Shown: positions 1 through 64,000 of the stretch, piece by piece
Position numbering within the stretch: the first letter of the stretch is position 1
Layout of the letters: each line of letters opens with the position of its first letter
From: Patescibacteria group bacterium
Lineage (GTDB): Bacteria > Patescibacteriota > Patescibacteriia > UBA9934
DNA length: 64,000 nt
Reading direction: 5' to 3'
Assembly: GCA_018062825.1 (NCBI GenBank)
Contig: JAGORL010000002.1
Span: 1,629 to 65,628, forward strand
Made by a program: the position numbers and the translations under genes
The notes under the pieces: model-generated
What the model saw: the letters and a program-made list of their open reading frames with translations, nothing else
The model's database searches: none
Told to the model about the DNA's origin: nothing

Positions 1-145
1 TACCATCGCCCACGACAACAAGCGGCGCGTCGTGATACCGAGCGAGCATGATGCCCTTGAACAGACGACCGTACCAAATCTCCTCATTGCCAGCGGCGTT
101 CTTGTAGTGTGGTGCCGCCGGAACCACGATAACCTTGCGTGACAC
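1..145 (-). CDS. partial CDS (N-terminal part only; gene continues beyond window start), unknown function
   Basis: Minus-strand frame reads (GTG)SRKVIVVPAAPHYKNAAGNEEIWYGRLFKGIMLARYHDAPLVVVGDG... and stays open to the window edge. The GTG start at 145 is preceded by AGGAG. Confidence 0.4.
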   Translation of the reverse strand, partial: MSRKVIVVPAAPHYKNAAGNEEIWYGRLFKGIMLARYHDAPLVVVGDG

Positions 146-200
146 GAGAGTCTCCTGAAGTGAAGTGAGGGATCTTGAGGCCCGCATGTCGACATACGAG

Positions 201-308
201 CCAAAACCCCCCACCTCACCTCCGGCCCCAACGTAGTCCGGCTCTGCCGGACGAAGTGGACCTACTCCCTATCCCCTAACCCCTATACCCTATTCCCTAA
301 TCCCTCCC
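201..308 (-). repeat. composite intergenic repeat: conserved hairpin module (227-269) plus C-rich CCCTAA/CCCTAT tract (264-308), G-rich on the sense strand
   Basis: A related copy lies at 38243-38348. The hairpin arm GTCCGGCTCTGCCGGAC differs from GTCCTCAAGGAC in the second copy but keeps its pairing. The 13-mer CCGGCTCTGCCGG recurs at 24594-24606. Confidence 0.6.
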
Positions 309-1074
309 ACATCGCATCAAAGATCATTTCTTGCGTTGACGAAATTGCCTCGTCATCAATCACCGCCCCAAACAACCTGCCATCACTCCCAGCGGAAATG
401 TAGGCCGTCTTCTTGCCGTACATCAGAATGTACGCCGACGAACTTGCACTCGTTGAAAGCCAACGTCGTTCATCAAGGCCATGCTCCGCTCCCCCTGGCC
501 CAATTGCAATCGCCCGTACATGCACCTTGCGTTTTACACGCAAAGCCGTGTAATTCGGCCACGCTTGAGCAATGAGTTCACGAACTTCGGCAGACGAGTA
601 CACGCGATACACGCGCTCAGGCAACAATTCGGCAGTCGAAAGTACATCGTTTAAGATGTCACGAATACCAGCATCGCCTTCGTAGTAGCGCACCGCCGCT
701 CTATGCATCGCAGAGCCGGAAAGTGCTCGCAGCGCCGGAATTGCCGTATCGATCGCTAGTTGCGCCTCTTTAAGCGCCATCTCTTTACGAATGGCGAGTG
801 TACGCAGCTTCTGAGGATCTTCCGCTGTAAAGTACCGATGCGACTTAGCATCAACGTAACTCACCACCCCGGAATCAAGCAGGCGCTTTAAAGCGTCATA
901 CGTCGTACCACGGTTGTAGCCAACCTCCTCAGCGATTCGACGCAGTGGAGCGCTTCCTAGCCGCAACAGGGCAACGTAGATGGCTAAATCCTTCTCAGTT
1001 AAACCAAGAAGGGTTAACGACTGCTTGGAAACTATAGGTGTGGACGACATAGTATGACAAAAATATTCCGACAC
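283..1074 (-). CDS. TrmB-family transcriptional regulator
   Basis: N-terminal winged HTH (LTEKDLAIYVALLRLGSAPLRRIAEEVGYNRGTTYDALKRLLDSGVV) with a C-terminal TrmB-like domain. The last codons GNRV-stop are encoded by the G-rich repeat. Confidence 0.7.
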   Translation of the reverse strand: MSEYFCHTMSSTPIVSKQSLTLLGLTEKDLAIYVALLRLGSAPLRRIAEEVGYNRGTTYDALKRLLDSGVVSYVDAKSHRYFTAEDPQKLRTLAIRKEMALKEAQLAIDTAIPALRALSGSAMHRAAVRYYEGDAGIRDILNDVLSTAELLPERVYRVYSSAEVRELIAQAWPNYTALRVKRKVHVRAIAIGPGGAEHGLDERRWLSTSASSSAYILMYGKKTAYISAGSDGRLFGAVIDDEAISSTQEMIFDAMWEGLGNRV

Positions 1075-1189
1075 TTCAGTGAATATGTCAAAAGTACCCT
1101 TATTTCATTAGCTAAAACGAATAGTTATTTTGTCTGGATTCAGCCGGCATTTTAGTAAGCATCAGCCAAAATCTCTATACCGGCTAAAA

Positions 1190-1218
1190 TTGACGTCCTT
1201 TTTTGAAAAAGCTATCAT
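1190..1218 (+). promoter_or_regulatory. sigma70-like promoter for tRNA-Gln (TTGACG-17nt-TATCAT)
   Basis: Read directly; the -10 element ends 11 nt before the tRNA 5' end. Confidence 0.5.
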
Positions 1219-1229
1219 GTCGGCGCCGA

Positions 1230-1303
1230 TCCGAGATCGTCTAACGGCAGGACAGAGGACTCTGAATCCTCTAATCATGGTTCGAATCCATGTCTCGGAA
1301 CCA
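1230..1303 (+). tRNA. tRNA-Gln (anticodon CUG)
   Basis: Manual cloverleaf: acceptor TCCGAGA/TCTCGGA, anticodon stem GAGGA/TCCTC, loop CTCTGAA, T-arm CATGG-TTCGAAT-CCATG, discriminator A, CCA encoded. Confidence 0.85.
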
Positions 1304-1307
1304 AAAT

Positions 1308-1335
1308 AAGACCACCTTCGGGTGGTCTTATTTTG
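1308..1335 (+). terminator. rho-independent terminator (AAGACCACC-TTCG-GGTGGTCTT + ATTTTG)
   Basis: Perfect 9-bp stem with a tetraloop and a U-tract immediately after the tRNA. Confidence 0.8.
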
Positions 1336-1473
1336 TCCTGAGCATGACATCATTCGTCATGCGAAGGACCCGTCACGACCTGTTCCTACAAGACCGGGAC
1401 AGGGGGTGACCAAGAAAACCCTCCTCCCTTCATTGGGTGGCGGGTTTTCGATTTATTGGATAAAATTTAGAAT

Positions 1474-2202
1474 ATGCTCCCAGTTCCGGAAGAATCTCGT
1501 GAAAAAGTCTATTGCCTTGAGGACCCGAGATGGTTTGCACCTATTAATGTCATTTCGCATTACAGTAGCCATCTCGATTCCTTGCCGCGCGAACAGAAGA
1601 AAACCAAAGCTTTTCGTAAAGCATATGAACTGTTTCTTGGTGCGATTATGCTGTTGGGCATTCAAGAAGTAGAGAATGACGTGTACTGGATACAGCCAGT
1701 TTCAGATGAGGAGCAATCTCCAGATGTTCGCACCGGTCGACAAGTACCAGTGAATAACGGTCACGCCCCAGATTTTGAAAGGCAGGATATCGAGGTTGTT
1801 GCATTCATTCCTAAACCTGGCGAGAATCTATCCGAATTTCTTCAACGTACAAAACTGTCTGGAAACAAATCCTACGACTCGAAAACAACCATCTTGTGTC
1901 ACATCCAGACAGGCTCACCCGTTCCGAAAATCACTATTACAGATGAGTTAAGAAAAACAAAAGCTGTTTGCCCGGTTCTTGTATTGGGTCGCACTCACCC
2001 GACGGACCATCAATATCTCTTACTTCAAGTATCCCCAAATTATAAAATTATTGCTCAATACGATGCTAAGGCATTATTGTTAAAACAGGCTCATCAAGGA
2101 TCACTAAACCTTCGGCGAGGTTCAAAACCAGATAATGAGCATCGTCCGAACGATAAGCACTATCCCTTTGAATCCATGGGTTTCACATGTTCTTTGATTT
2201 AG
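1474..2202 (+). CDS. hypothetical protein (AT-rich island)
   Basis: 242-aa ORF in the tRNA-adjacent AT-rich segment; no recognisable motif. Confidence 0.45.
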   Translation: MLPVPEESREKVYCLEDPRWFAPINVISHYSSHLDSLPREQKKTKAFRKAYELFLGAIMLLGIQEVENDVYWIQPVSDEEQSPDVRTGRQVPVNNGHAPDFERQDIEVVAFIPKPGENLSEFLQRTKLSGNKSYDSKTTILCHIQTGSPVPKITITDELRKTKAVCPVLVLGRTHPTDHQYLLLQVSPNYKIIAQYDAKALLLKQAHQGSLNLRRGSKPDNEHRPNDKHYPFESMGFTCSLI

Positions 2203-2215
2203 AAGATAGTACATT

Positions 2216-2956
2216 ATGAGCAATCAACGCCCCAAGATTTCAGACCCCATCCGTCGAAAAATCCGCCAACGTTGCGGCTTTGGTTGTGTATTGTGTGGCT
2301 ACCCTCTCTACGAGTATGACCATATCGAGGGCTGGGCGAATGTTAAGCGGCATCAGGAAGAAGACATCACTCTTTTATGTGTAACGCATCATACTGAGGT
2401 TACTCATAAACTATTGTCACGAGAGGCGGTGAAGGCAGCAAATAAGGATCCATATAATCATCGTCAGGGAGTGAGTAAGCCCTATTTTTTGAATTATGCT
2501 GGGGGCGATCTAGAGACGGAGATTGGTGGAAATATATTTCAGGCCGCAGTCCCGCTCATAATCGAGGATCAACCGATCATCGGATATCAGTCGGATGGAG
2601 AAAACCTCTTACTCTATGTAAAATTATTTGATAAAGACGGAAATCTTGTATTGGACATAGATGCGAACGAGCTCGTTTACTCAATTGACCGGTGGGATAT
2701 AGAGTTGGTTGCTAATCAGCTAACTATACGTGCAGATAAGGGTAAATTCTTAGTTCGAATGCGATTTATCGTGCCTCATAAACTCTACATTGATAGGGGT
2801 ATTATCCAGTATAAAAATCGGTCAGTGTTTATTCAAGATCAGCAGATGACTGTGGATAATGCTGCCATCTTGAGCGGCAGTCGTATTACAGCACCGGTAG
2901 GAATTGCGATTGGTACCTATACGCGTCCGTTCTCATGCGCTATTAGGATCAATTAA
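2216..2956 (+). CDS. HNH endonuclease-domain protein with unknown C-terminal domain
   Basis: N-terminal CGFGCVLCGYPLYEYDHIEGWANVKRHQEEDITLLCVTHHTEV fits the HNH pattern C-x-x-C ... DH ... N ... H-H. The stop TAA is followed by a G-rich tract. Confidence 0.65.
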   Translation: MSNQRPKISDPIRRKIRQRCGFGCVLCGYPLYEYDHIEGWANVKRHQEEDITLLCVTHHTEVTHKLLSREAVKAANKDPYNHRQGVSKPYFLNYAGGDLETEIGGNIFQAAVPLIIEDQPIIGYQSDGENLLLYVKLFDKDGNLVLDIDANELVYSIDRWDIELVANQLTIRADKGKFLVRMRFIVPHKLYIDRGIIQYKNRSVFIQDQQMTVDNAAILSGSRITAPVGIAIGTYTRPFSCAIRIN

Positions 2957-3103
2957 AGGGGGAACAGGGTTTAGGGGCATATAGAAAGGGGTCCCAAAGC
3001 CTCCCCAAAGGCTCAGTCCGTGACCGGGCCATAGAAAACAAGATAAAAATCAAAAACTGACTTTTCTTTTGTTCTTATAAGTATATGATATGTTGGAATC
3101 TAT

Positions 3104-3277
3104 ATGAAAAAATGTATTAAATGCGGACATGCTGAGATGCACACATCAGAACCAATCAGAATTCAAATCAACAGTGAATCAAATCCTTCAAAATTCTTAG
3201 ATATCAATAGATGCAATACTGAAGACTGTGAATGCATTTTAACGCTACAAGAAAAAAGAGACCTCGAAATTGATTAG
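3104..3277 (+). CDS. small zinc-ribbon protein (57 aa), hypothetical
   Basis: MKKCIKCGHAEMHTSEPIRIQINSESNPSKFLDINRCNTEDCECILTLQEKRDLEID, found by manual translation; it is below the ORF-track length cutoff. Confidence 0.3.
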   Translation: MKKCIKCGHAEMHTSEPIRIQINSESNPSKFLDINRCNTEDCECILTLQEKRDLEID

Positions 3278-3307
3278 GAAAATTTACTAAAATCACAACT
3301 AATATAT

Positions 3308-3709
3308 ATGGGATTCTGGATGAACTTTAGAAAAAAAATGTTATGCGAAACATTTTTTTCATCCTACTGCTCAAGAAAGGCTCACTACCCGATGGAAGAC
3401 GAAAATCAATGGTTGAAAGCAGCTATTGAGGAAATATTAACAGATTTTGTTAATCATGATCTCAAAATGATGCCTGAGTTGCTAAATCAAAATGCAGAAT
3501 CAATTTTAAGTCGGATAAAAAACACAGACCCTTACCGACAGGCAATAATTGAACTCTGGAGTTCCTATAAATTTAGTAAACAAATAAGTAAAAATGACTT
3601 TAGTCAAATGTTTAATAACTTTTACGAAAGCGAAAAAGAAATCGAACCACATTACTCAAAGGCCTATATTAAGTATAAAAATAAATTCCCTAAACTGATT
3701 AACTCTTAA
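3308..3709 (+). CDS. hypothetical protein (AT-rich island)
   Basis: 133-aa ORF. The true start may be the internal Met (MEDENQ...). Confidence 0.4.
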   Translation: MGFWMNFRKKMLCETFFSSYCSRKAHYPMEDENQWLKAAIEEILTDFVNHDLKMMPELLNQNAESILSRIKNTDPYRQAIIELWSSYKFSKQISKNDFSQMFNNFYESEKEIEPHYSKAYIKYKNKFPKLINS

Positions 3710-3763
3710 AGTATTGCATTGATCTCTCAGCAGCATGCAATGTAAAGAGGCAACATGCACAAG

Positions 3764-3779
3764 CCCCCCCCTTTTTTTT
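3764..3779. repeat. adjacent homopolymers C8 then T8 between convergent genes
   Basis: AAGCCCCCCCCTTTTTTTTA read directly. Confidence 0.9.
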
Positions 3780-3780
3780 A

Positions 3781-4329
3781 TCACATCTCCTCCCTCTTAA
3801 TCTTATCAACGAGCGCATCAGGCTCAAGGCGAACCTTGAACGAGTCACTCAACAAAGTGTCATACGTGGTGTGATGTGGTCGGACGGTTTTCTCAAGAGC
3901 AACTCCCTGCCCTTCTAGCTGCAAAGCAAAATCATCAAGTGAACCAGTTAGCGGATAGATCTCGATATGATCAAAACCACTGACCTGGCTGCCATCAGGC
4001 TTTTGATCGGACAATTCTAAGTACCAAATATCACCGAGCTCCGTCGCAATTGGAGTCGTAAATTTAACGATCGCAATACGGCGCGCTGAAATGATCGACT
4101 GATACACAAAATCACTGTGGTAATCAAAGAAAGCTCGCAGCTCTTCATACTCTTCCTGACTCCCACACTTATAACAGATATGGTCGGCGCGAGCGGCTGG
4201 CTGAGTTTTCGCTACCCAGGCATTGAAGAGATCAAGCTCTTTCTGGGCGGCTAAAAAGAATTCGTTGAGATTTTTATACATACAAGGCTCAAAGCACCAT
4301 AGCATGAGGTAAAAACAATGAGTACTCAA
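3781..4329 (-). CDS. hypothetical protein
   Basis: 182-aa ORF. Segments FDHIEIYPLTGSLDD / GQGVAL faintly resemble a VOC/glyoxalase-like fold, with low confidence. The true start is probably an internal Met. Confidence 0.45.
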   Translation of the reverse strand: MSTHCFYLMLWCFEPCMYKNLNEFFLAAQKELDLFNAWVAKTQPAARADHICYKCGSQEEYEELRAFFDYHSDFVYQSIISARRIAIVKFTTPIATELGDIWYLELSDQKPDGSQVSGFDHIEIYPLTGSLDDFALQLEGQGVALEKTVRPHHTTYDTLLSDSFKVRLEPDALVDKIKREEM

Positions 4330-4397
4330 GCAGTGGAAAAGACCTGTCGTTTACTTGGCGTTTAAGTGCTATATTTTGCACTAAAATAAAACATCCT

Positions 4398-5699
4398 GTG
4401 GCTACCGAACAACCCCCAAAAACCCCAACAAAACCAACGATCAAACTCACGAAAGAACTTCGAGAACTCTTAGAGGTCTTAGAAAACACTTCAGAGAACG
4501 TTTTCCTAAGCGGTAAAGCCGGCACCGGAAAATCAACTTTCTTGAGATACTTTCGATCGATCACCAAAAAGAATGTAGTCGTCCTGGCGCCAACTGGCAT
4601 TGCCGCCGTTGGGATTCAAGGGCAAACAATTCACTCCTTTTTTAAATTTGGCATTGATACCACGCTCAATGATGTGGAGCCGGTTGCAAAAAGCGCTATC
4701 TATAAAAAGATTGATCTCCTGGTTATTGATGAAATCTCCATGGTGCGCTCGGATCTTTTTGATTGCATGGAAAAGTTCATGCGCTTAAATGGCAGAGAGA
4801 AGCACCTCCCCTTTGGTGGCGTGCAGCTACTTGTAATTGGAGACTTACATCAACTGCCACCGGTCGTAAAAAGAAATGGTGAAGAGAACATTTTTACCGA
4901 ACTCTACGAAGGGCCGCATTTCTTTGACGCCATGTCATACCGCAGTGCCGAATTTAAAAAGATGGAACTTACCCACGTTTTTCGTCAAAATCAAAAACAC
5001 TTCATCGAGGCGCTTGATGCGATTCGGATCAACAAGTACACCGCCAAGCACCTAAAGCTCATTAACGATCGAGTAGCTAAAAATAACGATCACGAGCTTG
5101 ATTTCACTATCTCAATTGTTACTACCAACAAAACCGCGGATGAGATCAACAAGAAAAAACTAGAAAGTTTGAGTACCAAAAAGAAGGTGTACAAAGGCGC
5201 TATTCAAGGCAAGTTCAAAGAAACACTCCCAACCGATGAAAGCCTTGAACTCAAATGCGGTTCGCAAGTCATGCTCATTAAAAACGACCCAGAGGGCCGC
5301 TTTGTAAATGGCGATATCGGTAAAGTGAAATCACTGACCGATAGTGAAGTAGAGGTTATTTTCGAAAGCGGCAAGTGCGTGAGCGTGAGTTCAGAAACCT
5401 GGAACAATATCAATTTCAAACTTGATTCCGCCAAAAGAAAGATTGAAACCGAAACCGTCGGATCATTCACACAAATTCCGATCAAACTCGCCTGGGCGAT
5501 CACCATTCACAAAGCTCAGGGCAAAACCTTTGATAAAGTACATATTGATATGGGCCGCGGCGCCTTTGATTCAGGGCAGACATACGTTGCTCTGAGTCGA
5601 GCACGAACACTCGAAGGTATAACATTAAAGCAACCAATTTATCCGAGAGATATTTATACAAATTCTAGAGTCGATGCTTTTATGAGCAATGACCGTTAG
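4398..5699 (+). CDS. Pif1/RecD-family ATP-dependent DNA helicase
   Basis: Walker A LSGKAGTGKST, FGGVQLLVIGDLHQLPPV, AITIHKAQGKTFDKV, YVALSRAR. Confidence 0.8.
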   Translation: MATEQPPKTPTKPTIKLTKELRELLEVLENTSENVFLSGKAGTGKSTFLRYFRSITKKNVVVLAPTGIAAVGIQGQTIHSFFKFGIDTTLNDVEPVAKSAIYKKIDLLVIDEISMVRSDLFDCMEKFMRLNGREKHLPFGGVQLLVIGDLHQLPPVVKRNGEENIFTELYEGPHFFDAMSYRSAEFKKMELTHVFRQNQKHFIEALDAIRINKYTAKHLKLINDRVAKNNDHELDFTISIVTTNKTADEINKKKLESLSTKKKVYKGAIQGKFKETLPTDESLELKCGSQVMLIKNDPEGRFVNGDIGKVKSLTDSEVEVIFESGKCVSVSSETWNNINFKLDSAKRKIETETVGSFTQIPIKLAWAITIHKAQGKTFDKVHIDMGRGAFDSGQTYVALSRARTLEGITLKQPIYPRDIYTNSRVDAFMSNDR

Positions 5700-6333
5700 C
5701 ACTATGGAAAAATCATACGGAAATATTGCCGCCGCTCTTATCTTCAACGGCGCCATGGTCGCACTTTTCATGCAAGCACTCTTAAGGCCAGAGGCTAATG
5801 CCGAATGGATCTTTCGAGGAGCATTTCTCATCTTCATCTTTGAGTTCTTAGCGATCTTTGCCCAACTCTGGCCTATTAAGCTCGTAGATGAATGGAAAAA
5901 GTCTGATGCTATTAAGAAAACCGGCGTCGTAGTGCAGGGCGTTATTATCTCCCTCTTTATTCTTGGCTTCACCTTTGGCTTTAGTTACCTTGCAGGCAAC
6001 GTAGCCGCCGGTGGCTACTTTGTGATCTCAATGATCGCTAAGTACGTAAGTCATGCAAAAAACGGCATGGACATGAAAGCGACCTATGCCGGTATTTTAA
6101 TCTTCATGGGAACTCTCATGGCAGTCTCGTTCACCTCCCCGGTGTGGCCAGCCATCTTTCCGTTCCCAGAGTCGGTACTCGCACAAAAAATCGACGGTTC
6201 AAGCGGTATGTTTGTCGATGCCCCGCAAGTGCAACTTGTCTGGGGAGCCCTCTACTTCCTCGGTCTCACGATGTACGAACTTAAGAAACCCATCATCGAC
6301 GCCTGGTTTACGAAGTATCAAGTAAAGAAGTAA
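5689..6333 (+). CDS. hypothetical multi-pass membrane protein
   Basis: Several hydrophobic segments. It overlaps the end of the helicase gene, so the two are probably co-transcribed; the start may be at 5704. Confidence 0.5.
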   Translation: MTVSTMEKSYGNIAAALIFNGAMVALFMQALLRPEANAEWIFRGAFLIFIFEFLAIFAQLWPIKLVDEWKKSDAIKKTGVVVQGVIISLFILGFTFGFSYLAGNVAAGGYFVISMIAKYVSHAKNGMDMKATYAGILIFMGTLMAVSFTSPVWPAIFPFPESVLAQKIDGSSGMFVDAPQVQLVWGALYFLGLTMYELKKPIIDAWFTKYQVKK

Positions 6334-6365
6334 GAAAAAATCCCGCTAGCAGGCGGGATTTTTCT
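6334..6365. terminator. bidirectional rho-independent terminator (AAAAAATCCCGC-TAGCA-GCGGGATTTTT)
   Basis: Sits between convergent genes. Confidence 0.8.
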
Positions 6366-6395
6366 ATAACGCACCAAAATCACGAACTCTTCGCA

Positions 6396-8048
6396 CTACA
6401 CAACATTTCCTCCAAAAGCCCCCAAAAGCGCATCGACCGTATTTTCTACCTGTTCACGCTTTTGAAGTACCACCTCAAGGTGAACCGGGCGCATCACAAT
6501 CGTCTCAATGCCCGCACATACCATAAGAGACGTTTTATTATCCTTGAACTTCTCAGCGTGAATAGCGTACGGAACCTCCAAGATAATACGACCTCCGGAA
6601 ACATCCGCAACCGTTGCTGTCTTCATAAGAAGCGAAACAGCCACGCTCTTCTCAGCAACAACACTAATACAGCGCCCCCACTTATCCTTAACGTCATCAA
6701 GCGTAAGCGCAGGTAGTTCAGCGCCATCAGCCGAACTAACGACAGGCTGCCTTGGCGAGCTCTCTTCTACCAGCTTGGAGCCATTTGGCGCACTTGGCGG
6801 CAAGACGGCTCTATTGGTCGGCTTTGCAAATGACGGCATCGGGGCACGCGCAGGAGCGGCGGGAGCAGCTACAGCGGCTGGCGCAGGCTGCGGCGCACGA
6901 ACAACTGGAGCCACAACAGGTGCCGACGGTGTTGCAATAGGAGCAACTGCTGCAACCGGAACGACTGGATAACAAAACCGTACAAAAGCAATCTCAAGCG
7001 GCGCTTGCGGCAAATTACCAAGCGTGGACCTAAAACGCGCCTCTAAAACAAGATCGAGGAGCGATCCAATCTCAGCCGGTTTCAAAGCCTTACTCGCCTC
7101 AGTTTGCGAGCGTCCAAGTTCAGGATCAGCGGATAAAGACGCTTGATCGCCAAGAGAAATATAAAGGGTGTCACGCACCGCCTCCGCAAGTTCATCCGCT
7201 AAATGCTTACAATTACCACCAGATTCCGTGAACGCCAAAAGCTCATTCATCGCTCCATACGCCTCGCGCTTACTTAAAGCTCGCAAGATACCAGCGATCG
7301 TTCGGGCCGCACTTTGCGGTAACAACAAAGAGGCTGTGCTCATGCCAATATGCTGCTCACCGAGTGCTAACAGCTGACCAAATAAACTCTCCGCATCACG
7401 CAAACAACCCTCAGAGCTCTTCGCAATTGCGGCAGTAACGTCATCATCCACCGTCACCGCTTCAGAAGCAGCAATCTTCTGCAAGCGCTTCATGATCTCA
7501 ACCTCTGGAATACGACGAAAATCAAAACGCTGACAACGAGAAAGGATGGTAGCCGGAATTTTATGCAATTCCGTAGTCGCTAAAATAAAAACGGCATGCT
7601 TTGGCGGCTCCTCGAGTGTTTTCAAAAGGGCATTAAACGACGACGTTGATAGCATGTGTACCTCGTCGATGATGAAGACCTTGAATTTAGCGGTGGTTGG
7701 AGCAAACCGTACGTTCTCGATGATATTTTCACGAACATTATCAACACCGGTCTGCGAAGCGGCATCAACCTCCAAAATATCCATCGCTCGACCCTCCTGA
7801 AAGGCCACACACTGCGCACAAGCGCCACAAGGCTCAAACTCCCCCTGCCCCTTACCCTCACACTGCACTGACTTAGCCAAAAGTCGGGCGATCGTGGTTT
7901 TACCCACACCGCGCGGGCCAGCAAAAAGATAGGCCTGGGCGGTTTTTCCCGAGGCAATTTGATTAGTAACTGTACGAATAACATGCTCTTGTTCGCTAAC
8001 ATCAGCGAAACGTTGAGGTCGGTATTTTCGGTAGAGTGCTTCAGCCAT
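6396..8048 (-). CDS. dnaX: DNA polymerase III subunit gamma/tau
   Basis: YRPQRFADV, GPRGVGKTT, Zn-module CxxC..C, DEVHML, and a Pro/Ala-rich linker. Confidence 0.9.
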   Translation of the reverse strand: MAEALYRKYRPQRFADVSEQEHVIRTVTNQIASGKTAQAYLFAGPRGVGKTTIARLLAKSVQCEGKGQGEFEPCGACAQCVAFQEGRAMDILEVDAASQTGVDNVRENIIENVRFAPTTAKFKVFIIDEVHMLSTSSFNALLKTLEEPPKHAVFILATTELHKIPATILSRCQRFDFRRIPEVEIMKRLQKIAASEAVTVDDDVTAAIAKSSEGCLRDAESLFGQLLALGEQHIGMSTASLLLPQSAARTIAGILRALSKREAYGAMNELLAFTESGGNCKHLADELAEAVRDTLYISLGDQASLSADPELGRSQTEASKALKPAEIGSLLDLVLEARFRSTLGNLPQAPLEIAFVRFCYPVVPVAAVAPIATPSAPVVAPVVRAPQPAPAAVAAPAAPARAPMPSFAKPTNRAVLPPSAPNGSKLVEESSPRQPVVSSADGAELPALTLDDVKDKWGRCISVVAEKSVAVSLLMKTATVADVSGGRIILEVPYAIHAEKFKDNKTSLMVCAGIETIVMRPVHLEVVLQKREQVENTVDALLGAFGGNVV

Positions 8049-8103
8049 ATGGAAGGAGTGTAAAACATACGGCGGAATGGCGGAAGGGTAAAGGTGGGAA
8101 GGT

Positions 8104-8460
8104 TTAATGCTTGAAAATCTTTGAATAGCTAGCGATCATGCGTGATAATTTTCGTGAATCATCGAGGCCTTTAGTAAAAGTATCCTGAGAAAAATAACCC
8201 AAATCAAAACCTGCATAAAATAACGAACGAACTTCACCACACGAACCTTTTGCAATCAGTAAATAATTAGCCATGGTTTTAGTTGAATGCGATTCATGAC
8301 CTTCCGCTATATTGTTCATCACCGACAAAGAAGCACGACGCATTTGAGAACGAAAATCACGATCAATGACACTTTTTGTAGAGGAATAAACAAAAGTAAC
8401 AAGCTGCCTAGCCTCTTGCCAGATACGCAAATCTTCGAATGTCTTATATGCCTTATCCAT
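8104..8460 (-). CDS. four-helix-bundle protein (23S rRNA intervening-sequence protein family; Avd-like)
   Basis: 118 aa; RIWQEARQLVTFVY ... MNNIAEGHE ... GSCGEVRSL is characteristic of the TIGR02436-type family. Confidence 0.8.
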   Translation of the reverse strand: MDKAYKTFEDLRIWQEARQLVTFVYSSTKSVIDRDFRSQMRRASLSVMNNIAEGHESHSTKTMANYLLIAKGSCGEVRSLFYAGFDLGYFSQDTFTKGLDDSRKLSRMIASYSKIFKH

Positions 8461-8470
8461 ATCACTAACG

Positions 8471-8547
8471 ACCCCTTCTTGCCCTCCACCTTCACCCCTC
8501 CTCCCTTCACCCTTCCGCCCTTCCTCCTTTCCACCCTTCCGCCCCCA
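8471..8547 (-). repeat. G-rich (sense-strand) purine repeat tract, GGCGGAAGGG / GGAAAGG units
   Basis: Minus strand reads GGGGGCGGAAGGGTGGAAAGGAGGAAGGGCGGAAGGGTGAAGGGAGGAGGGGTGAAGG. It starts at the TAG stop of the upstream ATPase gene. Confidence 0.6.
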
Positions 8548-11088
8548 CTACCCCATCGGCGGCTTCACCGGTGGAGCCACTGGACGTGCCTTGTTCATAC
8601 CCGAACGCTCCATAATGTCTCGCTCTACGATCGATTTATCCTGACCGTACTGCAAACGAGAGATCTCCTTAAGAGCATCACCAACCCGGCGGTTACCTTT
8701 CTCAATCGGAATCGCCTTCATGGTAAACGGCTTAGCCTGGGCGTTCTCAATGATCATCTTCACGTTCCAGGTGTACATGTCGGTATTCATGAGGTCATAG
8801 CCGCTAAAAGTTGGAGCAAACACCTTCTCGAGTGTTTCAACATCTTCCGGACCAACACGCGCCACAAACATGTTTCCAACGTTACCCAAAACTGCATCAC
8901 GGATCTCACTCTTCCCATCTTTCACAAGCTGACCCATGTACTGGTGCGCCAAAATCATGTTCAAACGATACTTACGCGCCTCAGACAAAATCGTGGCAAT
9001 ACTTGGGGTAATAAAGTTCTGGAACTCGTCGATATACAGGTAAAAGTCATGGCGTTCACTCTCTGGAATATCAGCACGTGAAAAGGCTGCCATCTGCAAC
9101 TTAGCCACAAGAATCAAACCAAGAAGCGAAGCATTCACTTCACCGGTCTTACCCTTAGAAAGATTAACGAGCAAAATCTGCTTCTTATCCATGATTTCAC
9201 GGAAATTGAAAGCACTCTTTTGCTGACCAATAATGTTACGCATCATCTCGTTCTCCACGAAGCGACCAACCTTAGAAACCAAGTAACCCATCATTTCACT
9301 CTTATGGTAGTCGCTCGTTTTAGCCATCTCATCCTCCCAGAACGATCGAACAACCGGATCCTTTACCTTGGAAACCCATTCCTTCTGGAAAGCTTCATCA
9401 GCAATCATGCGTGGAATTTCTACAATCGTTCCTGGATTCTGCACATCAGCCATCAAGGTCAACATGTAGTTACGCATGTTGTGTTCAAACATCGGACCGA
9501 TCATTTCCGGTGGGAACAACATGTAGAAAATGCTAATCATTTCCTGCACCACGAAATCGCGCATCTCATCATTTGGTGATTCAAGCATGTTCAAACCCAT
9601 CGGACGCTCAAGGTCTGACGGATTGAAGTAAACAACGTCATCAATACGATTCTTTGGAATGAGCTCAAGAACGCCGTCAGCCAAATCTCCGTGCGGATCA
9701 ATAATACAAACACCTTTGCCGTTTCGAATATCCTGTACGGCCATGTTCTTAATAAACTCCGATTTACCGGAACCCGTTTTACCAATGATGTACATGTGAC
9801 GTCGGCGGTCACTATCTGTCATGTGAATATCAGTACGCACACCCCGATACTCGTTATAACCAACGAGGAGCCCTTCTTTAGGAATGTTTGTTGGAGCAGG
9901 CTGAGTACGCGCAAGCATCCAGCGAATGTTTGGTGTTTCAGTACTAGCAAGCGGCAAGTGCCACAAACTCGCTAACTCTTCAGTGTTAGCGATCAAACGG
10001 TGGCTGTCATCAAACAAGCGGAAAATAAACTCATCAATAATCTTACGCTTAGTGCGAGGAATGCTCTTTTCAAACGAATTGCCGTATTCGTAAATACTGT
10101 ACTGAGAAAAAGCCTGCAAAACGTTACCAAGATACGCTTGAGCCATGTCTGCGGTCTGCGCGGAAGCAACAATGCGAATATTCACCTCAAGCGCTGCCTT
10201 AGTCATCTTGTTCTCAATGCCCTCAAGCATCTTTGTTTCAGCAGCAGACAACCGGCGCTCTCGGCGTTTTGCAGCCTGCTTCTCAATATCTTCCTTAGAA
10301 GACATCCAGCCAGCTTTGGTAGCCCCCGTTTTCGCCTCCTCAAGTGTCATGCCCGCCTGCATGTTGCGCACGATCTTTGAACCAAATGCTCGCCAATCAC
10401 TTGCGGCCGGACGCACCAAAAACTGCACCGCTACGCCATCGGTCTCAAGCACTTTTGATAGTGCATTAGTAAGCGCGTTAACCGGATCACCCTCAATCTC
10501 TTTAAAGGTTTTAATCGGGAAAGCATTTTCACGCTTAAACTTCACGTGACCAGCCACGGTAACGCCGGTTGGTGAAAAAATATTGTAATCAACGATCTCC
10601 TCAAGGTAGGCATCGCTCCATTGTGCATGAAGTTGCTGTTCAAAAAATTCCTGATGCTTCTTCGGAACCGTAACGTAAAACGTAACCAACTTCTCATGTG
10701 CAACAAGTTCAAAAGCAAAAACATCATTCCTGCCTTTAAGCCAAGCATTAAAACCCTTCTCAGGCTTCAAGCCGCCAATCGCGGCATAGAGCGTTTCTGC
10801 AATAGCGATCTTCTCTTTAATAGTTGCCGGCGTATCATTTTGCCGCGCCTCGTCCTGATTTTTATAACGAGGAATAGTCACACGCAACGTCACCTGGGCA
10901 TTCTCACCACCTTTAGCACGCGCCGAACGCATAGCCCGAGCTCGCCAATAGAAAACAAAACCAACCAAGCATCCGACCACCGCCAAAACCGCAGCTAGGA
11001 AAAGAAAAAGGAGCGCTATTGGATCAAGACCAGCGCCGACCGTTGTTTCAAGATCCGTTCCTCCAAGGATTTGCAACATAATCACCAT
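8548..11088 (-). CDS. membrane-anchored FtsK/HerA/TraD(VirD4)-superfamily P-loop ATPase (DUF87/TraG-D_C-like)
   Basis: N-terminal TM segment; Walker A YIIGKTGSGKSEF; Walker B FYLYIDEFQNF; RKYRLNMILAHQYMGQL ... VLGNVGN motif typical of TrwB/TraD coupling-protein ATPases. Confidence 0.7.
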   Translation of the reverse strand: MVIMLQILGGTDLETTVGAGLDPIALLFLFLAAVLAVVGCLVGFVFYWRARAMRSARAKGGENAQVTLRVTIPRYKNQDEARQNDTPATIKEKIAIAETLYAAIGGLKPEKGFNAWLKGRNDVFAFELVAHEKLVTFYVTVPKKHQEFFEQQLHAQWSDAYLEEIVDYNIFSPTGVTVAGHVKFKRENAFPIKTFKEIEGDPVNALTNALSKVLETDGVAVQFLVRPAASDWRAFGSKIVRNMQAGMTLEEAKTGATKAGWMSSKEDIEKQAAKRRERRLSAAETKMLEGIENKMTKAALEVNIRIVASAQTADMAQAYLGNVLQAFSQYSIYEYGNSFEKSIPRTKRKIIDEFIFRLFDDSHRLIANTEELASLWHLPLASTETPNIRWMLARTQPAPTNIPKEGLLVGYNEYRGVRTDIHMTDSDRRRHMYIIGKTGSGKSEFIKNMAVQDIRNGKGVCIIDPHGDLADGVLELIPKNRIDDVVYFNPSDLERPMGLNMLESPNDEMRDFVVQEMISIFYMLFPPEMIGPMFEHNMRNYMLTLMADVQNPGTIVEIPRMIADEAFQKEWVSKVKDPVVRSFWEDEMAKTSDYHKSEMMGYLVSKVGRFVENEMMRNIIGQQKSAFNFREIMDKKQILLVNLSKGKTGEVNASLLGLILVAKLQMAAFSRADIPESERHDFYLYIDEFQNFITPSIATILSEARKYRLNMILAHQYMGQLVKDGKSEIRDAVLGNVGNMFVARVGPEDVETLEKVFAPTFSGYDLMNTDMYTWNVKMIIENAQAKPFTMKAIPIEKGNRRVGDALKEISRLQYGQDKSIVERDIMERSGMNKARPVAPPVKPPMG

Positions 11089-11579
11089 TATTCACGTACT
11101 TTGAGCACGCTATCTGTAATAATTTTTGCCTCTTGCGTCAAAAACTCCCGAGTCACCTTTGGAACAAGCTTGAGCCAACCTTCAACAAGATCAAGAACGG
11201 TGCCTTCAGAAAGACGACCGCTGGCAATCATGGCGCGAATCTTCACCGCGATCTCTTCCCCGCGCTTTCGAAAAGCTGGCTTAACGCCATCCGGGATCTG
11301 AACGTAGAGATTTTTCAAGCGAGCAGACAAGGCCTCCTCAACATGCGAGAGGAGTTCATCTTTTGCTCGTGGTACTTCTCGTGCTGCCTGAAGCGCCGCG
11401 GCACGTGCCTCGGAAACCGCTGCTGGATCTGCCTCCATCTGCACCGGAGCCTGTTCGGGAGCAGCTATCTCAGGGGAGTATTCCGCCTGCGGAATCTCCC
11501 GCTCTGACACAGTAGTCAAATCTAAAACCTCCGCGCCAAGCAGATTTGGGGCTTCACCCGTCGTCTCACGATCGCTCAT
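11088..11579 (-). CDS. hypothetical protein (acidic N-terminus, helical C-terminus), translationally coupled to the ATPase
   Basis: Stop overlaps the ATPase start (ATGA). An extended -10 (TGTTACAAT) lies upstream. Confidence 0.5.
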   Translation of the reverse strand: MSDRETTGEAPNLLGAEVLDLTTVSEREIPQAEYSPEIAAPEQAPVQMEADPAAVSEARAAALQAAREVPRAKDELLSHVEEALSARLKNLYVQIPDGVKPAFRKRGEEIAVKIRAMIASGRLSEGTVLDLVEGWLKLVPKVTREFLTQEAKIITDSVLKVRE

Positions 11580-11600
11580 ATAGGCATATTGTAACAGATA

Positions 11601-11634
11601 AACAAAAGAGCACGGACGTCAGGTCGCGTGCTCT
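11601..11634 (-). terminator. rho-independent terminator of cysS (AGAGCACG ... CGTGCTCT + TTTTG)
   Basis: 8-bp stem followed by a U-tract on the minus strand. Confidence 0.75.
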
Positions 11635-11649
11635 TTCTCACACTATCCC

Positions 11650-13038
11650 CTATACCCTATTCCCTTCCTTCACCCTCTGCCCCTCAGCTGTATCCTCAAC
11701 CACAAACCCAAGTTCGGCAATTGCATCACGCAATCTATCTGAAGCTGAAAAATCTTTGTTAGATCGAGCGGCGGCACGTTCATCAAGTAGTGCCTGCACA
11801 CTTGGCGGCACAAGTACCGGTCGCGCGACCACGTCATCAAGCGTCAAACCAAGCACTTCATCAAAAGCCAAAAGAGTAGCGGCTTTAGTCGAACTAACAA
11901 CATTTGCGTCACTAACAAGCTCCCACAAGACCGCCAAAGCCCCTGGCGTATCAAGGTCATCGCTAACGCGTGCCATAAAGCGATCAACGTACCCAGTATC
12001 AGGAGTACTTGGCTTTTCAAGCGTACGAGCAAGATCGATCAAGCGATTTAGTGCTTGATGAGAAGCGCCAAGCGCTTCAAACGTAAAGTTCTGCGGGGTT
12101 CGGTAATGCGCCTGCAAAATAAAGTAACGGAAATCGAACGGGGAAAAACCCTTAGCTTCAAGATCATCAAGAGAGTACGTATTTCCAAGCGATTTACTCA
12201 TCTTGCCGCCATCAACCAGTAAAAACTCATTGTGCATCCAAAGGTTTGCCTCCAAAACTCCACGAGCACCAAGGGTTTGCGCCAACTCATTCTCATGATG
12301 CACCGCAATGTGATCAATGCCACCCGTATGAATATCAAAAGGAACGCCTAAATACTTCTCCCCCATGGCTGAACACTCAATATGCCAACCCGGAAAACCC
12401 TTACCCCATGGCGACTCCCACTCCATATGACGCTTCTCGCCAGCCGGTGAAAACTTCCACAAGGCAAAGTCAGCGGCACTACGCTTACCATCGGTCTCAA
12501 CACGAGCTCCCCCTTCTTTCTCCTCCATCTTCTGCCCAGAAAGCTGGCCGTACTCCGGCAGCTTGGCAACATCAAAATAAATGCCGTCATCCGTGCGGTA
12601 CGTAAAACCATTCTTCTGAAGCTCTTCAACCATGGCAATCTGCTCAGCAATATGATCAGTAGCCTTAGGAATAACGGTTGGCATCAGATTGTTCACTCGA
12701 CGAATATCGGCAAGAAAAAGTTTAGTGTATTCGTCAGCAATATCCCACGCCGTTTTACCCTTCTTCTTGGAAGCAACCTCAAGCTTATCCTCGCCGCTTG
12801 ATGCGTCATCAGTTAAATGACCAACATCCGTAATATTCATGACCGCCGTCACCGCAAAACCATTCTTTTCTAGTGTACGTCGTAAAAGGTCAGCAAAAAT
12901 AAATGATCGCAAATTTCCGATGGAAGCTCGATCGTAAACCGTTGGTCCACAAGAATACATTCCGACCTTGCCCGGTACCTGAGGAGTAAAAATCTCTTTT
13001 TTGCGACCAAGGGTATTGAAAAATGCGATGACATGCAT
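11650..13038 (-). CDS. cysS: cysteine--tRNA ligase
   Basis: YSCGPTVYD, HIGH-like and KMSKS motifs. Start set at the internal Met (MHVIAFFNTLGRKKEIF). The C-terminal GNRV-stop is encoded by the G-rich repeat. Confidence 0.85.
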   Translation of the reverse strand: MHVIAFFNTLGRKKEIFTPQVPGKVGMYSCGPTVYDRASIGNLRSFIFADLLRRTLEKNGFAVTAVMNITDVGHLTDDASSGEDKLEVASKKKGKTAWDIADEYTKLFLADIRRVNNLMPTVIPKATDHIAEQIAMVEELQKNGFTYRTDDGIYFDVAKLPEYGQLSGQKMEEKEGGARVETDGKRSAADFALWKFSPAGEKRHMEWESPWGKGFPGWHIECSAMGEKYLGVPFDIHTGGIDHIAVHHENELAQTLGARGVLEANLWMHNEFLLVDGGKMSKSLGNTYSLDDLEAKGFSPFDFRYFILQAHYRTPQNFTFEALGASHQALNRLIDLARTLEKPSTPDTGYVDRFMARVSDDLDTPGALAVLWELVSDANVVSSTKAATLLAFDEVLGLTLDDVVARPVLVPPSVQALLDERAAARSNKDFSASDRLRDAIAELGFVVEDTAEGQRVKEGNRV

Positions 13039-13088
13039 AGATGTCAGCACAGTAACAGGGGCAACACACTTCATCAAATTCCCTGCCC

Positions 13089-13131
13089 ACAAAAAGAAGA
13101 CCCACCCTCGCCGTTTGGCAAAAGGTGGGTC
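13089..13131 (-). terminator. terminator of GC-rich cassette a1 (GACCCACC ... GGTGGGTC + UUCUUUUUG)
   Basis: Read directly. Confidence 0.6.
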
Positions 13132-13140
13132 GCGCGGTCA

Positions 13141-13704
13141 TCACCACGTGATGCCCACAGAAGCACCCTGGTACTCGGTACCCGTATCCACCCGCCAGCG
13201 AGGGATATCATCCCCCTCAGCGAAGGGCGAGAAGTCGATCCCGCGCTCAGTGCCACCCTGGAGTCCGAAAGCCAGATGCATCGGGAACACGACCACGGTC
13301 GTGACCACACGCTGCTGACCCGCAAACATCACCGGGCGACCAATGAGGTGAAACGGTGAGACACCGAGGTCGCTCGCGGCCACAACGAGCACGCGCGAGA
13401 ACTCCGGAAACGCCGCCGCTACGGCATTAACCGAAACTCCCTGAACGCTGTCCCGCTTCAAGTAGCGCGGCACCTCCACATCCGCCCCCACTGAGCAGTG
13501 AGGACCCTTGAGACGCATGCGACGCTCGACAAACGACCGCCTCACAACGCTCAGAACCGACCACTGCGGCACGAGCACCTGGTTCAAGGGAACGAACAAC
13601 CCATCAGCCTCCTTGCCGAGACCGGCGTAGAGAAAACGACGTCCAAACTCCTGGTGCAGGAGCACGTGCCCGAACAAGAAACCTTCTTGACCATCGTCGC
13701 TCAT
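13141..13704 (-). CDS. hypothetical protein, GC-rich cassette a1
   Basis: Start at MSDDGQEGF preceded by CTTGGAGGTG. The strongly GC-rich segment yields spurious antisense ORFs. Confidence 0.5.
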   Translation of the reverse strand: MSDDGQEGFLFGHVLLHQEFGRRFLYAGLGKEADGLFVPLNQVLVPQWSVLSVVRRSFVERRMRLKGPHCSVGADVEVPRYLKRDSVQGVSVNAVAAAFPEFSRVLVVAASDLGVSPFHLIGRPVMFAGQQRVVTTVVVFPMHLAFGLQGGTERGIDFSPFAEGDDIPRWRVDTGTEYQGASVGITW

Positions 13705-13745
13705 CTCACCTCCAAGGCGACAAGGTAGCGTAACAAAAAACACAA
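13705..13745 (-). promoter_or_regulatory. conserved cassette leader, copy a1 (CGCTACCTTG ... CTTGGAGGTG-ATG)
   Basis: Shared with leaders at 14447-14510, 20870-20898 and 45758-45813. Confidence 0.45.
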
Positions 13746-13792
13746 CAAAAAGCAAACAAAAGACTCGCCGCCCCTTCCGCAGCCGCGGAAGG
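13745..13792 (-). terminator. terminator of cassette a2 (CCTTCCGC-GGCT-GCGGAAGG + U-rich)
   Basis: 8-bp stem followed by a long T-rich run on the minus strand. Confidence 0.55.
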
Positions 13793-13810
13793 TAACGACG
13801 AGCCAGCGCC

Positions 13811-14446
13811 TCACCCGGACACGAACCGATCAACGACATCGGGTCCCTCCACGTGCCTCAGGAAGAGCGGATGAACCTGTTCGTTACGGTCGTACTGGGG
13901 CACCACAACGAACTTGCGAGTACCATCACCGTTTGCGCCCCACAGGTACAAACCGGCCTTGCGCTCCCCGTGATCACGTTCCACCTTGCGGTCGAACACG
14001 ATCGCGAAGCACTTGAGCACGTAGCGAACGCTGTGCGGATCACGCTCGAGGCGCACCAGCCGACCAAGTGACGAGAGCGGAAAGCGCGGCTCGCGCAGTA
14101 CGCCACGCAGAAGGTCGCGTCCCGTCGGCGTTGCCGCATCAAGGAAGCGTCGCCAGATATGCACGTAGGCTTCGTCATCACGCGGCAAAGCCACGATCTC
14201 GAAGCTCTGGAAAGGCTGCTCCACGCCGTTGATGGCAAAGTAGCTGCCACCGGCATCGATGAAACACTCCCGATCCGGATAGCCCGGCAAGGCTGCCGCC
14301 CGAAAGCGATCAATGCCATGCTCGGTACCCACCCGGGTGACAAAGGCCGCCACCACAGAACCACTCTCTTCCCCACGACCGTACACGACGATCGCGCTTG
14401 CTGCCGGGGCCTCACGGCCACGAGAGCTAGGCCGACTTTGACCCAT
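13811..14446 (-). CDS. hypothetical protein, GC-rich cassette a2
   Basis: Start at MGQSRPSS with RBS GGAGGGG. The alternative-frame ORF 13858-14421 has an implausible composition. Confidence 0.5.
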   Translation of the reverse strand: MGQSRPSSRGREAPAASAIVVYGRGEESGSVVAAFVTRVGTEHGIDRFRAAALPGYPDRECFIDAGGSYFAINGVEQPFQSFEIVALPRDDEAYVHIWRRFLDAATPTGRDLLRGVLREPRFPLSSLGRLVRLERDPHSVRYVLKCFAIVFDRKVERDHGERKAGLYLWGANGDGTRKFVVVPQYDRNEQVHPLFLRHVEGPDVVDRFVSG

Positions 14447-14510
14447 GACCCCTCCAGTCCTCGGGATGAATTCCCGCGCCAAGGTTAGATGAAAAATGAC
14501 AAAAACGCAA
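14447..14510 (-). promoter_or_regulatory. conserved cassette leader, copy a2 (TTGCGT-17-TAACCT; CTAACCTTGGC; ACTGGAGGGG-ATG)
   Basis: Aligned by eye with three other copies. Confidence 0.45.
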
Positions 14511-14520
14511 GGTCTTGACC

Positions 14521-15573
14521 CTATCCCTCCTTAAGGCCCAACTCCTCAAGTGCCGTTTTTTGCTGCTTACTCAACTTGGTAGGCGTTACAACCTGTACAA
14601 CCACGATTTGATCACCTCGATTACGACCATGTGGCACACCCTTACCCTTTAAGCGCAATTCGTCACCGGCTTGCGTGCCAGCAGGGATCTTCATCTCAAC
14701 CGGGCCATCTACCGTATCAATACGCACGGTGTCACCAAGAGCAGCCTGAGTAAAACCAATCTTTAACTTGGTAAAGATGGTTACGCCATTACGCGTAAAC
14801 CGTGGGTCCGGCGTCACGTTCACATCAATATATAAGTCACCCGTGTCGCCACGCACACCGATACTGTCGCCTTCACCTCGTACGCGCAAGCGAGTGTCAT
14901 CCTCAATACCAGCCGGAATATCCACCCGTACAGTTTTCTTACCCTGCACCGTACCCTCGCCGTGACACGTTGAACAAAACTTTTCAGGCTTCTCACCACG
15001 TCCTTGGCAATCATCACACGCTGCTCGCACCTGCATAGCCCCAAGCATAGTGCGCTGCACCTTGATCACATAACCGTTACCTTTACAGGTGGTACAAGCC
15101 GCCATCTTGGAACCAGGCTCCGCCGTTGTACCAGCACAACGATCACAAGTATTTGATCGATTGATAACGATCTCTTTGCTCACGCCAAAAATCGCGTCAT
15201 GAAATGAGAGCGTAACGTGAACACCAAGATCAGAGCCTCGTTCACGGCGCGTACGACCACCTCCACCCATGCCGAACATATTGCCAAAAATATCTCCCAA
15301 GTCTTCAAAACCAGCTGCTCCGCCAAATTGCGAAAAATCAAAGCCACCAGGGAATCCCCCGGCGCCTGCATCAGCTGAACCAAATTGGTCGTACCGTTGG
15401 CGCTTTTCAGGGTCACCAAGCGCCTGGTACGCCTCATTGATCTCTTTAAACTTATCGGCGTTACCACCCTTATCAGGGTGGTGTTCATGCGCAAGCTTTC
15501 GAAAAGCACGCTTAATCTCATCAGCTGAAGCCGACTTCGAAACGCCTAAAATGCTGTAATAATCTTTCGCCAC
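14521..15573 (-). CDS. dnaJ: molecular chaperone DnaJ
   Basis: J-domain with HPD; G/F region; four CxxCxGxG zinc-finger repeats. Confidence 0.9.
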
Positions 15574-15578
15574 AGAAT

Positions 15579-15803
15579 TTATTCATCAGCCTCACCGGCA
15601 CCACAATCTTCACAGTCGTCACAACAACGATCAGTATCAGACTCTTCATCGCAACAATCACAACTTTCACCACAGCTCACCTTTCCGCCATTCCCCCCTT
15701 CCGCCATTCCGCCTTTCTTCACAGGCATAGCGCAAACGCCATCATGACAGGTGGCCTTTGGTGCTTCTTTCTTTGCCCCAAACACTGACGAAAGCCATGA
15801 CAT
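15579..15803 (-). CDS. Cys/Asp-rich microprotein (74 aa), hypothetical
   Basis: [74 protein letters not shown]. It lies 5 nt upstream of dnaJ. The middle part is encoded by a GGCGGAAGGG-type repeat. Confidence 0.45.
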
Positions 15804-15806
15804 AGA

Positions 15807-15995
15807 CTATTTCTCATTAATAACCTCACCCGAAACATCAACCACCGAGGTGCCGTTCTTGCTCTTCTGTTTCACCTTTGATGACGTTCTACGCCACAAC
15901 AGAGCAACTAAGGGGACAATAACAAGTGTTATTGCTCCCCAAATAAGTTGCGCATAGTGCCCTGCTTTCTTTAATCGTAAAAGGAGGGACCACAT
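15807..15995 (-). CDS. small single-TM membrane protein (62 aa), hypothetical
   Basis: One hydrophobic helix then a basic tail; tightly packed between its neighbours. Confidence 0.35.
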   Translation of the reverse strand: MWSLLLRLKKAGHYAQLIWGAITLVIVPLVALLWRRTSSKVKQKSKNGTSVVDVSGEVINEK

Positions 15996-16000
15996 AGTAC

Positions 16001-16384
16001 TTAGGCTTGTTTCTTAGCGTCGGCAGCACTCCAAGAACACAAACGCATTGGTTCGCCACCATCAAAACGTGCCCACATGATGTACTCGCCGTTGCCAGCA
16101 ATTGGCACTCCAGGAATACGCATCACAATCTGTGCTCCAGGGCCCTTGATCACGCCCTTATAGAGATTGCCCTTCTCAACAAGCACCTTATCAGCATTTG
16201 TCATGTAAAGCTCAATCTCATGCTCTGGCGACAAACCTTCAAAACGCGTAGCAAAGAATCCGCGCAAAGCCTTGGGAGCACCAACGGCAAAGTTTGTTCG
16301 ATCAAACACATTCACAAACGTGTGCAAACCATTGACCGACAACGTCGCGAGCTCACAGAACAGTGCGTATTCTTTGGTAATCAT
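16001..16384 (-). CDS. hypothetical protein (127 aa) immediately downstream of dnaK
   Basis: ORF with plausible composition in an operon position. Confidence 0.5.
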   Translation of the reverse strand: MITKEYALFCELATLSVNGLHTFVNVFDRTNFAVGAPKALRGFFATRFEGLSPEHEIELYMTNADKVLVEKGNLYKGVIKGPGAQIVMRIPGVPIAGNGEYIMWARFDGGEPMRLCSWSAADAKKQA

Positions 16385-16410
16385 AAGATAATAGACGTCG
16401 AGTGAATAAA

Positions 16411-18312
16411 TTAGCTCTTCGCATCTGCGTCACCCGCATCCTTGAACTCAGCATCCTTTGGTTCAGCAGCAGCGTCAGGGGTGGCGCCAGGAGGAGGAGT
16501 TTGCTCGCCCTGCGTTGCCTGATACATCTTAGTGCCAATAGCCTGCGCATCCTTAGATAGTTCGTCGACCGCATTCTTCAAAGACTCGAGATCATCACCG
16601 TCCTTCAAGTCCTTGACGCGCTTCATCTTCTCTTCAAGATTCGTCTTTTCAGCGTCTGAAATCTTATCTTTGTGTTCGCTCATCATCTTCTCAACGGTGT
16701 ACACGGTTGTATCAGCAATATTACGAGCCTCAACCGACTCCTGCTTCTTCTTATCTTCCTCAGCATGCGTTTCGGCATCAGCCTTCATCTTCTCAATATC
16801 TTCCTTAGAAAGACCGGAGCTAGAAGTGATGGTGATGTTCTGCGTCTTGTTCGTTGCTTTATCAGTAGCTACAACCTTCAAGATACCGTTCGCATCAATG
16901 TCGAAAGTAACCTCAACCTGTGGAACGCCACGTGGTGCCGGTGGAATACCGGTCAGATCAAACTGACCAAGAAGCTTGTTGTCATTGAACATGGCGCGCT
17001 CTCCTTGGGCAACACGAATGGTAACGGCTGGCTGATTGTCAGTGGCCGTTGAGAATGTCTGTGACTTACTCGTTGGAATAGTGGTGTTACGCTCAATCAC
17101 CTTAGTAAAGACGCCACCCATCGTTTCAATACCAAGAGAAAGTGGGGCAACGTCCAAAAGCAAGATGTCCTTAACGTCGCCTTGCAAAACACCAGCCTGT
17201 ACCGCCGCACCGATTGCTACCACTTCATCCGGGTTCACGGTGACGTTTGGCTTCTTGCCAAAGAAATCTTCAACCTGCTTGAGAACAAGCGGCATGCGGG
17301 TCATACCACCAACCATCACAATCTCACCAATCTCTTGCGCGGTCATCTTGGCGTCACTAAGCGCCTTCTTAACCGGACCAAGTGTCTGAGCAACAAGTGG
17401 TGAAACAAGCTCCTCAAGCTTAGCGCGGGTAAGGGTCATCACTAAGTGCTTTGGACCTTCAGCGCCAGAAGTAATGAATGGCTGATTGATCTCAGTCTGT
17501 TGTGCTGTTGAAAGTTCGATCTTAGCGCGTTCAGCCGCATCCTTAATACGCTGCATAGCAAGCGGGTCGCCAGAGAGATCAACACCCTCCAACTTCTTAA
17601 ACTCCTCCAAGATGTAACGCATGATGGTCAAATCAAAGTCATCACCACCAAGGTGCGTATCACCGTTTGTGGCAAGCACCTCAACCGTACCCTCGGAAAC
17701 ATCAAGAACGGAAACATCAAATGTTCCACCACCCAAATCGTAAACCACAATCTTCTGACCAACCTTCTTATCAAAGCCGTACGCCAAAGCCGCAGCCGTT
17801 GGCTCGTTGATAATACGCATGACCTGCAAGCCAGCAATTTCACCAGCATCCTTAGTTGCTTGGCGCTGGGCGTCGTCAAAGTACGCAGGAACAGTGATAA
17901 CGGCCTGAGTGATCTTTTCACCAAGCTTCTCTTCCGCATCAGCCTTCAGCTTCTGCAACACCATAGCCGCAACTTCCTGTGGCGTGTGCTCTTTATCACC
18001 CATCTTTACCGCCACACCTTCACCGCGAGCAACGATCTCAAACGGCATGAGTTTAATGTCACGCTGTACCTCTTCATCCTGAAAACGGCGACCAATCAAA
18101 CGCTTCACGGAGTAAAGCGTGCTCTTAGGATTAGTAACGGCCTGTCGTTTTGCTGGAACACCAACCACACGCTCCCCCGCCTTGGTTGTGGCAACCATGG
18201 ACGGCGTGGTGCGCATACCTTCCTTATTTTCTAAAACCTTAGGCTGGCCACCTTCAAGAACGGCCATGCAGGAGTTTGTTGTACCAAGATCGATTCCAAG
18301 AATTTTTGCCAT
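16411..18312 (-). CDS. dnaK: molecular chaperone DnaK (Hsp70)
   Basis: [16 protein letters not shown], full-length Hsp70. Confidence 0.95.
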
Positions 18313-18320
18313 ACTTATTT

Positions 18321-18872
18321 TTATACTTTCGCAGGAAACTGATAGATAAATTTTAACAACATCTCAACAAAGTGAATGATTTTTTCAGCCTCGTCCCTAG
18401 TGCGACTTTGGATTTCATGATTAGCGTCATTGCCAAGCTGTCTTATTGCATCGACCCAGTCACGACTACCTGGTGGAGTATAGTGATTCTCTACAAGCCA
18501 ATTCACATATTCCGCGAATTTCAGACCTTTATCTGCACCTTGCGACACAGCGACATTCATTAATACTTTGCGCATACACATAACTGAAGCCGTATAAGCA
18601 CTTACAGAAAAAGACTTTCTTCCTTCCGTGTATATTCCAAGAACATCAGTCGGCAAATCGCTTACATCATTGCCATACGCAACTCCTGGATATTGAACCC
18701 CTTCGCCAGAAAAATAAGTCGGATGATTACAAGCGTGACAAATGTATATACTCGCATGTGGGCTAGATGCATGAGAGCCTACAAAATATCCAACATTTGA
18801 TGCCAAAGGATTATGACAATACCCACAGGTATATGATCGAGACTTAATTATATGAGTCTGTATCCAAGCCAT
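18321..18872 (-). CDS. zinc-ribbon + DUF4145-domain protein
   Basis: N-terminal CGYC ... CHAC ribbon. The C-terminus ([18 protein letters not shown] ... [15 protein letters not shown] ... [17 protein letters not shown]) matches the DUF4145 pattern (IR..GN.AAH ... LL..LY). Confidence 0.7.
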
Positions 18873-18873
18873 A

Positions 18874-19422
18874 TTACTCGCTTACCACAACCTTCGACGG
18901 ACGAATGACTAAGTCACCAAGTTTCCAACCACGCACAATCTCTTCAAGAACAACGCCAGGCTCTTTACCGTCCTCCTTACGAGAACTCGCTGACTCATGA
19001 AGCATCGGATCAAACTTGGCGCCAACGGCCACAATCGGTTCAACGCCAAGGACCTTTAAGGCTTCAGCAAACTGACGATCAATGTGCCCGATCCCTTGAA
19101 ACCACACATCAAACTTTTTCTTAGCGTCGTCTGTGAGTCCACTAACGTCCGGCACATGCTGCAAAACGTAGCCAAAGTTATCAACGACCGGGAGCAATTC
19201 TTCAGCAAGTGAGAGTTGCGCGCGACGACGATCCTCGACCCGACGCTCTGACATCTGCTTTTGAATATTCTCGTAATCAGCAAGCGCACGCTTCCAGCCA
19301 GCTAAGTATTCATCACACTTTGCTTGCAAGTCAGAGGCAGGCGCCGCGGATGCCGTTTCTGGCGCTCCTTCTGGAGTAGGTTGATCATTATTTACTGTCG
19401 TGTCCTTTTGTTCTTCATCCAT
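18874..19422 (-). CDS. grpE: nucleotide exchange factor GrpE
   Basis: Conserved GrpE core ([12 protein letters not shown] ... [18 protein letters not shown]). Confidence 0.9.
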
Positions 19423-20152
19423 AGGTTAGAGCTTGAGGTTCAATAAGACGTTTGGCGTGCATGAGAAGCGCGGCGTTATGCGCATAATCCATACGCATCG
19501 GCCCAACAATGCCCATCACACCTCTACCACCGTCTGGCAACGTATGCCCGATAACAACCGAGGCGAGCGCCGGACCAAACGGACTGTCACTCCCTAAAAT
19601 GATCTGCACATCCTCACGCGTAGTTTTAGCCATGCCGCGCAAGGTGGCATCAAGCTTCTCAAGTGAGTCAGCGAGCGCGAGGCGCGCCTGTACCTCTTGA
19701 AAGTCCGGCTTACGCAAAAGGTTAGCGATGCCGACCGTTTCACTCCACGGCCGAGTAGTAGCAAGCATAACTGCGTCTCCGGAGGCCTGCGCAAGCGCAA
19801 GACCGATTTCATGCATGCGCTCTTCAGAACTTTTCTGCCGAGGCTGAATTCTGAGCGTCACCCGGATCTGCACCGCCGGACGTGCCGGCTTAGTAGCTGT
19901 ACCGGTTGCGGGACCTACATAGGAAGCAATGTAATGCTTGTAGGCCTTCTCAGTTGGCACACGGCCAGCCGAGGTATGTGGCTGCGCAATGTACCCAGCC
20001 TCCTCAAGGGCTGCCATGTCATTACGAACCGTGGCGGGCGAGCAATCAAGATCAGCCCGTTCACAGACCTGTTTGGAACTCACAGGCTCGGCGGTACGCA
20101 CGTACTCGTCCACGATGCACTTGAGAATTCGTTCTCGTCTGGAATCCATCAT
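19415..20152 (-). CDS. hrcA: heat-inducible transcription repressor HrcA
   Basis: N-terminal wHTH ([21 protein letters not shown]) with an HrcA C-terminal domain; operon context. Confidence 0.9.
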
Positions 20153-20161
20153 AAAAGGATA

Positions 20162-20188
20162 TTAGCACTCGGTATTATAGACTGCTAA
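20162..20188. promoter_or_regulatory. CIRCE operator (TTAGCACTC-N9-GACTGCTAA)
   Basis: One mismatch to the consensus inverted repeat; directly upstream of hrcA. Confidence 0.8.
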
Positions 20189-20201
20189 ATCGGAACGTCA
20201 A
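20174..20201 (-). promoter_or_regulatory. sigma70-like promoter of hrcA operon (TTGACG-17-TATAAT), -10 inside CIRCE spacer
   Basis: Read on the minus strand. Confidence 0.6.
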
Positions 20202-20204
20202 GTG

Positions 20205-20244
20205 TATAAAAAGAGGCCCCGTGAAGCGCGTGCTTCACAGGGCC
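20205..20244 (-). terminator. terminator of GC-rich cassette b (13-bp stem with 1 mismatch + UCUUUUUAU)
   Basis: GGCCCTGTGAAGC-ACGC-GCTTCACGGGGCC on the minus strand. Confidence 0.6.
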
Positions 20245-20251
20245 TTGAGGG

Positions 20252-20869
20252 CTACCGCACAACCGAGACCGTGAGAGCGATCTCGTTGTTGCAGGGGCGT
20301 GGCATCCCCAGACCGACGTAGCTACTAGCGTCGAAGGAGATCGCCGCCCCGCCTTCGAAGATGAAGAGTGCTCGTTGCCCAGCCTCGATCTCGCCAGAAG
20401 TCGGTGGGCACTCCAGGCTCCTGGCCTCGTAGTCGAACCACTCCAGAGTCGCGGTTCGACCACGCAATCGGATGCGCGGGCCGTCGATCTGAGTGACGAG
20501 GACACGTTGATCGTCGTGCGCTACGAAGCGCGGGATAACCATGTGCGCCCCTCGGCGCATGATGTAGGTGATGCCGATGCCGTGGAAGTCCTCCGGCTTC
20601 GGCAGGTGAATCACCCGCTGCTTGGGAACCGCGAGCTCGAGCACGAGCTCGTACTGCACACCGGAAGACGTACGCCTTCCTTGCCGCTGTCGGCGACGCT
20701 GAGAACGAACCTCCTTGCCCTGGGCAGACTCTCCGTCGATCACCCGGACACGGAAGCTGATGATCCGGTGGATCATCGCCAGTTGATCATAGGCCCCGCA
20801 CCGTGCGTAAGGCCCCTCCTTGCTGTTGCTCGACCCTGTGGAATCACGGGTCGCTGGCATGCCACACAT
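20252..20869 (-). CDS. hypothetical protein, GC-rich cassette b
   Basis: Start MCGMPATRD preceded by ACTGGAGGG; no recognisable domain. Confidence 0.5.
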   Translation of the reverse strand: MCGMPATRDSTGSSNSKEGPYARCGAYDQLAMIHRIISFRVRVIDGESAQGKEVRSQRRRQRQGRRTSSGVQYELVLELAVPKQRVIHLPKPEDFHGIGITYIMRRGAHMVIPRFVAHDDQRVLVTQIDGPRIRLRGRTATLEWFDYEARSLECPPTSGEIEAGQRALFIFEGGAAISFDASSYVGLGMPRPCNNEIALTVSVVR

Positions 20870-20898
20870 TGGCCCTCCAGTAAGGCCAAGGTTAGCGG
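20870..20898 (-). promoter_or_regulatory. conserved cassette leader, copy b (TTGCGC-17-TAACCT; CGCTAACCTTGGCC; ACTGGAGGG-ATG)
   Basis: Aligned by eye with the other copies. Confidence 0.45.
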
Positions 20899-20931
20899 AA
20901 AAACAAAAAGAGCGCAAGACCGCGCTCTTTC
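20898..20931 (-). terminator. terminator of PP2C gene (AAAGAGCGC-GGTCTT-GCGCTCTTT + UUGUUUUU)
   Basis: Read directly. Confidence 0.75.
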
Positions 20932-20935
20932 TAAC

Positions 20936-22768
20936 TTAACTCGCTTTTTGAAAGGCTTGAACCGCAGCTTTTTTAGCAGCCGCGACATCAGTTACTGTAG
21001 ATTCTTGAGCCTTTTGGCGCTGTAATTCAACAATATACGCCATCTGCTCTCTATTAAGGCTTGGGTGCGGCTTAGACCAGCGCCCTTTAGGGTCAAGTGT
21101 GCCGGAATCCACTAAATGCTGCCGCCACTGCTCCCAAGTATCAGCCTCATCTTCAGCATTGTTCTTTTCACCAACTTCCACCTCATTACCAAGCGCCTCA
21201 ATATTGGCCTCATCGAGCTCTTCAAGCTCCTCAGGTAAAGCTGAGGCGCGCATACGCTCAACGGACACCTGACCAACCGGAACGTCACGTCTTAGCGCCT
21301 CTTGCAGCTTACTTGCGGCCAACGAAGAATCCCCCGCCCGAGAACGGCGCTTACGAACCGCTGCTCCAACAACAGCGGACGTATCATCCGGCTTACTACG
21401 ATCATTTTTCTCATCCTTTTCAATACTCACCGCCAGTTCTTGAAGTAGGCTCTCAGCAAGAAGTGGATTGCCTTCGCTCTTCTGCATCACTTCCTCCATC
21501 TGCTTGCGAGTAGCGTTGTCATGAACGCCATCTGAAGTAATAACAAACCGCTGGCCAGGCTCAAGATCGACCCACAAAATATCAGAATTCTTTGGATTCT
21601 CTGGATCAAATTTTAAATCTTCTATTTTAGATGTACCAGAACCTATCGCTTCAGTAATAACGTTTCGCTTACCGACAAATTCTTTCTGCCGCTCAGTGAG
21701 TGCATTGTAATCAGTGTACTGATCAAGCGCGTCTAAATCTTCTGGGGTAAGTTTCGTTGGTAATTCAATAGCTCTGTTTAAAACCTTAACCAAACGATCC
21801 GCCTTATCAGCGTCAATCTCGCGTTTGGCAGCATCCGTAAGAAAACGGACATCTGACTCTGACAGGCCCCGTGGATCAGCTAAGAATGACGATAGAGCAG
21901 ACTGAATTTCAGCCGAAGAAACACTGTCACCCTTACGACCCGCCGCCATCTGCTTTAACTTCTCAAGCCCACTGACTACATCTAGATCAAGCGGCACATC
22001 ACGAAATGTCTCATTCTCTGCCCGCAACCGATTATCGTCCTCGGTCAGCGTCACAAGTGACCCATCTTCATTTTCAAGATAGACACGACTGTCACCTATG
22101 CTCGTGTAATACAAACGCATCTTGCCGTCAGGCATTTCAACGAGCTTGGCAAGTGAAAGCGTAGTACATGCCCCACGATACTCTGGATTAACTTTTTGAA
22201 TTTTCTCAACTGCTTCATTGGAGTCTCGAACACTCTCCTGCATGGCCTTAGCCACGGCTTCATTAATCCAATCTTCATCCCCCTCAGAAAGCTGGGACGC
22301 CTTCTCAAGAACAGCATCAAGCTTCTCACCCATGCGATCAGCAACCACGCGACTCGTAATCTCAGAGGCAATGGCGCCGTGACCCGAGGACACGCCATCC
22401 ATCACCGCATACAAACCACGTTCTGGATCGTTGATCTTGCGATCATCACAACGGTTCTTGGGCTTCTCTAAAGTTTTCTCACCAATAACGCGGCGTTCAA
22501 AACCCTTCACTTCATCAACACCAACGTTCACAATGTCACGAGCCGCAACCTCTGGCGGTAGCACAGCCTCAATATCTTTAGCAGCTTGCTCCCACTCCCC
22601 CTCCTTCCAAAGCTTCTCCATCTTGGCCTTTTGCGCAACAACCCAATCCTTCGGTTTCTCGACCGGCTTTACCTGCTCAACCTTAACAGTCGGCTGAGGT
22701 GCCTGCTCTTTTTTTGGCGCTCCGTAGCCCATCATGCCACGAGCTCGTTCCATCATTGATCCGATCAT
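20936..22768 (-). CDS. PP2C-family Ser/Thr phosphatase domain protein with long N- and C-terminal extensions
   Basis: GLYAVMDGVSSGHG, GACTTLSLA, IGDSRVYL, ITSDGVHD. Confidence 0.75.
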   Translation of the reverse strand: MIGSMMERARGMMGYGAPKKEQAPQPTVKVEQVKPVEKPKDWVVAQKAKMEKLWKEGEWEQAAKDIEAVLPPEVAARDIVNVGVDEVKGFERRVIGEKTLEKPKNRCDDRKINDPERGLYAVMDGVSSGHGAIASEITSRVVADRMGEKLDAVLEKASQLSEGDEDWINEAVAKAMQESVRDSNEAVEKIQKVNPEYRGACTTLSLAKLVEMPDGKMRLYYTSIGDSRVYLENEDGSLVTLTEDDNRLRAENETFRDVPLDLDVVSGLEKLKQMAAGRKGDSVSSAEIQSALSSFLADPRGLSESDVRFLTDAAKREIDADKADRLVKVLNRAIELPTKLTPEDLDALDQYTDYNALTERQKEFVGKRNVITEAIGSGTSKIEDLKFDPENPKNSDILWVDLEPGQRFVITSDGVHDNATRKQMEEVMQKSEGNPLLAESLLQELAVSIEKDEKNDRSKPDDTSAVVGAAVRKRRSRAGDSSLAASKLQEALRRDVPVGQVSVERMRASALPEELEELDEANIEALGNEVEVGEKNNAEDEADTWEQWRQHLVDSGTLDPKGRWSKPHPSLNREQMAYIVELQRQKAQESTVTDVAAAKKAAVQAFQKAS

Positions 22769-22774
22769 AAGTGG

Positions 22775-24457
22775 TTATTCGAAATCGTGAATACGATCCA
22801 TGTAGGCAATCTCATCTTTAGCGAGCGTACCCCAAGATGTCTTTGTCGTCTTTTTCTTCTTCAACAGATTAGCGAAATGCTCGCCGCCAAGCATGCTCGG
22901 CACAATCACGAACGTTGCCCCAAGTGCATAACAACGTGCAGCGTCACTTGATGACTTCACGGTCATGATGGCGGAACCTGCATAGTGATGTGCTGACAGA
23001 TAATCCATGATGTCATCATTCACCTGCATATCAGGCACAGTGGAGATAACCATCTTTGCCTTATCGGTTTTGATAAAGTGGAGCACATCTTCGCTGCCAA
23101 CGTCACCATACATACAAGGAATGCCGCGTGCCGCTAAAAGCTCAATAACTGCCGGATTGTAATCCACAACCAAATAGTGCTTCGTAATCGCCTGAATTTC
23201 CGGCAAAATACGCGCGCCCATCCGATCATAACCAAACAAAATGATTTGCGGAGTAACTGCATGCCTCGCCTCTTTATCAAGTCCCTTGCTACGCAAAAAC
23301 GGCAAAAACTTGGCAGCAAAATCAAAGATACGTTCGTTGTATGAAATGAGGTAGGAGGAACCGGCGATCGTTGCGAGTCCAACAACGGTTGCAAGCGGCA
23401 TAGCGCTTGGAGCGATCAAACCGGCAGCAACACCACCAGCAATTAAAATAAATGAGAACTCGCTAATCTGGGCCACTGTAGTACCGACCAAAAAGCCAGT
23501 ACGGGCGTGGTACCCCATGAAGCGCATGATAAGTAAGACCAAGAGCGGATTACCAATAAGGATAAATAGGCTGAAGATAACGCTCGGAACAAGCAGTGCG
23601 CCAAAATCTCCGCCCGCCAAATGCGTACCAAGAACAATAAAGAAAATAACCAAGAAGAAATCACGAAGCACACGCACCTTGGCCTCAATCTCATGCTGAA
23701 AGCCACTACCTGCTAACGTGATACCAGCCATAAGCGCTCCTATCTCAATACCAAACCCAAGAAGTAAAAGCGCTGATGAAATAGCAAAACACCAAGCGAT
23801 CGCCATCAAGAACAAAAGCTCGGTTGAACGAGCGGCAAATCTAAACAGGTGCGGCACAATGAACTTCCCAAGAAATGCCAACGAGACAACGGCGATAAGC
23901 GCCTTACCAAAAGAAACCGTAAGAATGTTGGACCACGTACCGCCGTCTTGCATGGCTGCAAGCAAAAGCAACAAGACCATGGCGAGTAAATCCTGAACGA
24001 GCAGCATGCCAACCGCTACCCGACCATATAAACGATCAATATCTTCTTTGTCAGAAAGCATCTTCACGATGATAATCGTGGAAGAAAAGGCAAACGCCGT
24101 GGACAAAAAGAGCGCCGTCACCGGATCAAACCCCAACCCCACACCAATGAGCCAACCAACAGCTGTTGTAAACGCTACCTGGCCAAACCCGAGCATGAGC
24201 GCCACACGCCCAACCTCGGCAATGTTGCGCCAGTTTAAATTAAGACCAACGATAAAAAGCAGAAACGCGATACCGATCGAGGACATGGTTTCAAAGAGCT
24301 CCATGCTCTGCGCAAAGCCAAGCGTGCCAGGGCCAACGATCATGCCGGTAACAATATAGGCAATAATAAGTGGCTGCCTCAGCTTAAAAGCCAAGAGCGA
24401 CAGTAACCCGGCAATCATGATGACAACCGCAATTTCAAGAAAGAGTTCATTGAACAT
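22775..24457 (-). CDS. CPA2-family cation:proton antiporter with RCK/TrkA domains (Kef-like)
   Basis: Multi-TM Na+/H+ exchanger region plus TrkA-N (ILFGYDRMGARI ... VVDYNP) and a C-terminal RCK. Start set at MFNELFLEIAVV. Confidence 0.8.
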   Translation of the reverse strand: MFNELFLEIAVVIMIAGLLSLLAFKLRQPLIIAYIVTGMIVGPGTLGFAQSMELFETMSSIGIAFLLFIVGLNLNWRNIAEVGRVALMLGFGQVAFTTAVGWLIGVGLGFDPVTALFLSTAFAFSSTIIIVKMLSDKEDIDRLYGRVAVGMLLVQDLLAMVLLLLLAAMQDGGTWSNILTVSFGKALIAVVSLAFLGKFIVPHLFRFAARSTELLFLMAIAWCFAISSALLLLGFGIEIGALMAGITLAGSGFQHEIEAKVRVLRDFFLVIFFIVLGTHLAGGDFGALLVPSVIFSLFILIGNPLLVLLIMRFMGYHARTGFLVGTTVAQISEFSFILIAGGVAAGLIAPSAMPLATVVGLATIAGSSYLISYNERIFDFAAKFLPFLRSKGLDKEARHAVTPQIILFGYDRMGARILPEIQAITKHYLVVDYNPAVIELLAARGIPCMYGDVGSEDVLHFIKTDKAKMVISTVPDMQVNDDIMDYLSAHHYAGSAIMTVKSSSDAARCYALGATFVIVPSMLGGEHFANLLKKKKTTKTSWGTLAKDEIAYMDRIHDFE

Positions 24458-24565
24458 AACAATGCAGCAAGTATAACAAGAATTTTCGATGCACCGCGTG
24501 ATAATGAACAATCACCTCCGAGCTTTGACGGCACAAAAAAGCTCTGCTATTCTATCGTTCGTCAG

Positions 24566-24871
24566 AAATACGGCCTTATCGTCTAGCGGCTATCCGGCAA
24601 AGCCGGACCCGGCTCTGCCGGGGGACGTCATATGTACATCGTCTATATACTTTCGTCCGAAAGCAATAATCGCTGGTACATTGGAATGACTGCAGACATT
24701 AAGGTTCGTTTAGGTGAACACAATGCAGGTCGCGTGCGCTCCACAAAGCCATATGTTCCGTATCGCATTATTTATACGGAAACATATCCAGACAAAACAA
24801 CTGCGCGGAAAAGAGAGATTCAGATTAAAAAATCTGGATTAATCCGCAAGCAGTTAAAAGACAGGATTACC
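24566..24871 (+). mobile_element. 306-bp GIY-YIG mini-element inserted at the 5' end of tRNA-Glu, bounded by 26-bp direct repeats (24566-24591 and 24872-24897)
   Basis: The repeat AATACGGCCTTATCGTCTAGCGGCTA covers the first 21 nt of the tRNA. Two tandem hairpins (TCCGGCAAAGCCGGA, CCCGGCTCTGCCGGG) precede the ORF. Confidence 0.45.
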
Positions 24872-24898
24872 AATACGGCCTTATCGTCTAGCGGCTAG
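24632..24898 (+). CDS. GIY-YIG nuclease family protein (small, YhbQ/UPF0213-like)
   Basis: MYIVYIL ... WYIGMT ... R ... EHN ... motif set. The stop codon TAG lies inside the D-arm of tRNA-Glu. Confidence 0.8.
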   Translation: MYIVYILSSESNNRWYIGMTADIKVRLGEHNAGRVRSTKPYVPYRIIYTETYPDKTTARKREIQIKKSGLIRKQLKDRITNTALSSSG

Positions 24899-24951
24899 GA
24901 CGGCACCCTCTCACGGTGCAGACCCGGGTTCGATTCCCGGTAAGGTCACCA
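24877..24951 (+). tRNA. tRNA-Glu (anticodon CUC)
   Basis: Acceptor GGCCTTA/TAAGGTC (one G-U), anticodon stem GCACC/GGTGC, loop CTCTCAC, T-arm CCGGG-TTCGATT-CCCGG, CCA encoded. Confidence 0.85.
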
Positions 24952-24983
24952 AAAAACCACTTCAGCCATGAAGTGGTTTTTTG
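24952..24983. terminator. bidirectional terminator (AAAAAACCACTTC-AGCCAT-GAAGTGGTTTTTT)
   Basis: Read directly. Confidence 0.8.
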
Positions 24984-25003
24984 TTATCTCGTATTATGAA
25001 GTG

Positions 25004-25570
25004 CTACTCGAACCGCAACGTCTCAAGAATCCACTCTGCAAAATATGAATCGGAACCTATCGAAGAAAAGTGATACGCACGAGCCGAATCACGAGGGTCT
25101 ACGATGTACCACGTATGACTAGGGTTCATGTCGGTAACAAAAAAATGAATTGTCGGAATATCACGGATCATCTCGGTTCGATAATATGACTCGTCCTGCA
25201 GGGTAAAAATAGAAGAATTCTCAGGTGGATCGATGAAGCCATGACGACCAGCCACAAGATCCTCAAGCGAGGTCCCCTCTGGAATATCCACGGTCTCAAT
25301 ACTTAAAGTCGGAAAACTCTTGAAATCACGGTAAGTCAAATTATTCTCATGCCAAATATCACCTTCAAACAAGACAAACGACGGATCAGGAAGATCAAGA
25401 ATGACACCATGTGTGCGAACCGTGAGATCAATCTCTTGCTGAGGCTTTGCAACCTCTTCACGAATCTCCCGGAGCATCATGGTTTGATTACCAAGCATGA
25501 CAATGATGATCGCAATGATAGCAAGTTGAAAGCTGATGATAACAAGATGAGATTTTTTCATATTATTCAA
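25004..25570 (-). CDS. hypothetical membrane-anchored protein
   Basis: N-terminal TM segment followed by a 160-aa soluble part. Confidence 0.45.
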   Translation of the reverse strand: MNNMKKSHLVIISFQLAIIAIIIVMLGNQTMMLREIREEVAKPQQEIDLTVRTHGVILDLPDPSFVLFEGDIWHENNLTYRDFKSFPTLSIETVDIPEGTSLEDLVAGRHGFIDPPENSSIFTLQDESYYRTEMIRDIPTIHFFVTDMNPSHTWYIVDPRDSARAYHFSSIGSDSYFAEWILETLRFE

Positions 25571-26849
25571 GCCACTGTGGTTCTTGGCGGACTAAAAGAT
25601 CAGCAGCCCGTAGTGGTTCAGCCATAACATCTTTCACCACCTTTTCCATACGCTGCGACTGCGAACCCTTAACATACACCACATCTCCTTTTTCAAGGTT
25701 GGCATCGAGGTATCGACCGGCATCTTCCGCAGAAGCAAACCATTCCATCTTGTCACGCGCCATGCCAGCGGCCTCGGCTTCCTCCATGGCGTAACGCATC
25801 TCAGGACCAACAAAAAGCGCAACGTCTGCTGTTTCCGCAACCTTACGACCAACCGCACGGTGCTCGGCCTCGCTCATACCACCAAGTTCCGCCATATCAC
25901 CAAGAACAGCCACATGACGATCCCATTCCTCACCAGGCGTAAACATCTTGAGCGTCTCAAGGCCAGCAATCATGCTCGCTGGAGCGGCATTGTAGCTATC
26001 ATCAAGAATGAGCGAGCCTTTAATGCCCGCTAGTGGACGCAACCGACCAGCCACCGCCGTAAAGCCTTCACTGATAGCAGTAGCCGCATCAGCAAGTGGC
26101 ACACGGTAATAAGACGCAACTGCAATGCCAGCAACCGCTGAACGAACAAGCGCTTCACCTACGCAGTTTTTCAACTCAACAACAACTTCATCATCTGGCG
26201 TTTTGACAGTAAAACGAGTAACAGCAAACACTTCACCAATATCAAAGCTCTCTTCTTTTGGAGTAACAAGTTCAAGATCGGTGGCGTAAACATCACCCTC
26301 CCCCACACCAAAGGTCATGACTTGCGCTTCATAGCGACCACGCATCAGCTTTACGAATTGATCATTCGCATTCAAAAGCACCAAACCACCTTTCTCAACC
26401 TTATCGCCAAGTGAAGCCTTCTCTTCAATGAGCGCTTCAAAGTTTGGATAGTTGCCAACATGTACAGAAGAGATCGCTGTAATAACCGCCACATTCGGGC
26501 AGGCAATCGCAGACAGGTAAGCTAAATCTCCAGGGCGATCAGCGCCGTACTCTAAAACAAGATACGCCGGCAAGCCTTTAATCTTCTTAGCTCGCCAAAT
26601 GAGCTTCAACCATTCCCAGGCATTCTTCCCAGGACTCTTCTCCCCCAAGATAGCAAGTGGTACGCCGATTTCATTATTGTAATTCTTATACGGCGTACGA
26701 ACGGTATGCGTGGAGCCAAGAGCAAGCGCGATAGCAGTCCGGGTTGAAGTCTTGCCGACTGAACCGGTAACCGCCACCACCTGCGGCTTATAACGGGCAA
26801 CAAGACCGTGAGCGATCTTGCCAAGCTTACGAGTGACGAGTGCTTTCAT
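25563..26849 (-). CDS. murF: UDP-MurNAc-tripeptide--D-Ala-D-Ala ligase
   Basis: Mur ligase P-loop VTGSVGKTST and a C-terminal KGSQSQRMEKVV. Start trimmed to MKALV to avoid overlapping the PBP gene. Confidence 0.85.
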   Translation of the reverse strand: MKALVTRKLGKIAHGLVARYKPQVVAVTGSVGKTSTRTAIALALGSTHTVRTPYKNYNNEIGVPLAILGEKSPGKNAWEWLKLIWRAKKIKGLPAYLVLEYGADRPGDLAYLSAIACPNVAVITAISSVHVGNYPNFEALIEEKASLGDKVEKGGLVLLNANDQFVKLMRGRYEAQVMTFGVGEGDVYATDLELVTPKEESFDIGEVFAVTRFTVKTPDDEVVVELKNCVGEALVRSAVAGIAVASYYRVPLADAATAISEGFTAVAGRLRPLAGIKGSLILDDSYNAAPASMIAGLETLKMFTPGEEWDRHVAVLGDMAELGGMSEAEHRAVGRKVAETADVALFVGPEMRYAMEEAEAAGMARDKMEWFASAEDAGRYLDANLEKGDVVYVKGSQSQRMEKVVKDVMAEPLRAADLLVRQEPQWLE

Positions 26850-26865
26850 ACAGGTATATTGTACC

Positions 26866-28872
26866 TTATTCAGTTCTATTTGGCGGAACGTTATAGTAGG
26901 ACAATAAGAACTCAGCAATTTCTCCAAAAAGCGGTGCAGCCGTGCTCTCAGCGTAAATAACTCCGTTCTTCGGATTCTCGATCTTCACAACCATGGCAAA
27001 AGCCGGATCTTCAATCGGACCGTAGCCAGCAAAGGAACCGTTAAACTCATTTTTAGAATACACACCATTACGCGCAATCTGCGCCGTACCGGTTTTTCCC
27101 GCAATGTAATACCCAGGAACAGCTGCTTTCTGTCCATGACCGTACTCAACAACCGATACCATCATGCCGCCAATCTTAGCAGCGGTGTCTTTACTCACCA
27201 CCTGACGTAATTCACGCGGACGCGTTTCTTCAATAGTGCCATCAGGATACTTCTTCTGTGCAACAATATATGGCTGCATGAGGACGCCGTCATTAGCAAG
27301 CGCTGCATACGCGGCCGCCATCTGCATGGGTGTAGTGGTAATACCCTGTCCGAATGAAGCAGTTGCCGGATACACCTCCGAACTCTTCCAAAGCGAAGCA
27401 ATGGTGCCAGCCGCCTCGGTATTAAGCTCAATGCCGGTAATCTCACCAAAGCCAAAACGCTCAATTGCGTCACGCATGGTGTCTCGACCCATCTTACGCA
27501 TGATCCAAATCATTCCCGTGTTAATTGAATCCTCAAGAACTTGAATCATCGAGACCGTGCCGTACACCTTTTCGTCAGCATTGCGAATAGTAAAGTCATC
27601 AATCTCAACCGAACCTGGATCAGTAAAAGTTGTCTCTGGTGTAATCACCCCAACGTCAAGCGCCGCCGCGAGAACAAGCGGCTTGAAAATAGATCCCGGC
27701 TCATACGGAGTAAAGATCACGTCGTTGTTATAAACACGCGCATCATCAACGTTGCCATAATCTGAAGAAGCGAAGTCTGGCCAATTGCACATTGCAATCA
27801 CCGCCCCTGTTTCAGGCGCCAAAATAACAAGCGCCCCACTGTCAGCCTCAAACTCCTCAACCTTATTGCGAAGCATGCCGCAAGCCACCACCTGCACTGT
27901 GCGATCAATGGTCAAAAGTAAATCTCCGCCATCAATAGCAGGCGTGAAGTCAGAATCCCCTACACCAATAAAACGACCGGAAACATCCTTACGAAAAGCG
28001 AGCGAACCCGGAACGCCGGCTAAGAAATCTTCAAAATATCCTTCAAGGCCATAATAGCCTCGTGGGTTATCTTCTGCATCCTTACCTAAGAAACCAATAA
28101 CCTGACCACCAAAGCCAATCTCAGGGTACGACCTCGCGTCTTCAAAAATATACGCAAGCGCTGGCTCGTTCAAAGCCTCAATGAGTTCAATCTTCTCTTG
28201 AGAAACGTTACGAGCAACCGGTTCGTACGGGTCGTCCGTCTTTGCTAAACGCGTAATAAGACGAGCGATCTCATTTGTATTCCAAAGCGCCTCAAGATCA
28301 AGTGACGGCATCTCGGGAAGCGCTGGCGTCTCGGGCGCAATCTCCTCACCAGTAACCGGATCAATCTCAGGCGGTGGTGGTGGATTCTTAGCTAACTCTT
28401 CCGCCTGCTCAATTAAGAAAAGATCACGAGCCTCCTCAGTTAACAAATCTTCAATCGCTTGTGCAGCCTCATACTGACCTGACTCGCGCAATTTGCGAAG
28501 CGTATCCAGACGCTCATACTCCTCCAAACCCTCTAAACCAATAATTCGAGCAAGCGTTAAACCAAGCACGACCGGATCGGTTACCTTGCGCGGATCAGCG
28601 TACACAAAAGCACGCGGAGCAACAGTTGCTACCGGGTACCACGTGTCATCGCCGCGATCGGTGACGTACACACTTCCCCGACGCGGCACAAGCGTTTCAT
28701 ACAACTCGTGCTGCGTTTCAGCGAGTGCATTATACGTTTTTGCTTCAAAGATCTGGAGCGAGATCAAACGAGCAATGATCACACACGCAGAAATTAAAAG
28801 TATGACCCGCAAAAATCGTAAGCGAGTCATACCTCCCCAATCCTGCGTCCTCCGCTCGGCCGAAACGGCCAT
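26866..28872 (-). CDS. penicillin-binding protein (PBP2/FtsI-type transpeptidase)
   Basis: N-terminal TM, SIFKP (SxxK), SIN, KTGTAQ. Confidence 0.85.
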   Translation of the reverse strand: MAVSAERRTQDWGGMTRLRFLRVILLISACVIIARLISLQIFEAKTYNALAETQHELYETLVPRRGSVYVTDRGDDTWYPVATVAPRAFVYADPRKVTDPVVLGLTLARIIGLEGLEEYERLDTLRKLRESGQYEAAQAIEDLLTEEARDLFLIEQAEELAKNPPPPPEIDPVTGEEIAPETPALPEMPSLDLEALWNTNEIARLITRLAKTDDPYEPVARNVSQEKIELIEALNEPALAYIFEDARSYPEIGFGGQVIGFLGKDAEDNPRGYYGLEGYFEDFLAGVPGSLAFRKDVSGRFIGVGDSDFTPAIDGGDLLLTIDRTVQVVACGMLRNKVEEFEADSGALVILAPETGAVIAMCNWPDFASSDYGNVDDARVYNNDVIFTPYEPGSIFKPLVLAAALDVGVITPETTFTDPGSVEIDDFTIRNADEKVYGTVSMIQVLEDSINTGMIWIMRKMGRDTMRDAIERFGFGEITGIELNTEAAGTIASLWKSSEVYPATASFGQGITTTPMQMAAAYAALANDGVLMQPYIVAQKKYPDGTIEETRPRELRQVVSKDTAAKIGGMMVSVVEYGHGQKAAVPGYYIAGKTGTAQIARNGVYSKNEFNGSFAGYGPIEDPAFAMVVKIENPKNGVIYAESTAAPLFGEIAEFLLSYYNVPPNRTE

Positions 28873-28883
28873 AGGTCAAAACG

Positions 28884-29312
28884 TTAGGCGCCTTGAAGCT
28901 CCTCTTCCGTAATCTGTGCGCCGTAGGCAAAGCTCAAGTCACCGGTTGACTCATCCTCCATGATACGGATAATTTTACCCGTTGGACCCTCATAGTCCTT
29001 AAACGACAAAATCGTTCCGCCATCCTCTTCTAGGATAGTCGCTTTCGCTTCATATGAGAATTCATGGTCCTCGCCGCTATACACAACAGTATCATCTTCT
29101 GGCTCAAGCTCTTCTTCAAGATCCTCAAACAACCAGACCTCTTCTCCTTCAGGGTCAATAGAAAGCCACATGCCTTCAATACCACGAATCCAAAAGACAC
29201 TTTCACCGGTATCAAGGGTAACTTCATCAACGCCACGAGGGCTAAAAGTCATGTCACGAACAACGATAGGCTCGTCGTTTTTAAGGAGTTCTAATGCTTC
29301 TGGGATGTTCAT
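28884..29312 (-). CDS. hypothetical acidic protein
   Basis: 142-aa ORF; no motif. Confidence 0.45.
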   Translation of the reverse strand: MNIPEALELLKNDEPIVVRDMTFSPRGVDEVTLDTGESVFWIRGIEGMWLSIDPEGEEVWLFEDLEEELEPEDDTVVYSGEDHEFSYEAKATILEEDGGTILSFKDYEGPTGKIIRIMEDESTGDLSFAYGAQITEEELQGA

Positions 29313-29449
29313 AAGTATTTCAAGTACGACAACAAGTATACAAACCTAATGTTTTACGCAAGCCCGGCTTGTCCACAGCGGAACAAAAGGCGCAGATTAA
29401 AGAGTTTGGAGTATAAAGGAAAGTGAAGATAATGAATAGGTGGCCAAGC

Positions 29450-29482
29450 GTTAATAAATGGCCAAAATGAAAAGGGGCTGCG
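29450..29482 (-). terminator. terminator of nrdA (imperfect GGGTGCTGTGG ... CCGCAGCCCC stem + UUUUCAUUUU)
   Basis: Preceded on the minus strand by an A-rich TTAAAG repeat tract (29483-29530). Confidence 0.55.
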
Positions 29483-29544
29483 GAATATGCCACAGCACCC
29501 TCTTTCTTTAACACTTTTAACTTTAATACTTTAACCCAACAATC

Positions 29545-31452
29545 CTACTGACAAACCGCACACTCTTCCGTGGAGACATCTCGCTTCTGAGATTCCATAG
29601 AGATGCTGTCAGCTTGGATTGGCGCTGAAGAGCGGAAGTAGTAAAGAGACTTCAGACCAAGCTTCCAAGCAAGCAAGTGAACCTCATGCATGTACTTTCC
29701 AGAAACCGGCGTCTGGAAGAAGAGGTTAAGCGACTGCGCTTGATCAATATACGGCTGACGATCAGCAGCTTGCTGAACAAGTTCGCGCATGTTCATCTCG
29801 TAACCGGTACGGAAGATCGCCTTTTCCTCTACAGTAAGGAATTCCAAATTCATAACACTGCCCTTATCAGCGATCACCTTTTTCCAAACATCGGAAGTAT
29901 TCTGTCCCTTTGTTTCCAAGAATGCTTCCAGGTGACGATTCTTTACAAGGAAGCTACCAGAAAGTGTCTTTTGCAAGTACGCATTTCCAGCAATTGGCTC
30001 AATAGCTGGCGTTGCCTCACCACACAAGAACGCTGTTGAAGCCGTTGGCTGAATAGAAGTGACGTAGCTATTACGCTGCGTACCGCCATCAAGCGGCAAA
30101 CCACGCTCTTCACCAAGCTTCACACTTGCCTTGCGCGCTGCCTCACCAAACTTAGTAAAGATTGCCTTGTTAATGTTGCGTGCTTGCAAACTCTCAAATG
30201 GCACACCCTTACTCATGAGGTAACCGTGATAACCCATGGTACCAAAACCGATGGAGCGTTCGCTCTTCACCGAGAAGATCGCTTTTTTGTACTCCTTCGG
30301 ATCAGCCATGTCGAGGAAGGTCTCGAGGTTGTTATCAAGACCCTTTACCGCTGCATAACAAATGTCATCGATCTGATCAGAAAACTCATCCCAACGCTCA
30401 AGGTTGATAGAAGCCAAGCAGCACACTGCCGTACGATCGTTATCGGTTGGCAAAACAATCTCCGTACACAAATTAGACTGACGAACCTGCAAACCTTTCT
30501 CTTTGTGATGCGGAGGAATGAACTTATTTACTGTATCAATGAACAAAAGATACGGCTCACCACTTTCAGCGCGCATGGAAAGAATCTTGCGCCACATGGT
30601 AACGGCATCAAGCTCCTTGGTGACCTTCTTGAAGTGTGGATCGATCAATTGGTACGTAGTGCCCTTCTCAACCGCTTCCATGAAGGCATCCGTAATAGTG
30701 ATACCAATGTTGATATTCAAAGTCTTACGATCTTGATCGCCACCGGTTGGCTTACGAACTTCCAAGAAGTCCTCAATATCTGGGTGATCAATACGCAAGT
30801 AGGCCGCTGCCGCACCACGACGAACACCATTACGAGCAATCGCGATCGTTTCCGAATCCATGATCTTCAAAAACGGAATAACGCCGGAAGACTTCAAGCC
30901 GGAAGAGATAAGCGGCGCATCCATACCGCGCAACTGCGACCAATCAGTACCGATACCACCACCGTACTTAGCAAGAAAAGCATTCTCACGGAAAACATCA
31001 AAGATACCACCAAGATCGTCTGGAACGGTGTTCAGGAAGCATGAAATCGGCAAACCCTTCTTGGTACCAATGTTCATGAGTGTTGGCGATGACGGCAAGA
31101 ACCAGTTCTTACTCATGATGTCATACAGGTACTGGGCATGCTGCTTGTCACCACGCGCCATACCGATCGCAATGCGCGCAAAAAACATCTGCGGATCCTC
31201 AATCACCTGACCAGCAACGTTACGCAAGGCATAACGATCACGGAAGTTCTCAAGGCCAAAGTAGGTAAAGTTGGTATTACGCTCTGGGGCAAGAACCAAA
31301 GACTGCTGAGCCTCTTTGTATTCCTGCATGTAATACTCAGAATCCCAACTGCCTTTGCCAGCTGTGCTCGCTAAAATTTCACCAAGTAAGATATTGCGCG
31401 CCGCCAAGAGATCGTTAGCACTCAAAGCGTCGATAACTGATGCGTAATCCAT
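29545..31452 (-). CDS. nrdA: ribonucleoside-diphosphate reductase alpha subunit (class I)
   Basis: Large-subunit core with a C-terminal CAVCQ redox pair. Confidence 0.9.
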   Translation of the reverse strand: MDYASVIDALSANDLLAARNILLGEILASTAGKGSWDSEYYMQEYKEAQQSLVLAPERNTNFTYFGLENFRDRYALRNVAGQVIEDPQMFFARIAIGMARGDKQHAQYLYDIMSKNWFLPSSPTLMNIGTKKGLPISCFLNTVPDDLGGIFDVFRENAFLAKYGGGIGTDWSQLRGMDAPLISSGLKSSGVIPFLKIMDSETIAIARNGVRRGAAAAYLRIDHPDIEDFLEVRKPTGGDQDRKTLNINIGITITDAFMEAVEKGTTYQLIDPHFKKVTKELDAVTMWRKILSMRAESGEPYLLFIDTVNKFIPPHHKEKGLQVRQSNLCTEIVLPTDNDRTAVCCLASINLERWDEFSDQIDDICYAAVKGLDNNLETFLDMADPKEYKKAIFSVKSERSIGFGTMGYHGYLMSKGVPFESLQARNINKAIFTKFGEAARKASVKLGEERGLPLDGGTQRNSYVTSIQPTASTAFLCGEATPAIEPIAGNAYLQKTLSGSFLVKNRHLEAFLETKGQNTSDVWKKVIADKGSVMNLEFLTVEEKAIFRTGYEMNMRELVQQAADRQPYIDQAQSLNLFFQTPVSGKYMHEVHLLAWKLGLKSLYYFRSSAPIQADSISMESQKRDVSTEECAVCQ

Positions 31453-31503
31453 AGCAGATGTACTCCTCTTTAATCTTTTAACTTTAATCTTTGCTCTGAA
31501 ACC
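31453..31503 (-). repeat. A-rich GATTAAAG repeat spacer between nrdB and nrdA, ending in RBS AGGAG
   Basis: Minus strand reads AAGATTAAAGTTAAAAGATTAAAGAGGAGTACATCTGCT-ATG. Confidence 0.5.
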
Positions 31504-32499
31504 TTAGGTCCAATCCTCAAGCACCGAACCCTTTGAATACTCCGTGGCACGCGCTTCAAAGAAGTTTGCATGCTCCTTAGCGTTCACCATGACATCAAGC
31601 CATTCAAGTGGATTGGTAACGTTGTACATGGCATCAAGCCCCAGGTCATGCAACCGGCGATCAGCAATGTAACGGATGTACTGCTTCACTTGCTCAGGCT
31701 GCAAACCAGGAACCGCACCCTTTGAGAAACAGGTATCAATGAAGGCATCCTCAAGTTTCACCATGTCGTTACAAGCCGCGTACAGCGTATTTTGAAACTC
31801 CTTGGTCCAGAGGTAACGATTCTCAGCGATCAAGTCACGGAAGAGGTGACAAACGCCCTTGCTGTGCAGCGATTCATCACGGATGCTCCATGTCACAATC
31901 TGACCTACACCCTTCATCTTTCCCATGCGTGGGAAGTTCATCAAAATGGCGAACGAGGAGAAAAGTGACACGCCCTCCATGAAACCTCCAAAGACTGCAA
32001 GGTTCATGGCCAGCTCTTCAACGTTATGTACGTTGAACTGCTGAACGTAATCGTACTTTGCCCTCATGGATTCATACTCCAGGAAAGCTGAGTATTCCTT
32101 CTCCGGAAGCCCGAGCGAATCATTCAAATAGGAATAGGCCCAAACGTGTATCGATTCCATGGCCGCAAAGGCCGACAGCATCATTTTAATTTCAGGTTTT
32201 GGAAAGGCCGGGATGAGGTGCTGGTTGTAATTATTATTCACCTCAATGTCTCCTTGGGTAAAAAAGCGGAGAATGTTGATGATGAGGTTTGATTCCTCAG
32301 GCGTGAGACGGAATCGATAGTCCGCAATATCACTTTCCATTGGCACCTCAGTTGGCAACCAATGCGCCTGATTTTGCTTCTGAAAATATTCGTAAAAATG
32401 TGGGTACTCAAACGGTCTGTAAAACGATCGGGATTGAAAGAGTGTTGATGGCTTGCCGGCAGCAGTCGAGACCATCTGTTGAATCGATGTTTGGTACAT
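31504..32499 (-). CDS. nrdB: ribonucleoside-diphosphate reductase beta subunit
   Basis: Ferritin-like di-iron protein (MESIHVWAYS ... EGVSLFSSF). Confidence 0.9.
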   Translation of the reverse strand: MYQTSIQQMVSTAAGKPSTLFQSRSFYRPFEYPHFYEYFQKQNQAHWLPTEVPMESDIADYRFRLTPEESNLIINILRFFTQGDIEVNNNYNQHLIPAFPKPEIKMMLSAFAAMESIHVWAYSYLNDSLGLPEKEYSAFLEYESMRAKYDYVQQFNVHNVEELAMNLAVFGGFMEGVSLFSSFAILMNFPRMGKMKGVGQIVTWSIRDESLHSKGVCHLFRDLIAENRYLWTKEFQNTLYAACNDMVKLEDAFIDTCFSKGAVPGLQPEQVKQYIRYIADRRLHDLGLDAMYNVTNPLEWLDVMVNAKEHANFFEARATEYSKGSVLEDWT

Positions 32500-32530
32500 A
32501 GAAAATCAAGAGTAATCAGTCACTCGTCTT

Positions 32531-32569
32531 AAAAATGACACAAAAAGAATCCCGAAGGTGGGATTCTTT
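32531..32569 (-). promoter_or_regulatory. terminator-like hairpin in nrdB 5' leader (AAAGAATCCC-ACCTTC-GGGATTCTTT + UUUUGUGUCAUUUUU), possible attenuator
   Basis: It sits between the candidate promoter/NrdR boxes and the nrdB start. Confidence 0.4.
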
Positions 32570-32593
32570 CCCTGCCCCCTCCATCGACGATAG

Positions 32594-32641
32594 ACACAAC
32601 ATCTTGTGTCTCGCCAGGGCATGATACCACTAGGGATAGTG
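32594..32641 (-). promoter_or_regulatory. two candidate NrdR boxes (ACACAACATCTTGTGT perfect palindrome, and CACTAGGGATAGTG) about 33 bp apart, overlapping a TATCAT -10
   Basis: Palindrome architecture and spacing resemble NrdR operators upstream of nrd operons. Confidence 0.5.
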
Positions 32642-32729
32642 TTTCCTAGTTCAGAATGTGGATAAGGAAAATACGTCGCACAAGTTCGCCAAGGATTGGC
32701 TGTCGCGTCGCAAAATGGAATTGGAGCGA

Positions 32730-33308
32730 TTAAAAACCGAGCGTGAAATTGACCGCGGTTGCCGCTTGTTGAGGGGCAACATTGATCTCAACGGCGTGGC
32801 GTTCACCGCGCTTGTCATCGTACAAAATAAACCCGTTTTTCAAGGCAAATTCGTACACCTCTTTCGTGACCTTTACGTCTTGCAAACAATACTCACGAAT
32901 CGCTTCAATATTACCCTCTTTCCACCAAGCTACCGCCTGCAAGCCGTGAGCACTCTTTTCAGTGCCGATCGTCGCCTTGGCAACGTCATCAAGCTTAATG
33001 CGATACCCCAGTGATTTGTTAATAAGCGCCAAAAGATCGAGCTGCGGCAACTGCAAAAGGTCTCCAGCGTAATAATTATTCAAAACCGGCATATCAAAGC
33101 CGATAGTGTTGTAACCGATAATACGTCCGCTCTTTTCCAAACGAGCAAACAACTTTGGCAGATCAGCCTCTAAAAATGACTCGTAGGTATCGGTTTCATA
33201 AAAGTAACAACCAACCAAAGAAACTTTCAATTTATCCGTAAAAAAGCCACCAACCTCATCAAAGGTATTCTGGGTTTCAATGTCTAAAACAACGTCGGTA
33301 TTGGTCAT
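32730..33308 (-). CDS. DEDDh-family 3'-5' exonuclease (DnaQ/RNase T-like)
   Basis: VLDIETQ (Exo I), H-x4-D near the C-terminus (YCLQDV). Start set at the internal Met. Confidence 0.65.
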   Translation of the reverse strand: MTNTDVVLDIETQNTFDEVGGFFTDKLKVSLVGCYFYETDTYESFLEADLPKLFARLEKSGRIIGYNTIGFDMPVLNNYYAGDLLQLPQLDLLALINKSLGYRIKLDDVAKATIGTEKSAHGLQAVAWWKEGNIEAIREYCLQDVKVTKEVYEFALKNGFILYDDKRGERHAVEINVAPQQAATAVNFTLGF

Positions 33309-33387
33309 AGCGCATGCAGTGTAACGAAACGAAACCGAATAAGAAAGTACGCATGTGGCCAACATCTCTCACCAAAAACTAGGAGAA

Positions 33388-34809
33388 CTATTCGCGAACA
33401 ATGCTCAAAATCTCTGAATACGTCGGGTAAGCCCGAGTTACATCCTGAAGTTCACTCATCGTAATACCAAAGCGCATGGCAAGCGCTACTTCATGCATCA
33501 CCTCCCCTGCTCGCTCACCAAGCATGTGGCCACCAAGAATAAGGTCACTCTTGGCGTCCACAATGATCTTACACATGCCCGTAGTGGCGCCATCAGTCAG
33601 CGCCCTACCAAGCGAGGCAACACTCGCCTTAAATACCTTAATCTTTTTCTTTTTCAAAACTGCTTGCTCGGCCGTAATACCAACTGAAGCAAATTCAGGA
33701 TCACAAAATGTAACGCCTGGCGTAATCGAATGATCAATCTTTCGTAGGCGACGTGGCTTAGAAACATTCGCCGCATTCCAGCCTGCAATCCAACCGCCCC
33801 GGTGAGCAACATGCGTAAACTGCAAACCACCAGCTGCGTCTCCTGCAAAGAAAACATGCTTAGCCTTAGAACGCTGAAAATCATCAAGCGCTTGGCCGGT
33901 ATAAATATCCTCCAAAGAAAGACCTAGTCGATCAAGACCAAGGCCGTTCACACTTGGTCGCCGGCCGGCAGCCACAAGCACATGATCGGTAGCAAGCATC
34001 TGGCGTGGCTTACGGCCAACCTGATACGTAAGATTGATAGTTCTGCCATCAGCCACCGCTGACAACACCGTTGATTTTGTAATAATGCGAACACCACGCT
34101 TACGAAGCTCCTCGCTTGCTAAAAGTGCGAGCTCTTCATCAGCACGAGACAAAATACGGTCACTACGTTGCAAAATAGTCACCGGCACCCCTAAACCAGA
34201 AAAATAGGTGGCGTATTCAACGCCCACCGGACCCGCGCCAATAATAACAAGGGAGCGCGGCAACGTTTGTAAGCGAGCAATATCGCGATGCGTCCAATAC
34301 GGCACCGTTTCGAGCCCAGCAATCGGTGGCAAAACCTCTTCAGAACCGGTCGCAATCACAAAGGCCTGAGCTTGTAGCTTAGTACCATGTGCTACCGCTT
34401 CATACTCTTCCAAAAAATGACCCCTACCAGAAACAACACGCACCCCAAGTGACTTCACAAGCGCCGGTAAACGCTTACCACTACCAGTTAACAAATGTAC
34501 AACCGCATCACGACGCGCAGCAATCGCCCCAAAGTCCGCAGTAATGCCGCGCGAACGAATACCAAAGCGCCCAGCATGTAATTGCAAATCACGAAACACT
34601 TTCACCGACTTCAAACCAGCCTTTGACGGCACGCAACTCCACCATGGGCACTCACCTCCCAAACGATCCTCTTCAATGATGGCGATCTTCTGCGCCCCTG
34701 CTGCTGCCGCGCCTTCAGCGGCCGCAATACCAGCGCTACCACCACCAAAAATAACGACGTCATACGCCGTAGCATCCAAACGAGTACGTGGGGTGCGTGC
34801 TGATGCCAT
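33388..34809 (-). CDS. FAD-dependent pyridine nucleotide-disulfide oxidoreductase (class I; Lpd/MerA-like)
   Basis: GGGSAG FAD site, redox pair GGECPWWSCVPSK, C-terminal dimerisation motif AYPTYSE. Confidence 0.8.
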   Translation of the reverse strand: MASARTPRTRLDATAYDVVIFGGGSAGIAAAEGAAAAGAQKIAIIEEDRLGGECPWWSCVPSKAGLKSVKVFRDLQLHAGRFGIRSRGITADFGAIAARRDAVVHLLTGSGKRLPALVKSLGVRVVSGRGHFLEEYEAVAHGTKLQAQAFVIATGSEEVLPPIAGLETVPYWTHRDIARLQTLPRSLVIIGAGPVGVEYATYFSGLGVPVTILQRSDRILSRADEELALLASEELRKRGVRIITKSTVLSAVADGRTINLTYQVGRKPRQMLATDHVLVAAGRRPSVNGLGLDRLGLSLEDIYTGQALDDFQRSKAKHVFFAGDAAGGLQFTHVAHRGGWIAGWNAANVSKPRRLRKIDHSITPGVTFCDPEFASVGITAEQAVLKKKKIKVFKASVASLGRALTDGATTGMCKIIVDAKSDLILGGHMLGERAGEVMHEVALAMRFGITMSELQDVTRAYPTYSEILSIVRE

Positions 34810-34816
34810 ACCTCCT

Positions 34817-35800
34817 CTACGGCTTCATAATCTCACGGGCCGCTTCAAGTAAGCGGTCGTCTCCTGACTCGTGCAAATAATACCACCATTCAACACCCCA
34901 GAAGAGAATTTCCGACGCGCCCGTCTGGCGAGCAAAAGTCACATGCTCACGCAAGCGAGTCTCAGTAAAATGAAGGTAGCCCGTAACAGGGTCCGGTGGC
35001 CACTCACCAACAGGAATCCACGGCTCAGCCTGAAGCTCGGAAATGCTCACTTGAGCAAACGCCGCAATCGCTAAACGCTGCGTACGATACCAAAGAGGCG
35101 TATGGAAAAATGGGATCGGCCCCAAGAGCGCATCCCAGGTATAACGGTATAAACTCACGCCAACCACATCCGCCGGGCCAGCAACCGAGGACCAAAGCTG
35201 CTGTTCACCACTAGCGGTAAGCTGAATCGGTAAATCAGTGAGCTGACGAACAACCGCAATCTCACGCAGCAAAAGTGACGGACTCGGTTCCGGGCAATCA
35301 CCAAACGGGAAAAGCGCTTCATTCTCTACCTGAAAACGTACAATCGCCGGATGATCGCCGTAACGAGAAGTCAGTTGCGTAATATAAGAAATAAGCTGCT
35401 CTTCTCGCTCAAAATCAGACAAGCTGTCAGTCCAGGCTGGCAAGAAACATTCTGGGTACCGCGGCACTTTCTGACCAATCGCTAAAATAATGTCGACATC
35501 GTAATTATATGCAGTGGCCAAAAGGGTATCGATCGAATTAAAAACAAATTGATCATCACTAACTTCAACCTCGTCCCAATACACCGGCAAGCGAACAATT
35601 GAGGGCTGCAGATCAGCTAAAGCCCGCTCAAACGTGCCGTAATCATCTAAGCCAAATGAGCGAGCATGACGCGCCGAATACGTAAAACCATATGACGGTG
35701 CCGGCATGCGTAGCTGCGCTAAAGCAAAAATCGTTACTCCGCAAAGAAGTAGCGCCATTGCGACCAAAAGTGTGATTGTGCGTCCTCCTCGCACAGACAA
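34817..35800 (-). CDS. membrane-anchored TIM-barrel glycoside hydrolase (GH5/GH113-like)
   Basis: N-terminal TM; VENEALFPFGDC contains the NEP catalytic-acid signature. Confidence 0.55.
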   Translation of the reverse strand: MSVRGGRTITLLVAMALLLCGVTIFALAQLRMPAPSYGFTYSARHARSFGLDDYGTFERALADLQPSIVRLPVYWDEVEVSDDQFVFNSIDTLLATAYNYDVDIILAIGQKVPRYPECFLPAWTDSLSDFEREEQLISYITQLTSRYGDHPAIVRFQVENEALFPFGDCPEPSPSLLLREIAVVRQLTDLPIQLTASGEQQLWSSVAGPADVVGVSLYRYTWDALLGPIPFFHTPLWYRTQRLAIAAFAQVSISELQAEPWIPVGEWPPDPVTGYLHFTETRLREHVTFARQTGASEILFWGVEWWYYLHESGDDRLLEAAREIMKP

Positions 35801-35806
35801 TGTAGA

Positions 35807-37378
35807 TTAAATCTCTTCCTTCTTCTGACGAATGAAACTCAGCCACCCTTCCGCTAGTTCAATAATAACCTTCACCGGTGCTTCAACAATAAAGTCAAAG
35901 AAATAAATGAAAACGTTAATATCAGCGATCTTCAAGCTAAGCCACTGACCAGCGCGTACAATTGGCAAAAGCAAAATATCAAACGCCGTACCTATCCAAC
36001 CTGACCTACTATCGGACACCACGATATCACGCGTACTCCAACGAATACGGATACCAAAGAAAGCAACGAGCGATAAGAAGAATAGGAACAAACTGATAGA
36101 AAGCCAGTGGAAACCGACTTGGCTTAAAGCAAAAGCGATCGCTCCGTACACACCTAAGAAAAGCACGGTGTACATAGCCGCAAACAACGACTGCCAACGA
36201 CTACGCTTCTCATGCTTCACGCGCGTATGCAAAAGCGGATGATCCTCTTCTTTCCAAAGCGCTGATAATGCCTCGGCATAATTCTGCGCATTGTCCTCCT
36301 TAGGAATCGAAACCGTAAGACTAATTAACGCCAAGAAAATCGGTGGGAAAAAGATATTAACCGCCAGTGGCTGCCACGGAATATGATCTTCAAATAAAAG
36401 ATCATACGGAACCTCCATGATAATCGCCACCAACATCTTGGTCAGGAACAGAAAAACGATCGAACGAGTAACGGTTCTACGCAAACGCTTAGAAAAATTG
36501 ATCGTACGCGCCTCGAGCGCCTTGTGACCAGCCTTCATGAAGGTAGCAGCGCCGTCAGTACGCAAATCAATGTCTGGATCAGATAAAATATCTCCAATTA
36601 CTCGGTAGACACCGGTCTTACGACGCACAAGTCGCATTAAACGATCCGTAAACGGATGCGCAATCTCCCCATCAATGGCCCGAACAATAGTTAAAAAGTT
36701 GGCCTCAACCTCAGCCTGCAAATCCGGACGCGACGGCTTGCCGCCCCAATCAGGGTAATACAACGTTAAAACCTTATAGCGTAAAATTGCTGGATTGCTC
36801 TTTAACAGCATCTTATGAATGGCGATGTACAATCGTAAATCACGCTCTTCTTCAGAAACAGGAAGTGCCGGATCCCAATCAATGCGCTTCTTAGTCTCTT
36901 CATACATGTAACTCACCAAGTGCTCCTCAGCAACTGCTGGCGCAAGCACCGCCTCAACCTCCGTAGCAATAACATCCAGTAACCACTTAATTAAATATTC
37001 CCGATCCTGCGGGTGACGTTCCGCAATAGCAAAAAGTGGCTCGTACTTTCCAATGATCGCCGCCAAGCGCTCGCCAAGGGAAATGGGAATGGTTTTATTT
37101 GGTAAATACCTTGCCCACACCAGTTCTTTTAAAAGATCTCCTGCAAAAGAAGAAAGCGGCGCATCAACACCAAGGTAACGCTTGAGCATGCGCGAAATAG
37201 CATTGCGGCGCAAAAGATGCTCTTCTTGATAATCAAAACTGTTACGAACACGCTCATACAAAACAGCTGCCGTACTTGTTGGCACGCTAACCTCAATCAT
37301 CTCTTCTGTTGATTCGGAAGAAAATGGGTCATGCGGCAAACGAATGTGCTTAGCCAGCTGAATTAAACGTTCGGACAT
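35807..37378 (-). CDS. hypothetical integral membrane protein
   Basis: 523 aa; C-terminal half with multiple TM helices. Confidence 0.45.
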   Translation of the reverse strand: MSERLIQLAKHIRLPHDPFSSESTEEMIEVSVPTSTAAVLYERVRNSFDYQEEHLLRRNAISRMLKRYLGVDAPLSSFAGDLLKELVWARYLPNKTIPISLGERLAAIIGKYEPLFAIAERHPQDREYLIKWLLDVIATEVEAVLAPAVAEEHLVSYMYEETKKRIDWDPALPVSEEERDLRLYIAIHKMLLKSNPAILRYKVLTLYYPDWGGKPSRPDLQAEVEANFLTIVRAIDGEIAHPFTDRLMRLVRRKTGVYRVIGDILSDPDIDLRTDGAATFMKAGHKALEARTINFSKRLRRTVTRSIVFLFLTKMLVAIIMEVPYDLLFEDHIPWQPLAVNIFFPPIFLALISLTVSIPKEDNAQNYAEALSALWKEEDHPLLHTRVKHEKRSRWQSLFAAMYTVLFLGVYGAIAFALSQVGFHWLSISLFLFFLSLVAFFGIRIRWSTRDIVVSDSRSGWIGTAFDILLLPIVRAGQWLSLKIADINVFIYFFDFIVEAPVKVIIELAEGWLSFIRQKKEEI

Positions 37379-37385
37379 AGAAATA

Positions 37386-38138
37386 CTAGAAGAGGATGCG
37401 TTCCTTGGACTTACTAACGATCATAAACGCCTCCTGCGCGGTATCAACAAGGATCGGTAATCGAATATCCTCCTTATCAATCGTAGCGTACTTCTCGTAC
37501 AACGTCTCCTCAATCCAAACAAGTACCGGCGTCCAGTAATCCTTGCCAACGAGCACAACCGGCATGGATTCAGACTTTTTCGTTTGAATAAGGGTTAAAA
37601 TCTCGAAAAGTTCATCGAGCGTACCATAACCACCCGGAAAAAACACGTAGGCCTGAGCCGCCGCCGCCAACATCACTTTACGCGTAAAAAAGTAATAAAA
37701 AGCCCGCGCATGAGTAACGTATGGATTAATACGCTGTTCACGCGGCAACTGAATGTTTAAACCAACCGAAGTACCACCTGCCTCAAAGGCTCCTTTATTG
37801 GCCGCCTCCATAATACCCGGGCCTCCCCCGGTCACAACGGTAAAACCTTTCGTTGCTAAAAGTGTACCGAGTCTTTCTGCCTCTTGATACCAATGACTAC
37901 CCGGTGACAAACGAGCTGAACCAAAAACAGAAACTTCTTTGGTTGTGGTAGCGATAAACTGAAAGCCCTCAACAAACTCCGCCATAATGCGGAACACACG
38001 CCACGTCATATCCGACGTGCGTGGAGGGCGAGCACCCATGCGACACATCGCCTTTTCTTCATCGGTGAGCGGAATACGAGCAACCGTATCAAGGTGCTGT
38101 GAACTATTGCCCGATTTTCCACTCGAAAAGAAATCCAT
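37386..38138 (-). CDS. LOG-family protein (cytokinin riboside 5'-monophosphate phosphoribohydrolase-like)
   Basis: GGGPGIMEA and PGGYGTLDELFE. Start set at MDFFSSGK because a terminator hairpin lies inside the longer ORF. Confidence 0.8.
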   Translation of the reverse strand: MDFFSSGKSGNSSQHLDTVARIPLTDEEKAMCRMGARPPRTSDMTWRVFRIMAEFVEGFQFIATTTKEVSVFGSARLSPGSHWYQEAERLGTLLATKGFTVVTGGGPGIMEAANKGAFEAGGTSVGLNIQLPREQRINPYVTHARAFYYFFTRKVMLAAAAQAYVFFPGGYGTLDELFEILTLIQTKKSESMPVVLVGKDYWTPVLVWIEETLYEKYATIDKEDIRLPILVDTAQEAFMIVSKSKERILF

Positions 38139-38213
38139 ACGCTGTATATTGTAACAGATGAGAGGTGAGGATTCGGAGTTCGAGGTTCGGGGTTTTGAAC
38201 ATGTTAAATAAAA

Positions 38214-38242
38214 GCACCCGACTTTCATCGAGTGCTTTTTTT
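38214..38242 (-). terminator. terminator-like hairpin (GCACCCGA-CTTTCA-TCGAGTGC, 1 mismatch) with T-runs on both sides
   Basis: Follows the ugd gene and the repeat element on the minus strand. Confidence 0.55.
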
Positions 38243-38348
38243 AAACTCCCAACTCACCAGCCCCAACGTAGTCCTCAAGGACGAAGTGGAGCTACTCCCA
38301 ACTCTTAACTCTTAACTTTAATCTTTTCACTTTACTCTTTAATCTCCA
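38243..38348 (-). repeat. composite intergenic repeat, copy B: A-rich GATTAAAG/GTTAAGAG tract + conserved hairpin module (38261-38299)
   Basis: Minus strand reads GGAGATTAAAGAGTAAAGTGAAAAGATTAAAGTTAAGAGTTAAGAGTTGGGAGTAGCTCCACTTCGTCCTTGAGGACTACGTTGGGGCTGGTGAG. An inverted partial copy lies at 38162-38197. Confidence 0.6.
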
Positions 38349-39572
38349 CTACGGCCTTGCATCCACAAACGGGATACGAGAAGCGCTTGGATCACGAAGT
38401 TCTGCAAAGTCTGGCCAGTCCGTAGCAATAACAGCTACCTGGGCACTTTGGAGCGCCTCAGGAATACTCTCTACAAAAACTACGCTTGGATACAACGTGG
38501 TCAAACGCGTAGCTGGCGCTGGATCATACACGCGCACCAAAGCTCCGCGCCGAAGCAACTCTTCCATAAGAAAAATCGCTGGTGATTCACGCACGTCATC
38601 GGTTCCCGCCTTAAACGCCAAACCAAACTGAGCCACCACAACGCCAGCAAGAGATCCGCCAGCAGCTTGAGCAATCTTGTCTGCGTAATACGAAATACGA
38701 TCAGCGTTAACGCTATAGGCAGCGCTCAGAATACTCGTTGGCGCCGAAGCCTCTACCGAAAACCGCTGAAGCGCCCGAACATCTTTTGGAAAGCAACCAC
38801 CACCCCAGCCAAGACCGTATCGCAGAAACTTCTTGCCGATACGATCGTCAAAACCCAGTGACTGCAAAACCGCCGCCGGATTTGCACCAACCGCCTCGGC
38901 AATGCGTGAAAGCTCATTCGCGTAACTCACCTTCACCGCTAAAAATGCATTCGCAGCATATTTACTCATCTCAGCAGAAGCGCAATCAAGCGCCACATAC
39001 GGCGTACCGCTCTCAATCCAAAAGGCATACACCTGACGTAGTAACGCATGGTCCTGTTCATTCAAAGCACCAACCACAATCCGACTCGGCTCACGAGCAT
39101 CACGTAACGCGGTTGATTCTGCTAAGAACTCAGGATTAGTCGCTACCGCATACCCGCCAAGCTGCGCCGACAAAGCTGCAGCAGTACCAGGGGGCGTCGT
39201 TGACTTCACAACAAGGAGCGCATTCTGCGGCAACCTTGCTACACTCCACAAAGCAGCTGACTCAAGAATCGAAAGATCAGCCGAGCCATCCTCGCCAGAT
39301 GGCGTTGGTACACACAAAAATGCTACCTGTGCAGTAAGCGCACCAACACCCTCAGGAACATCATCAAGCGCCGCGAATTGCAACCTACCTGTAGCAAGCG
39401 CCGTCTGCAGCGCCTCAGTAAAACCTGGCTCATGAAACGGCACCTCACCTCGTTGAAACGAAGCGACGCGTTCAATGTTGTTGTCAAAAGCAATAACACT
39501 ATGACCGGCTTCAACAAGCACTACTGCCATAACCGCTCCCACCCAACCCGCACCAACAACTGCAATGTCCAT
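38349..39572 (-). CDS. UDP-glucose/GDP-mannose dehydrogenase family nucleotide-sugar dehydrogenase
   Basis: N-terminal GAGWVG Rossmann fold, catalytic GGGCFPKD. Start set at MDIAVVGAG. Confidence 0.8.
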   Translation of the reverse strand: MDIAVVGAGWVGAVMAVVLVEAGHSVIAFDNNIERVASFQRGEVPFHEPGFTEALQTALATGRLQFAALDDVPEGVGALTAQVAFLCVPTPSGEDGSADLSILESAALWSVARLPQNALLVVKSTTPPGTAAALSAQLGGYAVATNPEFLAESTALRDAREPSRIVVGALNEQDHALLRQVYAFWIESGTPYVALDCASAEMSKYAANAFLAVKVSYANELSRIAEAVGANPAAVLQSLGFDDRIGKKFLRYGLGWGGGCFPKDVRALQRFSVEASAPTSILSAAYSVNADRISYYADKIAQAAGGSLAGVVVAQFGLAFKAGTDDVRESPAIFLMEELLRRGALVRVYDPAPATRLTTLYPSVVFVESIPEALQSAQVAVIATDWPDFAELRDPSASRIPFVDARP

Positions 39573-39579
39573 ACCCTTT

Positions 39580-40167
39580 CTAGTTGCTAAATCGTCCTTC
39601 AGCGATACGATCACCAGACGGAGCAGAATTACCATCACGCGGCTCACGCATGATCACAACGCTCACATACGTATGCGGATCAGCAATCCCGTTCGCTGGA
39701 TTTGCAATAAAATCCAAAACCCAACTGCCATCAGCGCGTACAACAAGTTCACCCATATCACGCACATCAGCCAAACCATCTTTCAATAACCACACTTCAT
39801 ATGAAGCCTGCGTGGCATCAAGTGCCGGCAAATACGCAAGCACGCTAAAACGGGCCTCGCCACGTTCAAACACCCGCGTTACCCGACCGGTATCTTGACC
39901 ATCAAATGTTGAAAGAAGAGTAGCCTCATCACGCAACACCTCTCCCTCTTTTAACGTTAAAATCGGATTTTCAACCGCTAGCGTTGCCACTGGCACAACA
40001 GCTTGCGCTTCTAAGTCTCTAGCAGCCTGACGTTCTCGAGCCTGCGCACGAAAAGTCGAAACCCCGTAAAAGAACACCGCACCCGCAGCAATACACAACA
40101 AAACTATGGCCATTGGGCCTAAAACAGGTCGTTTCTTAGTGTATCGTCGGCGGGCGCGCCAGCTCAT
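39580..40167 (-). CDS. hypothetical membrane-anchored protein
   Basis: Basic N-terminus, one TM, 150-aa extracytoplasmic part. Confidence 0.45.
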   Translation of the reverse strand: MSWRARRRYTKKRPVLGPMAIVLLCIAAGAVFFYGVSTFRAQARERQAARDLEAQAVVPVATLAVENPILTLKEGEVLRDEATLLSTFDGQDTGRVTRVFERGEARFSVLAYLPALDATQASYEVWLLKDGLADVRDMGELVVRADGSWVLDFIANPANGIADPHTYVSVVIMREPRDGNSAPSGDRIAEGRFSN

Positions 40168-41309
40168 ACTCGGGTAACGGCTAAAGCAATGTCTTCAGCA
40201 GGATTATACTCGAGAATCGATGGAATGATGAGTTCAGCCGTTGGATTTTTTACAGCGCTAGCGAGCGCCACAGCTGCCGCGATCTTAATGGTCGGCGTAA
40301 GTTTCACTCCCTTTTTACGCAAGAGTCCAGCAAAAATACCCGGATACACAAGCACATTATTCACTTGATTGGCAAAGTCGGATCGACCAGTAGCAATCAC
40401 CTCTGCCCCCGCCGCCTTGGCCTCATCCGGCATGATCTCTGGCGTTGGATTAGCAAGCGCAAAAACAATTGATCGTGGCGCCATGGAACGAACCATGTCC
40501 TGGGTAATAACCCCTGGCTTACTCACCCCAACAACTACATCAGCTCCCTGCATAGCGTCCGCAAGCGTACCAAGCTTACCTTGCGCATTAATACGTTTAG
40601 CAAGGGCATCCTTCTGCGGGTTCATACCATCTCGACCAAGAGCAATCATGCCCTTGGAATCAAGCACGGTCATGCGTGTCACTCCCGCATCAAGCAAAAG
40701 TTCCGCAATAGCATGACCAGCAGCACCAGCACCATTAATAACAACTGCGATATCCTCCATACGCTTTTCAACTACCTTCAAAGCGTTGTACAGCGCACCA
40801 AGAGTAACAATCGCAGTTGCATGCTGATCGTCATGCATCACCGGAATTGATAATTCTTCAGACAAACGTCGTTCGATCTCAAAACAGGCAGGTGCCGCAA
40901 TGTCCTCAAGGTGAATGCCACCAAACGTTGGCGAGATCATTTTCACCGCTCGGATAATCTCTTCCGGATCTTTACTCGCAAGTACAATCGGTACGCCATC
41001 AATCCCGGCGTATTTTTTATAAAGGACCGCTTTACCTTCCATAACCGGCAGTGCAGCCAGCGGGCCAATATCACCAAGACCAAGAACCGAGGTGCCATCG
41101 CTCACAATAGCGACAGCGTTACCCTTCATGGTGAGCTCATACGCCTGCGCTGGATCCTGAGCAATCACGCGGCACGGTTCAGCAACGCCAGGAGTATAGG
41201 CGATCGATAAATCGTCCTTCGTTTCTAAAGGCAAACGTGAAGTAACTGCAAATTTCCCTCGGGCAGCACGGTGTGCCGCTAGTGACAGTTCGTTATAGTT
41301 CGAAGACAT
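40164..41309 (-). CDS. NAD(P)-dependent malic enzyme
   Basis: [31 protein letters not shown]. Confidence 0.85.
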
Positions 41310-41378
41310 AAGTGAAAACAGGTGAATAAGAAACTACACTTATGACTTCCGAATTACAACATAGGACAGAAAAAATAA

Positions 41379-41432
41379 TGGAGATTAAAGATTAGAGTGG
41401 AAAGTGGAAAGAGTAAAGGAAAAACGTGGGGA
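41379..41432 (+). repeat. purine-rich GGAGATTAAAGATTAGAGTGGAAAGTGGAAAGAGTAAAGG tract (plus-strand orientation)
   Basis: Same repeat family as 38300-38348, but in the opposite orientation relative to the flanking genes. Confidence 0.45.
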
Positions 41433-41436
41433 CAAC

Positions 41437-43587
41437 CTATAGCTCATCAATATCGCGCAAGAAAGAGCCAGGAGAAGCCCGTTTTGGCGTTGATTGCTCA
41501 CCAAGATCGTTCAAAACAATCGTCGGCTCATCGTCGTCTGAAAAACGGGCTGAACGACCTGACTTTGGAGCTGCGTACTTATTCGCATAATACGAACTTG
41601 CGCCACCGCCGAAACGTGGAGCTGCCCGCAGCTTGATTGTCTCGATCGCGTCCTTGGGAATCTCATCCAAAAACGGTGACGGCTGACGCAACTCCAAGTG
41701 GTCAAAACCGCTCGTGATTGGATACGTCAAAAAGAGCTTGCGGCGTGCCCGTGTGGCTGCCACGTAAAACAAACGTCGCTCCTCTTCCATGCCAGCCTCA
41801 TCATACGAACGCTGACTTGGAAATGCGCCTTCGGCAAGATTGAGCACAAAGACCGTGTTCCACTCAAGTCCTTTTGCCTGATGAATCGTAGATAAAATAA
41901 CGCGCGAAGTTTCAGTTTGCTGGGGTGGCTTTTCCGGGTCAGAGAGCCCGCCGGCTTCACCAGTAAGCGTTACCGCATCTAAAAATGCCCCAAGCTCATC
42001 ATACTGATCGGCAAAAAGACCAAACTGCTCCAAGTCCTCTAAACGCTCACGAGAATTCTGATATTCAGACTCCAAATATTCTTTATACGTTTCACTTCCT
42101 GCAAAGCGCCGTAGTGCCTCACCAGGGCTTGTCGCGCGCGCCATGACGCCAATGATCTTTGCTGCCCGCTGCCAACCAGCCTGCGCCTTAGCGCCAAGCT
42201 TTGGCATCATCTGACTTGCCTGTTCTGCGCTATCACACATCGCCGCTTGATTAGCGACTTTGGCCGCCGTCGCTAAACCAAAACCATCCTGAATCTGCAG
42301 CGCCCGCATCCAAGCCATCTCATCTTTCACGTTACGCAAAACTCGCAAATGCGCCAGCGCGTCTTTAACGTGCGCACGCTCAAAAAACTTCAAACCACCC
42401 CGATACTCGTAAGGAATATTGCGCTTCATGAGTTCAAACTCGAGCGCCTGCGAATGAAAAGCGGCGCGGAAAAGTACCGCAATATTCTCCATGCGCTCCC
42501 CCTCGTTAATAAGTTGCAACATCTGCTCAGCAACAAATTGCGCCTCCTGCTGTTGATCAGCAGCCGGCACTACATTCGGCTTTTCTCCTGAACGTGAAGC
42601 AGCAACTAATTCTTTTTCAAACTGATCGCCATTATTCGCAATAACCGCATTTGCTACAGCTAAAATCTCTGGCGTTGAGCGATAGTTAACAACGAGTCGC
42701 TGCATGACCGCCTCCGGAAAACGCTTTGGAAAATCCAAAATATTACGAATCTCCGCCGCACGGAAGGAATAAATACTCTGGGCGTCATCACCAACAACCG
42801 TCAGATTCTTGTGGGCCTCAGCAAGCTTGTACACGATCTCTGCCTGAATCGCATTCGTATCCTGATACTCATCAACAAAGATGTACTCAAAACGATTGCT
42901 AAGCGCACTGCATACTTCCGGATGCGTTTCTAGAAGCTTCAACCACTCATTTAAGAGGTCATCAAAGTCCATCGTCTTCTGCCGAAGCTTATGATCTTGG
43001 TATGTACGAGCGATGCGGATAATCTCTTCTTCAAACGCGGTAAAAGTAGAGGCTCGACGTTCGATAGCTTGCGGAAGTGAAATACGCGCATTTGTCGCAA
43101 ACGAAATAATACCTTTGAGCACGTTTGCACTCGGGAAACGCTTCCCGCGAGCATCTTGCACCTCATCTTTAATGCAAAGCTTCATTAGGTCCGTTGAATC
43201 CTCATCATCCATGATAGAAAAGTCTCTGCCGTATTCCGTACGATCTCCATACATTCTCAGTATGCGGTTCGCAATACTGTGAAATGTTCCACTCCATAAA
43301 CCCTGCGGATACACTTTCAAAAGCGCTTCAACACGCGTGGCCATCTCTTTGGCCGCCTTGTTCGTAAACGTCAAAAGGAGCATCCGATCAGGTTGCACGC
43401 CATGTTCCAAGAGCCAAGCAACGCGATAAGTAACAGTGCGCGTTTTGCCGCTACCAGCGCCCGCTAACACGAGTACAGGGCCACCAGGATGCTCAACAAC
43501 CGCTAACTGTTCCTCATTAAGCTCCGCTTTATAATCGATCTTTAAATCAGGACTCCCCTGCGCGCCAGTCAAGATAAATTCCTTCAT
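41437..43587 (-). CDS. UvrD/PcrA/Rep-family ATP-dependent DNA helicase
   Basis: LAGAGSGKTRT, TFTNKAA, VDEYQDTN, full set of helicase motifs. Confidence 0.9.
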   Translation of the reverse strand: MKEFILTGAQGSPDLKIDYKAELNEEQLAVVEHPGGPVLVLAGAGSGKTRTVTYRVAWLLEHGVQPDRMLLLTFTNKAAKEMATRVEALLKVYPQGLWSGTFHSIANRILRMYGDRTEYGRDFSIMDDEDSTDLMKLCIKDEVQDARGKRFPSANVLKGIISFATNARISLPQAIERRASTFTAFEEEIIRIARTYQDHKLRQKTMDFDDLLNEWLKLLETHPEVCSALSNRFEYIFVDEYQDTNAIQAEIVYKLAEAHKNLTVVGDDAQSIYSFRAAEIRNILDFPKRFPEAVMQRLVVNYRSTPEILAVANAVIANNGDQFEKELVAASRSGEKPNVVPAADQQQEAQFVAEQMLQLINEGERMENIAVLFRAAFHSQALEFELMKRNIPYEYRGGLKFFERAHVKDALAHLRVLRNVKDEMAWMRALQIQDGFGLATAAKVANQAAMCDSAEQASQMMPKLGAKAQAGWQRAAKIIGVMARATSPGEALRRFAGSETYKEYLESEYQNSRERLEDLEQFGLFADQYDELGAFLDAVTLTGEAGGLSDPEKPPQQTETSRVILSTIHQAKGLEWNTVFVLNLAEGAFPSQRSYDEAGMEEERRLFYVAATRARRKLFLTYPITSGFDHLELRQPSPFLDEIPKDAIETIKLRAAPRFGGGASSYYANKYAAPKSGRSARFSDDDEPTIVLNDLGEQSTPKRASPGSFLRDIDEL

Positions 43588-43657
43588 ATCGAGAATGAGT
43601 TTAGCACTCCAAGGATAAAATCAAAAACAGCCCTGGTGACAAGGCTGTTTTACAAAA

Positions 43658-44527
43658 CTATTGATTGAACACGACATTAGCCTCGTACTCCTGCCCTGAC
43701 TCATTAGCTTCGATTGTAAGACGGGCTCGATCCCCAGTTGGCAGCAAGAAATCAATACCTGAAGCCGTGGTTACGATGTTAGAAAACAGCGGTGTCGTCA
43801 TCTGGCCGTCAACATCAATACATGGCACCCGTTTTGCAATCGGAAGTGCAAAAACGAGTGGCACCACCTGCGTCGAGATCGATGAACTTAATACAACTCC
43901 TGACACCTCCGCTGTCGCGCCTTGCTCTTGTGAACATTCCTCCGTCACATATAAATCAACCGTATCGTGCGCAGGATAAAGAATCGCGTTGAATTTTATC
44001 TTCTCTAAGCCCCAACCCCTCTCAGAACGCATCCTTAGGACATCGAATCCCGATTGATCAAATGCAATTTCAAGATATTCGCCCACCTCTGGAGCACCAT
44101 TCCACATTGAAAATGTATGCGAACCATCTTCATTTTTTACAAAACCAAAAACTTTTCTAATCGGACTCAATGCAACAGTATAAACAACCTCCTCTTCACC
44201 GTTTTGAATATTTTTACGATTAAGTTGATATAAATATCCCCCATCATTCTCAACTACCTCGTCAGAAAAGAAAAATTCACCAATACTATATTCGAGACCT
44301 CGAATCTCATTCTCAACATTCAAGATAGCGTTCTCTTGCTTAAGAATTTCGTTTTCAATGCCGACGGCATGCATCCTCTCGCCCATAGCGCCCAAGCTCT
44401 CACGAAGATAGATAGTTACAAAAATCAAAACAAGTACCGCAGCAGCTGTCGACAAAAAAGCTAATAACAAAGCAACAGACACCCCGAGCAAACCGTTGCT
44501 CTTCTTTACCACTTTTTTGTTCGCCAT
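43658..44527 (-). CDS. hypothetical membrane-anchored protein with coiled-coil segment
   Basis: 289-aa ORF. Confidence 0.45.
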   Translation of the reverse strand: MANKKVVKKSNGLLGVSVALLLAFLSTAAAVLVLIFVTIYLRESLGAMGERMHAVGIENEILKQENAILNVENEIRGLEYSIGEFFFSDEVVENDGGYLYQLNRKNIQNGEEEVVYTVALSPIRKVFGFVKNEDGSHTFSMWNGAPEVGEYLEIAFDQSGFDVLRMRSERGWGLEKIKFNAILYPAHDTVDLYVTEECSQEQGATAEVSGVVLSSSISTQVVPLVFALPIAKRVPCIDVDGQMTTPLFSNIVTTASGIDFLLPTGDRARLTIEANESGQEYEANVVFNQ

Positions 44528-44542
44528 ATTATCAACGAGTAT

Positions 44543-44582
44543 AACAGAAAACGACCCCCGCTCCAGGTGAGCTAGGGGTCGT
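44543..44582 (-). terminator. terminator of GC-rich cassette c (ACGACCCC ... GGGGTCGT + UUUUCUGUU)
   Basis: Read directly. Confidence 0.6.
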
Positions 44583-44590
44583 GAGTGGGT

Positions 44591-45757
44591 TTACGCCGCC
44601 GCGATGATCGGCTTCACCGCGTTGTAGACCGCCTTGGCGTTCAGACCAGGCCGAGCGAGCTCGCCCTGGAGAACCATGAACTGACCGCGCATGCCAGGCA
44701 GAACCGGGCGCTCGAAGTCGTCGTCCGTGAGGTCGGTCGAACCAAGCGCGTAGGCGATGTCGCCGGCAGTCGCGATCGCGTTGCGGCGATCGATGTCAGA
44801 GAGCGGCTGATCACGCTCCTTCGCGACCGAGGCGACGGTGAGCACTTCGTCGAGACTCTCGCGGATGGCGAGGATCTCGAGCGAACGACGCACCTTGTCG
44901 ACGTGCACGAACGCCGTGATGAGATCACCGGTCTTGATCGCCTCGATGGCGATCTTGAGGTCGATCACGTCACGCACGAACGAGCGGCGGCCGTCCGGAG
45001 CGATCACGATCGCGTTCAGGATGGCGACCTGCGCCTCGAACTGCTGCACGTAGTAGCTCTGGGTCTTGAGCTTCTCCGGCTCACGGCGCCAGCGCAGGAA
45101 CGCCTGCGTGACCCGCATGAGCTCCGAGCGTACTCCATCGAGCTGATCGCGGATGGCGAGCAGCACACGGGCGCGGACGTCGATGAACGCCCCGATCCGC
45201 CGCATGTTGCCCTTGCGAGTCGCGAGACGGTGCTCCGCCGACCAGATGATCGGCAGCCGAGACATCGGGTTCACCCGCTTGATCGAATCCTTCGGAAGCG
45301 CCGCCCGACCGGTCTGGTCGCGCGCGTACATCTTCGATTCGTCACGGAAGTGCGGGTGCTTGGCGTAGAAGTCCTCCATCTGCCGCCGCACCATGTTCTG
45401 TTCGTCGATCGGCAGGCGCTGCAGATCGACGAACACCGAGTACCCCCACGCGAGGGTGCCGAGCCACGCCTTGATCTGCGTCTCCTCGTCCTCGTAGCTG
45501 TTCGGCACGTGCCGGGCAACCGCGCGGATCGCCGAGTACAGACCATCGTTGTACGTGGAGAAGGCGCCGCTCTCCTGGTTGTAGAGGAGCACAGCACCCT
45601 TCTTGATCTCCCCCGCCGCCACCGCGGCAATGAGCACACGCCCCGGCAGGGGCTCCTTCACGGCGAGGGCCACATCGCCCTCCTTGACCGTGATCTTTCG
45701 CTCGACGATCTGCCCGTTTCCGGGGATTCGACCGTCAGTACCAGTACGCACGTCCAT
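44591..45757 (-). CDS. hypothetical protein (388 aa, largely helical), GC-rich cassette c
   Basis: Minus-strand frame has a protein-like composition. The plus-strand 395-aa ORF is an R/D/L/H-rich antisense artefact. Confidence 0.5.
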   Translation of the reverse strand: MDVRTGTDGRIPGNGQIVERKITVKEGDVALAVKEPLPGRVLIAAVAAGEIKKGAVLLYNQESGAFSTYNDGLYSAIRAVARHVPNSYEDEETQIKAWLGTLAWGYSVFVDLQRLPIDEQNMVRRQMEDFYAKHPHFRDESKMYARDQTGRAALPKDSIKRVNPMSRLPIIWSAEHRLATRKGNMRRIGAFIDVRARVLLAIRDQLDGVRSELMRVTQAFLRWRREPEKLKTQSYYVQQFEAQVAILNAIVIAPDGRRSFVRDVIDLKIAIEAIKTGDLITAFVHVDKVRRSLEILAIRESLDEVLTVASVAKERDQPLSDIDRRNAIATAGDIAYALGSTDLTDDDFERPVLPGMRGQFMVLQGELARPGLNAKAVYNAVKPIIAAA

Positions 45758-45813
45758 GCCACCTCCAAGTGATTGGCGGCTGAAAGGTTAGCGAAATTTT
45801 AGAACTTTGTCAA
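45758..45813 (-). promoter_or_regulatory. conserved cassette leader, copy c (TTGACA-17-TAACCT; TCGCTAACCTTTC; CACTTGGAGGTGGC-ATG)
   Basis: Aligned by eye with the other copies. Confidence 0.45.
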
Positions 45814-45816
45814 CGT

Positions 45817-45841
45817 AAAAGACCGCCTAGGCGGTCTTTTA
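45817..45841. terminator. bidirectional terminator (AAAAGACCGCC-TA-GGCGGTCTTTT)
   Basis: Follows mltG on the minus strand. Confidence 0.75.
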
Positions 45842-45848
45842 CATCTTC

Positions 45849-46877
45849 TTAATCAAGATACTGTCGATTATCAATGTGCTCATCAAACGTCTCGGCGTAA
45901 TACACCTTACCAAGCGGATCCGTTAAAAAGTAAAAATACGGGTTTTCCGCCGGATCAAATACGGCTCGTAAAGCATTCATACCGGGGTTACTAATCGGCC
46001 CAGGTGGCAAACCCGCATTCTGATACGTGTTGTACGGGCTATTAAGTCGTGTTTCTTCAAGGGTGATGGATGGATCTTTACCGCCCGTCACATAATTCAC
46101 CGTAGAATCAGCCTGAAGCGCCATCCCGATCTCAATACGCTTCAAAAAGATATCAGCAACGTCACGCATCTCGTCAGAGCTACGCACTTCCCGCTCAACG
46201 ATAGAAGCAAGTGTAATCGCCTCATGAAGCGTCATCCCGGCAGCATCCCCCTTAGGCTCACCAAGCGCCTCAATGCGACGCTCCATGGTATCGATCATGA
46301 TACCAACAACGTCCTCAGCCTGAGCGGTCACAAAAAACCGATACGTATCAGGGAAAAGGTAGCCCTCAAGATCAACATTCTCCGGTTTATCAGCCCGAAC
46401 AACAAGTGGATGATCCTCATACGCTGAAGTCATGCCAGTAGCAACCTCCCACTCCTCCACTGAAATAGTCGGGATTTTTTCACGCACCACTTCACCAATT
46501 TGAGCAATGGTATAGCCTTCCGGAATCGTAACGCTTACCTCAGCAACGGCACCGGACGGATACATAAGCGCTCCCAAGATATCTGCATAGCGATCACCAG
46601 GAACAAACCAGGTAGTACCCGCTTTAACATCATCTGCAAGGCCAGCAAAACCAGCGGTCATCCGAAACCAAAAGGCGTTCGCAATATATCCCTCCTCATG
46701 CAAGCGCTTAGCAACGCTACGAATAGATTCACCGGAGTCAACAGTAAACGAAACCTCAACCGCATCCTTAGCTGGCTGCTGCCACTTATAGCGATAAAAT
46801 TGCTGCAAAGAAACACCAATGAGTACGGCGCTACAAAGAAGTATCAAGGTAAACAGCTGTCCAAGGCGGCGGAGCAT
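45849..46877 (-). CDS. mltG: endolytic murein transglycosylase MltG (YceG-like)
   Basis: N-terminal TM; LEGYLFPDTY, LASIVEREV, LQADSTVNYV. Confidence 0.85.
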   Translation of the reverse strand: MLRRLGQLFTLILLCSAVLIGVSLQQFYRYKWQQPAKDAVEVSFTVDSGESIRSVAKRLHEEGYIANAFWFRMTAGFAGLADDVKAGTTWFVPGDRYADILGALMYPSGAVAEVSVTIPEGYTIAQIGEVVREKIPTISVEEWEVATGMTSAYEDHPLVVRADKPENVDLEGYLFPDTYRFFVTAQAEDVVGIMIDTMERRIEALGEPKGDAAGMTLHEAITLASIVEREVRSSDEMRDVADIFLKRIEIGMALQADSTVNYVTGGKDPSITLEETRLNSPYNTYQNAGLPPGPISNPGMNALRAVFDPAENPYFYFLTDPLGKVYYAETFDEHIDNRQYLD

Positions 46878-46883
46878 AGTCGT

Positions 46884-47624
46884 TTATCGTTTACGTAAAT
46901 AATCTTCTACGCGAGCAAGTCGTTCATGCGTCCCTGAATCAAACCATGGCTCTGTTGCCGCGTAAAAACCAAGCGGCAAACCACTTGCAGACAACGCCGG
47001 CCAAACATGCGTTTCATTTGAAATTGGCATAGCGTCTGGCACCACGTCCCGGACACGCTTTGTCATCACGTACCAACCGGAAGATACATACACCGTATCA
47101 GCAAGCGCCCGTAATGGCTCGGCATCCTTACGATCAACGTAAGAAACAAGTCGCGTGTGATCACCATTTGGCGCAAGAAGCTCATAGTTAATCGCCGTCT
47201 CGCTCGGAATGCCAATCGCCGCAATCGTTGCTGCTGCCCCAGTCTCTTTATGGCGAGCAAGAAAAGCGGGAACATCAATCCAAAAAAGATTATCAGCGTT
47301 CAGAACCATGAAATCATCAGCAAGATCATCCCAATCAATGAGCTTAGTCCAGCCACCGGTTCCCATCGGTTCCGGTTCATGCAAATACGAAAGCTGCATG
47401 CCAAGCGCTGCTCCATCCCCGAGCGCTTCTTCAATCATGTGACCAAGATGCGCAACCGATAACGCAACCCGCGTAATACCAGCGTCGCGCAGGTGCTCAA
47501 GGACGTATAAAATCATCGCTCTCCCAAGAACGGGCACAAGCGGCTTTGGGAGATTGTCGGTAAGTGGTGCAAGGCGAGTTCCCTTACCACCAGCGAGCAC
47601 AACTGCCTGAATCGGGGTCGACAT
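46884..47624 (-). CDS. sugar-phosphate nucleotidyltransferase (NTP_transferase family)
   Basis: AVVLAGGKGTRLAPLT. Confidence 0.75.
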   Translation of the reverse strand: MSTPIQAVVLAGGKGTRLAPLTDNLPKPLVPVLGRAMILYVLEHLRDAGITRVALSVAHLGHMIEEALGDGAALGMQLSYLHEPEPMGTGGWTKLIDWDDLADDFMVLNADNLFWIDVPAFLARHKETGAAATIAAIGIPSETAINYELLAPNGDHTRLVSYVDRKDAEPLRALADTVYVSSGWYVMTKRVRDVVPDAMPISNETHVWPALSASGLPLGFYAATEPWFDSGTHERLARVEDYLRKR

Positions 47625-47637
47625 ATGAGAAAACCTA

Positions 47638-48150
47638 TCACCCAAGAATGAAAACGTACAGTGCGCTAATAACGGTCCCTAAAAAGAAACCAGCAATGAT
47701 ATCAAAGAGGAAATGAACACCGATAAAAACTCGTGACAAACTAATAAGAATCGCAAAGCTGTAAAGAATAACTCCAGCGACCATCATTACTTCCATTGAT
47801 GGAAAAACTGGCAAGAACGTAAGTGCGGTTGCGGCTGCGAAACTCTCGGTCGCATGACCAGACGGAAACGACGGCGTTTCAACCCACATCTCATACGCTT
47901 TTTTATCATAATGCGGTCGGCGTCGATGAATAACCCACTGCACAGCAATCACCCAAAAATAGGCGATCATGACTGGAAAAATAGCGTGATACCACGTAAG
48001 CCAACCAAGAATGACAAGTGCAAGCGCTGCTATCGGATAAATCCAGATAGCTTGCCCGGCCACAAACAACCAGAAAGGTTGAGTGGTTTTAGCACTCGCT
48101 CGCATGCTAGCTGATAGCTTTCTATCAATCGCCCCTAATCGTGCTTTCAT
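47638..48150 (-). CDS. PAP2-family phosphatase (undecaprenyl-diphosphatase-like)
   Basis: Multi-TM; PSGH and SR ... G.H ... D motifs. Confidence 0.7.
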   Translation of the reverse strand: MKARLGAIDRKLSASMRASAKTTQPFWLFVAGQAIWIYPIAALALVILGWLTWYHAIFPVMIAYFWVIAVQWVIHRRRPHYDKKAYEMWVETPSFPSGHATESFAAATALTFLPVFPSMEVMMVAGVILYSFAILISLSRVFIGVHFLFDIIAGFFLGTVISALYVFILG

Positions 48151-48884
48151 ATATTTCGCAACTGTTCAGCGGTTTCATCAACAAGATGCACAAGGGCTTT
48201 TCGAACTTCATGGGCTCGAGCAAGCGATTGTTGTGCCTTAGTAGTTGATAGCAAATTCTTCTGAGAGTATGCACACAGATCAACAACCGGACAAGCAAAG
48301 CATGACGGTGAACGCGCGGTGCATATTTCACGACCAAACGGCACCATAGTCTCATTCACAGTCGCCTGCAGCTCTTCCGGAACGATCGCTAGCAAGTCTT
48401 GCTCAATCGCCTCAGGAGTAATCGCCTTCGACCACCCGAGTCGTGTCACAATCCGAGCAACATGCACATCAACCGCCACAGCCGGCTGAGCAAAAACTGT
48501 GGTCAAAACCACGCTTGCTGTTTTTCTGCCAACGCCCGGCAAGCGTATAAGCTCCGCAAGCGTACCCGGCACCCCTCCCCCAAAGTCATGCACGAGCATT
48601 AGGGCCAGCGCCTTAGCATTCTTGGCCTTTTGCCGAAACATCCCAATCGTTGATAGTCGCGCCTCGATAACAGACAAGTCAGCATTCGCTAATATCTGCG
48701 GCGTAGGAAATTCTCGAAAAAAACCTGGCAATAACTTCAACACCTGCTCATCTTTCGTGCGAGCCGAAAACATGACCGCAAGCAAAACAACAAACGGCGA
48801 ACCAACAGCAAGTGCCCCAGGTTCTGGGTACCGATCACGCAAACGCGCCAAAGCCTCTACTATTTGCTTACCATCACCCACCAT
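48147..48884 (-). CDS. nth: endonuclease III
   Basis: HhH-GPD (LPGVGRKTASVVL) and a C-terminal 4Fe-4S cluster C-x6-C-x2-C-x5-C. Confidence 0.85.
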   Translation of the reverse strand: MVGDGKQIVEALARLRDRYPEPGALAVGSPFVVLLAVMFSARTKDEQVLKLLPGFFREFPTPQILANADLSVIEARLSTIGMFRQKAKNAKALALMLVHDFGGGVPGTLAELIRLPGVGRKTASVVLTTVFAQPAVAVDVHVARIVTRLGWSKAITPEAIEQDLLAIVPEELQATVNETMVPFGREICTARSPSCFACPVVDLCAYSQKNLLSTTKAQQSLARAHEVRKALVHLVDETAEQLRNI

Positions 48885-48886
48885 AC

Positions 48887-49684
48887 TTACTCTTGAGCAA
48901 AGGCATGCTCAAGAAAGCACACGTATTCAATCCGCTCATCTACTTCACGAGCTGTACATGATTCAGCGGCATTAAGCTGATACCCAACACGCTGCCCTTT
49001 ATTGAAAGTGTCGATCTCAAGTCGCCACGCATTCCAAGACGGCAGTAGCGCAAACGGCTCGCCCGTTACAAAAAGTTCATACCCGGTATCGATTGCTGAA
49101 ATATAGTACGGCGCCGTCAGGCCACTGATCGCCGGCATAATCCAAGGCTGACTATCACGCCACGCAAAAATCGAAACCTGCTCAAGTGAAGAGCCAAACA
49201 AGAAAGCAACCTTATCGTCATCAGTACAAACGTAGGCAACACCAACCCCCTCAGAAGCCAGCGCCTCAGCATAGGCATCCTCAAATACCGGGCGATCAAT
49301 GCTTGGAATATACTCATCAAAATACTGGGCGATTCGAGGATCAAATGCATCGCTACCTGTTGCAACACCATTCGCGAGCACCTTGTCAGTTAAAAGACTA
49401 CTGACTGGCAGGCAACGATTCGTTGCGCCACTCTTCGTAAGAAAAGCCAGGCGTTGCAAAAGCGGAGTTGGCACAAACGGATCACGCACTATACGACGCT
49501 CCTCATCTTGAACATCACCTACCTCGGAAAGAAGCGCCTGATCAATCACTGGCTCCACCTGCTGGGTCTTAATAAGCTCATGAGCAGCAACCCCAAGTAG
49601 CACCGCTAAAATAACAGTCAAAATAAGTAACGAGATTGTTATACCGGGAAACGAACGCTTAGCTGGCGGCATGGGGTTATACAT
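48887..49684 (-). CDS. hypothetical membrane-anchored protein
   Basis: N-terminal TM followed by a soluble domain. Confidence 0.45.
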   Translation of the reverse strand: MYNPMPPAKRSFPGITISLLILTVILAVLLGVAAHELIKTQQVEPVIDQALLSEVGDVQDEERRIVRDPFVPTPLLQRLAFLTKSGATNRCLPVSSLLTDKVLANGVATGSDAFDPRIAQYFDEYIPSIDRPVFEDAYAEALASEGVGVAYVCTDDDKVAFLFGSSLEQVSIFAWRDSQPWIMPAISGLTAPYYISAIDTGYELFVTGEPFALLPSWNAWRLEIDTFNKGQRVGYQLNAAESCTAREVDERIEYVCFLEHAFAQE

Positions 49685-49688
49685 AGAA

Positions 49689-51266
49689 CTACATCACGCT
49701 CTCTTTCAAAAATCGCTCAGCCTCAGTCAGCGCCTCCTCAAAGGTGTCGATCTTGCCGTCATCACGCAAGCGCTCGATGTGCTGAATAACCTTACCGACC
49801 CACGGACCAGGATTCCCACCCTTCCCAATATCACGAGCAATGCCAAGCACGTCACGTCCTTGAATTAAACTCGTCTTCGCTTCATGGTCAAGAGCAAATT
49901 TTGCAACAATCTCACGCATGCGTTCACCAGGAAGGTATGTAGCGTGATGAACTCCTGGAATAGTACGACCTCGAAAATCAGACTCGCTCGCCGCCAAAAT
50001 TACCTGTGCTCTTGTTGGCGCTACTTTACGCAACAACTTACGCGTAGCATTAGCGTACGACCTTTCAGTCAAATCACCTTTTTCTAATTGACGAAACAAC
50101 ATCCCAGGCTGCAGGTGCGAGGTGGTTACATGAACCGCGGAATCAACAACTGCGCCAGAAAGTGCCAATCGATCAAAAAATACGCGCGCCGGCTCCTCAC
50201 CTTCCGCTTCATGATTCTTAGAAGTAATGCGGCCATTCTCAAACTTGGTTGTTCCTGGTTTGCCAAAATCATGCACAACGGCACCAAACATCACCGCCAT
50301 CTGCTCATCAGTAGTCAAAACATTTTTCTCGCGTTTAATAATCTTCGCTGCGGCATCTGTCACCATAAGCGTATGAATCCACACATCACCCTCTGGGTGC
50401 CATTCAGGCTCCTGTGGGCAATCAATACACGCTGCTAGTTCCGGCAAATGCTTTTCAACAATCCCAAGTTCACGCATGAGTTCCAATCCAACACTTGGCT
50501 TTTCCGATTTCAACAACAACTTCTTCCATTCTTCAGTAACCCGTTCTTTTGAAAGTTCAGCCAAATCACCACGATCAACCATCTCACGCATCAGATCCAT
50601 CGTTTTTTTCTCAACCGTCAAACCAAAACGCGCAGCAAACTGAATTGCTCGATATACACGAAGTGGATCATCTTGAAAGCGCTCTGCATCAGTAACGCGC
50701 AATAGACGATTTGCAATATCCTCAAGACCACCAAAGCCGTTGAATATCTCACCATTGAGTGGATCAAGCGCCAGCGTATTGATAGTAAAATCACGGCGCC
50801 TCGCCGCCTCCCAAACATCAAGGGCCGGATCACTCTGCACCAAAAAACCCTGATGACCTTTACCAACTTTTGACTCACGGCGCGGCACGGAAACATCAAG
50901 CTCACGCCCATCAGCAAGGGGAACTTTCAAAATACCAAAGGCCTGACCAACGCTATTCACTTTGCCATACAAACGTTCAAGAAGCGGTGCAAGCTCCTGG
51001 GTGGCAACGCCATATACCTCAATATCAGCATCTTTAGGCGAAAGACCAAGAGCTAGATCACGAACATACCCACCAACAATAACGGCCTTAGGATCAACAT
51101 CAAATTTCTCTTCTGGTTCAAAATCAGCAATAGCGTCTGCCAAGCGCATCGAGGCCTCAGTACAAAGCGGATCCCGCTCGCGAGCGCGATCTAAAACATC
51201 CTGCGGCAAGCGAACGATCTCGGGACGCGTTTCATTAGGCATATGCTCACGACGCATTTCAGACAT
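49689..51266 (-). CDS. cca: CCA-adding tRNA nucleotidyltransferase (polymerase head + HD domain)
   Basis: GGYVRDLALG ... DADIEV nucleotidyltransferase motif and an HD domain (HDFGK). Confidence 0.8.
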   Translation of the reverse strand: MSEMRREHMPNETRPEIVRLPQDVLDRARERDPLCTEASMRLADAIADFEPEEKFDVDPKAVIVGGYVRDLALGLSPKDADIEVYGVATQELAPLLERLYGKVNSVGQAFGILKVPLADGRELDVSVPRRESKVGKGHQGFLVQSDPALDVWEAARRRDFTINTLALDPLNGEIFNGFGGLEDIANRLLRVTDAERFQDDPLRVYRAIQFAARFGLTVEKKTMDLMREMVDRGDLAELSKERVTEEWKKLLLKSEKPSVGLELMRELGIVEKHLPELAACIDCPQEPEWHPEGDVWIHTLMVTDAAAKIIKREKNVLTTDEQMAVMFGAVVHDFGKPGTTKFENGRITSKNHEAEGEEPARVFFDRLALSGAVVDSAVHVTTSHLQPGMLFRQLEKGDLTERSYANATRKLLRKVAPTRAQVILAASESDFRGRTIPGVHHATYLPGERMREIVAKFALDHEAKTSLIQGRDVLGIARDIGKGGNPGPWVGKVIQHIERLRDDGKIDTFEEALTEAERFLKESVM

Positions 51267-51270
51267 AGGT

Positions 51271-52902
51271 TTACGGTAAGAGTGGTGAACCAGTCATCTC
51301 TGGTGGCTGATCAATATTGAGAAGCGCCAAAAATGTGGGAGCTACATCAGCTAGCATACCAATAGGTGGCAACAGTGAGAGGTCACCATCCGGAACATCA
51401 CCTGAAATTCCCGCCTTGCCCTCAAATTGTTTACCAATGATAAAGAACGGAACAGGATTTGTACTGTGCTCTTTATCAATATCGCCCGTCACGAGGTTCT
51501 TCACCTCTTCAGCGTTACCGTGATCAGCAGTAATGCAAACCACCCCATCTTCAGCAAGTACCGCATTCACGATCTTGCCAACGCATTCATCAATCACCTC
51601 AACAGCCTTCACCGTGGCATCAAAATTTCCTGTATGACCAACCATGTCAGGGTTAGCAAAATTCATGATGATCACATCGTAATTACCCGTTGACACCTCC
51701 TTAACAACGCGCTCAGTGATCTTGTACGCACTCATCTCCGGCACAGTGTCATATGAGGCAACGTGAGGAGACGGGATAAGCGCCCGATCTTCATGCGGGA
51801 ACGGCTCTTCACGGGTTCCGTTAAAAAAGAAGGTAACGTGCGCATACTTCTCCGTCTCTGCAACGTGCAGCTGTACAAGTCCGGCCTTTGAAACAACTTC
51901 AGAAAGCGTGTTCGTTAACTTCTCAGGAGGAAAAGCGACATCAACCGGCAAACTCTTTTCATACTCAGTAAGCGTAACCACATGAACTCCCTGCAAATAC
52001 GTGCGCTCAAACTTATCAAAGTTCGGCACAGCAAAAGCCTGCGTAAGTTCACGCGCGCGATCAGCGCGATAGTTAAAGAAAATAATAGCGTCACCCTCTT
52101 TGACGGTCGCAACCGGCACACCACGCTTTGTTATCACGGTCGGTGGAAACTCTTCGTCGTACACCTCTTTGCCGTACGACTCCTGAAGCGCTGCAATGGC
52201 ATTCTCTGCCGTATGTTCGGCCTTGCCAAGAACAATAGCGTTATACGCTTTCTCAACTCGATCCCAACGGTTATCACGATCCATGGCAAAAAATCGCCCA
52301 GACAAAGAAGCGAGCGTGCCGACACCAAGCTTTTTCAAACGAGCCTCAAGCTCCTCAATAAAACCAACGCCCGAGTTATACAACGTGTCACGACCATCAA
52401 GAATAGCGTGCACCGCCACATCCTTCACACCAAGCGCCTTAATCGCTTCAAGAGTCGCGTAAGCGTGCTCGTTGAAACTATGCACCTTACCTGAAGACAT
52501 GAGGCCAACAAGATGCACCTTGCCTTTAGACTTCTTCACCTGGTCGGCAACGCGTTGAAATGAAGGAATCTGGGCAAACGAACCATCGGCTACCGACTTA
52601 TTAATGCGTGGCAGTGTTTGGTAATACACGCGACCAGCGCCGACCGCCAAGTGACCAACCTCAGAGTTTCCCATTTCACCCCAAGACAAACCAACCTCTT
52701 CACTAGAGGCGCGCAGCGTTACCACCGGATATCGCTCAGTCAACATCTTGAAAACCGGTGTTTGTGCTCGAGTAACTGCATTTCCATCATTATCCGGAGC
52801 TACTCCAAGACCATCAATCATCATGAGTACTGCCGGACGTGGTCGTCCCGCTCGTTCAGAACTTGCCATACGGGTCCAAGTATAACAGGTAAGGAGGAAC
52901 AA
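51271..52902 (-). CDS. gpmI: 2,3-bisphosphoglycerate-independent phosphoglycerate mutase
   Basis: Metalloenzyme domain (MMIDGLG, GNSEVGH) with a full-length iPGM. Confidence 0.9.
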   Translation of the reverse strand: MFLLTCYTWTRMASSERAGRPRPAVLMMIDGLGVAPDNDGNAVTRAQTPVFKMLTERYPVVTLRASSEEVGLSWGEMGNSEVGHLAVGAGRVYYQTLPRINKSVADGSFAQIPSFQRVADQVKKSKGKVHLVGLMSSGKVHSFNEHAYATLEAIKALGVKDVAVHAILDGRDTLYNSGVGFIEELEARLKKLGVGTLASLSGRFFAMDRDNRWDRVEKAYNAIVLGKAEHTAENAIAALQESYGKEVYDEEFPPTVITKRGVPVATVKEGDAIIFFNYRADRARELTQAFAVPNFDKFERTYLQGVHVVTLTEYEKSLPVDVAFPPEKLTNTLSEVVSKAGLVQLHVAETEKYAHVTFFFNGTREEPFPHEDRALIPSPHVASYDTVPEMSAYKITERVVKEVSTGNYDVIIMNFANPDMVGHTGNFDATVKAVEVIDECVGKIVNAVLAEDGVVCITADHGNAEEVKNLVTGDIDKEHSTNPVPFFIIGKQFEGKAGISGDVPDGDLSLLPPIGMLADVAPTFLALLNIDQPPEMTGSPLLP

Positions 52903-52949
52903 AAAAGAGCACGCGGCCTCGGCCGGTGCTCTTTTCTGTATAAAAACGT

Positions 52950-53267
52950 CTAGTCTCTAACTGCGATCTCAAGGCCTGCGTGCGTATCAATGTAGACAAC
53001 ATCCGTAATCTTTACGAGTCCTAGGAACGATTGACGCTCATTAATACTCGCAAGTGATCGCAAGCGAACAATTTCGGCACTCAGCTTATCGTTCTCCATG
53101 CGCAACTCCCGGCTGCGAGATTCAAGATCTCGTAACACAAAGCCGCTCGTGGAAGCCGTATTAACCTGCGCCACGTAAGAAATACCAAGAACAATCGTAA
53201 AGACCCCGAGCATAATCTGCCCTAGTGCGATCATTTTCGTATACTTCTCCTCCTTATACGCGATCAT
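52950..53267 (-). CDS. FtsL-like small membrane/coiled-coil protein
   Basis: One TM followed by a coiled coil; sits downstream of rsmH as in dcw clusters. The start is uncertain. Confidence 0.45.
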   Translation of the reverse strand: MIAYKEEKYTKMIALGQIMLGVFTIVLGISYVAQVNTASTSGFVLRDLESRSRELRMENDKLSAEIVRLRSLASINERQSFLGLVKITDVVYIDTHAGLEIAVRD

Positions 53268-53274
53268 AGCCTCC

Positions 53275-54138
53275 TTATATTTTGGTAGCGATTCGTAGCT
53301 TTGCACTGCGTGAACGCGGATTAGCAACTATCTCTTCACGGGTGGCCGTCATTGGCCGCTTGGTTACAATCGATAGTCCTTTCTCACCTTTCATGAACAA
53401 CTTTACTAACCGATCCTCAAGCGAGTGAAACGTGATGACTACTAATCGACCGCCAGGCTTCAAAAGCGCCACCGCCGAACGAAGTCCACGCTCTACCTCA
53501 CCAAGTTCGTCGTTCACAACGATCCGAAGTGCCTGGAATGTACGAGTTGCCGGATGCGCTTTGCCCACGCGACGCACATGCGCCTCGATAAGTTCAGCGA
53601 GTTCACTGGTGCGAGTAAATTTCTTCACTCGGCGCGCCGTCATGATCGCAACCGCAATCTTCATTGCCCACGGCTCTTCACCGTATTTGCGCAGCATCCA
53701 TGCTAAGTCATCCTTAGACCAACTGTTAACAACCATTGCGGCCGTTAATTCCTGACGGGTGTCGTACCGCATATCAAGCGGCCCATCATGCATGAAGCTA
53801 AATCCTCGTTCAGGATCATCAACGTGCACTGATGAGAAACCAAGATCCATGAGCACGCCATCAAGCGGTGGTACGCCGTATGCTTCCATGCTGGCAAACG
53901 AATCGTTTACCAACCGAACACGATCTCCAAATGGCGCGAGGTGTTCACGAGCAAGCGCCAAATTACGCTCATCTCGATCAAAACCGATCACCATTCCTTG
54001 CGGCGCTGTCTTTTCAAGGATCAAGCCGGCATGGCCTCCAAGGCCAACGGTGCCATCAAGAATCACTGCACCAGGTTGCAGAGCCAAACCCTCCAATACT
54101 TCCGCCGCTAAAACAGGCTTGTGCTCAAATCGCGTCAT
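53275..54138 (-). CDS. rsmH: 16S rRNA (cytosine1402-N4)-methyltransferase
   Basis: HKPVL, DGTVGLGGH, and the 4-nt overlap with mraZ typical of the dcw cluster. Confidence 0.9.
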   Translation of the reverse strand: MTRFEHKPVLAAEVLEGLALQPGAVILDGTVGLGGHAGLILEKTAPQGMVIGFDRDERNLALAREHLAPFGDRVRLVNDSFASMEAYGVPPLDGVLMDLGFSSVHVDDPERGFSFMHDGPLDMRYDTRQELTAAMVVNSWSKDDLAWMLRKYGEEPWAMKIAVAIMTARRVKKFTRTSELAELIEAHVRRVGKAHPATRTFQALRIVVNDELGEVERGLRSAVALLKPGGRLVVITFHSLEDRLVKLFMKGEKGLSIVTKRPMTATREEIVANPRSRSAKLRIATKI

Positions 54139-54566
54139 ATCCCAATGCCTCCTAACTGTTCAGCAATAGCTATCGCATCTGCCTCAGTTTGTAAAGCATA
54201 TGCCTGCCATCGCTCCTTATCCCAAATTTCTAAACGATTCTGAATACCGACGATGACGGCATCTTTTTTGATGCCAGCAAACGTTCTGAGGTATTCCGGA
54301 ATCACGAATCGCCCCTGCTGATCCAAGCCAACATCCATTGCGCCCGCGAGCATAAAGCGCGCAAACGCCCGGCTATTTGCTTGTCCCAAGGGTAAGTTAG
54401 CGATTTTATCTGCCAACTTCCCCCACTCCTCCAAGGAGAGCAGGAACAACGAAGTTTCAAGCCCTCGCGTCACAACCGCCCCACCCGCGAGAGCTGCACG
54501 AAACTTCACTGGGACCGCGATGCGGCCCTTGTCGTCGATGGACAAGTTGTACTCGCCAATGAACAT
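54135..54566 (-). CDS. mraZ: division/cell-wall cluster transcriptional regulator MraZ
   Basis: MFIGEYNLSIDDKGRIAVP and a second copy of the motif (DQQGRFVIP). Start set at MFIGEY. Confidence 0.85.
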   Translation of the reverse strand: MFIGEYNLSIDDKGRIAVPVKFRAALAGGAVVTRGLETSLFLLSLEEWGKLADKIANLPLGQANSRAFARFMLAGAMDVGLDQQGRFVIPEYLRTFAGIKKDAVIVGIQNRLEIWDKERWQAYALQTEADAIAIAEQLGGIGI

Positions 54567-54703
54567 GACGGTTGTGGTTATTCCGCCACGAGCCATTGCC
54601 CCAAACATTGGCAGTGGTTCACGGCGGGGGAAGTATTCCAAAAGGGGGACATTGCGCAGATAACGCAATTCGGGCACCCCCATAAGTGCTTACAGGCATT
54701 CTA

Positions 54704-54732
54704 CTTCCCCACTTCTCCCCACGCAACCCCAC
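54704..54732 (-). promoter_or_regulatory. three direct GTGGGG repeats at 10-bp periodicity (candidate MraZ boxes) within a G-rich mraZ leader
   Basis: Minus strand reads GTGGGGTTGC GTGGGGAGAA GTGGGGAAG. Confidence 0.5.
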
Positions 54733-54800
54733 AAACAACCACTTATACACATCTAATGCCGCCCCTTCCCCCTTTCCGCCTTTCCACCTACACTCTCCAC

Positions 54801-55826
54801 ATGCCTACCTGGTGGCCATTAGTAGTTTTAGGAGGATTCCTGATCACGGCGGTAACCACGCCGCTTTTAGGCATACTTGCTCAAAAAAATGGCCTTCTCG
54901 ATCACCCAGACGGCAAACGCAAACTCCACACCAAACCAGTACCGCTCGTAGGCGGCTACGCTATCGCACTTGGTATTGTCATACCAACGAGCATCATCCT
55001 TTGCGCCAGTGATTACCTGACAAGCGGCGATATCGGACTAAACGAGTACGCAGGTTACGCCGCTGGTGCAAGCATTTTACTTTTTGGAGGCTTCCTAGAC
55101 GACAAGTACAACCTTCGAGCTCGTTATAGCGCCCTCTTTCCAGTAGTAGCCGCGATAGCCGTTGCACTCTTTGGCGTAGGCGTCTCCAAAGTCACCAATC
55201 CACTTGGAGGCGCCTTCATGATCCCAGCCATGATCTCAGCGCTTATTACCTTTGTCTGGGTGCTATGCGTTACCTACACCACCAAACTTCTTGATGGTCT
55301 TGATGGCTTATCAAGTGGCGTCTCGGGCGTCGGTATGCTCGTCATTGCCACGATCGCGCTTTCACCAAGCTTCTTTCAACCCGACGTCGGACTTGTAGCG
55401 CTCATTTGTGCCGCCGCCGTTGGTGGATTCCTGCTCTACAACATCGCACCCGCTCGGGCATATCTTGGTGAAGGCGGGAGCACGCTCCTTGGCTTTACCC
55501 TCGGCGTCCTCTCTGTCATCTCCGGTAGCAAATTCGCCACCTTGCTCATGGTCATCGGCGTTCCCGCGCTCGACGTTGCGTTTGTCATGATCCGTCGCAA
55601 ACTCACCGGCGCACCACTCTTCTCCGGTGATCGCCGTCATTTGCATCATTCACTTATCGATCGCGGCTTTTCACCAACCGCCATCGTCAGCATCTATATT
55701 GGCATCGCTGCTCTCTTTGGCGGCATAAGCGTGTTCCTCCCCAGTATTGCCAAAGTAGTAGCGCTTTTTCTGGTATCGTTAGTAGCAATCGGTTTAACGA
55801 TCTATAGCTCTCGATCACGTGTATGA
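54801..55826 (+). CDS. WecA/TagO/MraY-family (GT4) polyprenyl-phosphate HexNAc-1-phosphate transferase
   Basis: LLDHPDGKRKLH ... PLVGG and the FLDDKYNL DD motif; about 10 TM segments. Start set at MPTWWPL because the longer ORF reads through a C-rich repeat. Confidence 0.75.
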   Translation: MPTWWPLVVLGGFLITAVTTPLLGILAQKNGLLDHPDGKRKLHTKPVPLVGGYAIALGIVIPTSIILCASDYLTSGDIGLNEYAGYAAGASILLFGGFLDDKYNLRARYSALFPVVAAIAVALFGVGVSKVTNPLGGAFMIPAMISALITFVWVLCVTYTTKLLDGLDGLSSGVSGVGMLVIATIALSPSFFQPDVGLVALICAAAVGGFLLYNIAPARAYLGEGGSTLLGFTLGVLSVISGSKFATLLMVIGVPALDVAFVMIRRKLTGAPLFSGDRRHLHHSLIDRGFSPTAIVSIYIGIAALFGGISVFLPSIAKVVALFLVSLVAIGLTIYSSRSRV

Positions 55827-56311
55827 AAGATTCTCCACTAGCCTACTTTCTTGTTGGGATGGCCTGTACCATCGCTATTGTGAACTGGGTAATTGCTCCC
55901 CGGATTACCTCTCTATTTCCCAAACAAGTAGCCAGCTTTGAAGCCGGATCGGTCAAAGTAAATGATACGGATTACGCTGTCCTCATTGCCGAAACCAATC
56001 TCCAGCAGTCCCAAGGCTTATCAGGGCAATCACTAGGTACATTTGAATATGAAGGCATGTATTTCGACTTCGACACCACTGAGGAACGAACCTTCTGGAT
56101 GAAAGACATGCTCTTTGCCCTTGATATCTTCTGGATCCGTGATGGCGTAATCGTAAAGCATGAAGCCAATATTCAAATCCCACAAGAAGGCGAAGAACCA
56201 CGCACTATGGTGTCAGATCCAGAAGCCACCGACGCCGTCCTAGAAATGCCAGCAGGCTCCGCGGAAAGACTAGATATCAACGTAGGCGATACCGTGGTGA
56301 GAAATTTTTAG
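55823..56311 (+). CDS. DUF192-domain protein
   Basis: N-terminal TM; MLFALDIFWIRDGVIV core. The stop TAG is followed by GGGGGTAGGAAG. Confidence 0.6.
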   Translation: MKDSPLAYFLVGMACTIAIVNWVIAPRITSLFPKQVASFEAGSVKVNDTDYAVLIAETNLQQSQGLSGQSLGTFEYEGMYFDFDTTEERTFWMKDMLFALDIFWIRDGVIVKHEANIQIPQEGEEPRTMVSDPEATDAVLEMPAGSAERLDINVGDTVVRNF

Positions 56312-56345
56312 GGGGTAGGAAGTAAAAAGTAGGCACCAGTACAAA

Positions 56346-56375
56346 AAAGCACGCGACCAAAAGTCCGTGCTTTTG
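56346..56375 (+). terminator. terminator (AAGCACG-CGACCAAAAGTC-CGTGCTTTT)
   Basis: Read directly. Confidence 0.6.
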
Positions 56376-56401
56376 ACTTTTTGGCTAAAATTTGCTATAA
56401 T
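56373..56401 (+). promoter_or_regulatory. sigma70 promoter TTGACT-17-TATAAT followed by RBS GGAGGA
   Basis: Near-consensus; drives the 56425 ORF. Confidence 0.65.
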
Positions 56402-56424
56402 AAAGAGGTTGCCTGGAGGACAAG

Positions 56425-56790
56425 ATGACCCTTTTTCTGCTCTTTTTCGCCTGTATCATCCCCCCACAGGAAGATCTCACCACTGCTACGTCACCGGCCG
56501 CCAAGACCAAAGCGGAGCCGACTGCCGAAGTCATCGATCACAAACCCATCGGTAAGATCGCCTGCGCCGAGATGGAGCGCGTCACCTGGAAGGGTGACGT
56601 CTGGCTTACCGGAGGCGATGAACCTACCCTCGCCTACATCGAAGAGGTCGCAGATGGGAAGAAAGTGGCCTGTGCCCTCGCCTGGCCATTTCGCCACCCG
56701 AAGTTCGCGGAGTTCTCCTTCTGCGAGAAGCGAAGCGGGCGTGGCGAATGCATCACCGTGCACCCCGAGCTCGAGACGCTCGACGAATAA
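56425..56790 (+). CDS. putative lipoprotein, hypothetical
   Basis: Signal-like N-terminus ending in FFAC (lipobox-like). Confidence 0.45.
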   Translation: MTLFLLFFACIIPPQEDLTTATSPAAKTKAEPTAEVIDHKPIGKIACAEMERVTWKGDVWLTGGDEPTLAYIEEVADGKKVACALAWPFRHPKFAEFSFCEKRSGRGECITVHPELETLDE

Positions 56791-56803
56791 ACTCTGCAAC
56801 ACA

Positions 56804-56840
56804 AACGCCCGACGGCTATCCGTCGGGCGTTCATCTTTTT
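56804..56840. terminator. bidirectional terminator (AACGCCCGACGG-CTAT-CCGTCGGGCGTT + CATCTTTTT)
   Basis: 12-bp perfect stem. Confidence 0.8.
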
Positions 56841-59463
56841 AACTCGATGATCCAGGAACTACCACATGTACCTGACCACCAGCATCGTACACAATTTTAT
56901 CGCGTCGCTTCACCTGCTGAGTAAGAATCAGATCAGCTACCGCATTCTCTACTCGCTCTTGCATAACACGCCGCAAAGGTCGCGCGCCAAACTTTGGATC
57001 ATAGCCTGCTTCAGCAAGCTCATGAAGCGCGGCGTCGGTAATTTCAAGCACCATGCCCTGCTCTTCAATACGCTTGGCGAGCGACTTGGTCATCAAGTAG
57101 GCAATCGCCACTACATCCTCTCTGGTTAATGGCGTAAAGACGATCAGATCATCAAAGCGATTTAAAAACTCCGGTCGGTACACGTGTCGCAATTCACCAT
57201 TCACAAGCGCCTCCTTTAGCGCCTCAGGTGACGTTCCCTTAACAACTTCATCTTGAATGTAAACAGCGCCCACGTTTGAAGTAGCAATGATGATCGCATT
57301 AGTAAAGTCAACCGTTCTGCCAAACCCGTCAGTCAACCGACCATCATCAAGCACCTGCAAGAAAAGATTAAGCACATCAGGGTGCGCCTTCTCTAACTCA
57401 TCAAGCAAAATAAGGGAGTACGGCGAGCGGCGTACAGCCTCCGTAAGTAGTCCCGCCTGACTATTCCCACCAACAAGCCGCGTTGAAGACGTGGCATCTT
57501 GATACTCGCTCATATCAAAACGCAACATAGCGTTTTCATTCCCAAAGAAAACTTCAGCGGTCGTTTTTGCAAGCTCAGTCTTACCAACACCAGTTGGACC
57601 AAGGAATAAAAACGCCGCAATCGGTCGCTTATCGCTACGCAACTTGGCACGAGCACGCCGAAGCGCCGAAGAGACGGCTTTTACCGCATGCTCCTGACCG
57701 ATAACGCGTGCATGAAGCTGCTCTTCTAAGTGCAGAAGCTTCTGACCTTCATCTTGCGTAACTGTCGTGACGTTTACTTTGGCTTTCTGAGAAACAAGTT
57801 CCGCTACATCCTCTTTCGTGATCCAGGCAAGTTTTTGACCACGCTTCGCTACAAAAAGCGCTACTTCTTTAGCAAGTTCAATCGCGCTCTGCGGCATAGC
57901 AACGTCATGCAAATAGCGTGTAGCAAAATCTACAACCGATGCTACTGCTGCATACGTAAAAATAACTTGGTGCTTGGCTTCGATCGCACCAACCTTTGCT
58001 TCCAAAATACGAATCGCGTCCTGAGCGAGCGGCTCACCAATATCAACACGCGAGAGCGCCGGGCCAAGCACGGAGCGCTCCAGAACATTGGCGTACGCCT
58101 CAGGCGTGGTGGTAGTAATGGCAAACGTATAACCCCGACTAAGCTCTTGCACAAGAACGCTCGCTAAATCAATCGAACCTCCCGCACCAACAAGTTCATG
58201 CACGTTCTCAATCACAATAATCACGTTGCCGGCCCGTGCCGCCTCACGCAGTGCATACAAAAATCGCTCATCAGCACTCCCCTGGCCAGAACTAATGATG
58301 TGCGGAACGGACAATCGCAACAATCGCTTATCAGCAAGTTGCCTTGGAACACGCTCTTCCACCATTAAATCAGCTAAGCCATCAATGAGTGCGCTTTTGC
58401 CACTACCCGGCTGCCCAACTAAAACCACACTCTTTTCACCACCCTCAATAGCACGCAGCATGTTGGCCATCTCCTGATCTCGCCCAACAAGAAGCGCCGT
58501 GCGGCCGTACACCGCTTGGCGAGTAACGTCTTCAGATACCGCATCAAGAAACGGCGTAGCAACAGCTGTCATCGCGCGATCAAGATTGCCCGTTGGTTTA
58601 AAAGCAGCCGCAGCTCTAAAAGCCTTATAGCGAGCGACAAGTTCATCAGAAATATGCAGCCAGGCAATCGCGTGCTCCATGTCACTGGCGGTCACGGCAT
58701 GATCGGCAAAAATCTCTTGTGTAAACTCATCAGCGGCAAAAGATGCCGCAAAAAGATCAAGCGCTGTCACCTGCTTACGACCACCCCGAGCCGCTAATGC
58801 AAACGCTTGCGCCACGAGCGCTCGCCCGGCTTCTGAAAAATGCGCCTCACCCGCCACACCACCCTGCATACGAATAGCAAGCGGATCTTTAAGGTACGAG
58901 CTTGGCAAACCAAGACGCGCTAAAAGCGTCCGAACACTCACGGAGGATAGCGCCGCCGTAATAACATGCTCAGCATTCACCTCCACCGCCTGCGCGGTAT
59001 CTGCAATCACAAGTGCGTCCTCAATAGCTTGCCAAGCATCAGCCGAAAATACCGTTGCAATATCTCGACTGCCCGTAGGCGGCATGCCGACAGTGACAAC
59101 CTCCGGAACCTCCTCATGCTTTGATCGAGCAATAAGCGCATGCTCATCTTCCGGCATTTTTGAAAGATATGCACCAAACAAACCAGACATAACACCAGCT
59201 CCCAAAGCAACAAAGGCTGGATTAGCAGACGTGAAGTAAACATCAATCGGCACAACACCCTGACCTTGATAAAGAGCAAAGTCGACAATAACAGCTCCAA
59301 CGCCAAGAAGCGCGCCAGCGTACGCCAAGGTCCTCAACATGCCGCGGCCACGAATCCTCCCTAAGCGTGACGCAATAGTTGCCGGCGTAATCTCAGGATG
59401 AAAATACCAAAATACTCCTTGGTATTGAACGCCGGTGATGTCTGTTGGCATGGCGGAAATCAT
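56839..59463 (-). CDS. Clp-family AAA+ chaperone (ClpB/ClpC-like) with N-terminal membrane-spanning segment
   Basis: Two AAA modules (GQPGSGKS ...; LFLGPTGVGKTELAKT), sensor and ClpB_D2-small regions. The first ~100 aa contain 2-3 hydrophobic helices. Confidence 0.85.
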   Translation of the reverse strand: MISAMPTDITGVQYQGVFWYFHPEITPATIASRLGRIRGRGMLRTLAYAGALLGVGAVIVDFALYQGQGVVPIDVYFTSANPAFVALGAGVMSGLFGAYLSKMPEDEHALIARSKHEEVPEVVTVGMPPTGSRDIATVFSADAWQAIEDALVIADTAQAVEVNAEHVITAALSSVSVRTLLARLGLPSSYLKDPLAIRMQGGVAGEAHFSEAGRALVAQAFALAARGGRKQVTALDLFAASFAADEFTQEIFADHAVTASDMEHAIAWLHISDELVARYKAFRAAAAFKPTGNLDRAMTAVATPFLDAVSEDVTRQAVYGRTALLVGRDQEMANMLRAIEGGEKSVVLVGQPGSGKSALIDGLADLMVEERVPRQLADKRLLRLSVPHIISSGQGSADERFLYALREAARAGNVIIVIENVHELVGAGGSIDLASVLVQELSRGYTFAITTTTPEAYANVLERSVLGPALSRVDIGEPLAQDAIRILEAKVGAIEAKHQVIFTYAAVASVVDFATRYLHDVAMPQSAIELAKEVALFVAKRGQKLAWITKEDVAELVSQKAKVNVTTVTQDEGQKLLHLEEQLHARVIGQEHAVKAVSSALRRARAKLRSDKRPIAAFLFLGPTGVGKTELAKTTAEVFFGNENAMLRFDMSEYQDATSSTRLVGGNSQAGLLTEAVRRSPYSLILLDELEKAHPDVLNLFLQVLDDGRLTDGFGRTVDFTNAIIIATSNVGAVYIQDEVVKGTSPEALKEALVNGELRHVYRPEFLNRFDDLIVFTPLTREDVVAIAYLMTKSLAKRIEEQGMVLEITDAALHELAEAGYDPKFGARPLRRVMQERVENAVADLILTQQVKRRDKIVYDAGGQVHVVVPGSSS

Positions 59464-59466
59464 AAG

Positions 59467-59856
59467 CTAAACAAACAACAACGAGATCTCAAACACGATC
59501 AAAAGAAAGGCGACCAAAGGTGCCACAACATAGCCGATCAAAACGGCAAACATAAAAACTGACCACAAACAAAGTCCAATGCCTCGGAAGATCAACTGAA
59601 AAACGCGCACCACGAAACTAATAATACGACTCTGCCAGTCATACATGCCGTACATTGGCACAAGAAGATTCTTAAGCCAGACCGATACACCAAATGATCG
59701 AGCGGTAGATTCAATGCTTCCCAGGCAATACAAAGCCATGCGGCGCAAACCACGTGTATACCACCACGGTAAAAAACCCACTACGTCAGCAACAAGTCCG
59801 GTAAATGCTGAAGTCGCTCCAGAAACCATATATGCAAAGTATAGCAGGCTACCCAA
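59467..59856 (-). CDS. small multi-TM membrane protein, hypothetical (co-transcribed upstream of clp)
   Basis: 129 aa with 3-4 hydrophobic segments. Confidence 0.45.
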   Translation of the reverse strand: MGSLLYFAYMVSGATSAFTGLVADVVGFLPWWYTRGLRRMALYCLGSIESTARSFGVSVWLKNLLVPMYGMYDWQSRIISFVVRVFQLIFRGIGLCLWSVFMFAVLIGYVVAPLVAFLLIVFEISLLFV

Positions 59857-59886
59857 AGAATCACCGAAAACGTATAGTGCCGCTAT

Positions 59887-60591
59887 ATGGATATCTTCAT
59901 TGTCTGCGGATACGGCATCCCTGAAAACATGGAAACTGATACCAATTACCTCGTCTACCTTCGTACAGTCTTTAATAAGCTGTACAGCAAAGTAAACCTC
60001 AAACCTGCGGCCATCATTTCATGCGGTGGACCAACCTCAATGAAGGCCCCGTACACCAACACCGAAGCTGCGGTGATCACGCAAGCACTCGTTAAACAAA
60101 CGCAACGAGAAGAGCTGCAAAGCGCCACGAAACTCTGGAAATTCTATGAAGAAGGTACCTCGCTTTCAACGCTTGAGAATCTACTCAATGCTAAAAAGAT
60201 CATAGAAGATCAGCAGCTTTCAGGTAACATAACCATTTTTTGCGAAGCAACACGTGAGCATCGCATTACCGAAACCGCAAAAAAGATCTTCCAAAGGAGC
60301 ATTAATGTTGAACCTATTGATTTTGACACCAGCATTAACCGCTATCTAAATCCTGAACGCATAAAAGAAAAAGAAGAGATCGGTTTGCAAGAATCACTTT
60401 GGACGCTGGAAGACGCAAATCGACTAGCGCTCCACCACGAATTATTTGAGAAGAAGTTCATTTTCTTCAGAAATGAAAAGGAGAAAGGGCTCTCAGAGAC
60501 GGAAATCGTAAAACGCTGGTACGAAAAAATGGATGACATCATAAAAGAAGCGATGCCAGATCATCCGCTTTTCAAAAACAAAACGGGCTAA
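59887..60591 (+). CDS. DUF218/YdcF-like protein
   Basis: IFIVCGYG ... ISCGGPTS pattern. Confidence 0.5.
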   Translation: MDIFIVCGYGIPENMETDTNYLVYLRTVFNKLYSKVNLKPAAIISCGGPTSMKAPYTNTEAAVITQALVKQTQREELQSATKLWKFYEEGTSLSTLENLLNAKKIIEDQQLSGNITIFCEATREHRITETAKKIFQRSINVEPIDFDTSINRYLNPERIKEKEEIGLQESLWTLEDANRLALHHELFEKKFIFFRNEKEKGLSETEIVKRWYEKMDDIIKEAMPDHPLFKNKTG

Positions 60592-60607
60592 GCCCGTTTT
60601 GTTTTTT
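60580..60607. terminator. bidirectional terminator (AAAACGGGC-TAA-GCCCGTTTT + GTTTTTT)
   Basis: Sits between convergent genes. Confidence 0.8.
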
Positions 60608-61565
60608 ATGCCATCGCCTCTAGCGCCTCCATCACGCGCGCAATATCATCGGTGAGAATCGCATCTTTAAGTGCCTTAGCTCTCTCTTGCACGCCCGCAT
60701 TGGTCATTGCGCCAGCATCTCCCAAGTTTGCAATCACTCGATACGCAAGCGGTGACATGATCGCCTTGCGAAGATCACTTTGCGGATACTGCTTATCCCA
60801 AGCCTCGAGCGTGTTCACTAAAAACTCATGTGCCATCTTTGGCTGATGCAAAAGCCCCGCTGACTGCAGTACAAAATACGCCGGATCATAGCCGGTCATG
60901 CCAACACGTGCATACTCACCATCAAGGAGTGCCAAGCGTCCATCCTCAGATCGCATGAGATTAAACGGAACAATGTCGTGATGTTGAAATGAGGCAACTT
61001 CAAAATGCGATTCCCAAATCTCACGTAATCCATCCCGATCACGAACGGTCATCAAGCCTTTGTCTATTGGATTCTGAGCATTTGCAAGCAAACGACCCGC
61101 ATAGAAATCTTTGTTCCAGCCGCTTTCAGCGATCTGCCTAAAATACTTCGGCATGTCTTCCACTGAAATACCACGAATCGCGACGAGCGACTCAACAAGA
61201 GCCTTGATCTCGTCAGACGACAAGGTTGATCGCATACCATCGGGCACCGATTCAGCCAACACCTCTCCCGACACCTTTGCAGAAATAGCCATTGTCCAAC
61301 CATCACGAAGAAGCAGTGTGCTCGCCGGCACAAAAACCTTGTCACCAGGCAGCTTGTCAGACAAAAAAGCATCCGCACGCTGCTGATTCTCAACAAGATC
61401 AATGCCATGCTCGGTACGACGACCAACTTTAATAACAACATCCTCGCCCTCATGCTCAGCAGCATAAACACCACCCTCACCACGACGCTTCATCAAAGAA
61501 ACGTTACGAAATCCTTCACGTGATAACACCTGTTCAGGACCCTGGGGGATTTCACGATTCTCCAT
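60606..61565 (-). CDS. aminoglycoside/choline-kinase-like phosphotransferase family protein
   Basis: Kinase-like fold; HHDIVPFNLM matches the APH catalytic loop (H.D ... N). Confidence 0.6.
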   Translation of the reverse strand: MENREIPQGPEQVLSREGFRNVSLMKRRGEGGVYAAEHEGEDVVIKVGRRTEHGIDLVENQQRADAFLSDKLPGDKVFVPASTLLLRDGWTMAISAKVSGEVLAESVPDGMRSTLSSDEIKALVESLVAIRGISVEDMPKYFRQIAESGWNKDFYAGRLLANAQNPIDKGLMTVRDRDGLREIWESHFEVASFQHHDIVPFNLMRSEDGRLALLDGEYARVGMTGYDPAYFVLQSAGLLHQPKMAHEFLVNTLEAWDKQYPQSDLRKAIMSPLAYRVIANLGDAGAMTNAGVQERAKALKDAILTDDIARVMEALEAMA

Positions 61566-61581
61566 AAAAGATGGTTAAATT

Positions 61582-62709
61582 TTATGATGATAGCACTGCT
61601 CGCAACTCCTCCATTAACCGCAAATAGAATCGCAAGTTTTGCGCAGTTGCAATACGCATACCAAGCGTCTCACCCGTCTTAAATAAGTGACGTAAATACG
61701 CTTTAGAAAAATCGCGAGACAGCGCATTGTCGGCAAATGGATCAATGGCGCTCGTGTCTTTTGTAAAACGCTCATTAGTGATCTGAATTTTCTCGTACAG
61801 CACCTGCGCAATCTCAACATCCGTTGCGCCCGACTGGGCAAGTTCAAGCGCCTTGCGCGTAGCTTGAGCTGGTTCATCCTTCCAAACAAACAACTGACCG
61901 TGTCGAGCATTTCGAGTCGGAAGCACGCAGTCAAACATATCAACGCCAACCGAAACGTAATACACAATCTCTTCGGGCATACCTCCTCCCATGAAATAAC
62001 GCGGTTTATCTTCCGGCAAAATCTCAGCTACCCGCTTAGCAATGCGAAAAGCATCTTCACGCTTCTCGCCAACAGACAGTCCACCGATCGCGTACCCGTC
62101 AAAGCCAATATCAATAAGTCCGCGTGCGGATTCAAGTCGCAAGTCCTCATGCACTCCCCCTTGCACAATACCAAATAACTTACGCTCAACGTTACGCGCT
62201 GCCTTAGAACGAATCGCCCACCGCAGCGATCGCTGCATTGCCTCTTCAGTACGCTCACGTGCGGAATCGCCAGCTGCTACATCATCAAACTGCATCATGA
62301 TGTCAGCGCCAATCGCATCCTGTACATCCATGGAACTCTCCGGCGTTAAACGGACCTCAGCGCCATCAATATGTGATCGAAATGTCACGCCATCTTCATC
62401 AATGGTGCGAATAGCTCCCAAACTAAATACTTGAAAACCACCGCTATCGGTCAACATCGGGCCCTCCCAACGCATCATGGGCTTAATACCACCAACCTCA
62501 CGCAATAATTCTGTACCAGGACGAAGAAGTAAGTGATACGTATTCCCAAGAATAATTTGCGCCCCAAGCTCCTTAACCTCGCTCGCCGTCATGGTCTTAA
62601 TCGCACCAACGGTTGCGATCGGCATAAAAATAGGCGTCTGTACGTCACCGCTTGGAAGCGACAAAATACCACGACGTGCTGCGCCATGTTTTTTAAGGAG
62701 CGTAAACAT
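61582..62709 (-). CDS. tgt: queuine tRNA-ribosyltransferase
   Basis: TPIFMPIATVGA, GGLSVGE, zinc site C-x-C-x2-C ... H. Confidence 0.9.
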   Translation of the reverse strand: MFTLLKKHGAARRGILSLPSGDVQTPIFMPIATVGAIKTMTASEVKELGAQIILGNTYHLLLRPGTELLREVGGIKPMMRWEGPMLTDSGGFQVFSLGAIRTIDEDGVTFRSHIDGAEVRLTPESSMDVQDAIGADIMMQFDDVAAGDSARERTEEAMQRSLRWAIRSKAARNVERKLFGIVQGGVHEDLRLESARGLIDIGFDGYAIGGLSVGEKREDAFRIAKRVAEILPEDKPRYFMGGGMPEEIVYYVSVGVDMFDCVLPTRNARHGQLFVWKDEPAQATRKALELAQSGATDVEIAQVLYEKIQITNERFTKDTSAIDPFADNALSRDFSKAYLRHLFKTGETLGMRIATAQNLRFYLRLMEELRAVLSS

Positions 62710-62711
62710 AC

Positions 62712-63389
62712 CTAACTATCTAAACGAGTTGAACGAGCGTAAAGCGCAATGCTCACTGCCATAGCAACATTCAAACTCTCAAGTGCTGGATCCATTGGAA
62801 TCATCACCGATCCCTGGCCATCAGCAATACGAATGCCCTGGCCTTCACTTCCCGCAATAAGCGCAATTGGCGCCTTTGGCAGTTGCTCAGGAGTAATGGC
62901 ACGATCTTTATACTCAAGTCTGAAAATCGGACGGTGAAGCGCCACTAGCCACTCATGAATATCAGAGCGGCGCACCTCAGCCCACGGTACTTTCACAACG
63001 GCAGCCGCAGATGAACGCACAACTTTAGGATTTGTTGGGTCAGCTGACTCAACAAGAATGACCGAAGCGTTAAATGCCAAAGCAGCACGCAATAGCGTGC
63101 CTACGTTTCCCGGATCTTGAACGCCGTCTAAAATAAGCACTGTATCGCGCGCTGCAATCTGCTCCTTCGTAAAACGAGGAATACGAGCAACCGCCGCTAC
63201 ATCCTGCGGGGATTCTGTTGAAACAACCTCGAAGAAAGCCGGAGTATCCTTCTTCTTAAAAACAAACTCTACATGCGCCTTAGCGTCACGAACGAACTTT
63301 TCACCTTCAATAATGAACAAACCAAGGCGCTCTCGCTCCTTTTTCTTACGTAAATTGAGAAGTAGACGATTTTGGGGCTTCGATAACAT
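62712..63389 (-). CDS. TrmH/SpoU-family RNA 2'-O-methyltransferase (RlmB-like)
   Basis: GVQDPGNVGTLLRAA, LIAGSEGQGI. Start trimmed to MLSKPQ. Confidence 0.8.
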   Translation of the reverse strand: MLSKPQNRLLLNLRKKKERERLGLFIIEGEKFVRDAKAHVEFVFKKKDTPAFFEVVSTESPQDVAAVARIPRFTKEQIAARDTVLILDGVQDPGNVGTLLRAALAFNASVILVESADPTNPKVVRSSAAAVVKVPWAEVRRSDIHEWLVALHRPIFRLEYKDRAITPEQLPKAPIALIAGSEGQGIRIADGQGSVMIPMDPALESLNVAMAVSIALYARSTRLDS

Positions 63390-63399
63390 ATGCGCAACC

Positions 63400-64000
63400 T
63401 TATACCACGAGTGGCAAAGGATGAATACTCCACGGCTGATCCGAGACGGCATCAGCAATTCGGTACGCCCCGTGGGTTGGAGCGTTCGTAAAGCCATTCC
63501 AGGCCATACGAGCCAGAGCTCCCCCCTCTACCCAATCAAATAACCACTCATGAGCATATTTAGGATCAAGGGCATCCGCTCCCGCTCCCACCTGGAATAA
63601 CCATGATCGATTAAATTCTTCCTGACTTCCCACCGGCTCACTCATAATCATCGGAATGCCAAGACCTACATAAAACGAAAGCTCTGACGGCTTTGTCCAA
63701 AGCACATCGGTTTCACCCATAAGCTTAGTGAACCCCTTAAAGTAATCAGCTCGCTTTTCAGAATAGTGAATGCGAATACTTCCCTGCTTGATATAGCGAT
63801 CAAGTCCACGCTTAGTAAGTTCGTTAACAAAGTAGGTATTAATTTCAGGACGTGTTCCTGCGACTAGATTTAAAACAATACGTTTCTTGCCAAGATCTTT
63901 ACTCAAACTCTCAGCAAGAGTGATGCCGATTTCACGCTGAGCACCTGCTCCTCCAACCGCAAATGTTAACGATAACGGCGTAGGCTTCTTGGCGCCAACC
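63400..64000 (-). CDS. partial CDS (C-terminal part), GT28/MGDG-synthase-like glycosyltransferase C-terminal domain; N-terminus beyond window end
   Basis: The frame stays open to the window edge (... TFAVGGAGAQREIGITLAESLSKDLGKK ...). Confidence 0.5.
   Translation of the reverse strand, partial: VGAKKPTPLSLTFAVGGAGAQREIGITLAESLSKDLGKKRIVLNLVAGTRPEINTYFVNELTKRGLDRYIKQGSIRIHYSEKRADYFKGFTKLMGETDVLWTKPSELSFYVGLGIPMIMSEPVGSQEEFNRSWLFQVGAGADALDPKYAHEWLFDWVEGGALARMAWNGFTNAPTHGAYRIADAVSDQPWSIHPLPLVV

Follow-up and report, generated by a model that had tools for sequence, protein, structure and literature searches.

In Thermus, a small protein, DafA, is encoded within the dnaK operon. DafA of Thermus thermophilus serves as an assembly factor in a DnaK3-DnaJ3-DafA3 complex and is expelled from it by substrate (PMC3727329). 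The J-protein CbpA has a small regulator, CbpM (PMC4063869). Metallothioneins are small proteins with other hallmarks, namely a low mass, a high content of cysteine, arrangement of the cysteines as CC, CxC or CxxC and few or no aromatic residues (PMC7387436). A His/Cys-rich tail that binds Ni(II) and Zn(II) is present in the folding helper SlyD (PMC3292732). Here, we compare these systems with a cassette of three small genes situated between dnaK and dnaJ in a Patescibacteria group bacterium, one of which encodes a peptide with the composition of a metallothionein.

The window, i.e. the whole stretch of 64,000 nucleotides that was analyzed, carries the operon in question on its minus strand. 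The first gene is hrcA, encoding the heat-shock repressor (19415-20152), followed by grpE (18874-19422), both taken from the ORF table and both with orthologs in a close relative, L001, that give Pfam HrcA and GrpE matches, respectively. A gene for a 183-aa DUF4145 protein (18321-18872, ORF table) and dnaK for the 633-aa Hsp70 (16411-18312) come next. At a distance of 26 nt after dnaK, an ORF of 127 aa begins (16001-16384), which is followed by ORFs of 62 aa (15807-15995) and 74 aa (15579-15803) and then by dnaJ (14521-15573, GTG start), which specifies a protein of 350 aa with a J domain, a CXXCXGXG zinc-finger domain and a C-terminal domain. The gaps after the 127-, 62- and 74-aa ORFs measure 5, 3 and 5 nt. 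A preliminary description of this DNA had named three small ORFs of just these sizes and positions with short spacers between them, a single transmembrane segment in the 62-aa peptide and ten cysteines in the 74-aa peptide, and all of these points were reproduced, the transmembrane segment as one strong hydrophobic helix in Kyte-Doolittle analysis. All six operon proteins that were looked up have exact matches in a public protein collection. Five of them bear the GenBank accessions MBP9827953-57; the DUF4145 protein is present in its 183-aa form with no listed accession, and a shorter call of 161 aa in the same cluster is MBP9827958.1. GenBank annotates each of the three small ORFs as 'hypothetical protein'. 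At 47-49%, the cassette has the same G+C content as the operon, and an Rfam scan of the window returned two tRNAs and no RNA element in the region of the small ORFs. Downstream of dnaJ lies cysS, both in the window and in most of the relatives' loci for which gene tables exist. The DUF4145 gene between grpE and dnaK is a truly recent insertion into the operon and lies outside 15579-16384. Unrelated insertions are concentrated in this operon as well, and location alone is therefore weak evidence of function.

The region upstream of hrcA contains a sigma-70-like promoter in minus orientation (TTGACG-16-TATAAT, 11 of 12 positions matching in a consensus scan, 20174..20201). Its -10 region is overlapped by a CIRCE operator (20162..20188) located just upstream of hrcA, which reads TTAGCACTC-N9-GACTGCTAA and deviates by one mismatch from the consensus scanned, TTAGCACTC-N9-GAGTGCTAA; 0.01 such matches are expected by chance. 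A strong terminator of the preceding gene (20245-20214) ends just before the operon promoter. On the minus strand, the scans gave neither a predicted promoter within the operon nor a predicted terminator from dnaK to dnaJ, and the other terminator-like matches on this strand in the operon fall only inside hrcA (20069-20054) and inside dnaJ (15364-15345). A CIRCE in the promoter region combined with an hrcA gene, by which the HrcA/CIRCE regulon is recognized, is thus present. Because promoter and CIRCE precede hrcA and no terminator is predicted from dnaK to dnaJ, co-expression under heat shock is likely. Hence we consider it probable that the small genes are expressed together with dnaK and dnaJ, although co-transcription is judged here from consensus scans only and the promoters of Patescibacteria may differ from the consensus.

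The close relative L001, represented by a contig of 27.7 kb, has all three ORFs intact, in the same order and in the same frames, and was used as reference for an analysis of selection. Nei-Gojobori dN/dS values between the window and L001 amounted to 0.033 for the 127-aa gene, 0.064 for the gene of the 62-aa membrane peptide and 0.054 for that of the 74-aa Cys-rich peptide; dnaK, grpE and hrcA gave 0.022, 0.030 and 0.032. The membrane peptide is 89% identical with its L001 ortholog, and the Cys-rich peptide 79% over 68 aligned codons (70% by BLASTP), with 3, 9 and 31 differences at the first, second and third codon positions (Fisher p 1e-13). Pairs from other sub-lineages, seven for the Cys-rich peptide and six for the membrane peptide, likewise exhibited an excess of third-position differences (Fisher p 5e-6 to 6e-21 in these 13 further pairs) and pN/pS values of 0.04-0.34. 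Across the clade, the motifs of the peptides are kept at identities of 25-35%. All eight genes of the operon, dnaK among them, lack an obvious Shine-Dalgarno sequence, and its absence from the small ORFs is therefore uninformative. On these comparisons, the three ORFs are almost certainly real protein-coding genes under purifying selection.

Conservation in the dnaK operons of relatives had been set beforehand as the test for the three ORFs. It turned out in their favor, with the intact ORFs in L001 and with the 127-aa gene present in about 16 lineages. Homologs of the 127-aa protein share 46-60% identity, stem from metagenome-assembled genomes labelled Patescibacteria or Candidatus Uhrbacteria and, on those contigs that show their surroundings, are all encoded shortly downstream of dnaK in an hrcA-grpE-dnaK-...-dnaJ operon. 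When the DNA between the 127-aa gene and dnaJ was read in the approximately 16 Uhrbacteria-like lineages with this gene just downstream of dnaK, a Cys/His/acidic peptide of 60-74 aa was found in about 11 of them and a single-pass membrane peptide of 49-66 aa in about 13. At several loci these peptides had remained uncalled; gene callers often miss both of them. Most often, the genes are arranged as 127aa-Cys-TM-dnaJ. The arrangement 127aa-TM-Cys-dnaJ is confined to the window and L001, whereas in the other lineages with both peptides the gene before dnaJ is that of the membrane peptide or a different one. The conserved neighbor of the Cys-rich peptide is the 127-aa gene, which all of the about 14 members of the Cys-rich family adjoin wherever the contig is readable. 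Searches with a profile of this family retrieved 11 clusters among 5.8 billion proteins and, in a collection of 1.84 billion, 10 representatives at E <=0.001. Judged from its conserved operon position across about 16 lineages, the three-gene cassette is an old, clade-wide feature and not a recent insertion. This overturns the earlier view of the ORFs as an insertion peculiar to this genome, since the cassette is common to a whole clade within the Patescibacteria; going by gene order, what is local is the position of the Cys-rich peptide directly before dnaJ, a rearrangement in the lineage of the window. Our literature search yielded no description of the two peptide families or of a dnaK operon arranged in this way.

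The 127-aa protein (16001..16384, minus strand; MBP9827956.1) appears to be a soluble all-beta protein. AlphaFold2 models it as a beta-sandwich of ten strands (pLDDT 80), and two cysteines, C10 and C116, are invariant in 14 aligned sequences. A Foldseek search of the PDB with this model returned generic beta-sandwiches only, at TM-scores of 0.5 or less (PDIP38, the carbohydrate-binding domain of Wzt), with an ApaA protein at rank 30 and the metallochaperone AccA at rank 33. The best match among viral structures was an uncharacterized phage protein (TM 0.59). We also considered an alpha-crystallin-type chaperone and rejected this assignment, as no small-heat-shock-protein fold occurred among the top 50 Foldseek matches. 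All 14 family members match PF22091 (DUF6941) weakly (best E 1.1e-5). The protein of the window does so over profile positions 1-116 of 125 with 16.1 bits (E 0.015), which is below the Pfam gathering threshold of 27 bits. DUF6941 is of similar size and went unmentioned in the literature searched. This indicates a distant relationship of the 127-aa protein to DUF6941 at the level of sequence profiles, without membership by the Pfam criterion. Scans of the three cassette products against Pfam, NCBIfam, PADLOC and PHROGs gave nothing beyond this weak match.

The 62-aa product (15807..15995, minus strand; MBP9827955.1) is a predicted single-pass membrane microprotein. A basic N-terminus is followed by a hydrophobic helix (residues 15-33; 19-residue Kyte-Doolittle mean 2.28), a basic stretch and a C-terminal V(V/I)DVxxE(V/I) motif, which in relatives typically takes the form VIDVxAEEIK. 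The helix contains a proline in 10 of 14 aligned sequences. Neither Pfam nor NCBIfam contains a match to the peptide, and a search of PDB sequences with the family profile produced none. The N-termini of the Cys-rich and membrane peptides resemble each other, with a mean BLOSUM score of 3.9 versus -5.5 (sd 7) for shuffled controls. The pair encoded in the window itself has a negative ungapped N-terminal score. Taken together, this likeness is no more than suggestive of paralogy between the two peptides.

The 74-aa product (15579..15803, minus strand; MBP9827954.1) is a microprotein rich in Cys, Asp and Glu. Its 10 cysteines make up 13.5% of all residues compared with 0.64% across the 36 long ORFs of the window. 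The six frames of the window hold 216 ORFs of 50-100 aa, only three of which have at least nine cysteines, and the 74-aa ORF is the only one of these that is acidic and starts with ATG. A conserved N-terminal motif, MSF[IF]DxLKxMF in relatives, is followed by an acidic tail free of aromatic residues, and the 10 cysteines are arranged in CC, CxC and CxxC groups; in the window, 17% of the tail residues are Cys. The tails of all 14 family members consist of 12-19% Cys, lack aromatic residues, are acidic with net charges between -4 and -12 and have roughly four CC/CxC pairs at corresponding positions. Five columns of the family alignment are invariant, F8 and four cysteines, and a fifth cysteine column is nearly so. 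Thus, the family combines a conserved N-terminal segment with a hypervariable Cys-rich C-terminal segment. Several relatives contain His-rich runs such as GHGHAHGG or KHAHHPHEH, and several members have a C-terminal motif of the DCDCGHDH type. The copy in the window has only one His.

The center of the 74-aa ORF is formed by an imperfect tandem repeat (15683..15717) with a period of 8 nt, 4.4 copies and 81% matches in Tandem Repeats Finder. The repeat unit is TTCCGCCA, or TGGCGGAA on the coding strand, and encodes a central Gly-rich linker of 10 residues. Compared with L001, the window has 18 additional nt at this place, which leave the reading frame intact. Both the repeat match and the length difference bear out the earlier suggestion that the central segment is repeat-derived. 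The proposal that the composition of the peptide points to metal binding has likewise gained ground, in so far as conservation in the family alignment is highest at the cysteines and relatives possess additional His-rich stretches and the C-terminal DCDCGHDH. AlphaFold2 gave a mean pLDDT of 47 and no autonomous fold, and the peptide is predicted to be disordered. No stable fold is expected of a metallothionein-like peptide in its apo form.

Matches to the peptide were absent from Pfam, NCBIfam and the PDB, the last also when searched with the family profile, and no homology to any characterized metal-binding protein was found in these three collections. Nine family members were compared with the Pfam metallothionein models at E up to 10, and a single one of them matched a single model, Metallothio_5, at E 3.9. 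We furthermore considered that the Cys-rich tail derives from the dnaJ zinc finger. This idea was rejected as blastn and blastp gave no significant match; PF00684 (DnaJ CXXCXGXG) does not match the peptide, and the best local alignment with the DnaJ of the window spans 14 residues (E 0.016 with composition correction off). The hydrophobic moment of residues 2-12 ranges from 0.14 to 0.44 (muH) in the Cys-rich family and is reached by shuffled sequences in 7-80% of trials (62% for the peptide of the window), a result that is not significant, and a membrane-binding N-terminal amphipathic helix is not claimed.

Position next to dnaJ had previously been read as a hint of a link between the Cys-rich peptide and the zinc finger of DnaJ. 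This reading loses its footing with an adjacency that is specific to the lineage of the window and with a peptide that has no significant likeness to the CXXCXGXG domain. Moreover, the Cys-rich peptide is absent from about five lineages (L003, L009, L015-18, L024) in which the membrane peptide, the 127-aa gene and a DnaJ with zinc finger have all been kept; it must therefore be dispensable, with no obligatory tie to DnaJ. Its loss from several lineages with a zinc-finger DnaJ, the unconserved adjacency and the missing CXXCXGXG likeness weigh against a strict tie to the zinc centers of DnaJ.

We propose the following explanation, to which we would give an even chance of being correct as a whole. 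The three-gene cassette, which is specific to this clade, forms part of a probably HrcA/CIRCE-controlled hrcA-grpE-dnaK-...-dnaJ heat-shock operon in Uhrbacteria-like Patescibacteria. It would be co-transcribed and translationally coupled, and induced along with the chaperones once heat or proteotoxic stress inactivates HrcA. The 74-aa product would be a metallothionein-like peptide, disordered without ligand, in which about four conserved Cys pairs, together with His and Asp/Glu in relatives, may bind metal ions of the soft or borderline class by chelation, Zn(II) being the likeliest and Cu(I), Ni(II) or Cd(II) conceivable. Under stress, the peptide could buffer metal from unfolding metalloproteins or scavenge oxidants through its thiols and in this way safeguard zinc-dependent proteins, including DnaJ, or provide them with new metal, with the membrane peptide and the beta-sandwich protein as its putative partners. 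The compositional marks of metallothioneins, i.e. small size, richness in Cys with CC/CxC/CxxC arrangement and an aromatic-free tail, are found in all 14 family members, and binding of metal by the thiolates of the Cys-rich peptide appears rather probable on this basis. Cys spacing and His content vary widely between sub-lineages and the preferred metal is therefore not deducible. The specific role as a stress buffer is put forward tentatively and is the more doubtful part of the proposal.

Among the other explanations, the one that survives best, although we hold it to be unlikely, regards the cassette proteins as Hsp70 accessory factors, with the Cys-rich peptide as a redox or zinc-switch regulator or an assembly factor of DnaK/DnaJ and the membrane peptide as a tether for the chaperones. 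Such a function would agree with the presence of all located homologs inside the dnaK operon in about 16 lineages, with the tight gaps of 3-5 nt and with the hydrophobic/basic N-terminal motif common to both peptides, and it has precedents in DafA (PMC3727329) and CbpM (PMC4063869). However, we found no likeness to any co-chaperone in sequence or structure, the Cys-rich peptide has been lost from several lineages with an otherwise intact operon, and unrelated insertions are frequent in this operon, so that residence in it says little. An extended form of the idea, which we deem improbable, envisages the three products as a dedicated, membrane-tethered accessory module of Hsp70 in one branch of the Candidate Phyla Radiation that senses metal or redox state: by way of the shared N-terminal motif, the membrane peptide would hold the Cys-rich peptide and/or the beta-sandwich protein in place, and oxidation or metal loading of the Cys pairs would gate the activity or localization of DnaK/DnaJ. 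Hsp33 has a Cys4-Zn switch. If true, the sensing module would be a new kind of co-chaperone that realizes the logic of DafA and Hsp33 in microproteins.

Two further readings concern the 74-aa ORF only, and we consider both to be very improbable. In the first, it encodes the precursor of a modified (RiPP) or exported Cys-rich peptide, the N-terminus being the leader and the Cys-rich tail the core. A leader-then-core layout is typical of many precursors of modified or exported peptides, and the family would fit it with its conserved N-terminal and its hypervariable, Cys-rich C-terminal segment. Nevertheless, the called neighbors at loci with gene tables include no radical-SAM protein, YcaO, lanthipeptide synthetase, protease or transporter; the conserved neighbors are hrcA, the chaperone genes grpE, dnaK and dnaJ and the genes for the 127-aa protein and the membrane peptide. 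The tail is, moreover, strongly acidic and 45-60 residues long, and the contig of one carrier comprises only about 0.9 Mb. In the second, the ORF acts in cis, its density of Cys codons sensing the supply of Cys-tRNA and tuning translation of the downstream gene. While the 10 Cys codons in 74, the mere 5 nt to the dnaJ start and the position of cysS after dnaJ in the window and most relatives could be taken in this sense, dN/dS values of 0.05-0.3 and conserved residues other than Cys (the N-terminal motif and DCDCGHDH) indicate that the amino acid sequence is selected and not codon content alone. In addition, the membrane peptide and not dnaJ follows the ORF in most lineages, and an attenuator hairpin or terminator was absent in the scan. 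The last reading, that the small ORFs are chance frames in a partly repeat-made spacer with no protein product, may draw on the abundance of short ORFs in the window, the lack of Shine-Dalgarno sequences, the 8-nt repeat at the center of the 74-aa ORF and the failure of AlphaFold2 to fold the Cys-rich peptide, but is scarcely credible and already contradicted by the comparative data, i.e. by intact frames with dN/dS far below 1 in 15 pairwise comparisons over several sub-lineages, by motifs kept across the clade at 25-35% identity, by a repeat-derived insertion that stayed in frame and by Shine-Dalgarno sequences being equally absent from the other operon genes.

Patescibacteria have minimal genomes, and for one carrier of the Cys-rich peptide the contig has a size of about 0.9 Mb. 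The cassette genes are likely to matter because they are kept clade-wide in the core heat-shock operon of such genomes. The Cys-rich and the membrane peptides represent two families of microproteins that neither Pfam nor NCBIfam covers and that are encoded in a core stress operon of ultra-small bacteria. Should the Cys-rich peptide act as a metal or thiol buffer that is induced by stress, we would know of no earlier metallothionein-like protein wired to the HrcA regulon, and the peptide would open a way to study how ultra-small bacteria deal with oxidation and the release of zinc under proteotoxic stress. Should it instead regulate DnaK/DnaJ, it would provide a second example, after DafA of Thermus, of a lineage-specific microprotein that controls Hsp70.

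Among known systems, the Cys-rich family resembles bacterial metallothioneins (SmtA/BmtA, the metallothioneins of Pseudomonas, MymT) in its small size of 60-74 aa and in its 12-19% Cys arranged as CC/CxC/CxxC. Also common to it and the metallothioneins are an aromatic-free Cys-rich part, extra potential His ligands, which in the Cys-rich family occur in relatives, and the lack of a stable predicted fold in the metal-free state. In contrast to the metallothioneins, the Cys-rich family matches no Pfam metallothionein model and no PDB chain, has a strongly acidic tail and a conserved hydrophobic/basic N-terminal motif, and is encoded in a heat-shock operon beside a membrane peptide and a beta-sandwich protein and not under a metal-sensing regulator. 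The tail of SlyD and the His/Cys stretches of nickel chaperones are similar in being disordered, rich in His, Cys, Asp and Glu and associated with the folding machinery, and relatives of the Cys-rich peptide have runs of the GHGHAHGG...CC...CCGG type. Unlike the SlyD tail, the Cys-rich peptide is free-standing and not the tail of an FKBP domain, and the copy in the window has just the one His; a context of hydrogenase or urease maturation was not seen around it. To our knowledge, DafA is not rich in Cys and has neither a membrane peptide nor a beta-sandwich protein as partner, and by this description it is set apart from the Cys-rich peptide. A small protein working with DnaK and DnaJ in T. 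thermophilus (PMC3727329), DafA offers the best parallel so far to a microprotein that belongs to the Hsp70 system of a particular lineage. Judged by composition and gene context, the Cys-rich peptide would best be grouped with the metallothionein-like proteins, as a new form that is unrelated to the known ones in sequence and has unusual genetic surroundings.

In this clade the dnaK operon is an insertion hot spot, and the extra genes differ from lineage to lineage. One contig of a relative, L003, carries an unknown 341-aa gene in the interval between grpE and dnaK (1568-2593) and a DUF559 endonuclease-like gene 3' of dnaK (4573-4950); another relative, L005, has an unknown 336-aa gene 3' of dnaK (3940-4950). 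Upstream of dnaJ we found a 23S_rRNA_IVP-family gene in L020 (4229-4588) and an FG-GAP-repeat protein of about 770 aa in L012 (2951-5269) and L023 (919-3198).

The stretch that follows dnaJ varies as well. In the window, the 1.4-kb interval between dnaJ and cysS (13141-14482) contains two overlapping ORFs of 223 and 232 aa on the minus strand, neither with a match in Pfam or PADLOC, together with numerous further overlapping ORFs on both strands; its G+C content is 58-62%, compared with about 49% in the flanks. The corresponding interval of the relatives L002 and L022 is occupied by two unknown genes, an ECF sigma factor and its partner gene, which in L002 has a weak match to DUF5667. Only the sigma factor pair is present in L003, and different genes are found in other relatives. 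The gene for cysteinyl-tRNA synthetase itself (cysS, 11650-13092, minus strand) lies a short distance 3' of dnaJ in the window and is likewise close downstream of dnaJ in most relatives (L002, L003, L005, L007, L020 and L022), so that the Cys-dense ORF and cysS are syntenic clade-wide. This synteny may merely be conserved gene order.

Two features of the proteins encoded between dnaK and dnaJ deserve mention. The 127-aa beta-sandwich protein (16001-16384, minus strand) has exactly two invariant cysteines, C10 in the first and C116 in the last predicted strand; if these two strands pair, the cysteines might together make up a site for redox chemistry or metal. Furthermore, the Cys-rich and membrane peptides of the same genome share similar first residues; the pairs considered include those of the window (15579-15803 and 15807-15995), L023 (481-865) and L012 (2555-2916), and in L012 the two begin with MSLLSSIKAMF and MSLLSSFMKWK. 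Over positions 2-10 the mean BLOSUM score between Cys-rich and membrane peptides was 3.9 as compared to -5.5 (sd 7) for shuffles, and this score averaged 7.2 for peptides from one genome but 3.5 for peptides from different genomes. The likeness could stem from a common origin of the two peptides, from gene conversion or from a recognition motif that both carry, and it might also explain their swapped order in the lineage of the window.

Two public MAGs with a Patescibacteria-type operon and the cassette, L014 (CAYGEQ010000030.1) and L015 (CAYHFQ010000002.1), are labeled 'uncultured Gammaproteobacteria bacterium' in the database, probably owing to mislabeling or a mis-binned contig.

Between grpE and dnaK, 1 nt from the former and 8 nt from the latter, the window has an extra gene of its own (18321-18872, minus strand), which encodes a 183-aa DUF4145 protein. 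The GenBank call, MBP9827958.1, comprises 161 aa and lacks the first CxxC of the Cys4 motif near the N-terminus; we favor the 183-aa start because profile matches begin at residues 9-11. The gene is missing from the close relative L001, and its G+C content is about 42% versus about 49% for the operon. Its product matches Pfam DUF4145 (E 1.2e-11), phrog_1305, annotated as 'DNA binding protein' (E 9.5e-28), and the PADLOC anti-phage model PD-T7-4 (E 1.1e-9). Taken together, it looks like a recently acquired defense-like gene that is carried along in the heat-shock operon.

Follow-up and report, generated by a model that had tools for sequence, protein, structure and literature searches.

The question raised by this locus was how a gene of a defence-associated family came to lie inside a heat-shock operon, and whether it is a lasting member of that operon or a newcomer. 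The window, which is the whole stretch of 64,000 nt of DNA analyzed here, originates from a Patescibacteria group bacterium and contains a 183-aa reading frame between grpE and dnaK. An earlier sequence-only reading had described the product as a zinc-ribbon and DUF4145 protein and had counted the gene among the constitutive members of the Hsp70 operon. Understanding the locus required the operon and its control elements, the family of the protein, and the state of the same site in related strains to be considered together.

Operon layout and control elements

On the minus strand of the window, hrcA, grpE, the additional gene, dnaK, three small ORFs, and dnaJ follow one another in tight packing. 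The gene for HrcA (19415..20152, 245 aa; Pfam HrcA E=2.8e-12, HrcA_DNA-bdg E=5.8e-6) overlaps grpE (18874..19422, 182 aa; Pfam GrpE E=1.1e-33) by 8 nt. The additional gene, 183 aa plus stop, occupies 18321..18872 and was assigned as RAZR/PD-T7-4-like from its ORF together with Pfam, PADLOC, profile, and fold matches. It is separated by an 8-nt spacer, AAATAAGT (18313..18320), from dnaK (16411..18312, 633 aa; Pfam HSP70 E=3.7e-256). Three small ORFs (16384..16001, 15995..15807, and 15803..15579, minus strand) lie between dnaK and dnaJ (14521..15573, 350 aa; Pfam DnaJ, DnaJ_CXXCXGXG, and DnaJ_C), which is the last recognisable gene of the cluster. The position of the 183-aa ORF between grpE and dnaK, as given in the sequence-only reading, was thus confirmed, with both neighbours identified by Pfam.

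The operon begins with a sigma-70-type promoter, TTGACG-16 nt-TATAAT (20174..20201, minus strand), which agrees with the consensus at 11 of 12 positions. This promoter is overlapped by a CIRCE operator, TTAGCAGTC-N9-GAGTGCTAA (20162..20188), the predicted binding site of HrcA, and the -10 box TATAAT falls within the CIRCE spacer. The operator carries 1 mismatch to the consensus, and only 0.01 such matches were expected by chance. CIRCE with the embedded TATAAT was also kept in four of the relatives compared below (L151, L160, L152, and L155). With the operator, the overlapping promoter, and the Pfam assignment of HrcA in agreement, the operon is of the CIRCE/HrcA type, as had been proposed.

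The ATG of the RAZR-like gene stands 1 nt past the grpE stop codon (TAA-T-ATG), and its own stop codon lies 8 nt ahead of the dnaK ATG. The 8-nt gap had previously been placed at the start of the gene and needs to be moved to its end; the tight packing itself was borne out, the two spacers being too small to hold a promoter or terminator of the gene's own. Moreover, a consensus scan of the minus strand from grpE to dnaK (18.3-19.4 kb) revealed no promoter-like or terminator-like site, the scans using consensus patterns only, from which the signals of Patescibacteria may differ. With spacers of 1 nt and 8 nt and no consensus match to a promoter or terminator, the sequence strongly suggests that the RAZR-like gene is co-transcribed with hrcA-grpE-dnaK from the CIRCE-controlled promoter. 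Judging from the TAA-T-ATG junction, its translation is probably coupled to that of grpE. An Rfam search with gathering and E-value thresholds matched only two tRNAs.

Domains and composition of the inserted gene

The 183-aa protein is composed of an N-terminal zinc-ribbon domain (aa 1-60; 18693..18872, minus strand), an inter-domain linker (aa 61-74; 18651..18692, minus strand), and a C-terminal DUF4145/HEPN domain (aa 75-183; 18324..18650, minus strand). The knuckles of the ribbon are CGYC (18816-18827) and CHAC (18729-18740), which correspond to the CxxC pairs C16/C19 and C45/C48. All four cysteines were invariant in an alignment of 46 homologues, in line with the CxxC...CxxC ribbon recognized earlier. 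In the linker, P62, G67, and P74 were at least 90% conserved. The C-terminal domain was supported by a five-helix model and by the HMM check against PF13643 that the sequence-only reading had called for: DUF4145 was matched over residues 85-170 with E=1.2e-11 and 44.9 bits, the cut-off being 23.1. NCBIfam gave no match to the protein.

Within the C-terminal domain, a putative catalytic motif, R144-x3-N148-x3-H152 (18417-18443, minus strand), aligns with R146/H154 of RAZR. Among the homologues, R144 was conserved in 85%, N148 in 93%, and H152 in 96%. The mean column conservation was 0.63 in the HEPN domain, 0.53 in the linker, and 0.45 in the zinc ribbon, decreasing to 0.40 between the CxxC pairs; of the three parts, the ribbon is conserved least. 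The AlphaFold2 model (pLDDT 93, pTM 0.85) shows four beta-strands followed by five helices, and the CxxC pairs of the ribbon are located between strands 1/2 and 3/4, at a pLDDT of ~83-95.

The composition of the gene differs from that of its surroundings. Its GC content was 0.404 and its GC3 0.310, compared with a GC3 of 0.44-0.55 in the flanking genes. The NCBI annotation gives a 161-aa form in which the first zinc knuckle is missing, while the full 183-aa form is also on record.

Membership of the RAZR/PD-T7-4 family

PD-T7-4 was discovered by functional selection in E. coli (PMC9519451) and was later renamed RAZR, for ring-activated zinc-finger RNase (PMC13017515). In RAZR, an N-terminal zinc-finger domain of the Cys4 type is joined to a C-terminal DUF4145, a divergent HEPN RNase, by a conserved linker on which function depends; the zinc ribbon is more variable than the HEPN domain and is tied to trigger specificity (PMC13017515). 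Defence by RAZR requires R146 and H154 (PMC13017515). RAZR forms higher-order oligomers and is activated by binding round ring-shaped phage proteins, namely Gp77 or the portals of T7, T3, and SECphi18, after which it cuts single-stranded RNA and the infection is aborted (PMC13017515). As RAZR alone is not toxic (PMC13017515), expression of a relative at the level of a chaperone operon would plausibly be harmless.

The relationship of the window protein to RAZR was obtained from several comparisons. The PADLOC model of PD-T7-4 matched residues 9-172 with E=1.1e-9. When a profile of 46 homologues was compared with the PDB, it matched chain OA of 9y9c, the RAZR:Gp77 complex, over both domains with E=5.5e-5. 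With the single sequence, phmmer matched nothing in the PDB, and RAZR was reached only with the 46-sequence profile. With hhalign, the probability was 95.8% and E=8e-9 over 137 columns, the RAZR_Ec sequence used being the fragment from the 9y9c profile alignment. Pairwise BLAST against RAZR_Ec gave 26% identity over 81 residues, and the overall identity was about 18-26%. The defence-associated character suggested earlier for the C-terminal domain can thus be stated more narrowly as a placement with RAZR/PD-T7-4 on the PADLOC, 9y9c, and hhalign matches.

The individual positions were also compared. C16/C19 align with C16/C19 of RAZR, C45/C48 with C49/C52, E83/R85 with E88/R90, and R144/N148/H152 with R146/N150/H154. 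R144/H152 share the R-x7-H spacing of the catalytic R146/H154, while D179/D180/R184 of RAZR_Ec fall past the alignable region. In a Foldseek search of the PDB with the AlphaFold2 model, 9y9c_OA again ranked first (probability 0.99), with HepT HEPN toxins next. A HEPN-MNT toxin-antitoxin system was considered and rejected, the neighbours being grpE and dnaK, with no MNT gene at the locus and no conserved partner at the homologue loci. The global superposition on 9y9c_OA was poor (TM 0.37), probably owing to a different orientation of the two domains in the model.

Both sequence and fold place the 183-aa protein in the RAZR/PD-T7-4 family, as a distant member. By analogy with RAZR, we infer that it may act as an RNase, respond to a phage trigger, and serve in defence. 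Because the identity is only ~18-26% and the superposition is poor, its trigger and oligomeric state may differ from those of RAZR_Ec.

The empty site and the recent gain of the gene

A GrpE scan of GTDB representatives returned relatives of at most 42% identity, and the close strains came from a protein database search. The closest, L151 (Logan SRR26424693), does not have the RAZR-like gene, and its DNA is 97.75-98.1% identical to the window. Across the 3071 nt that end at window position 18873, the identity was 97.75%, and the alignment continues at 18323 with 98.1%; by blastn, position 3071 of L151 corresponds to 18873 and position 3072 to 18323. Over 117 residues, the N-terminus of the L151 DnaK is identical to that of the window DnaK. 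The L151 junction reads GAG-TAA-TTAAACATAT-ATG-GCA (grpE-TAATTAAACATATATG-dnaK). A second strain, L160 (SRR17347193), shares only 78-86% DNA identity with the window, yet its spacer is the same as that of L151, the distance between grpE and dnaK being only 10 nt in both.

From the blastn alignment and the junctions, the segment missing in L151 and L160 is 18324..18872 (minus strand), i.e., 549 nt or exactly 183 codons. The stop codon of the RAZR-like gene coincides with a TAA that pre-existed in the spacer. The bases before the dnaK ATG differ from those of the ancestral spacer, being TAA-AAATAAGT-ATG in the window and (T)TAA-ACATAT-ATG in L151 and L160. The flanks of the insert held no direct or inverted repeats, no target-site duplication, and no attC site. 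There was also no recombination tract round the insertion, the SNP density being even at ~2.2-2.7% on both sides, and in the window operon no recombinase or mobile-element gene lies beside the RAZR-like gene. Integron cassettes and insertion sequences were rejected as the origin, the insert consisting of the ORF only, with no attC, repeats, duplication, integrase, or transposase.

More distant relatives were also inspected. In L152-L155 (66-69% GrpE identity), hrcA-grpE-dnaK are present with a grpE-dnaK gap of 27-148 nt and no extra gene. In a Falkowbacteria MAG, the closest GTDB representative (L010), hrcA, grpE, and dnaK were matched with no space for an intervening gene. A RAZR-like gene between grpE and dnaK was therefore missing from L151, L160, L152-L155, L010, and all other grpE loci examined. 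The filled site was found at 100% identity across both junctions in the Logan assembly of SRR11088367 and in a second NCBI assembly (6.7 kb and 1.4 kb); the NCBI record carrying it is GCA_020049755.1, contig JAHZTO010000049.1. The filled site is known from one population only. The nearest homologue outside this population is ~53% identical, and because it is only so similar, the donor is regarded as unsampled.

The same spacer occurs in strains ~20% apart, which excludes independent precise deletions. From this comparison of sequences, the empty grpE-dnaK site is ancestral, and the window strain acquired the gene after ~2% divergence from L151. The RAZR-like gene is a recent horizontal, strain-specific insertion that is foreign by composition. 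The view that it belongs constitutively to the Hsp70 operon must accordingly be abandoned: when the dnaK operons of relatives were checked, those of L151, L160, and the others were without the gene, and the homologue loci described below gave no such arrangement either (0/119).

Subfamily size and usual surroundings

The homologue search yielded 1729 representatives of 50%-identity clusters at E<=1e-3, of which 254 remained at E<=1e-30, and the members are nearly all ~190 aa long. The protein matched phrog_1305 with E=9.5e-28, and homologues were found on 30 viral contigs as well as in Lactobacillus phage KC5a and a Terrisporobacter phage. For the search of loci, the profile was built from a 10-sequence alignment, the 46-sequence alignment being too diverse. 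The 119 homologue loci obtained came from metagenomes, viral contigs, and look-ups, and 74 of them were longer than 4 kb.

DnaK, GrpE, HrcA, and DnaJ were not found near the homologue gene at any of the 119 loci. Most of the neighbour proteins were singletons (125/148), giving no conserved partner, and the families that recurred among the neighbours were phage integrases, terminases, and portal proteins. Assorted housekeeping genes were also present, as were single instances of Mrr, a reverse transcriptase, a methylase, and a transposase. The gap between a homologue and its neighbour had a median of 137 nt, and among 49 loci with two neighbours, none had both gaps <=30 nt. As the median gap is 137 nt and 0/49 loci are packed on both sides, the usual member of the subfamily is an autonomous single gene with intergenic regions of its own. 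The promoterless copy embedded between grpE and dnaK is atypical for the subfamily.

The grpE-dnaK gap was also considered in other lineages. Among other Patescibacteria and some Rhodospirillales MAGs, it measures 0.4-2.3 kb and holds unrelated cargo, including an opposite-strand PaaX-like regulator, a DUF7718/DUF5647 pair, an AAA_18 kinase, a GrpB protein, and a KAP NTPase. Because unrelated cargo is present in these lineages, interruption of the junction itself is not unique. What is unique to the window is the RAZR-like cargo and its same-strand packing with near-zero spacers.

Proposed explanation and alternatives

Taken together, it is probable that a RAZR-family gene was recently acquired horizontally as a bare reading frame, that it is transcribed by the host, and that its placement was opportunistic. 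A bare, promoterless ORF from an unsampled donor would have entered the 10-nt grpE-dnaK spacer. The CIRCE-controlled promoter would transcribe it with hrcA-grpE-dnaK, and the coupling to grpE would drive its translation. The product would be a latent RNase, the Cys4 zinc ribbon of which may sense a phage-encoded, probably ring-shaped, assembly; once this trigger was sensed, the DUF4145/HEPN domain would cut RNA, and the infection would be aborted. The placement is read as opportunistic because a promoterless gene lasts only where the host transcribes it and the essential genes are left undisturbed.

An adaptive placement, in which de-repression of HrcA would render the defence inducible by infection or stress, is unlikely but keeps a modest chance. 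The gene stands under a conserved CIRCE/promoter unit, its translation is likely to be coupled, and the arrangement is atypical for the family, with both gaps <=30 nt in 0/49 loci and a median gap of 137 nt. HrcA needs free GroEL for repression in Bacillus, which likewise counts for such a reading. Phage structural proteins might then titrate the chaperones, whereupon the CIRCE promoter would be de-repressed and the RAZR-like protein would increase at the very time when its likely triggers, ring-shaped phage proteins, build up; alternatively, DnaK/GrpE could manage the oligomers of the RAZR-like protein. The adaptive reading would also be in keeping with the portal-type rings that trigger RAZR and with the lack of toxicity of RAZR alone (PMC13017515). 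However, the arrangement occurs in one lineage only, 0/119 homologue loci lie near dnaK or grpE, and near-identical strains live without the gene. Moreover, the unrelated cargo held by the grpE-dnaK gap elsewhere points to a permissive site rather than to a specific partnership. In limited literature searches, there was no precedent for a defence gene inside a CIRCE operon, and nothing relevant was returned for HrcA/dnaK with phage defence or for abortive infection in Patescibacteria. A coupling of defence to chaperone expression is no more than a possibility, resting on a single lineage. The widest form of the idea, to which we give a small chance, is that a RAZR-type RNase was captured under HrcA/CIRCE such that a sensor of chaperone titration doubles as an infection sensor, the operon being de-repressed by overproduced phage capsid and portal proteins, and that, on a wider scale, the essential operons of streamlined CPR (Candidate Phyla Radiation) genomes may receive defence genes as promoterless units the size of an ORF, by a route leaving no repeats or recombinase.

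The remaining explanations dispense with defence or with the insertion itself. It is quite improbable that the gene is a transient, neutral or mildly harmful passenger, non-functional in this host and to be lost. Its reading frame is intact, all invariant and catalytic residues are kept, and the fold model is of very high confidence, although the gene was seen in just one sampled population and its composition has not been ameliorated to that of the host. Furthermore, selection would act against a costly insertion ahead of dnaK, and an insert that matches the ORF so exactly suggests that the event passed through such a filter. If the protein were a stress RNase or toxin rather than a defence factor, adjusting growth or the turnover of RNA in heat shock, it would be co-expressed with the heat-shock genes; HEPN RNases do act as toxins in the HepT/MNT systems, which were the next-best fold matches. 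Such a role is nevertheless highly improbable, considering that no MNT or other antitoxin partner occurs at the window or the homologue loci, that the full RAZR architecture including the sensor zinc ribbon is present, that the context of the family is mobile and prophage, and that sister strains with the same heat-shock operon are without the gene. An assembly or binning chimera at the junction, which the MAG source and the foreign GC of the insert might bring to mind, is hardly credible, since two independent assemblies give both junctions at 100% identity and the reading frames abut precisely.

Implications

The filled and empty grpE-dnaK sites form a natural near-isogenic pair, ~2% apart in DNA, which records a recent gain of an anti-phage gene in Patescibacteria. 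A gene of a defence family can thus reside in an essential housekeeping operon without the signature of a mobile element, and genes embedded in this way would be missed by guilt-by-association or defence-island searches. The RAZR family is widened to include a large, distant subfamily of hundreds of clusters, some of them on phages, and this subfamily supplies candidates for asking whether ring-triggered activation is general. If the heat-shock control were functional, the sensing of proteostasis would be linked to abortive infection. The protein family was already known; what the locus contributes is the pair of filled and empty alleles, an essential CPR operon that received nothing but an ORF, and the testable idea of a heat-shock-linked defence.

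Comparison with known systems

Compared with RAZR from E. coli UMB1727 (9y9c), the window protein has the same architecture of Cys4 zinc ribbon, conserved linker, and DUF4145/HEPN domain, and it is of a similar length class. C16/C19 occupy the same positions, and the E-x-R (E83/R85 versus E88/R90) and R-x3-N-x3-H motifs align. Like RAZR, the subfamily of the window protein consists of single-gene systems, often carried on mobile elements or prophages, with a variable zinc ribbon, whereas the window copy itself has no mobile-element gene beside it. However, the window protein falls into a large subfamily of its own (~18-26% identity; 254 clusters at E<1e-30), and it is 183 aa long compared with 219 aa, the C-terminal extension being absent. 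RAZR_Ec is located next to an integrase and is driven by its own promoter, whereas the window copy is promoterless inside the dnaK operon.

The HepT toxins of HepT/MntA systems (PDB 5yep, 6m6w, 7bxo, and 7ae6) have the helical HEPN fold and the R...H motif in common with the window protein. Unlike them, the window protein has an extra zinc ribbon, no adjoining MNT gene, and R-x7-H spacing instead of the canonical R-x4-6-H. A full-length homologue is orf31 of Lactobacillus phage KC5a, with 44.6% identity over 100% of the query. The only annotation that this protein and PHROG 1305 carry is 'DNA binding protein', with no defence role assigned, and both belong to phage genomes instead of a host operon. 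KC5a orf31 and phrog_1305 demonstrate circulation of the subfamily on temperate phages.

In the case of the operon, the canonical hrcA-grpE-dnaK-dnaJ arrangement of Bacillus subtilis was used for comparison. The gene order, HrcA, and the CIRCE element over a sigma-70 promoter are alike, whereas in the window the RAZR-like gene separates grpE from dnaK, and three small lineage-specific ORFs separate dnaK from dnaJ.

Extent of the RAZR-like gene product

In the public annotation, the RAZR-like gene located between grpE and dnaK (18321-18872, minus strand) was recorded as a 161-aa protein, MBP9827958.1, whose start corresponds to an internal TTG codon (L23) of the 183-aa ORF. Accordingly, codons 1-22 (18807-18872) were left out, and the first CxxC knuckle is missing from the annotated form. 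The real product is, as judged from the alignments, the 183-aa form because alignments with its homologues start at residue 1-3 of the ORF and show conservation of W3, C16, and C19.

Promoter and small genes of the dnaK operon

At the head of the operon (20162-20201), a TATAAT -10 box was found within the 9-nt spacer of the CIRCE, and equivalent sites in the relatives L151, L160, L152, and L155 indicated that this arrangement was kept across the clade. Since the -10 box lies inside the spacer, HrcA bound at this element would directly occlude the promoter.

Between dnaK and dnaJ, three small ORFs of 127, 62, and 74 aa were located on the same minus strand as the operon (16001-16384, 15807-15995, and 15579-15803, respectively). 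The 62-aa product appeared membrane-protein-like, and the 74-aa product was Cys-rich. No match was obtained for the 127-aa and 74-aa ORFs in Pfam, NCBIfam, or PHROG, nor for the 62-aa ORF in the NCBIfam scan. In relatives, the same position was filled by ORFs of similar size, namely, 126 and 58 aa in L155, 127 and 79 aa in L160, and 92 and 58 aa in L152. The small ORFs may be lineage-specific operon members.

GC-rich patches and the tRNA-Glu region

While the mean GC content of the window was 49%, five patches reached at least 59% (6651-7000, 13051-14550, 20201-20900, 44501-45800, and 56451-56850), and the dnaK cluster was flanked by those at 13051-14550 and 20201-20900. Each of these two flanking patches opens with a common 34-nt motif just past the stop codon of the upstream gene (14478-14511 and 20885-20918, 79% identity); outside the motif, they were unrelated in sequence. 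Their ORFs had no family match, and an Rfam search of the GC-rich patches gave no match. The ORF in the patch upstream of hrcA was called as a gene of approximately 203-205 aa in the relatives L151 and L160.

Elsewhere in the window, the 3' end of an 88-aa ORF (24632-24898, plus strand) overlaps the tRNA-Glu(CTC) gene (24877-24951, plus strand). Read by eye, this ORF resembles a GIY-YIG nuclease and is considered a candidate.

Gene content between grpE and dnaK in other genomes

In three patescibacterial loci, a conserved protein of approximately 175-190 aa was encoded between grpE and dnaK on the opposite strand, upstream of dnaK (L011, 6270-6845; L013, 5745-6284; L016, 6203-6724). In Pfam, a match to the central Cas2-like domain of PaaX was obtained for the L011 copy, which the L013 and L016 copies resembled in sequence. 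Neither a CIRCE match nor an HrcA match (tblastn) was obtained in these loci. The PaaX-like protein may be an alternative dnaK regulator in these lineages.

Other cargo in this gap comprised a KAP-family P-loop NTPase in a Rhodospirillales MAG (L039, 5875-7455) and a DUF7718 and DUF5647 gene pair in a Paceibacterota MAG (L011, 5520-6073). Thus, the junction is suggested to be tolerant of accessory or conflict-type genes, and perhaps it attracts them.

RAZR-like homologues beside phage genes

In several viral contigs, a RAZR-like homologue directly adjoins genes for large-terminase-like and portal proteins, from which it is separated by 21-90 nt. Such neighbors were found in the viral contigs L125, L129, and L134, and also in L139 and L148. 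These terminase-like and portal proteins belong to the same protein class as the triggers of RAZR, the anti-phage RNase of E. coli.

What the first reader, a model, noticed from the sequence alone, without database searches (positions are those of the whole stretch)
20205..20931. GC-rich cassette b between hrcA and the PP2C gene (same leader family)
A single unknown ORF starts at MCGMPATRD (about 205 aa). Its RBS ACTGGAGGG lies 4 nt upstream, and its leader reads CCGCTAACCTTGGCC. It has its own terminator (20205-20244) and is wedged between the PP2C terminator and the CIRCE-controlled hrcA promoter. Composition is visibly GC-rich relative to its neighbours. It is the third member of the leader family described at 13089-14510.
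Basis: partly seen in the sequence, partly recalled or inferred. Interest (0 to 1): 0.7.

Follow-up and report, generated by a model that had tools for sequence, protein, structure and literature searches.

The report
GC-rich orphan gene with own promoter
A real but function-unknown 205-residue gene sits as a self-contained unit (own promoter, ribosome site, terminator) between a PP2C phosphatase gene and hrcA in a Patescibacteria genome; it is one of four unrelated, unusually GC-rich orphan genes here that share a promoter design, and it is an old, vertically inherited resident, not a fresh insertion.

Summary
On the minus strand, 20252-20869 encodes a 205-aa protein (MCGMPATRD...). It has GGAGG-N4-ATG, a TTGCGC-N17-TAACCT promoter inside the CCGCTAACCTTGGCC leader, and a strong terminator (20214-20245). 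It lies between the PP2C terminator and the CIRCE/hrcA promoter. GC is 63% (GC3 0.75) against 49% for the window.

The leader family is real. TTG-N20-TAACCT occurs three times in the window, each time in front of a GC-rich orphan ORF (a2, b and a fourth unit, c, at 44591-45757).

The implied recent insertion is not supported. The gene is at the same site in all four related genomes found. It has diverged in step with its neighbours (dS 1.28 against 1.34 for hrcA). It is under purifying selection (omega about 0.27-0.29) and has no repeats, integrase or donor homologues.

It is an orphan: 5.8 billion proteins hold only its own cluster and one 60% orthologue, and no family library or usable fold matches.

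The four units share a GC-rich codon usage unlike the host's, and this persists across divergence that should have erased it. That is unexplained. Function is unknown; my guess is a basic, soluble, possibly nucleic-acid-binding accessory protein.

The parts
20904..20933 (-). Intrinsic terminator of the upstream PP2C gene. Its 3' arm and T-run overlap the -35 region of unit b.
   Evidence: Terminator scan. Fold dG -17.1, z -4.25. Conserved in L001.
20889..20917 (-). Sigma-70-type promoter of unit b: TTGCGC (20912-20917), 17-nt T-rich spacer, TAACCT (20889-20894).
   Evidence: One of only three TTG-N20-TAACCT matches in the window, all upstream of GC-rich orphan ORFs. 0 differences over the 66-nt intergenic region in strains L017 and L019. 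Nearly identical in L001, where neutral sites are about 50% different. Promoter function is inferred, not shown.
20884..20898 (-). It contains the -10 hexamer.
   Evidence: Read directly from the sequence. Aligned with a2, c and a1.
20873..20878 (-). Shine-Dalgarno GGAGGG, giving GGAGG-N4-ATG.
   Evidence: Sequence. The same GGAGG-N4-ATG spacing occurs in all four units.
20252..20869 (-). Coding sequence of unit b: 205 aa, 22.9 kDa, pI 9.6, Arg 12.2% / Lys 2.0%, no hydrophobic segment. NCBI locus KBC55_02285, annotated there as only 135 aa.
   Evidence: ORF. Omega 0.29 against L001 and 0.25-0.27 against close strains. In-frame indels. Antisense ORF broken in L001. Protein properties. Annotation.
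20205..20245 (-). Intrinsic terminator of unit b: 14-bp stem at 20214-20245 and T-run at 20205-20213.
   Evidence: dG -28.1, z -5.83. Stem kept in L001 through compensatory changes.
20162..20201 (-). Context, not part of the unit: hrcA promoter TTGACG-N16-TATAAT with the window's only CIRCE operator (20162-20188).
13811..14510 (-). Family member a2: promoter TTGCGT-N17-TAACCT (14482-14510), GGAGG-N4-ATG, 211-aa orphan ORF (13811-14446). Its terminator is about 13762-13804, just downstream.
   Evidence: GC3 0.68.
13099..13770 (-). Family member a1: degenerate leader (CGCTACCTTG...CTTGGAGGTG-N3-ATG), 187-aa orphan ORF (13141-13704), terminator about 13099-13131.
   Evidence: GC3 0.71.
44551..45813 (-).
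   Evidence: GC 0.65, GC3 0.86.

Best explanation
**What it is.** Unit b is a genuine, vertically inherited, lineage-restricted protein-coding gene in a Patescibacteria MAG. It is built as an insulated monocistronic transcription unit. The parts, in order on the minus strand, are:
- the PP2C terminator;
- a sigma-70-type promoter, TTGCGC-N17-TAACCT;
- a 5' UTR of about 15-20 nt;
- GGAGG-N4-ATG;
- 205 codons;
- a strong intrinsic terminator;
- then the separate, CIRCE-controlled hrcA promoter.

**How it most likely works.** It should be transcribed on its own, independently of heat-shock (HrcA) control. Its product is a basic (pI 9.6), soluble, mainly beta protein. That protein has a conserved 23-residue N-terminal peptide and a conserved Arg-rich patch (RRRQRxGR).

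**The set it belongs to.** At least four unrelated orphan genes in this window (a1, a2, b, c) carry the same expression module and the same GC-rich codon usage. This suggests common regulation and a common compositional history: ancient entry from, or long residence in, a very GC-rich background, with the GC-rich state since held by some constraint.

**Shown:**
- the anatomy of the unit;
- its coding status;
- vertical co-divergence with its neighbours;
- relaxed purifying selection;
- leader similarity above chance;
- orphan status.

**Inferred:**
- promoter activity and co-regulation;
- origin;
- the role of the protein. My weakly held guess (about 15%) is nucleic-acid binding, as an accessory or partner-interaction function.
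For: **Anatomy.**

**Coding status.**
- GC1/2/3 are 0.64/0.49/0.75.
- Against L001, dN/dS is 0.29, with in-frame indels and pN 0.07 over the first 25 codons.
- Against strains 2-3% divergent, pN/pS is 0.25-0.27, compared with 0.02-0.07 for PP2C, hrcA and grpE.
- The sense ORF is intact and the antisense ORF broken in L001.

**Vertical inheritance.**
- The order PP2C-b-hrcA-grpE is the same in L001, L002-4, L017/18 and L019.
- dS is 1.28 for b, against 1.34 for hrcA and 1.42 for grpE.
- Nucleotide divergence is uniform at 2.2-2.9% across b and its neighbours in close strains.
- The terminator stem is kept through compensatory changes.

**Functional leader.**
- 0 of 66 intergenic differences in L017 and L019.
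- Near-identity in L001, where 4-fold sites are only 39-50% identical.

**Family.**
- TTG-N20-TAACCT occurs 3 times, only at a2, b and c.
- Upstream-region alignment ranks are 1, 6, 14 and 24 of 1431.
- GGAGG-N4-ATG is present in all four units.
- All four end in strong terminators.
- RSCU correlates at r 0.65-0.85 among the four, against 0.02-0.36 with host genes.
- Arg greatly exceeds Lys in all four.

**Persistent GC excess.**
- b has 4-fold GC of 0.68 and 0.65 in the two lineages, against 0.37-0.53 for neighbours.
- c has GC3 of 0.86, 0.85 and 0.92 in three genomes whose host genes have 0.45, 0.40 and 0.70.
- Polarised recent changes in b are balanced: W>S 4-5 against S>W 4-5.

**Orphan status.**
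Against: - There are no expression data, so promoter use and co-regulation are inferred from sequence conservation only.
- TAACCT matches the -10 consensus at only 3 of 6 positions.
- Leader similarity could partly reflect convergent selection for a terminator T-run, a promoter and a strong SD, rather than common descent.
- The lineage is very thinly sampled. The hrcA cluster has 4 members, and the next hrcA relatives are 35-40% identical. So 'orphan' and 'present in all relatives' rest on few genomes, and no genome with an empty site has been seen.
- The polarised substitution counts are tiny and partly shared between the two comparisons.
Confidence: 0.6

Rival explanations
1. Recent horizontally acquired or mobile cassette. 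A promoter-ORF-terminator module from a GC-rich donor was inserted between PP2C and hrcA.
For: - GC, GC3 and Arg/Lys are strongly atypical.
- The unit has autonomous expression signals.
- The leader is shared with other GC-rich units.
- There are no homologues in the host's wider clade.
Against: - The gene is present at the identical site in every related genome found, including one with dS of about 1.3.
- Its divergence equals that of its neighbours at both depths.
- There are no target-site duplications, terminal inverted repeats or adjacent integrase.
- No donor, phage, plasmid or viral homologue was found.
- In the same operon, the truly strain-variable gene (DUF4145, 18321-18872) is AT-rich and promoterless, the opposite pattern.
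Confidence: 0.07
2. Ancient horizontal acquisition followed by purely neutral, still incomplete amelioration. Nothing maintains the GC excess.
For: - Codon usage is a hybrid. Leu and Ala codons look like a high-GC genome, while CGT and GGT are shifted towards host preferences compared with c in L008.
- GC3 of b and c is slightly lower in the lower-GC lineages.
Against: - With dS of about 1.3 between lineages, b's GC3 of 0.70-0.75 would need an ancestral GC3 of about 1.0. This is my calculation.
- c has been syntenic since a split at which YceG is only 49% identical, yet it keeps GC3 0.86 in a genome at 0.45. Its dS is 2-3 times lower than that of its neighbours, which suggests synonymous constraint.
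- Recent W>S and S>W changes in b are balanced, where about 3:1 in favour of S>W would be expected (small numbers).
Confidence: 0.2
3. Not a gene. A GC-rich spacer or structured RNA that happens to carry a long ORF, as GC-rich DNA often does.
For: - GC-rich DNA produces long spurious ORFs. Long antisense ORFs are present at b and c.
- No protein family matches.
- NCBI annotated only a 135-aa version.
Against: - Omega is 0.25-0.29 at two divergence depths.
- Indels are multiples of three.
- The ORF is intact in four genomes while the antisense ORF breaks.
- The GC1>GC2<GC3 pattern fits this frame.
- A strong SD sits at fixed spacing from the ATG.
- There is no Rfam hit in the window other than tRNAs.
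Confidence: 0.03
4. The leader family is only generic convergence. Any strong promoter placed after a terminator, followed by a strong SD, would look alike, so nothing links the four units.
For: - The short motifs alone are not enriched in the window.
- 5' UTR hairpins are no better than shuffled sequences.
- The c orthologue in the distant relative L008 uses TTGACA-N17-TAGGAT, not TAACCT.
Against: - The host's own promoters seen here use TATAAT-like -10 boxes (hrcA).
- TAACCT with correct spacing occurs only at the GC-rich units.
- a2 and b share 30 of 31 aligned bases around it plus ACTGGAGGG. a1 and c share CTTGGAGGTG.
- The units also share a codon usage.
Confidence: 0.15

Closest known systems
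Phage 'morons' (autonomous promoter-ORF-terminator units with atypical composition inserted between phage genes; from my own knowledge of Hendrix-type definitions)
   Same: A single ORF flanked by its own sigma-70-type promoter and a factor-independent terminator. It is wedged between two unrelated genes, and its composition differs from its neighbours.
   Different: - It lies between chromosomal housekeeping operons, not in a prophage.
- It has no PHROG hit.
- It is fixed at the site in all relatives and has co-diverged with them.
- It is GC-rich rather than AT-rich.
Bacterial ORFan or taxonomically restricted genes
   Same: It has no homologues outside a narrow clade, evolves fast (omega about 0.27) and has atypical composition.
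   Different: - ORFans are described as shorter and AT-richer than native genes (abstract of PMC3514957). These four are markedly GC-richer.
- They also share one promoter/RBS design and one codon usage.
Integron gene cassettes
   Same: Compact single-ORF units with a hairpin at the 3' end, two of them in tandem (a2-a1).
   Different: - Each unit has its own promoter.
- The 3' hairpins are perfect G+C stems followed by T-runs, i.e. terminators, with no GTTRRRY core.
- The units are scattered at three loci, not arrayed next to an intI/attI.
Genomic islets acquired by HGT
   Same: Compositional outliers in GC, GC3, codon usage and Arg/Lys.
   Different: - No presence/absence polymorphism.
- No tRNA, repeat or integrase association.
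- No identifiable donor.
- The composition has not relaxed over a long residence.

Membership tests
Any curated protein family (Pfam, NCBIfam, PHROGs, PADLOC, PDB sequences) | Significant profile or sequence match | tested here: not met
   No hit for b at E up to 1 in any of the four libraries, and none in PDB at E up to 10. An exhaustive profile search of 1.84 billion representatives found only the orthologue and one spurious tandem-repeat protein.
Integron gene cassette | attC recombination site (imperfect palindrome with GTTRRRY core) at the 3' end | tested here: not met
   The 3' element is a 14-bp G+C stem plus a T-run, i.e. an intrinsic terminator. Reading the sequence shows no GTTRRRY core at either boundary.
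Integron gene cassette | Promoterless ORF expressed from Pc, next to intI/attI | tested here: not met
   The unit has its own conserved promoter. Its neighbours are PP2C and HrcA. The rest of the window was not scanned for intI.
Phage moron | Own promoter and terminator flanking one ORF, with composition unlike the neighbours | tested here: met
   Promoter activity is inferred.
Phage moron | Located within a (pro)phage genome and present or absent among related genomes | tested here: not met
   The neighbours are cysS, dnaJ, dnaK, grpE, hrcA and PP2C. There are no PHROG, phage or viral matches. The unit is present in all four related genomes.
Recently acquired genomic islet / mobile element | Insertion polymorphism, flanking repeats, mobility gene | tested here: not met
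   The site is the same in all relatives. There are no flanking direct or inverted repeats. Divergence equals that of the neighbours.
Recently acquired genomic islet / mobile element | Atypical base composition and codon usage | tested here: met
   GC 0.63 against 0.49; GC3 0.75 against 0.44-0.54; RSCU r 0.02 with host genes.
HrcA/CIRCE heat-shock regulon | CIRCE operator in the promoter region | tested here: not met
   The window's only CIRCE element (1 mismatch) is at 20162-20188, downstream of b's terminator, in the hrcA promoter.
Promoter-defined set of GC-rich orphan units in this genome (a1, a2, b, c) | TTGnnn-N17-TAACCT (or a near variant), GGAGG-N4-ATG, GC3 of at least 0.68, own terminator | tested here: met
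   b meets all four criteria. Whether the set is co-regulated is not testable with these tools.

The most novel reading that the evidence does not exclude
The four units may be a dedicated, co-regulated set of lineage-specific effector genes of this ultra-small, probably partner-dependent bacterium. Their shared promoter module would mark a regulon. Their GC-rich codon usage would be actively maintained by selection rather than being a fading trace of transfer. Possible reasons are mRNA stability, escape from an AT-targeting silencer or nuclease, or matching to a GC-rich partner organism. If so, this would be a gene-specific compositional equilibrium inside a 49% GC genome.
Probability: 0.12. 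Interest if true: 0.7.

Novelty: new variant of a known kind. Interest (0 to 1): 0.4.

Why it matters
Orphan genes make up much of Patescibacteria/CPR genomes and are usually impossible to group. Here four unrelated orphans are tied together by a shared promoter/RBS design and a shared codon usage. That gives a sequence handle for finding the rest of the set genome-wide and for testing co-regulation.

They are GC-richer than the genome, and stay so over divergence that saturates synonymous sites. This runs against the usual rule that orphan or foreign genes are AT-rich and ameliorate. If confirmed with more genomes, it would be a clean natural case for asking what holds gene-specific base composition in bacteria.

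For annotation, the work corrects the start of KBC55_02285 from 135 aa to 205 aa. It also shows that the HrcA/CIRCE unit is insulated from this gene.

Tried and rejected
**Homology searches**
- Family searches for all four proteins (Pfam, NCBIfam, PADLOC, PHROGs) gave nothing.
- A PDB sequence search gave nothing useful.
- Word-indexed searches of 5.8 billion proteins found only each protein's own cluster and close orthologues.
  - The concatenated a2+a1 query missed even a2 itself, so it says nothing about a2.
- An exhaustive profile search found the orthologue plus one artefact, a perfect tandem-repeat protein.

**Structure**
- AlphaFold of c gave pLDDT 55, with a confident C-terminal helical bundle that matches only generic four-helix bundles. 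There is no viral fold match. The afdb50 library was unavailable.

**Relations among the four proteins**
- Pairwise blastp and hhalign found none.

**Search for more relatives**
- Scans of genome and metagenome collections with HrcA found only relatives 31-40% identical, with a different gene order. No genome with an empty site could be examined.
- About 8.7 kb beyond the window end (L013) holds no further unit.

**Mobile or viral origin**
- Viral-contig scans and phage and plasmid tblastn gave no match.
- There are no flanking repeats.

**Other ideas tested**
- An SD-sequestering 5' UTR hairpin common to the units: the folds are no better than shuffled sequences.
- A PilZ-like RxxxR...DxSxxG reading of the Arg patch was rejected. 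The second motif is not conserved in the orthologue, and Pfam gives no PilZ hit.
- An Ntn-hydrolase reading of the N-terminal MCG was rejected, because no hydrophobic strand follows it.
- Literature searches found no report of this promoter or of GC-rich orphan sets in Patescibacteria.
Full report
**Source and setting**

The window (49.1% GC) comes from a 'Patescibacteria group bacterium' MAG with locus tags KBC55_, on a contig of about 197.7 kb. The region around the finding is a minus-strand run of housekeeping genes: cysS, dnaJ, a small Cys-rich ORF, a 127-aa ORF, dnaK, a DUF4145 gene, grpE, hrcA and, further upstream, a PP2C-domain gene.

Yes, in every particular.

- The minus strand 20252-20869 encodes 205 aa starting MCGMPATRD.
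- GGAGGG sits at 20873-20878, giving GGAGG-N4-ATG.
- The quoted leader CCGCTAACCTTGGCC is at 20884-20898.
- The unit's own terminator is a 14-bp stem (20214-20245) followed by a T-run, with dG -28.1 kcal/mol and z -5.8.
- The PP2C terminator (20904-20933) lies just upstream.
- The hrcA promoter TTGACG-N16-TATAAT lies just downstream, with the window's only CIRCE element at 20162-20188.
- GC is 0.626 and GC3 0.75. Neighbouring genes have GC 0.48-0.56 and GC3 0.44-0.54.

**2. Is it a gene?**

Yes.

- GC by codon position is 0.64/0.49/0.75, the pattern expected of a coding frame in GC-rich DNA.
- A 60%-identical orthologue (P0002) lies at the same place in a related genome, L001.
- Against that orthologue, dN/dS is 0.29. 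Alignment gaps are multiples of three. The first 25 codons have pN 0.07 and pS 0.45, so translation starts at the ATG at 20869, not at the internal start NCBI used for its 135-aa call.
- Two strains only 2-3% divergent (L017/L018 and L019) give pN/pS 0.25-0.27, against 0.02-0.07 for PP2C, hrcA and grpE.
- The long antisense ORF (20375-21025, +) is broken in L001 while the sense ORF is intact.

**3. Is it an insertion?**

Not a recent one.

- All four related genomes found carry it between PP2C and hrcA.
- Its synonymous divergence from L001 is dS 1.28. That matches hrcA (1.34) and grpE (1.42).
- In close strains, nucleotide divergence is uniform across PP2C, b, hrcA and grpE at 2.2-2.9%.
- The terminator stem differs between the window and L001 by compensatory changes, as expected for a hairpin evolving in place.
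- No direct or inverted repeats flank the unit.
- There are no homologues in viral contigs, phage records or plasmids.
- An internal control is instructive. The DUF4145 gene between grpE and dnaK (18321-18872) is absent from L001 and from the 2.3%-divergent strain L017. That truly variable gene is AT-rich (GC 0.40, GC3 0.31) and has no promoter or terminator of its own. This is the opposite of b.

**4. Is the leader family real?**

Yes, and it has a fourth member.

- A composition scan shows one more island of the same kind, unit c (44591-45757, minus strand, 388 aa, GC 0.65, GC3 0.86).
- The pattern TTG-N20-TAACCT, that is a -35 TTGnnn, a 17-nt spacer and a -10 TAACCT, occurs exactly three times on both strands of the window. 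The three sites are a2, b and c. The expected count is 0.35, and no shuffle out of 100 reaches 3.
- Among 1431 pairs of 70-nt upstream regions, a2-b is the best pair (0/5000 shuffles). a1-b ranks 6th, b-c 14th and a1-c 24th.
- All four units have GGAGG-N4-ATG. a2 and b share ACTGGAGGG, and a1 and c share CTTGGAGGTG.
- All four end in strong terminators.
- The b leader has 0 of 66 differences in the close strains. It is almost unchanged in L001, where 4-fold sites are only 39-50% identical. It is therefore under constraint.
- The short motif on its own is not enriched in the window. The signal comes from motif, spacing and position together.
- The 5' UTR hairpins that can be drawn over the SD are no better than shuffled sequences.
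- The host's own hrcA promoter has a canonical TATAAT.

**5. What do the units encode?**

- The four proteins are unrelated to one another and to any library family.
- b has only its own cluster and the 60% orthologue in 5.8 billion proteins. An exhaustive profile search of 1.84 billion representatives adds only a tandem-repeat artefact.
- c has an 80% orthologue and a 43% orthologue, both syntenic between yceG and uvrD.
- a1 has only near-identical copies. The search says nothing about a2, because the concatenated query missed even a2 itself. The exact-cluster look-up lists only three a2 members.
- The lineage is thinly sampled. The hrcA cluster has four members, and the next relatives found are 31-40% identical. 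So a protein evolving as fast as b would be invisible in the next sampled relatives. Its orphan status therefore does not by itself show foreign or de novo origin.
- b is 22.9 kDa, pI 9.6, Arg 12.2% and Lys 2.0%, with no hydrophobic segment.
- Between orthologues, the conserved parts are the first 23 residues, a basic patch (RRRQRxGR) and a core at about residues 73-180.
- c has a confident C-terminal helical bundle with only generic matches.

**6. The composition puzzle**

- The four units share a codon usage. RSCU correlates at r 0.65-0.85 among them, at 0.02-0.36 with host genes of the window, and at 0.49-0.74 with host genes of the GC-richer relative L008. A-ending codons make up 2-9%.
- The excess persists over time. 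b has 4-fold GC of 0.68 and 0.65 in two lineages whose 4-fold sites are only 39% identical. Neighbouring genes have 0.37-0.53.
- c has GC3 of 0.86, 0.85 and 0.92 in three genomes whose ordinary genes have about 0.45, 0.40 and 0.70. Its dS (0.46) is 2-3 times lower than that of its neighbours.
- Simple neutral relaxation from a foreign state would need an ancestral GC3 near 1.0 for b. It cannot explain c, which has been at its locus since a split at which YceG is only 49% identical. This is my calculation.
- Polarised recent changes in b are balanced (W>S 4-5, S>W 4-5), but the counts are too small to lean on.
- Codon usage does show some drift towards host preferences, with CGT and GGT raised relative to c in L008.
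- I therefore favour an old GC-rich origin plus some force holding GC up. That force could be selection on the mRNA or on codons, or biased gene conversion (discussed for bacteria in 10.1101/011023). This point remains unexplained.
- It is unusual because orphan genes are normally reported as AT-richer than native genes (abstract of PMC3514957).

**7. Mechanism, with the level of support for each part**

- Shown: an insulated promoter-RBS-ORF-terminator unit, coding, vertically inherited, weakly constrained, and a member of a four-unit set defined by promoter design and codon usage.
- Inferred (moderate): it is transcribed on its own from TTGCGC-N17-TAACCT, independently of HrcA/CIRCE, and the four units are co-regulated.
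- Inferred (weak): the product is a cytoplasmic, basic, mainly beta protein that may bind nucleic acid and serves an accessory or partner-interaction role.

**8. Comparison with known kinds**

- In architecture it is closest to a phage moron. It fails the defining context for that kind, since it is not in a prophage and shows no presence/absence polymorphism.
- It is not an integron cassette. It has its own promoter, no attC site and no arrayed context.
- It is not a recent genomic islet.
- It is best described as a taxonomically restricted gene of an unusual, GC-rich, promoter-sharing sort.

**Verdict**

The 'cassette/insertion' interpretation is only partly supported. The finding is of moderate interest, mainly for the promoter-linked set of orphans and their persistent GC excess.

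Noticed in passing
window 44551-45813 (-): A fourth GC-rich orphan unit, c (388 aa, GC 0.65, GC3 0.86; NCBI KBC55_02390). It has TTGACA-N17-TAACCT, GGAGG-N4-ATG and its own terminator, and lies between yceG and a 289-aa ORF. Orthologues at 80% and 43% identity are syntenic. Its dS is 2-3 times lower than that of its neighbours.
   Followed up: yes
window 18321-18872 (-): A DUF4145 gene sits between grpE and dnaK. It is AT-rich (GC 0.40, GC3 0.31), starts 1 nt after the grpE stop and has no promoter or terminator of its own. It is absent from L001 and from the 2.3%-divergent strain L017, so it is a genuinely strain-variable insertion in the heat-shock operon.
   Followed up: partly
window 15579-15803 (-): A 74-aa ORF between the 127-aa ORF and dnaJ has a C-terminal half made almost entirely of Cys, Asp and Glu ([25 protein letters not shown]). 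It is conserved as a 79-aa ORF in L001 and has no Pfam hit. It may be a metal-binding peptide within the chaperone operon.
   Followed up: partly
window 20252-20869 and 19415-20152: There are two annotation issues in the public record. b is called as 135 aa (KBC55_02285), although the RBS and N-terminal conservation support 205 aa. The short (245-aa) HrcA is named 'DeoR family transcriptional regulator'.
   Followed up: yes
L008 4704-5924 (relative with about 57% GC): Directly upstream of the c orthologue lies another very GC-rich ORF (406 aa, GC3 0.91 against 0.66-0.74 for host genes). It has no counterpart in the window. The yceG-uvrD interval seems to collect such genes.
   Followed up: partly
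window 20936-22768 (-): The PP2C-domain protein is 610 aa here but 549 aa in L001. A block of about 70 residues (roughly 257-329) has no counterpart there, and the C-terminal half is only about 65% identical. This gene is much more variable than the chaperone genes beside it.
   Followed up: no
window 3001-3600: This is the most AT-rich stretch of the window (GC 0.33). I did not examine it.
   Followed up: no
window 43658-44527 (-): A 289-aa ORF with an N-terminal membrane segment lies just downstream of unit c. It is AT-rich (GC 0.43) and has no Pfam hit. The distant relative L008 has no equivalent between c and uvrD.
   Followed up: no
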